Assembly (NCBI GenBank): GCA_002269645.1
Contig: NIVC01004520.1
Location: 1 to 43,452, forward strand
Source of the DNA: Macrostomum lignano
Taxonomy: Eukaryota
Direction of reading: 5' to 3'
DNA length: 43,452 nucleotides
Shown: positions 1 to 43,452 of the stretch, piece by piece
Position numbering within the stretch: the stretch's first letter is position 1
How the letters are laid out: every line of letters starts with the position of its first letter
Notes under the pieces: model-generated
Seen by the model: the letters and a program-made list of their open reading frames with translations, nothing else
The model's database searches: none
What the model was told of the DNA's origin: nothing
Program-made: the position numbers and the translations under genes

Positions 1-109
1 TTTGAAGAAAATCGACATGGTGTCATCGAGGTGCCCTCCGACTCTGGCTCTATTCGGGAATCTGTTAGCATTCTGGCTGTGCAGCTGGAGATGGACAGCC
101 ATCCTCGGG

Positions 110-646
110 CCAGAAGACCCGACTGCAATCTTCTATGTCACCCCGCAGTTGCTCGTAAGTTCGTGCAGAACCGAAAGTGCGACTCCTGCAGACAGCTACT
201 ACTTGAACAGGAAGAGGTGCCATCGTTGGATCTTGATTGGGTTCCGGCTGAGGCATCATCATTCTTTGATCAGATCAACGAGGAGGTCTGTGCCAGCCAA
301 CAGAACTAGCTTTCGCACTTTCAATGCATTCCTGCTCAAGGCATTCCTGACTGTGCAGCAGCAGCAGCAGCAGCAGCTGTTTATCCTCTTTATTGACACC
401 GTCAACGACGTCGTCAGCCCTCCCGCGGAGCTCTCTATGTACTATGCACTTGCTGGACTGCCCTGCTCTAGCCGGCGCCAGGCTCCGCTTCCTCGGAGGA
501 CACACCATTGAACTCAGCAGCATCTCTGCCGACCCCTCGGCCTGGTCGCGCTGGCCAAGCACTGCCTTTAGCTGTGCTTGGGCGCTTCCTACCACACACA
601 CACACACGCACACACACGCAGCAGCAGCAGCAGCAGCAGGTCTTCT
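110..646 (+). pseudogene. P-element/THAP9-like transposase C-terminal remnant, left part (frameshifted, interrupted by microsatellites)
   Basis: Joining frames gives EDPTAIFYV..AVARKFVQNRKCDSCRQLL..FFDQIN(R)GGLCQPTELAF. This resembles the YxxGYVARK..CxxC and NRGGLxxP motifs of invertebrate P-like transposases (recalled, not searched). Confidence 0.55.
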
Positions 647-1262
647 TCAGTGGACCGATGAAGACGCTAGGGGACACCTCACCGAACACTGGAGCGCGAC
701 TAACGGCCTCCACGTCTGTAACGGAACCAGCCACACCAGGAGCAGCCCGAGCAGCGGATCCCGGAGCTCACCCGATCTGACGCTGGCAAAGGGCTTCCTG
801 ACCGCGATCATCCCGGCGGTTTGGAGGACCGAAAAGGATATGAGCAGCGATCATCTCCCCATCACCTTCCGCTGGCAATGGCAAGGCGCGAACTCAAGCA
901 CGGTATCACTCGCTGGAGCTTCGCCAAGGCCGACTGGCCCGCCTTCAGACAACATCTAGCCGACATCCAAGGACCCCAAGACTGGGGTGACGTGGACCCT
1001 GAACACGCGGCCCTCTGCGCCGACATCATCGAGGCCTCCACTCAGGCGATCCCCAGAGGCAGCCCCAAAAACAACCGCTGCCCTTTCTGGACCCCAGACT
1101 GCGAAATCAGCCGACAAGCCTGCATCAGAGCAAGGGCGACGGCCGAGTCCGACCCGACCCCAGGAAACCTCGCGGCCTACAACGCAGCTCGACATGCCGC
1201 CAGCAATACCATCCGCAAAGAGCGCAGAGGCTTCCTGGAAGACCGCGCCAGCGAAATGACGG

Positions 1263-2840
1263 TTGACAGCAACCTCTTCCGGCTCCTGCGCGCAGCCAGA
1301 GGAGATACGCCAGTCCCGCGCGGCAAAGTCGACATCACCCGGAAGTCGGTCGACGGCGTCGAGCTCCGACCGGCGCGCACCGACAAAGAAAAGGCAGACA
1401 CTTTCTGCCAAATCTACGCCGCTGCCGCCAGGGTCCCCGCCGACAGGAGGACTACAAGATCCGCTACGAGGCAAGACGCGCCAGGAGACGACCAGTCCAT
1501 CCGCCGGTACCCTTCACTCTCCTGGAGCTCAGATCAGCTATCCGACAACTCAAATCCGGCAAAAGCGCCGGGGAAGACGGCGTTACCAACGAGATGCTCA
1601 AACGCCTCCCACCGGCCACCGACCAACGCCTCCTGGACCTCATCAACCGCACGTGGATACAACAGCGCTGCCCCAGAAGCTGGAGGTCGGCAATCATCAT
1701 CCCAATTGCCAAAAAAGGGAAGACGCCACCCTCCCAACATCCTACCGACCGGTGGCCCTTACGAGCTGCATCGCCAAATGTGCGGAGAGGATGGTGCTCC
1801 AAAGACTCAACCGCCAGCTCGAAACCAACGGCTCCCTGTCCCCGGCACAAGCCGGATTCCGCAGCGGCCGCAGCACCGAGGAGCAGCTCGCCAGGGTCTG
1901 TCAGGACATCTTCGACGGCCTGGAACGCTCTCCACCGCACAGGAGCATCCTCGCGTGCATGGACTTCAAAGGAGCCTACGAAACGGTCTGGAAGGAAGGC
2001 CTCGTTGTGAAGATGACTCGAGTAAAGATCGACCAGAACATCATCGGCTGGACGGAAGCCTTCCTTTCCGACCGACGCGCAAGAGTCCGCTTCGGGCGCA
2101 CCCTGAGCCGCCAGCGCGTCTTCCGAGAGGGACTTCCACAAGGCTCGGTCCTGGCGCCAACTCTCTGGAACATCTACGTGAATGACCTAGAGGAGGCAGT
2201 AGTCACGACAGCAGCGCCGGACTGCGGCATCAGCCTCTACGCCGATGATTCGGCTGTCCTCAGCACCCAGCCCTCACTGGCGAGCTGCGGAGCCAGGATA
2301 CAACCGGCACTCGACCCTATAGCCAACTGGACCAAAGAGTGGAAAATCACCCTGAGTACCAGTAAGTGCTCAACATTCACGCTCGCCAAGCACGCAGCCA
2401 ACGTCTGCCGCCGCATGAGCCGACGCCGACGCGCTCTCGCCGACCTCGCGAACCGCGCGGTAGGAGCCACCCAGGAGGTGCTCCGGACGGCCTACCAGGC
2501 AACCATCCGCGCCGTGGCCGAATACGGATGCGGAGTCTGGGGAGCCAGCGCGGCACCGAGTACCAAACTGCTTATCGAACAGCAACAGAACAGCTGCGCA
2601 AGAATCATCACCGGATGCATGCTCCCAACTCAAACCACGGAGCTGCTTCGGACGGCCAACCTCCCCCCCTTTGGCCACACCATCCTGGAACGCACCGCCT
2701 GCCTCCGAGAACGGGTGCTGCGCCTCCCGGAGGACGTCCCAGCACACCGGACTGCGGCCAGAGACACCACCAGCAGACTACGAAACCGCGCCTACGAGAG
2801 CGCCCGCCGACAAGAAGAGGCAAATTTTAACGCGCTATAA
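1263..2840 (+). pseudogene. LINE reverse transcriptase domain (frameshifted upstream, apparent internal deletion after the YADD region)
   Basis: ORF 1263..2840 contains YRPVALTSCIAKCAERMV, DFKGAYETVW, PQGSVLAPTLWNIYVND and LYADD. The usual LGVxxD segment is missing around 2380-2400. Confidence 0.9.
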
Positions 2841-3855
2841 CGACTACAAGCGCCCTTTCCGCGGCTGCTGGCGGCGAATCGCGAGAGAAATCACCGATCC
2901 CTGCGGCCTCGAAGACCGGCCCAGAGAGCCGTTCCCGCCACCGCCGCCCGACCTGGCACACCTCGCGCTCAACCGGTACAGCCAGACTTTCGACCTCACC
3001 CTCGCCGACGGCTGCGGCAGAGCAGTCCCGACGAGCGTCCGCCGCGACAGGGCGATGTCAGCTCTCGAGCAGCTGACACCCTGTGACATCGACGCGTGGA
3101 CGGACGGCAGCGTCAAGGAGGGCATCCACGACGCATGGGGTGCCGCGGTGGTCTGCACCCGCCTCTGGTGCCAAAAGATCACCGCCCCGGCCGGCCGGAT
3201 CGCATGCAGCTTCCAGGCGGAGATGGTCGCGATCAGCGCCGCCCTCGACTACATTACTCAACTCCCGCCAGAGCACGGCCTTACAGTGCGGATCCTCAGC
3301 GACTCCAAATCAGCACTCACGGCCCTCCAGAGCGGCCCCAGTAGGCAGGACACCGCCGCCGGAAGCCGCTGCTGGGAGGCACTGGCCCACATGTCGCGCC
3401 CGTGCGACTTCGTCTGGGTCCCGGCCCACTGCGACGTCCCGGGCAACGAGCAAGCAGACCGCTGCGCCAACGAAGCTAGACGCGGCCAACAGCAGGACGA
3501 ACCCATTACGCTGCAGGCCGCCAAGGCCGCCATCCGACGCGCGCGGTCCGCCCGCGACCAGGAACTGCTTGGACGCCCCTGGCAACGACCACCACGACAC
3601 CTGACCAGGAAAGAAACGGTGGCGATTAACCAACTCAGAGCCGGGTGCTCCACCCTGGCCGGGGCCACACGCCACCGGGTCGGCCTGACTGAGAACGCCA
3701 GCTGTCCTGACTGCGGGGCGCCCGACACGGAGGAGCATATCATCCTTGAATGCCCACGCGGCGACGCCCTTCGGGAGAGCACTGAGGACGAGAGGGACAT
3801 CCGCGACGACCCGGAGCGCCTTCTCGCCCTCCTTCGCAGGTTGGGGCGCCTCTGA
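2671..3855 (+). pseudogene. LINE RNase H domain and C-terminal Cys/His motif
   Basis: RNase H D-E-D-D motifs (DAWTDGS, QAEMVA, LSDSKS, NEQADR) followed by CPDCGAPDTEEHIILEC. Confidence 0.9.
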
Positions 3856-3929
3856 GCGCCCTCCCCCCAGCTGCCAGCGGCAGCGTTGTGGGGCGGTGGA
3901 AGAAAAGAAGAAGAAGAAGCAGGTCTTCT

Positions 3930-4144
3930 GTGGCCTCGTGAATGAGATGGCCGTCGATGAGTTCTTTCTGGAGTCCTTTATGCAGCTGGTGATTTGCACG
4001 CACGGCCACGCTGTGAAGATGGGCTTGGCAAAGGCTTTCTGCAACTGCATCATGAAAAACCTGGCCAAGCAGCTCTCCAATCGTGAAAGCGGGAGGAAGC
4101 CAAAGATCTCTAAGCTGTCCGGCCTCTCTTCTACGGATAGATGA
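3930..4144 (+). pseudogene. P-element/THAP9-like transposase C-terminus, right part
   Basis: With the LINE removed, QQQVF continues as CGLVNEMAVDEFFLESFMQLVICTHGHAVKMGLAKAFCNCIMKNLAKQLSNRESGRKPKISKLS. The CxxGH, NCxxKN and terminal K-x-x-KLS motifs fit P-like transposases. Confidence 0.55.
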
Positions 4145-5703
4145 ACCATTTTTAAAGCTACAAATGTTTCAAGTTGATGAATATATCTAGAACTACATTT
4201 TGACTTAGTTTACGCATGAGTTCTGTAATTATTCTTAAAGAAGTGTGCTCGAAGCCTGACCCTAATTCAATATTTTCTTCACTGTTGCCACATAATCTCA
4301 TTATAAAGAACAAACTCTTTTAATTAGTAGCAGCAATGTCTCCGAACGAATCGCTTTTGTATGCCGTTGGTGCTTAAGACTCTCGAAAGAAATCTCCTGA
4401 GAGATAAAATTTCCCTTGATACTCACGCAGTAGCTGGGAATGGTTGCCACACTAGGGTACGTGTGTGTTGGGAGCTTCCCGTCCAGTGATGCTTTTTTAA
4501 GGAGTCCCTGGCATTCACTTTGGGAAGTGGAGGGAAAGTTGAAGCACCAGCGGCGGCAGCAGCAGAAGCAATTTTTTTATGCATGCATTGACTGATGCTG
4601 CAGCTGTACAGAAATAAAATTTCTGAAATGAAGCAGCGAGAAATAAAATTTGTAGCAAGCTACTTCAGAAGTCAGAAACAAGCAAAAGCAGGAGCGCATC
4701 TTAGGAGACTGGTAGCGATGGTTTTCCGATTTTTTTAACTAGAGGGCAGAAACACTGCTACTCCAATTTTTTGTCCTGTCACTCAGCGCAGCGCACAATG
4801 AGGAAAGAAAGCAAGTGGCTTCAACGGCAGCCATCCGCAATGCCTTAATTCGTTCAATACTGCAGCTGAAGTATCCACCGCTGCACAAGTTTGGAAGTGG
4901 ACGCTTTTGTGAAGCTGTTTTGGAATGAGCGATGTCGATTGTGATGCTGCTAATTTCAAGGTTTTTAGAGCTGCTGCTACTACTGTTATCGATTTTTCTC
5001 TTCTGTTGATGTGTGAGTTCTTACAGTGGCGATTTCAGCCAGTTCGGAATGCTGTTGCTTATGAACGGAAACGCCAATCAAAATAAGAATTGCAGGAAAC
5101 AAAACTTATGAATTTTGCCTATCAGCATGTGCAGTTGCTAGGGAACAGGAGCAGACAGTTTTGCACAGTATTGGATTAATATTTGACATTTTTTAGGACA
5201 CCCAGTATATATACTCGTAGATCAGTCCGGGTCCCTACAGCAACAACAGAAAAACACACTCTTAGTAAGTCAGTGGAGGCGACAGCGAGCGGACAAAGTC
5301 CGGCCAGTTGACAGTGTCGGACGCAACCGCGTTGCTCAGGCAAGGACTACTAAACTATAGACTATATAACAAAGTATTCCTAGTGGTCCTTGTGCTCAGG
5401 ATGCAGTCTACCCATCACCGTGTCCTCGCTGGACCCAGGGTGGTTATTTGTCTCAAAAATGAGTACTTCGGAGTATTTTTAAATCCAGTTCGCGCACTAA
5501 CCAGAATACGAGCTAGGAATGAAAAACTCTCAGGATAATAACGTCAAGTTTGGAGATAATTGGACAGCAATTACGGATGAAGCTGGAACCAAACTGCTGC
5601 ACGCAACTCTAAAACTTTCAGACCATTTGGGAGGCAAGCAGCGGAAGTTCAATGGGGATAAAAGCTGTAAAAACATTCACAAAATGGCAGCATCGCTTCT
5701 GTC

Positions 5704-6233
5704 ATGCTTCTGAAAATGCTTTGGCTGCTGCTGATCCTGCTGTGGCCGACTTTCGTGACGGCCTCTGACGAGCCGAACGTGGAGTGCCCGGAGCTGCACC
5801 CCAGCACCTTCTGCTCAGACGACGACATCCCGAGAAACTTCGAGTACAGCGACGGCTGCAGCCGCTACCGCTGCAACTTCATGTCCTACTCGACTCTGCA
5901 GAGCCGCGACTGTCCGCGAGCCGAGTCGCTCGCCGACCAGCGTCGGTGCCGCGATGTCGCCAGAGCGATTTTCAGTCGTCTCGAGCCGCGCACCTGCCCG
6001 AACGCGGCGCCCGCGACTGTCTGCGCCAGCGTGAGGGGCGTCAGAGGAGGAAACGGCAGCGGCTTTCGCTTCACCGACGGTTGCAACCGCTTCACCTGCG
6101 CACCCGACGGCTCCGTGGCGGGCAGCACCCGACTGTCTTGTCCTACTGGAGACGCTCGCAGGGCCTACTGCAGCTTTGTAGCCAACTTCCAGATTGAGGC
6201 AGTGATGAATAGCGCTGATGAGAGCGAAGACGG
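5704..6233 (+). CDS. Exon 1 of secreted multi-module Cys-rich protein (signal peptide + module 1, pacifastin-like units)
   Basis: ATG at 5704; hydrophobic leader MLLKMLWLLLILLWPTFVTA; 12-Cys module; phase-2 donor GG|GTAAGC at 6234. Confidence 0.85.
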
Positions 6234-6406
6234 GTAAGCAGTCGGACACAAACATGATAGATACAAACAGTTTAAAAGCTTTCTTGAGTCAATGGTTGGC
6301 CTTTGTTATCTCACAAACTTGACGCAAAAAGCACAATGAGAATGTTCACTTTTGCAGCTTCATTTTAAAATTCATCAAATGACATTCTCATTACGTTGTT
6401 CGCCAG

Positions 6407-6883
6407 TCAACTGGCGTTAGTCGCTCCTAACGTGGAGTGCCCGGAGCTGCACCCGAGCACCTTCTGCTCAGACGACGACATCCCGAGAGACTTCGAGTAC
6501 AGCGACGGCTGCAGCCGCTACCGCTGCAACTTCATGTCCTACTCGACCCTGCAGAGCCGCGACTGTCCGCGAGCCGAGTCGCTCGCCGACCAGCGTCGGT
6601 GCCGCGATGTCGCCAGAGCGATTTTCAGTCGCCTTGAGCCGCGCACCTGCCCGAACGCGGCGCCCGCAACCGTCTGCGCCAGCGTGAAGGGCGTCGGAAG
6701 CGACCAAGACGGATTCCGCTTCACCGACGGTTGCAACCGCTTCGCCTGCGCACCTGACGGCTCCGTGGCGGGCAGCACGTGGCGGAGCTGCATCGCAGGC
6801 AACGCTCGCAGGGCCTACTGCAGCTTCATCGTTGAAGTACAGATTGATGCTGCTGGCGAAAGTTTAAACCGGAGTAGCGTTGA
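6407..6883 (+). CDS. Exon 2 (module 2) of the secreted Cys-rich protein
   Basis: Acceptor ttgttcgccAG at 6405-6406 gives an in-frame phase-2 join (G-QLALVAPNVEC); phase-2 donor GA|GTAAGC at 6884. Confidence 0.85.
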
Positions 6884-7689
6884 GTAAGCCCGGGGTTGCT
6901 GCGGTTTGCAAAAAAAGTGTACGCAAAAAGTCGCATGTCTTGTTTGAAAGAGCATGTTTTGAGCATCCATCCACCGAAAGATGTATTGGCAGAGATGAGC
7001 AATTTTTGGTTGCTACGAAAATAACAATTCAAGGATCGAACCCATCTGATAAGTCGTAGGAAATCCATTATCAGTAAGATCGTTACTCTGTCGAGAGGCA
7101 ACAGTAAAGGAGAAAATATTTCAGAGGTTTAAAACCGTTGCGATGTGAGTGGCGGTCCAGAACCAAACACTTGGACTGGGCGTCGGGGAGCTCCCAGCCA
7201 CACCACTGTCATTGCTAGCGGGTCGCAAAGACGACGGACTTGCATGAGGATGTCCGCATTCCCGCTACTTTCTCAATGAGCACAATGCCAAATCAAACTC
7301 TCAGGCTTGCTGAAATACGAGTAATCGGCCTGGACGATGTCATCCACTCCGACTGTTCTTTTAATGTTTTGAAGACTCTCAAGGATGTGCGAGCGTATTG
7401 TAGCCTTAGGTTGCTGGGCGGCTTCTCGATTGGTGAGCTGCCATTAGAACGAACGAATTCTGGCCTAGAAATAAATGACAGCCAGCTTCGCAAAGTTACT
7501 TGTGCCTTTGTCGATAGACAATTTACTCCTACGTAATTTTACGTGAAGTTGAGTATCTCAAATAATATAGATAGAACATGATTAAGATATATTTTTCTAA
7601 CCTTTCTGCAAACCGGAATCCTAGATTATAGGGTTACATCGTATATGGAAAAGTGAAATGCATTGACAAGAACTTTTTTGCCTTTCAAG

Positions 7690-8160
7690 AGAATTTTCGA
7701 CGGCAAACGTGGAGTGCCCGGAGCTGCACCCCAGCACCTTCTGCTCAGACGACGACATCCCGAGAAACTTCGAGTACAGCGACGGCTGCAGCCGCTACCG
7801 TTGCAACTTCATGTCCTACTCGACCCTGCAGAGCCGCGACTGTCCGCGAGCCGAGTCGCTCGCCGACCAGCGTCGTTGCCGCGATGTCGCCCGAGCGATT
7901 TTCAACCGTCTCGAGCCGCGCACCTGCCCGAACGCGGCGCCCGCAACCGTCTGCGCCAGCGTGAGGGGCGTCGGAAGCGACCAAGACGGATTCCGCTTCA
8001 CCGACGGTTGCAACCGCTTCGCCTGCGCACCTGACGGCTCCGTGGCGGGCAGCACGTGGCGGAGCTGCATCGCAGGCAACGCTCGCAGGGCCTACTGCAG
8101 CTTCATCGTTGAAGCACAGATTGATGCTTCTGGTGAAAGTTTAAACCGGAGCAGCGTTGA
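7690..8160 (+). CDS. Exon 3 (module 3) of the secreted Cys-rich protein
   Basis: Acceptor tttttgcctttcaAG at 7688-7689 is in frame (E-EFSTANVEC); phase-2 donor GA|GTAAGC at 8161. Confidence 0.85.
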
Positions 8161-8771
8161 GTAAGCCAGGGGTTGCAGTTAATTACGTCGAAGTATGTTC
8201 TGTTGATGCTCGCGAGAAACGGCATGATGTGTTTGATAGCGAGCGTTTTTGCAATCCGTTGGAACATTCGCAAATTTCTGCAAAGTAAATGGAGTTTATA
8301 ATCAGTAAAACAGAAATAAGCCTTCTCGATTTTTCTGGCATCCTAATATGACGATAGTTTAATTCAGATTATTTACTCAACCGACTTACATCATGCAAAA
8401 TCTGTACTGAGTTGTTTATTAATGAAGGAAGTGCATTACGAAAACTTCTGGGTCCTTCAAAAATGAACATTCGTCCTTCTTTTAGTGGCTTGCGATTAGC
8501 TCGTAAAATAAAAAGTTATTTCGGGATCGGGTTTAACTCGAACCCCGAAAAAACGGCAATCTTAAACACCACAAGGACCCTCCCGGGCTACGCCGGTCTG
8601 TCGGGGTTTCAGTGAGGTCATTGAACATTGAACTCAGAAATATTGTAAACTACCAACCTAGAGCACTTGCAAAGCGATTGACTTGAGCTTTCTATTACAC
8701 TCCAAATTTTACTAGGGCGCACTGATTAGGTGGCGCATTTCAATATTTTCCCAATCATGTTATACTTATAG

Positions 8772-9224
8772 AGACTTTTTGACGGCAAACGTGGAGTGCC
8801 CGGAGCTGCACCCGAGCACCTTCTGCTCAGACGACGACATCCCGAGAAACTTCGAGTACAGCGACGGCTGCAGCCGCTACCGCTGCAACTTCATGTCCTA
8901 CTCGACTCTGCAGAGCCGCGACTGTCCGCGAGCCGAGTCGCTCGCCGACCAGCGTCGTTGCCGCGATGTCGCCAGAGCGATTTTCAGTCGCCTTGAGCCG
9001 CGCACCTGCCCGAACGCGGCGCCCGCGACTGTCTGCGCCAGCGTGAAGGGCGTCGGAAGCGACCAAGACGGATTCCGCTTCACCGACGGTTGCAACCGCT
9101 TCGCCTGCGCACCTGACGGCTCCGTGGCGGGCAGCACCTGGCGGAGCTGCATCGCAGGCAACGCTCGCAGGGCCTACTGCAGCTTCATCGAACGAGACCA
9201 GCAAGTTGACGGCATGGAAGTTGG
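8772..9224 (+). CDS. Exon 4 (module 4) of the secreted Cys-rich protein; ends at TGA 9226-9228 or splices on
   Basis: Acceptor tatacttatAG at 8770-8771 is in frame (E-DFLTANVEC); potential phase-2 donor GG|GTGAGA at 9225. Confidence 0.82.
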
Positions 9225-9984
9225 GTGAGAGTCGATAATAGATACGAGAATCTAGAGAGCAGACTATTCATAAGTGACACGGCGTAAAAGACGTAATACT
9301 CGTATGCACGACTCCCGGTGGTCGGTAATTTTGAAGTTCATTGAAAATCTTGGCCTGTTTTGTTCAGAATTTGTTTCGGCCATTTGTCATGAAGTTAAGT
9401 AAGAGTAGTAATATTCAATACATTTACACTACGGTCTACAGCTACATAAGTTTCAAATGGAGATTGCAAGCCTTGATTTTCGTAGAGTAGCACAGTTAAT
9501 GCCTGGATTCTTCCAGCAAGGATGACTTGCAGCAAGAAGATGCACATAAACGAGCTGTTTTTGGTAATTTCGTTTCTGGATTAGAATTTCTAGAACAGGA
9601 TCCCAATCTTGAAATCCCGAGATCTAATCTTGAAAATTAGTGGTTAATGCGAATCGACCTTTACTGGTTACGAGCTTCCATTTGGGACAGACTGGTTGAT
9701 AACTCGTTTGCATTGTAAAGTTCGTCCCTATAAAATACAGTGTAGTCAATGGCCCATTTGAACTGCGGATCACCTTCCCCAACTTTAATTAACCATTACA
9801 CAGGCCGCTATTCCGACGCCGCCGCAGGACTTCAGAGAAGCTGCACTGAGAGATGAAGCTGAACAAATCTAAATGCGAGATGCATCATTGGAATGAACTA
9901 TTTGCACGCAATATGAGTTGTCTAAACACCCAAAAAACTTAGATTACTAACACTGTTACCTGACCTCCTAAGACACGGAATGTG

Positions 9985-10490
9985 TATACTCAGCAACAGT
10001 CGAAGGTTTCACCCTCCAAGCGAGATGAAAATCTTCTCACAAACTGCGACAACTTCTCACTTACAGTTCAACCCTCAAGCTACGCAGTTTATTTTTAATG
10101 CAACATTCAGTTAGAACACCGATGCTTAATAACTCGCATGGGATTGTGCGGCCACTCTGCGGGGCATCACCAGGATGAGGCGGCGCAGACAGTCCTGCAA
10201 ACAGCAGCCAAGCTTTTCAATGGCAGACGCACCTCCTGCGTTTTAGGAAGTCCCAGACATGCTCGATGGGATTCATGTCTGGTGATCGGGGGAGGCCAGC
10301 GCAGAGTGCGCAGCTGTAGCTGTTCTTTCGGTTGACTAACAGCATCGGCTCGGTGTGGCGGTGCGTTGTCATCCTGGACAACCCCTCAGTGGCAATGAGC
10401 TTCGCGTGTGCCTTACGTTGCGTCACTCGCAATAAGTGAGAAAAATTCATCTCGCTTGGGAGGGTGGAACTTTTGACTGTTGCTGAGTAT
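9985..10490 (-). mobile_element. Non-autonomous Tc1-like element (internal deletion derivative)
   Basis: Imperfect inverted repeats of about 45 bp, TATACTCAGCAACAGTC..GCGAGATGAA, at 9985-10028 and 10445-10490 with TA ends. The minus strand keeps QDDNAPPHRA..W(P)PRSPDMNPIEHVWDFLKRR, the C-terminal part of a Tc1 DDE domain, with a +1 frameshift. Confidence 0.88.
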
Positions 10491-10916
10491 ACACTGCCTG
10501 GCAATGAGAAAGTCAAGGCCGATGTGCACCCTGTGTGAGCGCATCTGTCGTGTATGCGCTTCGGTCAGCTGTATGAGTACAGCTGCTTGCTTTGATCAAT
10601 AAAGAAACTGGAACACTGACTCTCCAAATAAATTTAAATAAAAAAAATTATACACACAGCATCACACAGTGATTTAGTAAAAAAGAGAACCTATGTAAGA
10701 CCTATAATATTGTATTTCTTACTTTGTTCAATCGAGCAACACGCAGTTCTCGCTGCAATAAAACAGCCAATATGTTAATTATTAAAAAACTATCTAGAAA
10801 ATTGAACAGCCATGTTGTCAATGCTGCTACTGCCTTTGGCTTTGAGTAGTAGTACAGGACGGGCCCAGCCCGACCCATTCTGGCAGCATCTGACACTCCG
10901 CCTCCCAACAGCTGCG

Positions 10917-11195
10917 TCAGGCCTCCCCAGTCATGATCGCCATGAACTCCTCCAGCGAGATGGCAGAATCGCCGTCCTTGTCGAACTCCTCGATCATGGC
11001 GCGCAGCTCCTGGTCAGACATGTTCTCGCCGAGCTCCTTGGCCACCTTCTTCAGGTTGCGGAAGGTGATCTTCCCGGAGTCATCGTCGTCAAACAGCTTG
11101 AAGGCGCGCACGATTTCATCGGTGGGGTCGCGATCGAGCAGCATGTCGGTGACGATCTCGGTGAAGTCCGCCTGGGACAGCTTGCCGGAGTCGTC
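10917..11195 (-). CDS. CETN3: Centrin-3, last coding exon (EF-hands 2-4)
   Basis: DDSGKLSQADF..DRDPTDEIVRAFKLFDDDDSGKITFRNLKKVAKELGENMSDQELRAMIEEFDKDGD..FMAIMTGEA*, matching centrin-3 rather than centrin-1/2; acceptor ccccaccccgcAG at 11197-11196. Confidence 0.93.
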   Translation of the reverse strand, partial: DDSGKLSQADFTEIVTDMLLDRDPTDEIVRAFKLFDDDDSGKITFRNLKKVAKELGENMSDQELRAMIEEFDKDGDSAISLEEFMAIMTGEA

Positions 11196-11299
11196 CTGCG
11201 GGGTGGGGCGGCCAGGGACCACTAGGAATAAGAGGACTCGGATCGAGGCAAAATATGAAGACCTAACTCATTCCATGCAACCTCATCCCAAATGCCCCC

Positions 11300-11893
11300 A
11301 GTAGTGTGATCCTAATCTTACTGTAGTGTGATTATAATCCATCTGCAGTGTGATCCCAATCCCCCAGTAGTGTGATCACAATCCCCCAGTAGTGTGATCA
11401 CAATCCCCTCATAGTGTGATCCCAATCCCGCAGTAGTGTGATCCCAATCCCGCAGTAGTGTGATCCCAATCCCGCAGTAGTGTGATCCCAATCCCCCTGT
11501 AGTGTGATCCCAATCCCGAAGTATTGTGATCCCAATCCCGCAGTAGTGTGATCCCAATCCCGCAGTAGTGTGATCCCAATCCCCCTGTAGTGTGATCCCA
11601 ATCCCGCAGTAGTGTGATCCCAATCCCCCTGTAGTGTGATCCCAATCCCGCAGTAGTGTGATCCCAATCCCCCTGTAGTGTGATCCCAATCCCCCAGTAG
11701 TGTGATCCCAATCCCCCAGTAGTGTGATCCCAATCCCCTCATAGTGTGATCCCAATCCCGCAGTAGTGTGATCCCAATCCCCCAGTAGTGTGATCCCAAT
11801 CCCCCAGTAGTGTGATCCCAATCCCCCAGTAGTGTGATCCTAATCCCCCAGTAGTGTGATCCCAATCCCTCAGTAGTGTGATCCCAATCCCCT
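11300..11893. repeat. 22-bp minisatellite (CAGTAGTGTGATCCCAATCCCS), about 27 units, in the centrin intron
   Basis: Direct tandem repeats read from the sequence; the spurious ORFs over it have a 22-aa (3-unit) period. Confidence 0.97.
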
Positions 11894-11989
11894 TTGATCC
11901 CCTGCAGTGTGATGCCCCACTGTCCTGGTGTCAGATCCCCAACAGTTTTATCCCAAGCAACTGCTCAATCCGACCCCACCAATGCCCAC

Positions 11990-12187
11990 CTTCACATTGT
12001 AGTCCTGTACTAATTTGGCAACCTCGCTCTTCTTCAAATCGAATCCCAGCGCTCGAAGGGCCACCTTGAACTCGTGATAAGTGATGGCATTGTCATTGTC
12101 GCTGTCAAACAGTTCAAATGCATCCTTGATCTCAGCTTTCTGCTCGCTGCTCAGTTCGCGTCTCTTCTTTCTTCTTTTGGCGTCCAT
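11990..12187 (-). CDS. CETN3: Centrin-3 coding exon (N-terminus and EF-hand 1)
   Basis: MDAKRRKKRRELSSEQKAEIKDAFELFDSDNDNAITYHEFKVALRALGFDLKK, with the KKRRELS..QK.EIKDAF signature of centrin-3. Donor is AAG|GTGGGC at 11989 (alternative AAT|GTGAAG at 11995). An acceptor lies 8 nt upstream of the ATG. Confidence 0.9.
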
Positions 12188-13497
12188 TGCTGTTGCTGCA
12201 AGTTGTGGATGAAAGTACATAGAATAATGCAGAAATTCAGAGCTGCATTTCCCAATAACTTCTAGGATTGCCTCCTCTCTATGACTTTGCTACCCATAAT
12301 CAGGGTACTTTAATGGCAACTTATGTTTAATACTCATGTCATTGTATAAATGTGCTTTTAATAAATACATTTCTGTTGAAATCAAACATGTATCAATGCA
12401 AAAAATGTAAAAAACATGGTGTGCACCATTGCCAATCTCAGTATGCCAGAAGGAAATTTTTGGGCCTTGTCTAGTTCAATAACTCTTGAAGATGACAATA
12501 AACATGTACCAATCACTAAAATACATGAGGCACTTACAATTGATACTATGTCAAGTCATTCTGAATAACTGAATAAGTGGATACAGTTGCATTAAAACAT
12601 GACATGATATCATATTTGTATTACCATTCAATAATGAAAATAATTTTATTTAAAATAGTATGATACATAAGTTACTTTGATATATACAATAATAAAGAGT
12701 TTTTGCTTAACTCCTATCATTCTTTTGAAGTTTTTAAATGTGCAATTTTGTAGACATAAGCATCATTAATACTTTAGCAGAATGGGCGCCCCCACCTTCC
12801 CGCTGTGTCCCCTCCGGGACAGCCCTGCAGTTAAATCATTAATACTTCTATAAGATATTCTTACATACAAAGCATGCTGATAATAGTGAATTTGTCTGTG
12901 TTGCAGCATTGGTCAATTTAATTTTCATTTGAGATAAAGTTGGAGTTAAAAAAAGACGATTTTATTGTTATGTCAGCAGAAGACAAATCATCAGATTTTG
13001 AGTCTGATTAGAGCATGAGGTAAACAGCAGCGACAAAAAAAGCAGACAAAATGTATATTACTTGGCACAATGGCATGACCACTATGCACTGCAGTACTAG
13101 TAGAACAAAATTTGGACTATCAAACCAAGATGGCCTATCTACTAGGGATCCATAACTATCAGATCCACATTATTGTCTTAACTTTCTTGAAGCTAAGCAG
13201 CCTAAGTGCAATTGTCATATGCTTTGTATCAACCAATCACCATTTGAAAATTATCAATACATATGGCATAAGAATGAGACTACAAAGCCTCCCAAGTTTG
13301 CTTAAGAAGAGCACCCTTATATCCAAAACTTGCATACTGCAGATAAGAAACATTTGCCTTTATGCAAGAACTTGACACTTGAAGTTGCACAAGGCAGTTG
13401 TAATAATATTAGTGGCTATCTATGCTTTTCTTTTTTACTATTACTAATACTATTTGAAATACTTGGGGTTTTTCTCGGGGTGGCCTGGTAGGTCTTT

Positions 13498-13697
13498 GAA
13501 TCCCACTGCTGCCACCAGTGAAATAGATGGGGTTTTCTTGGGGTGGCCTGGTAGGTCTTTGAATCCCACCGCTGCCACCAATGAAGTGGAATGGTGTTTG
13601 CTTCCCGGATTAGGCCCTTGCGGATTACCTTAAACCTCGGCCTCTTCTTCTTGGGAAGTTCTCTCAACTCTCAGTAGCGTAGGTAGTGCTGCCACCA
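13498..13697 (-). other. Three tRNA-Leu-type primer-binding sites downstream of an LTR-like unit; two lie in 63-bp tandem repeats
   Basis: Plus strand GAATCCCACTGCTGCCACCA (13498-13517), GAATCCCACCGCTGCCACCA (13561-13580) and GCTGCCACCA (13688-13697) match the 3' end of metazoan tRNA-Leu including CCA. Confidence 0.85.
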
Positions 13698-14561
13698 GTT
13701 CCTTCAGGTCTCGGCCCTCGATGAGGTGAGCTTCCCGTCGGAACGAAATAAACAAGTCAACGAACTCAGCACAGCGTGTAGATTTGCAGATTAATGAACA
13801 AGGCGTCCTGATCAGCAGATCCCCGCCGGGCTCAGGGGTGGCTGGGAAGGCAGTGTTAGCCTCCCTTAGGCTTGGGCTTTAGTGGGGTCTCAGTCAGACC
13901 AGTACAAACGGATTCAGTACGCAAAGGGCACTTAGTTAGACACTGACGCACACGGGATCTTAGTGAATTCTCCGCAGATAAGAAGCCATTTCCTTGACGG
14001 AAACAAGGGGAGAGGGGTCCTATTTATAGTCGGGAAACACCCACGCACAAGACCTCGTGACTTGTTCTATTTTTAGAACTGACGTCACTTGAGATCTCGA
14101 GGCAGGGTCTCAGTGCGCGCAAGACCTCGTGACTCGTTCTATTTTTAGAACTGACGTCACTTGAGGTCTCCGGCCAGAGTACACGTGGCTGTGACTCAGT
14201 TGCTATTTTTAGCAACATGAGTCACTCCTCTCCTTAGAGAAGGGAGGGGTCCAAAAGCACGTGATTCTCCCGGTAAACAGGGCCAACGAGTGCAGTAAAC
14301 ATGTTTACTGCACTTTAGGACTCGAAGAACGCAGAGTCTGTCATGTGACTTGCTCACAAGACAGAGGAAAACGGGACGGGAACGAAACAGAGACAGCCCA
14401 CAGCAGAGAAGCTGAGGGCTGAGAACAGAGACGCAGAAGGGCAGAACAGGCCAAGGGCAGCAACAGACGGGCTAAGGGGGGGGGGTGGGAAGCTGACCAG
14501 CGGCAGACAGCAACCCAGGGCGAGGGCGAGGGAGACTGCTGACAAAGTGGGACGCCTAACA
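13698..14561 (-). mobile_element. LTR-like unit of a non-coding element, related to 23940-24719
   Basis: Minus strand starts TGTTAG at 14561, has TATAAAT near 14025 and ends at the PBS. It shares GTCACATGACAG, GTTGCTATTTTTAGCAAC and TGGTGGCAGCACTACCTACGCT with the 24-kb copy. No terminal CA and no TSD were found, so boundaries are uncertain. Confidence 0.6.
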
Positions 14562-14789
14562 TCAACTAGCAGATCACTACATATTCTTTACTATTTCTAT
14601 TCTATTACTATTCTTACTATTCACCCTAACAGAAATGACTACTAAGTGATGCCATTTTTGAAGATGCGACCCAGGCTACTAGCTAGTCAACCAATGCAAC
14701 TTAGGCCACTAGCAAGTCAAACAATGTAGCCGAGGCCACTAGCCAATCAACTAACCTAACCTAGGCTTCTAGCCCGCTTCCAGTCAATT

Positions 14790-14865
14790 CGGCGACAACC
14801 GATTCGGCGACAAGTCAGTTCGGCGACAGCCAATTCGGCGAATGCTAATTAAGGCGAATTAAGGC
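14790..14865. repeat. Short tandem TTCGGCGACAA motifs, probable DNA-transposon subterminal repeats
   Basis: Four copies of ttcggcga(caa/cag/atg); a related (t)tgtcgccaa / gggcgacaa motif recurs at 17838 and 22950-23125. No partner TIR identified. Confidence 0.45.
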
Positions 14866-14961
14866 GGATCATTGCATAAAGCTACTAAAACTCGTTAAAT
14901 TTTACATACGTATACGCATAGCCATTCACCCCTGACCATTTATTATAGAAAAATTGTTGGA

Positions 14962-17505
14962 GTGCTGGACCGGCTGCTCGCCCATGGCGTAACGCTTAAC
15001 ACCGCCAAGTGCCAGTGGGCTGCAGAGTCCGTGCAGTTTCTGGGCTACATCGTCTCGGCGAGAGGCCTTCAGCCGATGCAGTCCAATGTGGAAGCCATCG
15101 AAGCGGTGCCGGAGCCTCAGAACACCGAGGCGGTGGCCTCATTTCTCGGAATGGTAAAGTTTTACTCGAACTTCCTACACAACCTATCCGACATCGCCGA
15201 GCCGCTGCTGCAGCTACTTCGCAAGGACCAGCCTTGGAACTGGACAGCGGACTGCCAGAAGGCCTTTTGGAGGCTTAAGAAAATGGTAGTGTCTCCAACG
15301 TGCCTGCGATTCTTCTGTCCCGACGACAAGATAATCGTGGCCTGCGACAGCTTTGCGCACGCTCTGGGTGCCGTGTTGATGCAAGAAGACAGCGCTGGCG
15401 TTCGCAAGCCAGTTGCTTTCGCGTCGAGGACTCTGTCGGCGACCGAGCGCAAGTACTCCGCGTCAGAAAGAGAGGCGCTGGCATGTATCTTCGCCTGCGA
15501 GCGTTGGCACTACTTCCTGTTCAGCCGGAGATTCGAACTGCACACCGATCACCAGGCTCTGACGACGCTGCTGACGGCTCAAGGCAGCGGCCACCGACCT
15601 TTGCGGCTGCACCGATGGGCCGACCGCCTGCTCGCGTACGACTTCCAAGTGTGCCACGTTCCCGGCAAGAAGAACATCGTGCCCGACTTTTTGTCACGCC
15701 ATGGCGCTTTCGGAGAAGATTGCGCTGAAGATCCGACCGAGCACCAGGTGAATGCCGTATTGTTATCGGGCGCGTTGGAGGTTGTCAGCGCAAGCGAGTT
15801 GGCCGAGGCATCCCTGCAGGACCCGGTAATAAGCGAAGTGATAGCTCTGACGCTCCAGGGGTGGCCGAGCTCCATCAAGCATCTGCGGTCGGAGTTGCAG
15901 CCGTTCTGGAGGATCCGAATGCAGCTGACGGCCTGGAATGACGGCAAGTGCCTGGCCAACGGCACTCGAGCGGTGATCCCCGCATCCCTGAGGGAGAAGA
16001 CGCTGCAGCTGGCACACTTCGGACACCTCGGCGTGAGCAGAATGAAGCAGCACTGTCGGGACGCCGTCTGGTGGCCGCAAATCGACCAGCACATTGAGGA
16101 GTTCGTGCGGCACTGTGAGGCCTGTCTGCTAAGCGAGAAGAATTTCAAGCCATCCAAGACGGTTCTGACCCCGACAAAGTGGCCGACGCGTCCATGGGAG
16201 GAGCTTCAGCTAGACATCTTTGGGGAGCTGCACTCGGCTCCGAACTCCTGCCGCTTCATCCTGGTGCTGTAAGACTTGCACTCAAAGTGGCCGGAGGCTG
16301 CCTGCATGTCAACCATCACAAGCGCTGATGTCATCGACGCCTTGACAACGTGGTTTAGTCGTTGGGGGCTGCCGAAGAGTATCAACACAGATGGAGGGCC
16401 TCAGTTCGTGTCCGGTGATTTCGAGGATTTTCTCCGGCGCTGTGGCATCCAGCATCGGCAGTCGCCGCACTACCACCCTCAGGGCAACGCGGCGGTGGAG
16501 CGTTTCAACCGGTTTCTCAAGGACGGCCTCAAGACGCACTTGGAGGAGGGCTATGACTTTAAGGACGCGGTGAAGGCACTGCTGTGGTCGTACAGAGCCA
16601 CCCCGCATGCACTGACTGGAGTTACGCCGGCGGAGCTGATGACAGGCCGGAAGATCAGCACTCCCCTGACAGCCCTACAGCCAAGGACGGCAGCGCGGCA
16701 CAGACTGGCGGCCGGCATCAAGCGGAAACAGCAGCGAGTTTTCAACCAGCTCAACTCGACCAGGAGACCCCCGCCGACTTTCATGGTCGGCGACTGGGTG
16801 CGGGTGAAGCGGCCGTTCGCCCGTGGCAAGCTAAGCAGCCGCCTGTCCGAGCCTCGTGAGATCTCCCGGATCGCGAGCGCCACCACCGTCATCCTCAATG
16901 ATGGCTCCCGCTGGCACGTCGACAATTGTGTTCGAGTGCCGCGGCCCGCCGGAGCGCTGCCACACTGGCCCGCTACGGCTTCCAGCGCGGCGGCGATTCC
17001 GGCGGAGGCAGCAGAGCCAGCGCAGCCGCAGCAGACAGCCCAGACTGCGGTTCGAGTGAGCACGAGGACGCGAGCGCCTCCACAGTGGTACGGGGAAATT
17101 GTGACGCATTAACTGATTTATTAGTGACTGCTAACTGACTTTCTCACGAATGATGTGCATTTGAAGCCAAATTAGTTGTTTTCAGACTAATATTGCGATT
17201 TAATGCTCAGTGAAATACTCAGTGTGATGATCTACTTTTATTCCTTCGATGCTCAGTCATGCGCTTTTATTCCTTGTTCAATATTTCGACGAATTCGGTT
17301 TTCGCGATTCCACTAATCGGAAGGGAAGGTGAATGTTGTGTTGCTACTCAATGTGTGTGTGTAGTTGTGTGTACGTTCGTTGTACATCTGTTAGCTATCG
17401 ATCGCATTACAATATATGATATATAAGTGAGAGCGCGTTGAGTTTGAGAGCTTGAGAGTTTCGCAAACAAACTTGCAGACTGGCTGGCTTATTCATTATA
17501 CAACA
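14962..17505 (+). mobile_element. 5'-truncated Ty3/Gypsy LTR retrotransposon (RT end, RNase H, integrase, PPT, 3' LTR)
   Basis: Motifs VQFLGY, RNase H (CDS..LGAVL, EREALAC, TDHQAL), H2C2 (AHFGH..CEAC) and integrase core (LDIFG, TDGGPQF, NAAVERFNR). One nonsense TAA at 16270-16272. PPT GGAAGGGAAGG at about 17319-17329. No 5' LTR or gag. Confidence 0.93.
17334..17505 (+). repeat. 3' LTR (172 bp, TGTTGT..ACAACA)
   Basis: 6-bp inverted termini immediately after the PPT. Confidence 0.85.
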
Positions 17506-18524
17506 GATACATGGCCATGTATACCATTTTCCCACCTGACCCAACATAATGGGCTTAAATAGTTTGATGGTTGGTTATTTAGGATTATTATTATATTTTA
17601 TATTTACTATACTACCATTGGGGTTAATATAATAAATAATAATTCTTACGGTGTTAGTTATGGTATGTTACATATATACTAGGTTGGTTCGCAACATTTG
17701 TCAAGAAAAAATCGCCACTTAATTGCTACCAATCGCCAGCGATTTGCTGGCGGCTTTTCAAGAGGGAAATTCTTGTACTTGTATCTCAACATTTGTTTTA
17801 CTGAAATACATTTGACATTTAAAACTGGTAAAAAGCCTGTCGCCAAGTTAACCTGTTGCCAAATTTACTGGTTCCCTTCTAGCCTACCTATCAAGTCCAA
17901 CTAGTGCACTTGCAATAGAGAAGCTGATACCTAGCTTGAATAATATCATTAGTGGCATTGTGCCACTCTCTACTAATAGTGGCATCAGCAAGGTGGCATC
18001 TTTGACTTTTATGCCAACCATGACAGATGGCAAGCCCATGTAAATGGGTGAAAAATTTTATTTACCACTAACTTTGGCTTTGTGAAAGATGAATTACAAG
18101 CAATTAAACAATCTGGCTAATCTAATAGGCATGGTCTGTTAGTCAGCCAGCCAATTACAACATTGCTACTAGATAATTATAATCATAAAGCAATTTTAAG
18201 AGCAAAAAATATGGCTAGCCCAAGCTGCCAGACCATAAGCACTTAGACCTTTTATATTAATCAAAACACAAATACATTGGTTCCATTTTGTTGTAAACCC
18301 TAAAAATGTTTTTATGCTAATGATAGATCCAAATATTTGGATTTGGAATCTGAATCCAAAAAGATGTTTTACTTTTTTAGAAATACAAATGTTTTGGATT
18401 TGGAAAAATGTTTCCAAATATTTTCAAATATGTCAAATATAAAAAAATCTAGAAACCTAAACAAATTCATGTTCATAGAAGAAATAAAACTTTTGAAATA
18501 ATAAAATATATTAAAAAACTGTGA

Positions 18525-18830
18525 CAGGTAGAAAAGCTGCAATTCCACATTGAGCAATATGCGCTGAAGGTAGCATATCATTGGGCTGACACGCGACAAT
18601 GCTACCCTCAAACATTGCAAGTCTGGCCACACCTGAAGTTCCTAAGGGAACAATTTAGCCACCAGGAAGCCGTTGCTATCCTCTTAGATGTCACTCATCA
18701 TCTCCAGAGGGCCATAAAAGTCAGCCTGCCACCCTCATTAGTGATATTGGACGAGGAGTATCATTGGTTTTTCGCCCAGATTGGTTGGCCATATAATCGC
18801 AATCTCCTGGAGCCTTGCAGGTTTATTTGA
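18525..18830 (+). other. Open frame of 101 codons with no ATG start; unknown function
   Basis: QVEKLQFHIEQYALKVAYHWADTRQCYPQ..YNRNLLEPCRFI* is a stop-free, higher-GC island in AT-rich DNA. No recognised motif. Confidence 0.3.
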
Positions 18831-19157
18831 ACTGTTAATGTGAACTAACTATTGCATTGCCTTTAATAATAGTTTGCTTTTAATAATACTATTGCCTTTA
18901 TAATAGCTTGCTTCCATAATAGTTTTGTTTTATAATAGTTTTGCTTTATAACAGTTTTTCACTTAATTATTGTCTGCCTTCATAAGTTTGCTTGTATTTT
19001 GTACAATCTTTTTTATGCACTAATTTGCTAACTTAGCACCCATATATATCTTTTCTTTTGCACTTAGCTGTGCACTTTTCACCTATTTTACATATTGATA
19101 TCAATTTTTCATTGTATAATAGTATTTTGTTCAAACTTGATATTAAGAGGAAGAAAT

Positions 19158-19902
19158 TGTGGTAGTGCTTCAATACTGTAATAATGTGGTAAGTGGGTGC
19201 CTCCCACTGAACTGTTTGAATTTTGTCCTATTTTTGGTCGTTAATTTGTTGTTCATCCCGGGTTTGGCCCTCCTATGTCCACCTTAAGGTGCTGCCCTGA
19301 CGTCACCCTCCCGTCATCTACCGCTCCCTGGTTCTGGCCCCCGCCCCCAGTTCTGGCCTTTGTGCCCCTTTATTTGTTCATTGTTAATTTTGCCCATCTT
19401 CTCTATCTTAATCTTTGTTTGGCCCTAATTATGTCTGCAATGTCCATTTTAATTAACATTTATCCCTTTTTATGTTCGTTATGTGCCACTGTATGGACTG
19501 TTCTATAGTATTTATAGCTTGATGTGAGCACCGTCAAAATAGTTGTCCTTTGTTTGTTTAGGTTTTGTTTGTTGCTATTCCTCCTTTACATTTGAACTGT
19601 TAACTTCTTATGCCTTAATACTTGGATACCCAATTACTTGCAAGTTAATCAACAACTAATATTGTCTAATTTATAGTCGCCTTCACGGCACCGCCTTGCG
19701 TCTCGTAATATTTTTCACATTAGTAATAATTATCTACAACTTATCCTACTTTACTAATAAACAAATTCAACTTGTTACTTGTTGCTTATTTAAGACCATA
19801 GCTTATCTTTTAGAGTAATTTGCCCGTGGGGCATAAAATAACCCAGTCTCATCTCAAAGAAAGCTCTAAGACTTCTCAACATTCCGTAATACACAAATTA
19901 CA
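19158..19902 (+). mobile_element. LTR-like unit with a PPT upstream and a PBS downstream
   Basis: AAGAGGAAGAAAT precedes TGT at 19158 (alternative start TGTAAT at 19177). The unit ends ATTACA at 19902, followed by g and TGGTGGCAGCG at 19904-19914. Extra PBS-like motifs at 20131 and 20166. Confidence 0.6.
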
Positions 19903-20493
19903 GTGGTGGCAGCGCTACTCTACTGGAAGTAATCAGTCAAGCATTTGAGGTATATCAATTCGGTGTCCAAGGACCCTATCTGAACACTTGTGCCTAACGA
20001 AGACTGCTTGTCTACAACCAAACTACCCTCTACCCAGAATTGAGGACCCTGGCAGTCGGAGTACCAAGAGAAGTTTCGTTGAGATTTGTCTGTGCAATAT
20101 TTCCAGATTTAATTCATGCAAATTCAACATTGGTGGCAATTCAAAATAAAACTGCCCCACCTCATTGGTGTCAGCAAACTAGCTAAAATAGATTTATTGC
20201 CAAATCCCTCACCCCCTTACTTTTCTTTCTCTGCCCCTACCTCAATAATATACAATTTCCTAGAAAACTGAATTTGGGCAAAATAAATATTTTGCACCAT
20301 GTATTTTGTTTTACTACATGAAATATTTGGGGAAATATTTTTGTTATAAATGTATTAAGAAATCAAGGGTATATATAAGAGTGATTTTGCAATAAATAAA
20401 CTCTGTCTATTAACTGTGAACAAGTATTGCAAACAAAAATAAGCAGTTTAATCTATATATTTCAAAGTCTTTTGAGTTTAATAGTGACTTATT

Positions 20494-21768
20494 CAGTGTT
20501 GGGCACTTCCGTTACCGAGTAACTTGTAAATGGTAACGCAAGTTACTTTTTCGTAAAGCGTTCCTTACGCAAGTTACTTTCCTATTTTGGTAACGGAGTA
20601 ACAGTAAGTTACTCAAATTTCAGAAGTCCATTACAGTTACTTTGCAACAATCGCAATATTTAAATTTAAAACTGATATGCTTAGCTATTACTCCAGTTGT
20701 CACATTTTTAGCATTTTTCATTCCTAAATTCAAAACTAAGTGAATAATATCATACGGTATTACGCTGTAATTAATAAAGAAATACTTGAAACATGTTTTT
20801 ACTTTGTTATTTTCGGTAAAATATTTTTGCTTTTCATTTTTAAGTTAATAAAAATATTTTGTTTAGTTCTTAGAAACAAAAAACTAAAGAAATAAATTCA
20901 TCTGTAGTCTCCACAAATCTACTCAGTGATCGACGTAGCCAGGAATTTTAATTGGGGGGGGGGGCGGGTTGGCCTGGCTGGCCATGCCTCATGCCATTGC
21001 CACTTTTAGCGCCGCAGGCACTCATTTTAGTGCCGCAAGCACTTATTTAAGCACCGCAAGCACTCATTTAAGTGCCGCAGGCACTCATTTAAGCGCCGCA
21101 GGCACTCAATCGCCTCATGGTTTTTGGTACCCGCTACGCCCAACCTTACCCCCCCAGGTGGGATGTCTTGCAGGTAGGGTGAAGTTGCCACCCCAACAAT
21201 TGTTAAGGCGGCCTCCCTGGCTACACCACTAAAGTCCACTGGCACTGCACTGCACTGCACAATAATTTAATATTATGATAATAATTGAAAATAAATAAAA
21301 AGACTAGTAAAGCAGACTATAGAGTGGAGTAAAGCCAGGTACTTATTACTAGCAATGTATTATTAAGGACAACTGAAGTTACGTTAAGTTGTCCTTGTGT
21401 ATTATAACTTATAATGTTATTAAAAATTAAATTGCGTTTGCCTTTAACGTTTCTGACCTTCAGCTTCTTTTCTTTTTACGGAAAGGGCCTAAAGTGATTA
21501 AAATTTAATACAGTTACTGAAATTAATGTTGTTTTATTCTTCCTCCTGGCTTTTGCGATCATTTGTGCTGTTCCAGCGCATTTGCAATGTTAAAAAAGCA
21601 AAAAATTTTGTTAATAACATAGGTAACGGAAGTAAGTAACAGAAATAACTTAAAAGTTACCAGGTTTTTGTATAAAGTTACTAGGCTAACATAAGTTACT
21701 TTTTAAAAAGTGGTAACTTAAGTTACAATAATGCAAGTTACTTTTTTTGAGTAACTTGCCCAACACTG
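20494..21768. mobile_element. hAT-type non-autonomous element (MITE)
   Basis: TIR CAGTGTTGGGCA / TGCCCAACACTG; perfect 8-bp TSD GACTTATT at 20486-20493 and 21769-21776; many subterminal AGTTAC/GTAACT motifs. Confidence 0.93.
20925..21230. mobile_element. Small nested MITE-like insert with internal 21-bp tandem repeats
   Basis: Imperfect inverted ends AGTG..GTAGCCAGG / CCTGGCTAC..CACT; about 5 copies of GCACTCATTTAAGTGCCGCAG at about 21003-21111. No TSD found. Confidence 0.5.
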
Positions 21769-21864
21769 GACTTATTCATTTTAAAAAGACTGAGAAATGA
21801 TTCTAAGAAATTTGCTAAGAAAGGGAATTGGGACTAATTCTTAGAGATATACTAAGAGAAGCGC

Positions 21865-22126
21865 CATGACCTTCTAGTCTCGGTAGATGCCCGATTAGGA
21901 CTAACTAGGCCCCCTAACTCATGTACCAGTACTAGACCGCTTAGGCCATATATAAGATACTACCAGAGCTATACATAAGATGCTACCAGAGCCATACATA
22001 AGATGCTACCATAGCTATACATAAGACGCTACCAGCCAGAACATTACTAAGAACGCTACCCAAAAATATATGAGATTCAAACAAACAGTTAGGATTTAAA
22101 AAGGCAGAGCTATAAGCCCTATCACA
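21865..22126 (+). mobile_element. Degenerate short LTR (about 260 bp), same family as 42001-42256 and 42616-42846
   Basis: Purine tract followed by CATGACCTTCTAGTCTCGG; internal AAGATGCTACCAGA repeats; ends TAAGCCCTATCACA; a decayed PBS-like cagcagtaggat follows. Confidence 0.6.
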
Positions 22127-23205
22127 GCCAGTACCAGCAGTAGGATATTTGTAAGGACAGGACCAAGAAGCCTATCACAATAGTAATATAGACACAACTG
22201 CCATGTCTTTAAGTGTGGTGTATTTTTTATCAAATGGTCAATTTACCACAAATAAAAATGAGACTAGAGTAGGCCTATAGACATTAGACTTAGACATAGT
22301 CATAAACTATAGTCTATAGTAGTATAGAATAGGTAGGCCTAGCCACTTAGGCCTATGTTGAAGAAAATCTCAACAGAGTAAGCCCTAAATATTTCAATAT
22401 TTAGTTAATTAGATCCATTTGATTTGAATAATAATTAGGAAATTATGCTAATAAACACCAAGCATGTAGGTGCTTTTTGAAATTTAAAAGCACAATGTGC
22501 TTTTGCCTTTTTGCTTTTCATATCATAGAAATTATTATGACATGACAATTGACATGTTATATTTATAATACACTAATAGAGAGCAATGATCTGAATCTAA
22601 CCTAGGTCTATCTATAATATATTTAGATCATCTAGGCTAAGTCACCAACTTCAGTAAGGTAATGTGGTCCACAAATCTGCATTCAAAAAAATGGTACTTT
22701 AAAAAGCTTAAAGTCACAGGTCGCAAAGTCTTTGAAATCCACTTAGAAGATTTAAATGTCAAAGTCCGTCGTCGTCTTAGTTTTCGAAGTTAATTTTTTT
22801 ACATATAAAAACAAATCACTTTTTAGTTTACTTCCTGTTAAACTAACAAAATATTTAAAAAATAAAATTCGTATCTGAATTACAATATCGAATGCCTGAG
22901 TTAGCTTTGTTCATTTGTTTTAACGGGCTACCATGGTAGTACACACTTGGGCGACAAGACTCGCGCCCACACTCGTGGCGTAGGTTTTTCACCAAATGTC
23001 CACTATCGAGGTCGTTAGTCGCCGATATGGCAAATTACTAGTACTGTCGCCAAAAAGTAATTTGTCCCTATAAATTTTTTGTGTCTTAGACGAAGTGTCC
23101 GGCGTCGAAATGTTTTGTCGCCAAAGTGACTGGCACAAAGAAGTTTTGGCTAAAAAAAGGCTCATTGAGAGACCGCAATCCGAGGTCTCGGGTCGACGTT
23201 CCGGC

Positions 23206-23293
23206 GACCTCCATCGACGTCGATGACGGCCGATGTTCCCGACCTCCATCGACGTCGATGATGGCCGACGTTCCCGATCTCAATCGACGTCGA
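23206..23293. repeat. 2.5 copies of a 35-bp unit containing the palindrome CATCGACGTCGATG
   Basis: Units start at 23206, 23241 and 23276. Confidence 0.85.
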
Positions 23294-23939
23294 AAACAAT
23301 ACATGCAGATATATGCAATTTATTGCACGAAACTTCATCCGACGTATGACGTCGTTATCCATCGATTTATATTAATGTATGACGCATCGGAGTGCTGTAA
23401 TCCGTCGCCGACGTCGGATTGCTCTACGATGGACATTCAGGAAGAGCTGTTCGATCAAGATGCTCTTCAGAGAAACTACATGTAGTTTAAAAAATCTTAA
23501 CAGTGCGCAAGTGGTTAATTTGTGAGGTTCGGGGGGGGGGGGGGTGGAAGCTGTGTATGTATTGGAAGACAAAGAGCAGCGCTCCCAAAGGCCGAAGAAC
23601 ATGCAGCAATTTGTTACAAGCGGTGGAAAAGCCGAAAGTGTGTTGAAGGATTTCGTGAAAGAGGACTTTTTCGTTACCCTAAGGCTCATTCGGTCCTGAT
23701 TGAAAATACATCATTAAAATTCTTCATTTTCATTCAGAAAAATGTAAAGTAAATTAAACTGTAATGTCGGAGTTGCCTGCCCAGTAGGCAGCGTTTACCA
23801 GTATACATGTAGAATACGAAATTCAATTGCTCAAGTCTTAGCGTGCTCAAACGATTGCTTTCCCCTGACAGTGCCTCTTCAATAGAAGTTCAGAGTGCCC
23901 GCTCACTTTTCGCAAAGTTGAGCCCCGATCCTACCAATG

Positions 23940-24719
23940 CCCAGTTTGCTGCGGGCATCTGTCTCTGTCTCTGTCTCCTGCCTCTGTTTCGTCTCTAGTG
24001 TTCCTAGTGGTCCTTGCTCCAGATTTGGAGTGCCATTCTGTTTTCCGGTCCCAGGTCACGAGTGCCTTCACTTGTGGGCCTTTTCCCCCTGTCACATGAC
24101 ATGTGAGCCTGTCATGTGAGCCAGTCACATGACAGGGCCTTCTTCCTTCTTTAGTCCAAAGTGCAATGGTTTCATCATGGGCTCGCGTTTGGGGACATCA
24201 CGTGCGCTAGGACCCCTGCTTCCTCTGAGGCAGAACCCGCTCGCTTGTTGCTAAAAATAGCAACAGAGTCACTCCTGACTCTCAGCGGGGGTCTTTCTTG
24301 CTATGTGTAATCGATTCTCCCTATAAATGCAGCCCCTCTCATGGCTTGGTTCAGACAAGCCCGTTTTCCGCCTGCGTGCCCGCTTTCCGAGCCCGTTCCT
24401 CAGCCCTTCCTCCGAGATTTCTCTCTCAGTCAGTCTCTAAGTTTGTGTGCCAAGTTTGCGCCTAAGTTTGAACTTCCAAGTCTCCCGACTTTGCGCGTGC
24501 CTGCCTCGAATCGCTCCTGCTATCTATTAGCAGGCCAGCTTAGATCGCCCGAAGCTAGCACCATCGCTCTAACCCCGCACTAGCCCGGCAGGGACTGCTG
24601 ACTGTGGACGCCTCTGCTCGAGAACTGCTAAACCTGCACAAAGTGCTTGACTTTCTCTCGTCTTAGTTATTTGCTTCTACGAGATCAGCACCTCACCAAA
24701 GGCTGCGACTCTACGAAGC
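23940..24719 (+). mobile_element. LTR-like unit followed by a tRNA-Leu-type PBS (24720-24729); inverted relative of 13698-14561
   Basis: Same motif order as the 14-kb copy: pyrimidine-rich stretch, GTCACATGACAG, TTGCTAAAAATAGCAAC, CTATAAAT near 24320, then an identical 22-mer TGGTGGCAGCACTACCTACGCT. The 5' boundary is approximate. Confidence 0.6.
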
Positions 24720-24754
24720 TGGTGGCAGCACTACCTACGCTTCAAGTACTGTTT

Positions 24755-26055
24755 CAGCAAGCATCACATGGCATCAGCAGCATCACATGGCATCAGCAAG
24801 CATCACATGGCATCAGCGGCATCACATGGCATCAGCGGCATCACATGGCATCAGCAAGCATCACATGGCATCAGCGACATCACATGATGGCATCAGAAAG
24901 CATCACATAGCATCAGCAAGCATCACATGGCATCAGCAGGCATCACATGGCATCAGCAGCATCACATGGCATCAGCAGCATCACATGGCATCAGCAAGCA
25001 TCACATGGCATCAGCGGCATCACATGATGGCATCAGCAGCATCACATGGCATCAGCAGCATCACATGGCATCAGCAAGCATCACATGGCATCAGCGGCAT
25101 CACATGATGGCATCAGCAGCATCACATAGCATCAGCAAGCATCACATGGCATCAGCAGGCATCACATGGCATCAGCAGCATCACATGGCATCAGCAGCAT
25201 CACATGGCATCAGCAAGCATCACATGGCATCAGCGGCATCACATAGCATCAGCAAGCATCACATGGGGTGGCATCAGCAAGCATCACATGGCATCATCGG
25301 CATCACATGGCATCAGCGGCATCACATGGCATCAGCGGCATCACATGATGGCATCAGAAAGCATCACATAGCATCAGCAAGCATCACATGGCATCAGCAG
25401 GCATCACATGGCATCAGCAGGATCACATGGCATCAGCAAGCATCACATGGCATCAGCAGCATCACATGGCATCAGCAGCATCACATGGCATCAGCAAGCA
25501 TCACATGGCATCAGCGGCATCACATAGCATCAGCAAGCATCACATGGCATCAGCGGCATCACATGGTGGCATCAGCAAGCATCACATGGCATCATCATCA
25601 CATGGCATCAGCGCATCACATGGCATCAGCGGCATCACATGCATGGCATCACATGGCAAAGCATCACATAGGCATCAGCATCACATGGCATCAGCAGCAT
25701 CAGCATCAGCATCACATGGCATCAGCAGGATCACATGGCATCAGCAAGCATCACATGGCATCAGCAGCATCACATGGCATCAGCAGCATCACATGCATCA
25801 GCATCAGGCATCAGCATCACATGGCATCAGCAGGCATCACATCACATGGCATCAGCAAGCATCACATGGCATCGGCGGCATCACATGGTGATATCGCAAG
25901 CATCACATGGCATCATCGGCATCACATGCATCAGCAGCATCACATGGAAGCAAGCATCACATGGAATCAGCAGCATCACATAGCATCACATGGCATCAGC
26001 AAGCATCACATGGCATCAGCAGCATCACATGGCATCAGCAAGCATCACATGGCAT
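24755..26055. repeat. 19/20-bp minisatellite (GCATCACATGGCATCAGC[A/AA/G/AG]), about 65 units
   Basis: Direct reading. Variant units recur in a higher-order order in the first 800 bp; the right third is degenerate. Confidence 0.97.
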
Positions 26056-26425
26056 GAAAACCGAACGCCTCGAATTCGCAAATCGTAAGATATCGATCGC
26101 CGCCAGTAATGCGTTGGAAAATTCTGACGCGCGAGCCGAGCCGATGGCGTTGCAGGTGAAGTTGGCCACGGTGAACGGCACGCTGAATCTCACTTGGTTG
26201 CACACGGACCCGTCCACCAGGATGTCGAATAAGTTGAGCCTCTCGGCGCAGCAGTCCTGCCTGTTGTAGATGGTAATGAACGACACGAACGATGGTGCTG
26301 CAAGAGCGGCCTCCCACCACTCGTTTTCGTAGTTTATTAGAGTGTGCGAGCATGACCCAGCAAACCTGTCCGGGTTTTTGTTGCCGTCGATGCCCCCCGC
26401 TTGTGCAGCTGCAGCTTGGTGCGAT
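26045..26425 (-). pseudogene. F-type lectin (fucolectin) domain exon, frameshifted
   Basis: GIDGNKNPDRFAGSCSHT..EWWEAAL..ITIYNRQDCCAERL..YLTICEFEAFG carries the H..RxDx4R fucose-binding signature. Phase-1 acceptor ctgctgcAG at 26427-26426. Lesions: a frameshift near the G-run at 26399-26394 and a 5-bp GGCTC duplication near 26135. Confidence 0.88.
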
Positions 26426-27535
26426 CTGCAGCAGGAACAGAATACATGGCCTGCGTAATGGGCCTCCTCAATACGTGCAGCGCAGTACTAAATGTGTCTG
26501 AATCTCGCGCAACAAATCCCAGTTTGATTCATTTGGGGCCTGTAGCTCGATGGGTTGTCGTGCGATTCACCACCCGTGAGGGTCAACCCAACATGGCACA
26601 GAGAGTGCACATGCCTGACGATTAGAAAGTCAAGTCAGGGCCGCTGTACAGCCTGTGTGAGCGAGTGTGTGCCTGTGTACAGTCTTTGTGCGCTTGTATG
26701 TGCTCAGAAGTCAGCGGGAGGGCAGAATTGCCTCACTATGGTTGCGGCACGGTATCGCTGAAGATGTTTCGTCAGTGTCCCCCAACCCTCTTGCGAATGT
26801 GTATGTTTTTCGTAGACAGGATTCCAGAATGCCTTGCTGAATCTAGTAGGAGAGGGAATCCGGCCATCACAATGTCCTTCTCGTGAGCCACGAGTGCTCT
26901 CCGAGCAGTCAGTCTCAAGGGTCATCTCCTATTATTATTATTAATATTATTATTATTATCATATCAAACTCACTACGGAGTGGTCAAAGACCAATAACAC
27001 CAATCGTGCCCCATGGCTACGAAGGGTTATAGTGAAAAGTAGTGAAAGAATACAAAGTTAGACGATGGAAGGAGAGCAAGACAAAGAAAATAAAAGTCAA
27101 AATATTGATCAATGTGGTCTTTGAGAACTTGACATTTGAAAATAGATGACTTGATGCCATGATTAGCTAATGCTGCAGGTAGAGCATTCCTTAATTTATA
27201 GTATGTGGGAGTGAAGCACTCCTTTCAAGGAGGTTTCGAAGGAGGAGCTGTGCTGTTTGCTGTTAGAACGGACACCATGGTGTGACTGTAGAGCAAACGG
27301 AGGGAGAGGCTCATGCTTGGGCGCAACCTAGGGATCCACCCGGCCGTTTCTATTGGCAACACACGCATGTAAGTCGCTATGCGTACAACATCAAATGTGC
27401 ATGGTGCGACTTTAGCCACCATTCTGACTCAGCTCAATAATTCAATAAATATACTAATCGCTATTATTCTCGCCTTCAAGCTTTCGGCAACTATCGACTA
27501 CAACAAGCAGTCTAGCCTCGTTTCACTCACTACAG

Positions 27536-27586
27536 TGGCGTCGCAAGCAGGATACGAACCTGCGCGGGGAAACCCCATTGGATTTC
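27536..27586 (-). other. 51-nt copy of the 3' half of mature tRNA-Ser (extended PBS); not a tRNA gene
   Basis: Reverse complement is GAAATCCAATGGGGTTTCCCCGCGCAGGTTCGTATCCTGCTTGCGACGCCA: anticodon 3' side, long variable arm, T-arm, G73 and CCA. Confidence 0.9.
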
Positions 27587-29137
27587 CATTCCATCCGGGA
27601 CCAGCTCGTCGCGACATGCACCTCCGACAAACTGCGCAGACGGCTGCTCCAAGAAGCAGACATCACGCTGGAGGATGCCCTGCGGAAGGCCAGAGCATTC
27701 GAGGCTGCGGAAGAGCAGGCTGCTGAGATGGAGAAGACCACCGACGCCCAGGTAGCTAACCTGGCCAGGAGCAGCAAAACAGCGACAGACAGACGCGGAC
27801 CCGCCAGCGAACCGAGATCAAAGCCGAGCCAGATGAACATCTGCTACCGATGCGGCGAGCGTGGCCACGCCACCTGCGACGCAGCCAGAGGCAGGATCTG
27901 CAATAACTGCGGTAAGCCAAATCACCTGGCCAAGGCGTGCCGTCAACCGTGCTCAGCCAGCAGCAGAGCCCGGCAGCAGATTCACGCCAACGCAGACTGC
28001 ACGGTCCCTGACGCCGTCGCCAGCGAAGACGTGTTCACCCTGCACAGAAACGGCACCTACCCGGCTGAGGTCTCGCTGAAAGTCCAAGTGGGAAGTCGGC
28101 AGCTCTCGATGATGATCGACAGCGGTGCCAGCTGCAGCATTATGAGCAGCCGCACTTTCAAGACGCTCAATCGGCCTCACCTGCGAACTCCAGAATCAGA
28201 AGTCAGAGCCTATGGCTGCTCTGCACCACTCAACATCTTCGGAATCGCCGACCTGGAAGTTCGCGTCGGAGCAGTCAGCACCGTCGTGCCCTTCCACATC
28301 ATGGATGGCGATGGTCTCACAATACTCGGTCGCGATCCCACATTCAGGCTCGGAGTTCTCAAAATTCAGCGCCCGGAGTTCAATGCGACGGAAGCCGTGA
28401 ATTCGAACAGCGACTCGGCGCGTCCGTCGCCACAGCTTCAGGACATTCTACACCGGCACAAAACAGTCTTCGAAGGCATCGGATGCATCAAAGGTGTACA
28501 GGTCAGAGTGCAGCTGTCAGACAACGCCGTGCCAGTCTGCCACGCGCCATCCCGGGTGGCGGCGCACCTGAGAGCAGCCGTGGTGGATGAGCTGAAGGCA
28601 CTGGAGCGGCAGGACATCATCGAGTCAGTCAAGGGTCCCAGCACCTGGGTGGCACGCATGGTCGTGGTGCCCAAGACCGATGGCGGCGTTAGGATCTGCC
28701 AAGACCTTCGCGACCTGAACGCCTTTGTGGTCCCCGAAAAGCAGCAGATTCCGACCCTGGACGAGGTCACCGAGGAGATGTCCGGAGCCAAGCTGTTCAG
28801 TGAGCTGGACATCCGGAAAGCCTTCTACCAGATTCCGGTGCACGAGGACAGCCGCCATCTCTTCACGTTTAGCACGCCGCTCGGACTGATGCGACTCAAG
28901 AGGCTGAGTATGGGCTTCACCAACGCTTCGGAGATCCTTCAGCGGGTCATGCTGGGCATCCTCAGCGGCATCGACGGTGTCAGGTGGGTCCACGACGACG
29001 TCATCGTCTACGCCGCGGATGCCAAGCAGCACCACGACAGACTGGACGCCTGCCTTCACCGCCTCCGCGAATTCGGCATCACGCTGAACAAGGTCAAGTG
29101 CAAGTTCGCCAAACCGGCTGTTGAATTTCTCGGGATG
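27578..29137 (+). pseudogene. Element A gag (C-terminal part)-protease-RT, cut at FLGM by the element B insertion
   Basis: RDQLVATCTSDKLRRRLL, CX2CX4HX3C and CX2CX4HX4C knuckles, IDSGASC, WVARMVVVPK, LSMGF, VHDDVIVY. Confidence 0.92.
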
Positions 29138-31603
29138 TGTTGTGTACGAAGCCGAGCGGCTCAATATCGCGCAAACCTAAACTTTGCCCAGAGGGCTGTG
29201 CCGCGCTTTAGCCCACGCGTATATTTCTACCATAGATAAGGTTATAAAGGTACTGAGCCCAATACCCAACATCTCCCCTTTTGATTCAAAACACAATGGG
29301 TCCTTCAGTCATAGGACTTCATTTGGGGGTTGACCTGAAGCCGAACAGGTTGTCGGCGGTTTCGTATGGGCCACCTCGTTTGCGGCTCGGGTTCTCTGGG
29401 CTTGCTATTCCGTCTTGCGTGCAACGATGTCGCATCACGATGTCGTGCTTCAGCTGCCAGGACCGGTAGTCTTCTTCTGAGCAATCTCCGATTTCTTCTC
29501 AGCACTCTACCGCTTGCCAGTTTGACCAGGAAGTCATTGTTTTTCATCGCTTCGACGATCACACCGTATCGATCCCACTTCTTGGTCTGGACGTCTTGCA
29601 CTGCAACTCTGTCTCGCATTTTCAGTCTTGGTAGTTAATGGGCTGCTTGGTCGAATGTCGGACTTGCACAGACTTCTTTCTTCGATGCCGATTGTTCGCA
29701 ACATTTTTACTGGGATCGCGTTGATAAACGCACCCGTGTCTGGCAGTGCGGGAATGACCCTCACTCCATCGTCAGTTTTGACGCTCAAACAACAACAACA
29801 ACAACAGAGTACGCTGTCAGTTCGCAAAAGCAGCGTCAGATGGCTCGCTTCGAAGCTTGGGCGCGAACAAAGGCCGCACCGCCGGCAGAGTCCGGGGCGC
29901 CGGCGTCAGCCAGCAGACAGTCGACGTAGCGCCGAGTCCTCGCCTGTCCCCGCCGGTAGGGTGCCTGCAACGTAAGTAGCAGCACCTCCTGCACCGGCTC
30001 CGGACAGTAGGCCTCGGCGCGGATGACGTGGCCTGCCAGCTGGAGTCGCCGACGGCGCAGCAGATCGCTAGGACGGGCCAGGCCGGCGCGATGATAGAGC
30101 GCCGTGTTGGTGACTCGCTCGTTGCCGATCTTGAAGGCGGCGCGCAGCAGGCCAGCGTGCGCCGCGTCAACTTGAGCCTCGAGCGAGTCTGTCAGCGTCC
30201 AGGTCTCGGCGTTGTATAACAGGACGGTCTCGATCACCGCCTGGAACAGCGCCGCCCTCTGGCGGTCCGGTAGGGCCTCGGACTGCAGGACTGACCTTAT
30301 AGAACGAAAGGCAGCCCAGGCAAGTCCTCGGCGACGCCGCAGATCCTCGCGGACGTCGGGAACCAGACCGCCGAGGTAGACGAACTGCTGACATCTTGGA
30401 AGCTCACTCGCCTGTCCGTTAGCGCCTCGGCAGAAGATTGCAGCCTCGGTGTCGTCCGGCACGCATAGCACGACGGTCTTCTGCGTGTTGACCACCAAAC
30501 GCAGAAGACCGTCGACGCTCAAACGCACACAGCTTGATGCGATTTCGCTATTCTCCGTCTTCGTTGCAGCAAAAATCGAATTCATATTATCGCTTGTCTT
30601 GTGTGGCTTTCCATTCCTGCATTGCTTAGCAAAATGGTTAGCCTTACCGCACTTGGTGCACGATTTCCCCCAGGCTGGACATTTCTCCTTTCCGCGTTCG
30701 TGCTCACATCCGCAGAATTTGCAGATTGGGTGCTTCGCCACTATCTGACTTCGTTGAGCGGGTCCACCTGCCTGGCGGGCATCTGCGGCGGCAGTTTGCT
30801 TGGCCTTCTTGTAGCTCGAAACTCTTCGAACTGCAGAGATTGTCGACGTCTCGCCCTTCATCGCGGCACAATTCTTCTTGGAGCTTTCCATTGACTCACA
30901 AATCGTCTTGGCTCTTTCTAGTGTCAGCTCGCTGCCTTCTTCCAGCAACTTCTCCACTGTGCTGTGATCTCGAAGCCCCATGACGATTCTGTCTCTGATC
31001 TGGCACTCCGCACATATACCACAGCAGCGCTCAAAGTTGCATCGCGATGCATTTCCTTTATTGCCACGTACCAGTCGCTGAACGATTGCCCTCCATCTGA
31101 TTCCGTAACGAAAACTCGCGGCGCTCGAATATTTCATTTCGCTGGCCCGTGATGAACAGCTCCAGGGCCTTGATGATCTCTCCGGCGTCGTTCTTGTTCT
31201 CCTCGGTCAGATGCGGCAAGCTGTCCACGACGCGCAGTGTCTCCATGCTCAGGCATTGGCGTAGCGCGAAAAGACGGTACTTCTTTTTCTCGTCCTCGTT
31301 GTCCAGACTGTTGAGTCCTGAGAGCTCCTCGAAGGCCTCCCACAGTAGCTTCCAATGTGGGTATAGCTCCTTCTGTGACTCGATGTCGAAGTGCGGCGCA
31401 CTTCGGACGTCGATCTTGGGTGCCATCTTGCACTTTTGGGCTTTTCACTTGGCTGCTTGCGATGCCATGTTGTGTACGAAGCCGAGCGGCTCAATATCGC
31501 GCAAACCTAAACTTTGCCCAGAGGGCTGTGCCGCGCTGTAGCCCACGCATATATTTCTACCATAGATATAAGGTTATAAGGGTACTGAGCCCAATACCCA
31601 ACA
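29138..31603 (-). mobile_element. Gypsy element B, non-autonomous deletion derivative (gag, protease start, integrase tail), inserted antisense in the RT of element A
   Basis: LTRs 29138-29271 and 31468-31603 (TGTTG..CAACA; 3 substitutions and one 2-bp indel). 5-bp TSD GGATG at 29133-29137 and 31604-31608. PBS TGGCATCGCAAGCAG; PPT AAGGGGAGA. gag MAPKID..; LPDTGA; VLRRNRRLL tail; no RT, RNase H or integrase core. Confidence 0.95.
29791..30513 (-). mobile_element. 5'-truncated RTE-like non-LTR retrotransposon inserted in element B
   Basis: FVYLG, LLYNAETWTL and LQLAGHVIR C-terminal RT motifs; (GTT)n tail; 11-bp TSD GACGCTCAAAC at 29780-29790 and 30514-30524. Removing it restores CVRLSV-KTDDGVRVIPALPDTGA. 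Confidence 0.92.
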
Positions 31604-31608
31604 GGATG

Positions 31609-33412
31609 CACCTGTCAGCCAAAGGCATCCAACCAGCTGCTGAGAAAATCCGCGCAATGCAAGACTTCCGGCAGCCCGCCAATGTCTCAGAAGTTCGGTC
31701 GTTTCTCGGCACCGCAACTTTCTGGCGAAATTCATCCCAAGATTCGCCGACGTGTCAGCCCCGCTGCGCCATTTGACCAAGAAGGGCCAGCCATGGGAAT
31801 GGACTGCCAGCCACACTGAGGCGTTCAGCACAATCAAGAAGGCCATCGCCGGAGCCGACACGCTGGCGTTCTTCGACCGCAAGCGGCAGACGGAGCTTCT
31901 GGTGGACGCATCTTCCATCGGTCTCGGCGCCATCCTCACCCAGAAGCAGCCAGACGGCAGCAGCAGACCCGTGGCCTACGCCAGATGTGTCAGCAGGTGC
32001 CGTGCCAAAGGATTCAGCCTTCAGCAGATCTGAGACTCTTCAAGGACTGACACGGAGATCCAGGCTGCACTCAGCGCGATCAAAACCGGCAGCTGAACAT
32101 GCTCGATCCGGTGCAACGCTCACTCAAGTCCAGCAGCAGCGAACTTTCCGAGAGCGACGGAATTCTGCTCCGCGGAGATCTCATCGTTGTCCCCGAGTCG
32201 CTGCGGAGACCGATACTGCAGCTGGCCCATACGGGACATCTCGGTGCGGACAGAACCCTGAAGTGACTGCAGACCAAAGTCTGGTGGCCAAAGATGCGCA
32301 GCGACTGCGAAGTATTCGTCAAGTGCTGTGTCGGTTGCCAAGCAGCGGCCACGCACGTGCACCAGACGCCTTTGAAGCCGACGGAGATGCCGGGCGGACC
32401 TTGGCAACTGCTCGGCATGGACTTCTACGGCCCGGTGCAAGGTCAGATGCTGCTGGTCACCACGGACCTGTGCTCCAAGTACCCGGAAGTCGACATCATG
32501 CAGTCAACGACGGCCGGCAACGTGACACCGCATCTGAGACGGCTGTTCGGTCGGCACGGCATCCCTGCTGAGGTCATCACGGACAACGGACCGCCCTTTA
32601 ACTCTGCCGACTTTCGCAGCTTCCTCAGCGGATACGGAGTTCATCATCGGCTCATCTGTCCGCTGCATCCGGAGTCCAACGGAGCCACCGAGCGTGTCAA
32701 CCGCAGCATCGGGAAGGTCGTGAAGACTGCTGTCGCTGAAGGTCGGAACTGGAGAGAGGCCCTGGACGACTGGCTTCTGGCGTTCCGCACAACGCCTCAC
32801 CGAGCAACTGGGCGGACTCCGGCCGAGCTCTTCATGGGCAGGCCGATCAACGACGGAATCCCAGCCAGCAGGCAGCCGAAGTCATCTGACGTCAGCCAGG
32901 AAGCCGTGAAAGATGAAGAGTGCGTTCGACAGGCGCTCGGCCGCAAAGAAGCACCGCATCGTTCCCGGCATGAGTGTTCTTCGCAAGCAGCAGGCACGCA
33001 AAAAACGCAGCTGCCATTCGAAACTCAGCCATGGACGGTGCAGGAGGTTCGAGGCGACACCTGCGTCCTACGGCGAGGCCAGCAGTATTGTATGCGGCAC
33101 GTGACCCAGCTGCGGCCTCTGATGGAACCGGCGGGCCAGTCCACCGGCCAGTCCACCGGCCAGTCAGCCGGCCAGTCCGCCGGCCAGTCCACCGGCCAGT
33201 CCGCCGGCCAGTCCGCCGGCCAGTCAGCCGGCCAGTCAGCCGGCCAGTCAGCCGCCGGCCAGTCAGCGCCGGCCAGTCCGACGGCCAGTCAGCTGGTCAG
33301 TCCGCCGGCCAGTCCGCCGGCCAGGCCGCTAGTGAAGAAGCAGAGTCTGTGGCTCAGAGACGGCATCCAAGAGCAGCCCGCGACACGCCGAAGTGTTATA
33401 CGAGTTAAGTAA
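31609..33412 (+). pseudogene. Element A RT end, RNase H (partly deleted) and integrase, with stops and frameshifts
   Basis: HLSAKGIQP resumes FLGM; LLVDASSIGLGAILTQ; AHTGHLG..CVGC; GPWQLLGMDFYGP; VITDNGPPF; ESNGATER. Confidence 0.92.
33134..33325 (+). repeat. 12-bp tandem repeat (GGCCAGTCMRCC) encoding (GQSA/T)n in the integrase tail
   Basis: Direct reading; in frame within ORF 32294..33412. Confidence 0.9.
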
Positions 33413-33947
33413 CTGATCCGCATTTCCTGAAGCGGCATAACTCAAGCTGAAGCGGTGTACTTCGTAAACAGTCAATTTTCTTTAGTTCGAAGTTTTTTTA
33501 ATTCCTTGGGGGGGAGAAGTGTAGGCAGCGCCTACTATCGTGTGTGTTGGGGGGTTGTTAGCGGCTGCGCTGCGTGACTCTGCTAGCTCAACCCTTATGC
33601 GTACAATATCAAATGTGCATGGTGCGACTTTAACCACCATTCTGACTCAGCTCAATAATTCAATAAATATACTGATCGCTATTATTCTCGCCTGCAAGCT
33701 TTCGGCAACTATCGACTACAACAAGCAGTCTAGCCTCGTTTCACTCACTACAGCAGCCTCTTTGCAATAGGGACGAGAATGGCCAGCATTTTGTCTGTCA
33801 CCGCCTCATCTTCAACAGCGATGCCATTGCTCAAAGCGGCCTCTCGGAAAAATACGATACGAGAATAAAATTTCAAAGGAGCTACTAAAAGGACTAAAGG
33901 ACTAAAGCTAAAAAAGGAGCAACTTTCTTCAGCTCGCGCGAACTTAC

Positions 33948-34253
33948 CGCGCACAAAGACGTCGCACAGGCCGGTGCTGACCTAGGCGTTGGCATTGGAA
34001 AACGCCACAAAGTCGAACAGCCGACAGGCCTCGACCAGCCAGTAGAAGCCGAAGCAGTCCGGCCTGCGGCTGCACACAAAGCTGCAGTGTTTGTCGCTGA
34101 GTGCGGGCTGCGAGCGAAACTCGTCAGAGCGACAGCGCTGCCCGTCACGTTGGCGGTGAATTGAGCAGATCCGCCGGGGGTCTTCACCGCAGCACCCAAC
34201 AGGGCCACAGGAACAATGATGGCGACAAGACGGCAGTGAAGGCTTTGCTGCAT
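33948..34253 (-). pseudogene. Exon 1 of a signal peptide + PAN/apple domain gene (one frameshift, one premature stop)
   Basis: ATG at 34253, MQQSLHCRLVAIIVPVALLGAA; a frameshift near 34118 leads to KHCSFVCSRRPDCFGFYWLVEACRLF (PAN Cys pattern); TAG at 33984; then VSTGLCDVFVR and a phase-1 donor G|GTAAGT at 33947. Confidence 0.72.
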
Positions 34254-34504
34254 TACGAGTATTTTTAGTGCGGCCGATGCGGGTTTTTTCAAAGTCCAAC
34301 TCGAACTGATGCAGATGAAGCTTGTGCTTGCCGAGGTGCGAGCCCATTGTATGCTTGGCAACTGTGCTCGGACATGCCGCGGTGATAAAAGCAAAGCATT
34401 CTGATTGGCTGAATTCACTTGCATTGCTCCAAAGTATATACTTGAAAATTTATACTATTAACAAGATCTATATACTACTAGTTTACTACTACTAACTGTA
34501 CTCT

Positions 34505-34590
34505 TTACTAGAGCTTACTGTTACCTACTCGAGCTTACTGAACTTACTCGAGCTTACTGTACTTACTCGAGCTTACTGTACTTACTCGAG
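34505..34590. repeat. 19-bp tandem repeat CTTACTCGAGCTTACTGTA
   Basis: About 4 copies, read directly. Confidence 0.85.
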
Positions 34591-35226
34591 ACGTGTCTAC
34601 CTTCTGGTTCTAAATTGATCCCTGGTTCCCTGGACTGACGCTCTCTATAAAAGGAGGCGGATGGATACAACAAACTGCCGCCCATCCCAAGCGACTCGGA
34701 ATGTGCTGTTGTATCTCAGCAGAAGACATCCGGGCTTTCCACCATGAGCCTCACGGGCTACACGAGGCACCTTTTACTCCGTGAAAAACACCCGAAGCTA
34801 AATTAGCCATTTTTGTGGCCTAGACAGTTAAATGAGCAGCATTCTGGCTGCCAATGCCTGGCTTTAACAAATATCGGCTGCTCCACCTCCGGTGAAACCC
34901 ATTCGTCTGTGAATGATGAGGCCTGCGAACTCGGGAACAGCTCGCGGTTTCTCCGGGCAACCAGACGAGTCACTTTCAACCCTAGCGCTGCAGAACCGCT
35001 TGGAGTTGATAGAGCATTTGTCCTTGTCTATGGCCTCACTCAGCCGGTCAAAGGCAACAAGGCGAACTGAAACGTTTGGAATCGTAAAACTTGACTTTTA
35101 TGGGTTAAGACGAGCGAACCGGGGCGCGAGTTTGTAAATATTGATTATTGACACAAGGCTTGATTCCCTAAAGACGTCGAACTTCGCATAATTACTGAAT
35201 ATTTCATCCTTCATCCTTCGATCGAG

Positions 35227-35278
35227 ATGAAATCAGATTTCTTGTTAGTAGCGGTAATCTTGGTGCTTTCATTTCTTG
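35227..35278 (+). CDS. Exon 1 (signal peptide) of a secreted knottin/ICK peptide precursor
   Basis: ATG AAA TCA..CTT G|GTAAGT encodes MKSDFLLVAVILVLSFL with a consensus phase-1 donor. Confidence 0.85.
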
Positions 35279-35373
35279 GTAAGTCTGGTGGCTTAAGGTG
35301 GGAATAGTTAAAGATTTCTATGAACACTAATCTTTCAGTTAATTGCTGTACACTTGAGGTCAAGAAAATAAGA

Positions 35374-35640
35374 GTGATAGCCGGAGTGACAATCAGTGAT
35401 AGCCGGAGTGACCGGAGTGACAATCAGACTGATATAGCCGGAGTGACAATCAGACTGATAGCCGGAGTGACAATCAGACTGAGACTGATAGCCGGAGTGA
35501 CAATCAGACTGATAGCCAGATTGACAATCAGAGTGATTAGCCGGAGTGACAATCAGATTGATAGCCGGAGTGACAACCAGAGTGATAGCCAGAATGACAA
35601 TCAGAATGACAGCCAGAGTGATTATCGGAGTGACAGCCAG
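35374..35640. repeat. 24-bp minisatellite GATAGCCGGAGTGACAATCAGACT in the knottin intron
   Basis: About 11 variably degenerate units. Confidence 0.92.
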
Positions 35641-35676
35641 AACATCGTAGTGCAAGCCGAACTCTTTATCCTGCAG

Positions 35677-35834
35677 GTAGCACTTCAGGATGCACTGGTC
35701 GAAGAGACGCCGGCAGCAGCGTGCCCAAGTGCAAGAAGCTGAAGTCAAAGGAGTTTTGCATATTCGACAATGAGTGCTGCTCCGACAGATGCTTGCCATA
35801 CACGAGGCTGAAGCCCTACCGCGACTGCGAATGA
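35677..35834 (+). CDS. Exon 2 of the knottin precursor
   Basis: Acceptor ctctttatcctgcAG at 35675-35676, phase 1. Reads (G)STSGCTGRRDAGSSVPKCKKLKSKEFCIFDNECCSDRCLPYTRLKPYRDCE*, with a C-x8-C-x5-CC-x3-C-x11-C framework. Confidence 0.85.
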
Positions 35835-35992
35835 ACAGGAGTTCAGCAGGTGATCTGTGTAATCTGGATGTCGCTACATGTAGGTACATTGTACAATGTT
35901 CAAAAGATCCTGTTTTATTGTGCGTGTATTTAATGTAAATTTGAATCTTTTCAACCATAATCGTAGATATTTTCTTTCATCTCTTACTGTTC

Positions 35993-35998
35993 AATAAA
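35993..35998 (+). promoter_or_regulatory. Polyadenylation signal of the knottin gene
   Basis: AATAAA 159 nt after the stop codon. Confidence 0.6.
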
Positions 35999-36108
35999 AC
36001 TTGCATGGCGTACAGCTTTCAAATACTCGAAAAGAAAATTTCGTCGTTCTTTATGACGGCTTTCGATGTGTGAACGTGTTTTTTCAGATCAAGTATCTAT
36101 AAAGTCGA

Positions 36109-36147
36109 GTCTGTCTGTCTATCTGTCTGGCTGTCTGTCTGTCTTAG

Positions 36148-36204
<57 letters not shown>

Positions 36205-36298
36205 GCCTGTCTGTCTGTCTGTCTGTCTGTCTTAGTGTCTGTCTGTCTGTCTTAGTGTCTGTCTGTCTGTCTTAGTGTCTGTCTGTCTGTCTGTCTGT
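36109..36298. repeat. (GTCT)n microsatellite with CTTAGT interruptions
   Basis: Direct reading. Confidence 0.95.
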
Positions 36299-36899
36299 AG
36301 CTGGTCTCCGCCGATCTACAATGCATGTAACTAAGCTTTTGTGCAGTTTCGAATCTCAATGTCATTCCGGCTTATCGGACTGACAATTAGAGTGGCTTAG
36401 TCAATGGAGGTTTAAATTGAGGTCAAGTTTCCTTTTTGACATGTGATGTATGTACCCACACTGTACAGCACATGTAAATGTATGCACAATACAAGAACAA
36501 GCAGTTGCACCCGTCTTTGCTTTGGAAAATGTGTACTTTTTCTCAGTACTAGCTACTTATTGTAACAAATTATAAGTAGCGATTGCAACGGAATTGTAAA
36601 CATGAGGGCGTCAACAAGCTATTAGTAAGATATATGTACACGAATTTAGATGTACAGTATTATACTAAGTACGTCCCGGCTATTATTTTATTGTCCTAGG
36701 GTCCCACACTAAGATAATTAGTTAACTGTAAAGTAAAGTGTGAATGCGCGAATCTAATGAAGCCTCTTTCTATTTCAGTGAGTATTACGCTCGTATAGCA
36801 AAAAACACCCCGCGGCAGGCACACCGCGGGGCGCTCAAACCGGCCGGGAGAAGCAAACCGAGGAGAGGCTCGACTTAGTCTTAGACAGCACTTAGACAG

Positions 36900-37560
36900 C
36901 ACTTTTCTCTACTGTATTCATTTTGACTATAAATTGCTATGCCAGGTTTAACAAATTTCTCAATGATTAGCAAGAGAGTGGCCTTGTCTTATAAGACAAT
37001 AGGTCAAATGATAATGTTGAAAGATATTGTCTTATTCTACATACTAGGCCTATTCTAAAAATCTAGCTCTAGATACTTTCTAAGAACCTTCATAGTGTTT
37101 TAGCTTTTTTCCAAAAGGGGTTCATTGATATTAATCTTACAATTTATCCAGTGCAGTGCCTTTGACTTGAAGGCTGTCCTTTTTATATTTGAACTATTTA
37201 TCTAATCTCCTAAGTAAAGTTATACTAATTGATGATATATTTAGACTCAAATATTTATATTTGAATTAAGGATTTACATTAAATGGTTTTGTGCAAATTG
37301 TTCAAATATTCTTATTGTGGCCATTCTAGTGTGTGCAGCAGTGAGCCCCCTTATTTATATACTTAAAATATACTTTTATCATAGGCGACACAGGTGATAT
37401 TTCTTCTTACTCTATATATTTCAATCCCACCATTAAGCCACCAAGTTGTAACAAGCATTTTGGCTCTCTCTTTATTAATCCCACTGCTGCAACCAAGTTG
37501 TTGCAGGTCTACTTCTGTCTTGCCACCATAGTTGTCTCTCTATTATTCTATTAAATTTCT
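36900..37560 (-). mobile_element. AT-rich internal segment, three PBS-like motifs and LTR 3' end of a non-coding LTR family (copy 1)
   Basis: Closely similar to 41368-41671 plus 42309-42630. PBS-like motifs at 37423-37443, 37477-37495 and 37521-37528, each preceded on the minus strand by ACA-ACT. Confidence 0.75.
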
Positions 37561-39214
37561 ACTGCGCTTGTTTTTATTGGTCTCAGGATTATCCAGTTGG
37601 CGCAAATCTTAGTGTGACGGTGGACTTTTCTTTGTGCCACCCATTTTTGATAAGTCTATAAATAGACCTGGTGCGCGCCAGAGGGCGATACTTGTTTTTG
37701 ATTTTGGCTCAGTTAGGAGCCTTGGACAATCAATCTCATTCTTAATTAATTCAAGAATGCAACACTTAGTCTTCAAGCTACTTTTTGTCTTAATTAAGAG
37801 ACAGCCCACATACTAGAGATCCCGTGAGTTTAGACGGTGTTCTCTGACTGCCTGATAGAAGAAGTAGCTGTAAGAACCTTAGACCGCTAGACCTACATTA
37901 TAGAGAGCAAGAAAGTAGAGTAAGGCACCAGAGAACGACTCGTAAATCAATTTTGCACCCCGAATATCGGCCGGTGTAAGTAGACGACATGCATTGATCT
38001 TCTCTGTATTAATCATTAGTTCAAGCTTGCTTGCAGTTGATATGCTGTTTTTTGGTATGATGATATGCTACTAGAAATTTGTCAGCACTGTTTTTATAGT
38101 CCGTCAGCATGAGCTACATGTTGAAGTAGCTCGATCGAGCATTTTAACAACGTGTCAGTTTAGGCGGGATTTTAAATTAGCTTTAATTTAAGAATATGAT
38201 CGTGCACGCGCTATATGCGGGCGGGTAAATCTCAGATTGAAATGTACGTAAGTTATAAACAAATTTTTTCTTACATCAGGAATTTCATTGTTAAATTAGA
38301 AGCAATTGTACATGAATTTAACTTTCGTTCATAAAAAACTGATTAAAAAATATTTTTTTAAACTTTTAGTCAGAGTTTATGTTTTTTTGTGGCGATAGCG
38401 ACCAAAAACGTATTTTTCTGACTTGTATCTTAAGTACGTTTTTTGTTTCATAATGTTTTTTGTGCACGTGTAATATATTTGTCTATGGGAAAATGACTGA
38501 AAATATTGGGGAAAACCTTCATCTGTGAGCTTGTGGATGTTTTACCGCTGTGTTTTCAATATTTATGAACTTATTTGGCCCTGTCTCGATTGCATGATAT
38601 TTGTCTACTGTTAAAAAATTCCTGTAAGGTGTAAGTTTTCTGATAAACAATGCCAACCATTATGATCTTCAGTGATTCATTCTTTCAGATACATTTTAAA
38701 TATTGTTATTCCATTTTATCTGCGACTGTCAATGCACTGTTACTTACTTATGCCTATTGATGTTACATTTAGACTTTTTTCATAAGCACAAAATTTCCTG
38801 TAAGGTGTAAGTTTACTCAGCTCATAAGCATGTAAATGTTCCTAAATCTTCTAATTATGTAGAAAAATACTAAACAAAGAGTAGTTTTTCATTGCATGTT
38901 CTTGTGATTTTACTAAAGAAGTATAGACCTTATTAAGTTCATTATATTGGGTTTTAACCATTTATAGCCAAGTAGCATACTTAAGTAAGCAGTTTTGTTT
39001 ATGTATATGTTTGTGTGAAAATCTGTGATGATTCACTTCTAATGATATTCACTTTTGATCTTATGAGTATATCTTGAGCTCTAACGCTCAGTAATCCACA
39101 GAAAAATTTATTAATTAATTGTATTTAATGACCCCTTAGAAAGCCTTTTTAATTAAGAAGCATATCTAATGCTAGATCCGAAGGAGCAGCGTAATTCGTT
39201 GTACGAGTATGTTA

Positions 39215-39795
39215 AGTTCATTACAGGTCCTCTATGCATTTGAGAGTTTGGTGGATGGTGGATGAAGGAACTTTACTGAGTTCCGCCATTTCTTTGCATG
39301 TCCATCGCGGATCGATTTCCAGCAGACCACGGATGAGTTTGATGCTGCTCTCGGTCCGCACTTTCCGGGGTCTCCCAGATCTTGGCTCATTCAGAGTCGA
39401 AGTGCAGCCATCTCTTGAAGCGATCATACCTCTTGTACACATCGCGCTGGCAAAGTTCATCCTTGCTGTACGCGTCTACAAGCTGTAGGTGACTTGTGTA
39501 GCTGGCATTCCTCGCAGCCATTCAGATTTAATTTACCACCGCTGCTCTTCCTGCGGTTCTCTCCATAACCGCGACGTCGGCCGAAGAGGGAAAGCAATGG
39601 TGATGACAATCGCGGTGGGGTTATAATAATGCGAGCTAAGAAAGGAGAAAGGTGCAAATACGAGCTAGATAGCTCAAGTGCGCAGGAAACGACTGCTGCT
39701 GGTCGCAGGACAGCTGTGGTAACAGCTGCAGCGACTAGAGCGATGTCTGTGGTAGAAATGGATCGATTGCACGAACTTTTGAGACGCCCCTTGTA
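39215..39795 (-). mobile_element. Mariner 5' fragment (TIR + decayed N-terminal HTH of the transposase)
   Basis: Minus strand TA-CAAGGGGCGTCTCAAAAGTTCGTGCAAT is a mariner-type TIR. ATG at 39508 with one in-frame stop, then NEPRSGRPRKVRT..LLEIDPRWTCKEMAELSKVPSSTIHQTL. Confidence 0.85.
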
Positions 39796-39924
39796 ATTTT
39801 TTGTACCAGCTGTCGATACTTAAGGTTCTGGGTTTTCCCACGGGGATAGAGTAGTCAAGTGGTTACTTTACTTTATACTACTGATGGGAGGCACGTACAG
39901 GAGCCGCGAAAAGGGACAGGACAA

Positions 39925-39927
<3 letters not shown>

Positions 39928-39957
<30 letters not shown>
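39928..39957. repeat. (AT)15 microsatellite
   Basis: Direct reading. Confidence 0.95.
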
Positions 39958-39960
<3 letters not shown>

Positions 39961-41239
39961 TTAGTTCCCAGTTTTGCTTTAGTATTGCTTTGCCATTTCC
40001 ATTTTTCCTATAGTTTTCAGTGCCATATCTGCTTTGCATAGTATTTTCCAATCTGCAAGTTTTTCTGTTTTTTCTTTTTTGCCAGCATCATTTTGGCTCG
40101 TTTTTTACTGTTTTACATTTTCCCAGTGCCAGTAGCTGTACGCTTTTCATTGATTTTTATGGTCTGCACTTCCTAAGTCCAGTGCAGTTCAAGTATCTGT
40201 TTCGGTCTGTTTTTGCTTGCGTATTTAAAAGTAGAAATTAAATCGGGAATATACAATAATTCTACAGACAATATATTTGATCGGTGATGGGAACCTTAAT
40301 CAAAAGTTCAAAAGGAAAATTTATAAGAATTTTCAAGTTCTAGCAATTTCAATTTGCAGGTTTCGATCGCCATATTAAATTTCAGTAAAGATAAATAACC
40401 CAGTTGAAATCGTTTCTTTGCCATCAATAATAAATTCCGTCCGTTATCAGTCCGTCAACGGTATGTGTTTTCGATATATATTAAAAATGGTTTAAGTACC
40501 GTGTATTCCGTTTATTTTATAAATCAGGCAGATTCATAGCACGTTAAATTTAGTAACTATAAACAGTTTCAATTTATAACAAAATGTTACTCAAAAACAA
40601 AAAAGATTTTAATGAATACTACTAACCAGTAGAAAGATAACTCTAACAAAACAAAAATTACAATTTTGTGAGTTAAATAAACAAACTGTTTGTCTTCGGT
40701 ATTAATCGTTGTCAAAATACCCTTCGAAAAAACAAACAGCATTCTTTCTTGAAATTCAGGGTTACTTGTGGTTTTAAGTAGAAAAATTATTATATTATTC
40801 TTTTATCTTTAGATGTAAAGCATTATTTTCCATGCCACTGAACTTTTATTTTTTGTCAATTTTTTTACTTCTGTGTTTGAGATTTACCCGGGCGGGCAGT
40901 TGGCGCAGCGCAGCTAGGATCACCGTGTCACAATAAAGCAGGTCAAAAATATACTTCTTCACGGGACGCTACATGGTGGGAAAATACGCGTATATGGGTA
41001 GTTACCCCGTAGTATTCTTCTGCCTTTAAGGCTGAGAAGGCTCCCTGTAGAAGTTGACACGAGTGATATTGATTATTAGAAAAGACTAAAGAGCTAGCGG
41101 AGCTAAATCTATTTTATTTAACAACTATTGCCAATTTGTTCTTCTTTAAAATTATTTATTATTTTCTCTGTATTTAGTACAGAGAGTACAGTATTCTACA
41201 GTACTCTTCAGTACTCAATTCTACAGTACTCAATACAGT

Positions 41240-42846
41240 ATTCTACTGTATTCAGTTTGACTAGGAGCAGTTTTATGATAGACTACCCAATACAATATAT
41301 GTACTCTTACCTTTAGAGGCCTAGTCAAGTAGAAGAATGCTAAGGTTAAGGTATACTGACTATCTATCACTATAAATTGCTATGCCAAGTTTAACAAATT
41401 TCTCAATGATTAGCAAAGCCAAAAGAGTGGCCTTGTCTTATAAGAAAATAGGTCAAATGTTAATTTTGAAAGATATTGTCTTATTCTACTAGGCATATTT
41501 AAAAAATCTAGCTCTAGATACTTTTCTAAGAACCTTCATAGTGTTTTAGCTTTTTGCCAAAAGGGATTCATTGATATTAATCTTACAATTTTTCCAGTGC
41601 CTTTGACTTGAAGGTTGTCCTTTTTATATTTGAACTATTTATCTAATCTCCTAAGTAAAGTTATACTAATTTAGAAGCAATTATCACTTTCTAGGAACTT
41701 TATTTCTAAAAACACGCAAAAATTATATATTTGTTTTAATTTGTGAAATATTCTCAAATAGGGCCTATTCTATGTTTGTTATAAATATACACAATCAAGG
41801 CTGTATAAGTAAGAGCAAAGTTGGAGGTAGGATAGGAAGACCAACCCATGCACTTGTATAATACCTGTGCTCACTTGTTTGATAGAATATAAACAAATTT
41901 AGTTCTCAGATTGTTGTTCATTTCTAAGAGAATTGTGAAGAAGGTTGAAAGTTGCAATTAGGATTCATGCAAAGAGTAGTACTAACCTAACAGTAATCGC
42001 TGTGACCCTCTAATCTCGGTAATGCCCAGACTGGAGAGAGAAAATACATATATTAGTAAGACTGCTTAGGCCATAAACTAAGACTATTTAACCCATTTAC
42101 TAAGAATGCTACCAGACCATATACTAAGAATGCTACCAGAACACTACAAGAACGCTACCAGAAATATATGAGATTCAAAGAAACAGTTAAAACATTAAGG
42201 CAAGATTAAAGTGTCAATAGTAGAAATTTAATGGAGAGAAAGTAAGCCCTATGACAACTTTGGTGGCTTAACAATGGATTTTATATCGTACATGAACACC
42301 CCTAGCACACTAATTGATTATATATTTAGACTCAAATATTTATATTTGAATTAAGGATTTACATTAAATGATTTTATGCAAATTGTTCAAATATTCTTAT
42401 TATGGCCATACTAGTGTGTGCGGCAGTGAGCCCCCTTATTTATATACTTAGAATATACTTTTGTCATAGGTGATATAGGTGATATTTCTTCTTACTCTAC
42501 ATATTTCAATCCCACCATTAAGCCACCAAGTTGTAACAGGCATTTTGGCTCTCTTTATAAATCCCACTGCTGCAACCAAGTTGTTGCAGGTCTACTTCTA
42601 TCTTGCCACCAAAGTTGTCTCTCTATTAAATTTCTATTGCTGACAATAAGGTTATGCTTGGTTTGTATTAGTTTTCTAACTGTTTCTTAGAATCCCATTT
42701 AAGAGGTTTCTGGTAGCGTTTAAGGTATTAGTTTGGTAGTGTCTAATATGTTAGTCTGGTAGTGTCTAGTGTATGGCCTGAGTAGTCTACTGGTACTTTT
42801 ACTGTTCTTCCAGTCTCTAGGGCGTCACCTAGATCAAAGGGTCACG
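41240..42846 (-). mobile_element. Copy 2 of the non-coding LTR family: LTR 42616-42846, three PBS-like motifs and AT-rich interior with a 637-bp extra segment
   Basis: PPT at 42847-42860; LTR CGTGACCC..GAGACA; PBS-like motifs at 42604-42611, 42560-42578 and 42508-42528; interior homologous to 36900-37560. Confidence 0.75.
42001..42256 (+). repeat. Short LTR in opposite orientation inside the extra segment, followed by PBS-like TGGTGGCTTAA (42261)
   Basis: TGTGACCC..CCTATGACA; homologous to 21865-22126 and to the reverse complement of 42616-42846. Confidence 0.7.
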
Positions 42847-43452
42847 GCTCTTCTTTCTCTGGAATTCCTTTGTATATTTCCCTAATCCTTTCTCTTAGTA
42901 AGTTTCTGAGCACTTCAACTTTTAGTTAGTTTTTAAATAACTAACTTGGTAAGAATTTCAAGTTTTAAGTCTGAGAATATTACTATGAATTCAGCAAATG
43001 AACAAGCTAAGCACCAGTTGGTTTATTTGGGAGCAAATTGGCTTGTATATATAGGTCTTGGAGGCTACATTTATAACAAATTATATTTATTGTCAATATT
43101 TCGCATAGTAAAACAAATGCTAAATTATTCCTAGTTTTGTGCACGGATTCAACATGGCTAATAATTGACTATTTTACTTGTATAAATCGCAATAATAACT
43201 ACACTACTATTATAGATATTTATTTTAGGCACATAAAAATACAAAAAAAAGCTTAAATAGGAGTACAGGTTAGCACACTTATTTCAATAGAAACCTCTCA
43301 AATATCAATGAGATAACCTAGATAAAAGAGCATAATATTGATTAGGTAAAGATTTGACTTGAAAAAGTAACTTTATTATTCTAACTAACACTGTGCCATT
43401 TCTTATGGATACTACTATGTGCAGGATTTAGTATAGATTTCTTGCATTAAAA

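What the first reader, a model, noticed from the sequence alone, without database searches (positions are those of the whole stretch)
5704..9228. Four-module secreted protein built from divergent pacifastin-like units lacking one disulfide
Seen: a signal peptide plus four modules of about 135 aa, each made of two sub-repeats, C..C..F-x-[YF]-x-DG-C-[SN]-R-[YF]-x-C-x7/8-[LS]-[QT]-x3-C..C. Established: pacifastin inhibitors have C-x9/12-C-N-x-C-x-C-x2/3-G-x3/4-C-T-x3-C with C1-4, C2-6 and C3-5 bonds, and P1 just after the C-T. Inference: in both sub-repeats the C3 and C5 equivalents are replaced together (Y/F and L/S), as expected for loss of a bonded pair, and extra flanking Cys could add a new bond. 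Module 1 differs from modules 2-4 mainly at the putative reactive loop (STRLSC vs STWRSC), suggesting trypsin-type vs chymotrypsin-type specificity. This may be an undescribed multi-headed protease-inhibitor family.
Basis: partly seen in the sequence, partly recalled or inferred. Interest (0 to 1): 0.7.

Follow-up and report, generated by a model that had tools for sequence, protein, structure and literature searches.

The report
Flatworm pacifastin-like four-module secreted protein
This is a real, transcribed gene of the flatworm Macrostomum lignano for a secreted protein made of four near-identical modules whose eight cysteine-rich units are divergent relatives of the arthropod pacifastin protease inhibitors. 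They have lost one of the three classic disulfide bonds and probably gained a new one, so it is a new variant of a known inhibitor family rather than a new family.

Summary
The window is contig NIVC01004520.1 of Macrostomum lignano. The gene is BOX15_Mlig033021g1 (PAA47244.1, "hypothetical protein").

The pacifastin reading is supported:
- Pfam Pacifastin_I is the only meaningful hit (31.5 bits for the whole protein, cut-off 27.9).
- Profiles built only from the non-canonical units retrieve almost only solved locust pacifastins from all PDB sequences.
- hhalign against arthropod domains gives 95-97% probability.
- An exhaustive search of 1.84 billion proteins finds only Macrostomum paralogues and true arthropod pacifastins.
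- The paralogues end in a unit that keeps the full six-Cys signature inside the same extended frame.
- C3 and C5 are present together in 5 units and absent together in 28, and never occur singly.
- An AF2 model (pLDDT 81) has the three-stranded sheet, and its best PDB matches are pacifastins, though not significantly.

B units keep Asn, the hinge Gly and the P2 Thr, with P1 Arg in module 1 and Trp in modules 2-4. A units are more degenerate. Inhibitory activity is inferred, not shown. Verdict: a new variant of a known kind, of moderate interest.

The parts
5704..6233 (+). Exon 1: start codon, signal peptide (5704-5766) and module 1. Unit A is 5776-5985 and unit B is 5986-6177.
   Evidence: The donor is GG|GTAAG, phase 2. 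It is identical to GenBank model PAA47244.1.
6121..6141 (+). Putative reactive loop of the module 1 B unit, G-S-T-R-L-S-C. Ser stands at the C5 (P3) position, Thr is P2, Arg is P1 and Leu is P1'.
   Evidence: Alignment to arthropod and solved pacifastins.
6407..6883 (+). Exon 2: module 2. Unit A is 6429-6638 and unit B is 6639-6827. The loop G-S-T-W-R-S-C is at 6771-6791.
7690..8160 (+). Exon 3: module 3. Unit A is 7706-7915 and unit B is 7916-8104. The loop G-S-T-W-R-S-C is at 8048-8068.
8772..9224 (+). Exon 4: module 4. Unit A is 8788-8997 and unit B is 8998-9186. The loop is at 9130-9150. If the donor at 9225 is not used, the frame ends at TGA 9226-9228.
9804..9849 (+). It completes a Gly codon and encodes PLFRRRRRTSEKLH plus the stop codon, giving a basic tail or a possible proprotein-convertase site.
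   Evidence: Searches show acceptor ..acag|g. The five-exon translation equals P0012/PAA47244.1. The gene range in the record is 5707-9849.

Best explanation
The locus is the expressed Macrostomum lignano gene Mlig033021. It encodes a secreted, non-processed chain of four exon-duplicated modules.

**Unit architecture.** Each module contains two extended pacifastin-like units. A unit is a pacifastin core that keeps C1, C2, C4 and C6, and so (by inference) the C1-C4 and C2-C6 bonds. The C3-C5 bond has been replaced by a hydrophobic residue (F/Y) paired with a small or aliphatic residue (S/L). The core is wrapped by an N-terminal segment and a C-terminal helix that carry one extra Cys each. These two are inferred to bond to each other.

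**Likely mechanism.** The four B units keep the Asn after C2, the hinge Gly and the Thr at P2. They most likely act as canonical (Laskowski-type) tight-binding heads against S1 serine proteases. Module 1 has P1 Arg, suggesting a trypsin-like target. Modules 2-4 have P1 Trp, suggesting a chymotrypsin-like target.

The A units have lost those three residues but are under very strong purifying selection. They most likely serve as structural or spacer units, or bind something else.

**Shown:** gene structure, transcription-based model, homology to pacifastin, paired Cys loss, and purifying selection.

**Inferred:** disulfide connectivity, inhibitory activity, specificities and the biological role.
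For: **Gene**
- Splice sites are canonical and all phase 2, and the ORF is identical to GenBank PAA47244.1.
- The Mlig_3_7 GenBank annotation derives from RNA-seq and transcriptome assembly (PMC5730564).
- dN/dS is 0.03-0.08 in unit A plus linker, and about 0.37 between the module 1 B unit and the others.

**Homology to pacifastin**
- Pfam Pacifastin_I scores 31.5 bits, E 1.5e-7, with four stretches on the B units. The best single unit scores 20.9 bits.
- A profile of B units alone against 177,635 PDB sequences hits 1KIO (6e-4), 1GL1/1PMC (1e-3), 7SGQ, 1KGM, 2XTT and others. The ten best hits are all pacifastins.
- For the A-unit profile, all seven hits are pacifastins, the best at 5.6e-3.
- hhalign against 22 arthropod domains gives 97.0% (E 1e-10) for B and 95.4% (E 2e-8) for A.
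- The exhaustive HMMER search returns nine proteins. One is this locus's own older gene model. Four are Macrostomum-type paralogues or orthologues, three are multi-domain arthropod-type pacifastins, and one is a spurious bacterial protein.

**Bridge to the canonical domain**
- P0003, P0006, P0007, P0014 and P0015 end in a unit reading DGCN-x-C-x-C...C-T-R-x-x-C inside the same Ca...Cf frame.
- Across 33 units, C3 and C5 are both present in 5, both absent in 28, and never occur singly.

**Loop signature across 18 distinct units**
- P2 is T in 14 and S in 2.
- P1 is R7, L4, F3, W1, M1, S2.
- P1' is R10, M3, L2, K2, A1.
- This is the same repertoire as the arthropod domains.
- Orthologues at 60-64% identity keep their loops.

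**Fold**
- The AF2 model has pLDDT 81.3, with strands 29-31, 36-39 and 45-48.
- Foldseek ranks 1, 2 and 7 are pacifastins. TM-score normalised by target is 0.56-0.57 and rmsd is 1.5-2.2 A over 27 columns.
Against: [quoted passage not shown] Loss could abolish tight binding or turn the units into substrates.
- Each single unit is below Pfam's gathering score.
- The Foldseek E-values (1.2) are not significant. The AF2 alignment contained true pacifastins, so the fold result is partly circular.
- No biochemical, expression-site or target information exists.
- Trp at P1 is unusual. Without C5 the loop register could shift, making Arg the P1 in modules 2-4.
Confidence: 0.6

Rival explanations
1. 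The units descend from pacifastin but no longer inhibit. The protein is a structural, matrix, adhesive or egg/ejaculate component, or a binding scaffold, in which the Cys-rich units serve only as stable building blocks.
For: - The loop-bracing C3-C5 bond is lost in all eight units.
- The A units also lack the Asn, the hinge Gly and the P2 Thr, yet they are the most strongly conserved part (dN/dS 0.03-0.08).
- There are no dibasic processing sites between modules.
- The 2026 survey describes non-arthropod pacifastin-like domains as often embedded in multidomain matrix-associated proteins (PMC13388995).
Against: - The B units keep the P2 Thr and typical P1/P1' residues.
- Loops are conserved between orthologues but differ between units.
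- The differences between module 1 and modules 2-4 concentrate in and around the loop.
- No other domain types are present in the protein.
Confidence: 0.27
2. The protein is a thyroglobulin type-1 (thyropin-like) protein, as UniRef names the older gene models of this locus.
For: The UniRef names of A0A1I8G6F3, A0A1I8HYL8 and A0A1I8G3H8 say so.
Against: - Pfam Thyroglobulin_1 gives no hit at E up to 10 for the full protein or for those models.
- No QC...CWCV signature is present in the sequence.
- Those gene models contain out-of-frame translated stretches.
- All profile evidence points to pacifastin.
Confidence: 0.02
3. The units are SVWC/VWC-type cysteine-rich domains, which would make them ligand-binding rather than inhibitory. 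The pacifastin hits would reflect only a shared local C-N-x-C-x-C-like motif.
For: - There are weak sub-threshold SVWC hits: E 0.34 on module 1 and 0.041 on P0005.
- True pacifastin proteins also cross-hit VWF-like models.
Against: - All SVWC scores are far below the cut-off (11.7-14.6 bits against 27).
- Searches of PDB sequences with the unit profiles return no VWC proteins.
- The bridging canonical units are full pacifastin signatures.
Confidence: 0.04
4. The locus is a decaying tandem-duplicated pseudogene or an annotation artefact in a transposon-rich region.
For: - The gene lies between retrotransposon fragments and satellites.
- The M. lignano assembly is highly redundant (PMC5730564).
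Against: - The ORF is intact across five exons with conserved phase.
- dN/dS is well below 1.
- The GenBank model is transcript-based and identical to my translation.
Confidence: 0.03

Closest known systems
Pacifastin family of serine protease inhibitors (MEROPS I19; Pfam PF05375), e.g. locust PMP-C/LCMI-II, SGCI, SGTI/SGPI-1 (PDB 1PMC, 1GL1, 1KGM, 1KIO, 2XTT, 7SGQ)
   Same: - The core motif F-x-x-x-D-G-C-N-x-[C]-x-C-x2-D-G-x4-[C]-T-P1-P1'-x-C-P is shared.
- The spacing from C4 to C6 is the same, 13 residues in B units.
- C1, C2, C4 and C6 are conserved, as are the Asn after C2, the hinge Gly and the P2 Thr in B units.
- The predicted fold has the three-stranded sheet.
- The protein is a multi-domain secreted precursor with a signal peptide in exon 1.
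   Different: - C3 and C5 are missing in all eight units of this protein.
- An additional Cys lies 8 residues before C1, and another lies 9-11 residues after C6 in a C-terminal helix.
- The C1-C2 loop is longer, at 14-18 residues.
- Units are organised in A+B pairs, one pair per exon.
- There are no dibasic cleavage sites between units.
- The host is a flatworm, not an arthropod.
Macrostomum paralogues Mlig001679 (PAA50211.1), Mlig003398 g1/g2 (PAA70141.1 and P0015) and Mlig004023 (PAA89725.1)
   Same: - They share the extended 6-Cys units, the A+B module plan and one module per exon (P0003).
- They have a signal peptide and poly-Arg tracts.
- Modules are 37-46% identical to those of the window gene.
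   Different: - The paralogues have one or two modules, or five units.
- Except for Mlig004023, they end in a unit that retains the full six-Cys pacifastin signature.
- The window gene is four copies of the non-canonical module type only.
"Ancestral" non-arthropod pacifastin-like domains described by Rodriguez-Aguilar et al. 2026 (PMC13388995)
   Same: - They occur outside arthropods, with Platyhelminthes listed.
- The segment between C1 and C2 is longer (13-20 residues).
- The potential for inter-domain processing is low.
- Basic P1 residues are common.
   Different: - That survey accepted only domains with the conserved six-Cys scaffold, so four-core-Cys units such as these fall outside its criteria.
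- No Macrostomum entry was found in its text or in the supplements held.
Kunitz/BPTI-type domains that lack one of three disulfides, e.g. conkunitzin-S1 (recalled from memory, not tested here)
   Same: They are a precedent for a small disulfide-rich inhibitor fold surviving the paired replacement of one disulfide.
   Different: The fold is unrelated. This is an analogy only.

Membership tests
Pacifastin (Pfam PF05375 / MEROPS I19) | Profile-level sequence similarity to the pacifastin domain | tested here: met
   - The whole protein scores 31.5 bits against a gathering score of 27.9, E 1.5e-7. Single units score only 15-21 bits.
- hhalign gives 95-97% probability.
- Unit-only profiles hit solved pacifastins first in all PDB sequences.
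- Arthropod pacifastins are retrieved in return in the exhaustive search.
Pacifastin (Pfam PF05375 / MEROPS I19) | Six conserved Cys: C-x9-12-C-N-x-C-x-C-x2-3-G-x3-6-C-T-x3-C | tested here: not met
   - All eight window units have C1, C2, C4 and C6 only. C3 is F or Y, and C5 is S or L.
- The C1-C2 spacing is 14-18 residues.
- B units keep N, G and T. A units have S, no G, and Q.
- Paralogue C-terminal units do meet the full pattern.
Pacifastin (Pfam PF05375 / MEROPS I19) | Three-stranded antiparallel beta-sheet fold | tested here: inconclusive
   - The AF2 model has pLDDT 81.3 and three strands in the expected places.
- The best PDB matches are pacifastins (TM by target 0.56-0.57, rmsd 1.5-2.2 A), but the Foldseek E-value is 1.2.
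- The input alignment included pacifastins.
Pacifastin (Pfam PF05375 / MEROPS I19) | Disulfide connectivity C1-C4, C2-C6, C3-C5 | not testable with these tools
   - C3-C5 cannot exist.
- Retention of C1-C4 and C2-C6, and a new Ca-Cf bond, are inferred from conservation and parity.
Pacifastin (Pfam PF05375 / MEROPS I19) | Canonical-loop inhibition of S1 serine proteases, with P1 two residues after C5 | not testable with these tools
   Only the sequence signature is available: P2 Thr conserved, and P1 R/L/F/W/M.
Thyroglobulin type-1 / thyropin (Pfam PF00086), the UniRef name of older models of this locus | Profile match and the QC...CWCV motif | tested here: not met
   There is no Thyroglobulin_1 hit at E up to 10, and the motif is absent from the sequence.
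SVWC (Pfam PF15430) | Profile match above the cut-off, and eight Cys | tested here: not met
   Scores are 11.7 bits (E 0.34) and 14.6 bits (E 0.041) against a cut-off of 27.

The most novel reading that the evidence does not exclude
A flatworm lineage has re-engineered the pacifastin inhibitor scaffold. It removed the reactive-loop-bracing C3-C5 disulfide and replaced its stabilising role with a terminal Ca-Cf staple and flanking helices, while keeping functional canonical inhibition. This would give a two-core-disulfide pacifastin architecture with a natural Arg-to-Trp P1 switch that was then amplified by exon duplication and maintained by exon-restricted gene conversion.
Probability: 0.4. 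Interest if true: 0.6.

Novelty: new variant of a known kind. Interest (0 to 1): 0.45.

Why it matters
Pacifastins were long treated as arthropod inhibitors defined by a strict six-Cys scaffold. The one recent survey that widened their range still required all six Cys. This gene family offers an internally controlled natural experiment. Within single Macrostomum proteins, units with and without the C3-C5 bond sit side by side in the same extended frame.

If the four-core-Cys units still inhibit, two things follow. The bond thought to brace the reactive loop is dispensable when the termini are stapled, which is useful for inhibitor engineering. And surveys that filter on six Cys undercount the family.

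It also corrects a public annotation: "thyroglobulin type-1" or "hypothetical protein" should read pacifastin-like. It gives M. lignano, a tractable RNAi and transgenesis model, a candidate multi-headed protease regulator to test.

Tried and rejected
1. A search of PDB sequences with the whole-module profile gave only spurious hits, a cytochrome c555 trimer and a metallo-beta-lactamase. The unit-level profiles were needed.
2. AF2 on a single module without an alignment gave pLDDT 50 and was unusable.
3. The word-indexed homology search with the nine-module alignment returned nothing at E 1e-3 or below, although its members are in the database. I treat this as a tool limitation, not as evidence.
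4. Foldseek against viral structures gave no meaningful match.
5. P0008, a 1491-aa bacterial-type protein with E 7e-9, has no pacifastin domain. I rejected it as a low-complexity or repeat artefact.
6. The thyroglobulin type-1 and SVWC readings were rejected.
7. Literature searches for the gene IDs, and for pacifastin together with Macrostomum, found nothing.
8. The supplements of the 2026 pacifastin survey contain no Macrostomum accession.
9. I looked for further pacifastin-like exons elsewhere in the window and found none.
10. Introns were compared for shared origin and gave no blastn matches.
Full report
**1. What is in the sequence**

The region 5704-9228 contains four direct DNA repeats of about 400 nt. 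They start at 5776, 6429, 7706 and 8788 and are 84-98% identical to the reference copies. Each lies in an open frame bounded by canonical splice signals.

Joining 5704-6233, 6407-6883, 7690-8160 and 8772-9228 gives one continuous 644-codon frame. All donors are G|GTAAG-type and all introns are in phase 2.

The N-terminus, MLLKMLWLLLILLWPTFVTA|SDEP, has the form of a signal peptide. I judged this from the sequence, since no predictor was available.

The window is contig NIVC01004520.1 of the Macrostomum lignano assembly GCA_002269645.1. GenBank already carries a model for this gene, BOX15_Mlig033021g1 / PAA47244.1, "hypothetical protein, partial", spanning 5707-9849. That model uses a further phase-2 donor (GTGAGA at 9225) and a fifth mini-exon, 9804-9849, which adds PLFRRRRRTSEKLH. 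My five-exon translation equals it residue for residue.

The GenBank annotation of this assembly was derived from a genome-guided RNA-seq transcriptome (PMC5730564). The exon junctions therefore have transcript support, although I could not inspect reads myself.

**2. Anatomy of the protein**

Each exon encodes one module with a 133-134 aa core and 12 Cys, 48 Cys in the mature protein. A module consists of two homologous units, A and B (hhalign 99.1%, E 1.9e-18).

Each unit follows the pattern Ca-x8-Cb-x14-18-Cc-x4-Cd-x12/13-Ce-x9-11-Cf.

The linkers between modules carry no dibasic sites. The only basic tracts are the RR pairs next to Cys inside units and the RRRRR in the tail.

**3. Selection and history**

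- Between modules, unit A plus linker has dS 0.07-0.17 and dN/dS 0.03-0.08.
- The B units of modules 2-4 are almost identical, with dS 0-0.03.
- The B unit of module 1 differs from them with dS about 0.45, dN about 0.17 and a ratio of about 0.37.
- The introns do not align with one another.

The exons are therefore constrained coding sequence and show a mosaic history, probably shaped by gene conversion. The module 1 B unit is kept distinct.

All amino-acid differences between module 1 and the others lie in unit B:
- an extra R after GV, then GNGS versus SDQD, before strand 1;
- T versus A after the C3 position;
- R-L versus W-R at P1-P1';
- P-T-x-D versus I-A-x-N after C6.

Comparison with paralogue P0003 unit 2 (GGGG...TRRSCPAG) suggests that the module 1 state, with P1 Arg, is the older one.

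**4. What the units are**

- **Pfam.** Pfam's only meaningful match is Pacifastin_I. It scores 20.9 bits for the module 1 B unit and 15 bits for a module 2-4 B unit. The whole protein scores 31.5 bits (E 1.5e-7) over four stretches, against a gathering score of 27.9. A units alone give no hit.
- **PDB sequences.** A profile built only from six non-canonical B units, searched against all 177,635 distinct PDB sequences, returns the solved locust pacifastins as its ten best hits. These include 1KIO (6e-4), 1GL1/1PMC (1e-3), 7SGQ, 1KGM and 2XTT. No other natural cysteine-rich family appears. A profile of ten A units returns seven hits, all pacifastins, the best at 5.6e-3.
- **Profile-profile.** Comparison with 22 arthropod pacifastin domains gives 97.0% (E 1e-10) for B and 95.4% (E 2e-8) for A. 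Cc aligns with C2, Cd with C4 and Ce with C6.
- **Exhaustive search.** A HMMER scan of 1.84 billion representative proteins with the module profile finds nine proteins. One is the locus itself. Three are M. lignano paralogues and one is an RNA-contig orthologue. Three are multi-domain pacifastin proteins: two named arthropod proteins (Rhynocoris, Trichomalopsis) and a 14-domain protein from a run of unknown species. One is a spurious bacterial protein.

**5. The bridge to the canonical domain**

The paralogues and orthologues P0003, P0006, P0007, P0014 and P0015 share the same extended units. Their last unit, however, reads ...F-x-DGC-N-x-C-x-C-x6-7-C-T-R-x-x-C-P... That is the complete six-Cys pacifastin signature, still flanked by Ca and Cf.

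Over the 33 units of the family that I parsed, C3 and C5 are both present in 5 units, both absent in 28, and never occur singly.

Ca and Cf are present in every Macrostomum unit and in none of the arthropod domains. If C1-C4 and C2-C6 are retained, Ca-Cf is the only pairing left. This is an inference.

**6. Structure**

With a 37-sequence unit alignment, AF2 gives a confident model of the module 1 B unit (pLDDT 81.3, pTM 0.66). It has three strands at 29-31, 36-39 and 45-48. These fall on F-R-F-T, R-F-T-C and V-A-G-S, the positions of the pacifastin sheet. It also has an N-terminal helix (10-16) and a C-terminal helix (61-68) that contains Cf.

Foldseek against the PDB ranks pacifastins first, second and seventh. 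7SGQ gives TM by target 0.56-0.57 and rmsd 1.5-2.2 A over 27 columns, and 1WO9 is also among them. The E-values are about 1, as is usual for 30-residue domains. The alignment also contained pacifastins. I therefore count this as consistent but not independent evidence.

**7. How it probably works**

In pacifastins the reactive site is C5-x-P1-P1'-x-C6 (PMC13388995). Across 18 distinct Macrostomum units:

| Position | Residues observed |
|---|---|
| P2 | T14, S2 |
| P1 | R7, L4, F3, W1, M1, S2 |
| P1' | R10, M3, L2, K2, A1 |
| Asn after C2 | 16 of 18 |
| Hinge Gly | 15 of 17 |
| Pro after C6 | 16 of 18 |

This is the repertoire of working inhibitors. The arthropod domains in the same alignment have P1 of L12, R4, F1, A1 and E1. 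Orthologues only 60-64% identical keep their loops in most units.

The window's B units fit this signature, with S-T-R-L-S-C in module 1 and S-T-W-R-S-C in modules 2-4. The window's A units do not. They have S for the Asn, no hinge Gly, and L-Q-S-R-D-C at the loop.

My best explanation is a secreted, unprocessed four-headed canonical serine-protease inhibitor. It would have one Arg head and three Trp heads, with A units acting as constrained structural partners.

The main objection is that the missing C3-C5 bond normally braces the loop, because C5 is P3. The chief rival reading is therefore a pacifastin-derived protein that is non-inhibitory and serves a structural or binding role. I put the inhibitor reading at about 0.6 and this rival at about 0.27.

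**8. Comparison with what is known, and novelty**

The classic view restricted pacifastins to arthropods, plus Onychophora and Trichoplax (PMC2689174). A 2026 structural survey extended them to many phyla, naming Platyhelminthes. It accepted only domains with the conserved six-Cys scaffold, and it does not mention Macrostomum in its text or in the supplements held. A monogenean proteome paper lists four MEROPS I19 hits without analysis.

UniRef auto-names two paralogues "Pacifastin domain-containing protein", evidently because of their canonical last unit. The older gene models of this very locus are named "Thyroglobulin type-1 domain-containing protein". I could not reproduce that name. Pfam Thyroglobulin_1 gives nothing at E up to 10, and those models contain out-of-frame stretches.

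So the family assignment is not categorically new. What is new is the variant: extended units with a terminal Cys pair, systematic paired loss of C3-C5, an A+B module encoded by each exon, and a four-module protein with no canonical unit at all. On present data it appears confined to Macrostomum.

**9. Verdict**

"Undescribed family" should be toned down to a lineage-specific variant of the pacifastin family. Interest is moderate, at 0.45.

Noticed in passing
window 5704-9224 (exons 1-4 and introns 6234-6406, 6884-7689, 8161-8771): Exons are 90-98% identical, but the introns give no blastn match to each other. dS differs sharply along the module. It is 0.07-0.17 in unit A, 0-0.03 in the B units of modules 2-4, and about 0.45 for the module 1 B unit against the rest. 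This suggests exon-restricted gene conversion, with a boundary near nt 6034-6045.
   Followed up: partly
window 9225-9849: A fifth phase-2 intron and a mini-exon (9804-9849) add a basic tail, PLFRRRRRTSEKLH. Paralogues also carry poly-Arg tracts: P0005 ends in RRRRRRR, P0006 ends in HRRRK, and P0003 has SMRRRRRNF between its modules. These may be proprotein-convertase sites or basic anchors.
   Followed up: partly
UniRef entries A0A1I8G6F3, A0A1I8HYL8 and A0A1I8G3H8 (P0001, P0002, P0013), older models of this locus: They are named "Thyroglobulin type-1 domain-containing protein", but Pfam Thyroglobulin_1 gives no hit. Two of them (P0001, P0002) contain out-of-frame translated stretches. This is probably a misannotation.
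   Followed up: yes
window 821-3855 (+): A non-LTR retrotransposon remnant lies directly upstream of the gene. It has overlapping ORFs with RVT_1 (E 3.8e-35) and RNase H (E 1.5e-9).
   Followed up: partly
window 14962-17112 (+), 27578-29239 (+), 32294-33412 (+): These are LTR-retrotransposon pol fragments. They carry RT_RNaseH, Integrase_H2C2, rve, a zinc knuckle, an aspartyl protease domain and RVT_1. The reading frames are broken into pieces, and I did not reconstruct them.
   Followed up: partly
window 11285-11892 and 24754-26055: Two satellite arrays are present. One has a 22-nt unit in 27.5 copies at 90% match. The other has a 19-nt unit in about 68 copies. Both produce long spurious ORFs on both strands.
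   Followed up: no
L003/L004 (Logan RNA contigs SRR30276804_36716 and SRR30276812_101601): Intronless contigs of about 1.9 kb encode P0007, a five-unit orthologue of Mlig003398g2 at 60% identity. It presumably comes from another Macrostomum species. The species of these runs could not be looked up.
   Followed up: no

Follow-up and report, generated by a model that had tools for sequence, protein, structure and literature searches.

Does a short stretch of a retroelement-rich contig of Macrostomum lignano carry a genuine gene for a secreted, knottin-like peptide? An initial annotation had proposed, at positions 35227-35998, a hidden two-exon gene encoding a secreted, toxin-like knottin. We examined this proposal in the whole stretch of DNA to which it belongs, 43,452 nucleotides of assembly GCA_002269645.1 (NIVC01004520.1:1-43452), referred to here as the window, with all positions counted from its first nucleotide. 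We conclude that a real secreted knottin-like peptide gene is the best reading of the locus, with a probability of about 0.6, a figure that covers no particular function.

By direct reading of the sequence, the start codon is the ATG at 35227-35229 on the plus strand; the frame is closed by a stop 22 codons upstream, and no other in-frame ATG intervenes. All the elements of the two-exon gene with a junction at 35278/35677 were found where they had been placed by the initial annotation (Table 1), including the consensus phase-1 splice sites (donor TTG/GTAAGT and acceptor TTTATCCTGCAG/G, the slash marking the splice point) and the AATAAA signal at 35993-35998, which falls 159 nt past the stop codon (TGA, 35832-35834). 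Joining both exons gives a 69-aa product identical to the one proposed; if the intron is retained, the frame terminates after 26 codons. The coding part of exon 1 corresponds to the n- and h-regions of a signal peptide and is identical in the GenBank copy described below, while exon 2 contributes the c-region GSTSG, then C23-TGRR27 and then a six-cysteine domain. The seventh cysteine that had been noted ahead of the GRR site is also present, with C23 preceding GRR (25-27). GC content is 54% in exon 2 versus 35-47% in the flanks and UTR, and GC3 of the CDS is 63%.

Regarding the flanks, the TATA-like element is a possible core promoter, and the pyrimidine-rich tract next to the ATG is possibly 5' UTR or a candidate acceptor for spliced-leader trans-splicing, a process that affects ~39% of M. 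lignano genes (PMC5730564). A second AG located 12 nt into exon 2 (GTAGCACTTCAG/G, window 35677-35688) is a candidate in-frame alternative acceptor, whose use would remove STSG and leave Cys23 adjoining the signal core. Downstream, at window 36109-36298, ~47 GTCT units interspersed with TTAGT form a (GTCT)n microsatellite that begins ~110 nt after the poly(A) signal of the gene.

Table 1. Coordinates of the gene, its predicted product and its immediate flanks in the window.
Feature	Position	Strand	Description
TATA-like element TAAATATT	35135..35142	+	Read from sequence; 85-92 nt upstream of the ATG
Pyrimidine-rich tract ending in AG	35200..35226	+	Read from sequence; directly 5' of the ATG
Exon 1, coding part	35227..35278	+	52 nt; Met1-Leu17 and base 1 of Gly18
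Intron	35279..35676	+	398 nt, phase 1; GTAAGT donor, pyrimidine tract and CAG acceptor
24-nt minisatellite in the intron (CCGGAGTGACAATCAGACTGATAG)	35371..35641	.	Tandem Repeats Finder
Exon 2, coding part	35677..35834	+	Gly18 (bases 2-3) to Glu69, then TGA
Putative mature peptide D28-E69	35706..35831	+	42 aa, 6 Cys, if cut after RR27
3' UTR	35835..36015	+	181 nt, includes AATAAA

A word-indexed search of the 69-aa sequence against 5.8 billion proteins returned one match, PAA85982.1 (hypothetical protein BOX15_Mlig026414g1 of Macrostomum lignano, UniProt A0A267GL20), which is also 69 aa long and 99% identical. The sole difference lies at residue 67 (D67G), an Asp in the window and a Gly in PAA85982.1. 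This protein is encoded on contig NIVC01000299.1 of the same assembly, GCA_002269645.1, the only contig recorded for the variant. Window 24468-43452 and NIVC01000299.1 are collinear, with 94-99.8% identity, and the CDS span annotated on the latter (10001-10687) runs from the equivalent ATG to the equivalent stop. When all GT..AG pairs were tested on this contig, only the equivalent of 35278/35677 yielded the deposited protein.

For the GenBank annotation of M. lignano, RNA-seq reads were mapped (STAR) and assembled (StringTie, TACO); the resulting transcripts were then split at trans-splice and poly(A) sites known from experiment, TransDecoder supplied the ORFs, and models that were non-coding or overlapped repeats were discarded (PMC5730564). 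Since this annotation consists solely of RNA-seq transcript assemblies and ORF calling, a spliced transcript with the junction equivalent to 35278/35677 exists. The transcript-derived model therefore supports the gene and shares the junction that had been proposed; on the authority of the published annotation, the lack of a spliced transcript, which the initial annotation had named as a refutation, is thus answered in favour of the gene. The gene is not hidden, as had been thought, given that it is already public as BOX15_Mlig026414g1, though unnamed and unclassified. Because the genome contains much duplicated sequence at >=95% identity (PMC5730564), we read the window gene, from the sequence of both contigs, as an allele or a recently duplicated copy of the deposited locus. 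In sum, it is a genuine, transcribed, lineage-restricted two-exon gene of M. lignano, an already annotated orphan whose product is plausibly a new knottin-like peptide.

Both available copies of the gene are intact. They diverge by ~1.3% in both the 5' flank and the CDS, where one synonymous change (in the Cys56 codon) accompanies the non-synonymous D67G, and are identical over the whole 3' UTR. As CDS and flanks diverge alike, there is no evidence of purifying selection, and the comparison is too shallow to tell either way. The intron is 477 nt long in NIVC01000299.1, the copy number of its minisatellite being unequal between the copies. The 24-nt repeat is open in several frames and gives rise to spurious ORFs on both strands. 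We rejected two of these as genes, one of 140 aa (35320-35742, plus strand) and one of 207 aa (35335-35958, minus strand): both are created by the repeat, match no family and are unannotated in GenBank; the former is split differently between copies, and the repeat-encoded end of the latter changes from one copy to the other.

The window is eukaryotic and largely composed of retroelements, with ORFs for reverse transcriptase (RT), RNase H, integrase and gag zinc knuckles. An LTR retrotransposon spans 27378-33760, with LTRs of 165 nt that are 96% identical (27378-27542 and 33596-33760) and ORFs for gag zinc-knuckle/protease/RT (27578-29239) and integrase (32294-33412). We rejected the possibility that the gene is part of a transposon: the nearest element, this LTR retrotransposon, stops 1.47 kb short of the gene on its upstream side and hence does not include it, and the GenBank pipeline drops models that overlap repeats (PMC5730564). 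Elsewhere in the window we found a very GC-rich (62-66%) RT and RNase H element at 1263-3855, a Ty3/gypsy-type RT-RNaseH and integrase pair at 14962-17112, and a minisatellite of 19-20-nt units (CATCACATGGCATCAGCAG) at 24715-26080, which creates a 376-aa ATG ORF (24927-26057) with no family match that is probably spurious. The window also contains ~720 extra bases (29791-30513) without counterpart in NIVC01000299.1, a 101-nt duplication (29138-29238 and 31468-31568) and a repeated segment (37479-37604 and 42547-42687). Downstream of the gene, window 36900-43452 and NIVC01000299.1 11800-17050 are not collinear, the block order on the latter being 14383, 15906, 12376, 13030, 14372 and 15419; either the copies differ structurally or they were assembled differently. 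On NIVC01000299.1, annotation continues downstream with an LSM-domain protein and a 1621-aa protein with VWA and TIL domains (18105-18413 and 19257-20687), both past the window end.

We then turn to the product. The precursor opens with MKSD (residues 1-4), followed by a 13-residue hydrophobic core, FLLVAVILVLSFL (residues 5-17), whose mean hydropathy of 3.3 is the maximum of the precursor, and by G-S-T-S-G. On inspection, this N-terminus looks like the signal peptide that had been proposed, and small residues occupy -3/-1 relative to positions 21/22. Applied by hand, the established -3/-1 rule for signal peptide cleavage would best fit a cut after Ser21 or Gly22. The six-cysteine framework reads C-x8-C-x5-CC-x3-C-x11-C (loops 8-5-0-3-11), and the odd Cys23, within C23-T-G-R-R27, leaves seven cysteines after signal cleavage if RR27 is uncut. 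Cleavage at RR27 is a guess, as the pro-piece would be only ~5 residues long and would carry Cys23; moreover, RR27 is not the sole dibasic site, since a KK pair lies inside loop 1 of the mature peptide. The peptide, described as cationic, is so only mildly, with a net charge of ~+1.7 (42-aa form) or ~+3.7 (47-aa form). A C-terminal Gly for amidation is absent.

According to this layout, the 69-aa precursor would enter the secretory pathway, lose its signal peptide and form three disulfides in an inhibitor-cystine-knot (ICK) arrangement, which is defined by the bonds I-IV, II-V and III-VI with the third bridge passing through the ring, releasing a stable peptide of ~4.9-5.5 kDa. A prohormone-convertase-type cut after RR27 would give 42 aa and remove the piece with the odd cysteine; without that cut, the product would be 47-48 aa long, with the seventh cysteine free or in an intermolecular bond. 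By analogy with knottins, the peptide may act extracellularly as a protease-resistant ligand with high affinity for a protein, perhaps an ion channel or an enzyme, and may block it.

The initial annotation had recognized in the peptide the ICK framework of O-superfamily conotoxins, spider toxins and some antimicrobial peptides. The C-C-CC-C-C pattern with ICK-typical loop lengths stands. The classical consensus for ICK loop 1 is CX3-7C, which the 8 residues of loop 1 exceed by one; the remaining loops are within the usual ICK range. The conotoxin part of the claim did not hold, as neither PF02950 Conotoxin nor PF08087 Toxin_18 was matched by the precursor (E <= 0.1) or by the mature part (E <= 10). 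With the same thresholds, the peptide matched no Pfam toxin family; the precursor matched no Pfam family at all at E <= 0.1, and the mature part gave, at E <= 10, only Tryp_inh PF17983 (E 0.045, below the cutoff of that family). A loose ICK regular expression found 4 matches in the six-frame translation of the window, compared to ~0.1 in composition-shuffled sequence. The other three of these matches belong to transposon ORFs or the antisense strand, so the cysteine pattern alone is nothing special; what lifts the gene above chance is independent evidence, namely the 69-aa GenBank protein and the unique junction.

Sequence searches returned few matches, and the relevant ones are knottins. Using phmmer against all PDB sequences, the sole relevant match was 6px7, a 'Venom polypeptide', with E 0.025 and Cys I-V in register. 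An exhaustive HMMER search of 1.84 billion representative proteins gave five matches: the GenBank copy, one Anopheles protein and three (P0002, P0003 and P0005) that we rejected as compositional artefacts, being long low-complexity or repeat proteins without the cysteine pattern. The Anopheles darlingi protein, A0A2M4CIE0 (E 2.2e-4, summed over five matched repeats), is a secreted protein of 397 aa with six tandem C-x6-C-x5-CC-x3-C-x6-C domains, which match the Pfam families Conotoxin (4.9e-18) and UPF0506 (8.3e-8); a cluster mate of it is named 'phenoloxidase inhibitor-like'. The peptide, 6px7 and A0A2M4CIE0 have in common the motif E[FY]C-x5-CCS-x2-CL-x-[YF], and BLASTP against the dipteran domains gave 36-50% identity across 14-28 residues. 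Among shuffles that kept the cysteines fixed, 1 in 2000 reached the observed local score for the Anopheles protein and 0 in 2000 for the 6px7 fragment, both targets being best matches chosen post hoc. Since such shuffles rarely reach the observed score, the resemblance exceeds the cysteine skeleton. A joint profile searched against PDB retrieved 6px7 (2.8e-9), nemertide alpha-1, spitting-spider peptides and omega-atracotoxin, all of them knottins, in a result driven by its Anopheles rows.

AlphaFold2 without an alignment (model 1) gave a mean pLDDT of 76.5, and Foldseek found no PDB match for this model; empty Foldseek results are common for queries of 40 residues. With an 8-row alignment (model 2), which includes the Anopheles knottin domains and is possibly biased by them, pLDDT was 70.3. 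Foldseek of model 2 gave ten PDB matches, all knottin or colipase and all non-significant (E 0.5-6, TM 0.32-0.50), among them Aps III, maurocalcin, omega-atracotoxin-Hv1a and its hairpinless mutant, spinach trypsin inhibitor III (SOTI-III), imperatoxin A and colipase. Every weak match, by sequence or by fold, is thus a knottin or colipase fold, which lends weak support to a knottin. All the evidence is consistent with a knottin fold and none of it is decisive; we consider this fold somewhat probable.

An unlikely alternative is that the peptide is a real, secreted and cysteine-rich one without a knot, its cysteines pairing otherwise (as in a disulfide-directed hairpin or a ladder) or Cys23 forming a covalent dimer, so that its resemblance to ICK toxins would be limited to cysteine spacing. 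The seven cysteines left after signal cleavage, the longer loop 1, a model confidence of just 70-76, DSSP elements that differ between models 1 and 2, fold matches short of significance and unmatched knottin Pfam profiles would all agree with this. Against it, all the weak structural and sequence matches are knottins, and two knottin sequences resemble the peptide in more than their cysteine skeleton.

We next compared the knottin-like peptide with known systems. The dipteran knottin domains (6px7 and A0A2M4CIE0) are the best sequence matches found and share with it secretion, the C-C-CC-C-C pattern and the motif described above. However, the M. lignano peptide has 2 more residues in loop 1 and 5 more in loop 5, consists of a single domain instead of the six-domain array of Anopheles, comes from another phylum and matches neither of the two Pfam families that the Anopheles domains match. 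The similarity is too weak for claiming common descent. The O-superfamily conotoxins and the spider and scorpion ICK toxins share the cysteine framework and the precursor layout, in which a signal is followed by a short spacer, a basic site and the mature peptide, and omega-atracotoxin-Hv1a (1axh), Aps III (2m36) and maurocalcin (1c6w) are the top fold matches of model 2, at the non-significant E values given. In the M. lignano precursor, however, the spacer has only ~5 residues and contains a cysteine, no profile is matched, and the source is a flatworm, neither a cone snail nor an arachnid. The PF02950 profile takes in the signal region of the precursor, and the M. lignano precursor is without match to it. 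With the profile unmatched and the wrong taxon, the peptide is not an O-superfamily conotoxin.

Closer in taxonomy is UPF0506 (PF11703), likewise made of small, secreted, cysteine-rich peptides of Platyhelminthes, described as having a knottin fold and found in the secretome of a cestode (PMC8400842). The initial annotation had called a knottin notable if the host were a flatworm, which it is; yet UPF0506 provides a precedent in parasitic flatworms, so a flatworm knottin is not new in kind. The peptide did not match this family at E <= 10, in the same search in which the Anopheles domains did, and M. lignano is a free-living macrostomorph, unlike the parasitic sources of UPF0506; it is not a UPF0506 member. 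Finally, nemertides are mucus toxins of ribbon worms, another phylum of spiralian worms. These ICK peptides (6ena, nemertide alpha-1, and 9rv3) were matched by the joint profile at E 0.0087, again driven by the Anopheles rows, and the peptide alone matched none of them in PDB at E <= 10.

Homologues are equally scarce. No significant one was found in other organisms, whether among 5.8 billion proteins (word-indexed) or 1.84 billion representatives (HMMER), and a word-indexed search with an alignment including the Anopheles domains returned the GenBank copy alone. A paralogue search, proposed by the initial annotation, found none in the window (tblastn, ICK regular expression and cysteine-density scan), and the 20.7-kb GenBank locus holds one gene copy only. 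At the level of these searches, the gene is, as far as its sequence tells, an orphan. In the literature search, we found no paper with Mlig026414, its accession numbers or the motif of the peptide, nor one joining M. lignano and knottin, and the gene ID is absent from the supplementary data of PMC5816591, PMC5946080, PMC7336406 and PMC12896417. The knottin-like assignment for the BOX15_Mlig026414g1 protein hence appears new.

What such a peptide would do is a matter of low confidence. Our best guess, a tentative one, is that the peptide is secreted from a gland or with mucus for defence or offence. As M. lignano is cultured on diatoms, a venom for prey capture is not expected. We rank this defence or offence role slightly above a reproductive or seminal-fluid one, which seems doubtful, with low confidence in both. 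The same goes for the wider, unlikely possibility of a reproductive or glandular role without venom or antimicrobial activity: the product would be a fast-evolving peptide of the seminal fluid or of the prostate, shell or adhesive gland, or an enzyme inhibitor akin to phenoloxidase or protease inhibitors. The diet that makes prey capture unexpected would suit such a role, as would the 'phenoloxidase inhibitor-like' name of the Anopheles cluster mate and the knottin trypsin inhibitors seen in the weak Pfam trace and in several fold matches; the orphan status fits the rapid evolution that PMC7336406 reports for reproduction-related Macrostomum genes. Arguing against it, the gene ID is missing from supplementary tables published with the positional or reproductive study, and the best match among solved structures, 6px7, is a venom peptide.

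With respect to descent, an origin specific to macrostomorphs, separate from the known UPF0506, nemertean, molluscan and arthropod knottin families, is rather improbable; a free-living diatom-feeder would then use the knottin as a bioactive secretion. It might act as a defensive peptide of the mucus, as an antimicrobial, or in seminal fluid to manipulate the mating partner, with an ion channel or an enzyme as its target.

Least probable of all, and in our view very unlikely, is that this is a functionless young ORF, transcribed in a transposon-rich region and called merely for having a reading frame, with a chance signal-like start and a cysteine-rich frame: the absence of homologues, the lack of visible constraint between two copies, the retroelements and satellites that make up most of the window, the loose cysteine pattern in non-genic frames and the want of a published expression record (in the literature search and the supplementary data of the four papers) would allow it, but an accident would hardly bring together a signal peptide as clean as this, a consensus intron of compatible phase, six ICK-spaced cysteines with CCS-x2-CL, a GC3 of 63%, an AATAAA and a perfectly conserved 3' UTR, nor a knottin similarity beyond cysteine-fixed shuffles.

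Returning to a secreted knottin-like peptide as our preferred reading, the gain is modest, as the gene was already annotated, flatworm families of knottin-like peptides are known and there is no sign of an unusual mechanism. If fold and secretion are confirmed, an unnamed hypothetical protein of M. lignano would acquire a structural class, and a free-living macrostomorph would join the animals that make knottins. M. lignano is transparent, amenable to RNAi and tractable by transgenesis, so that the cell type, processing and role of the peptide would be directly testable, which is rarely the case in venomous animals.
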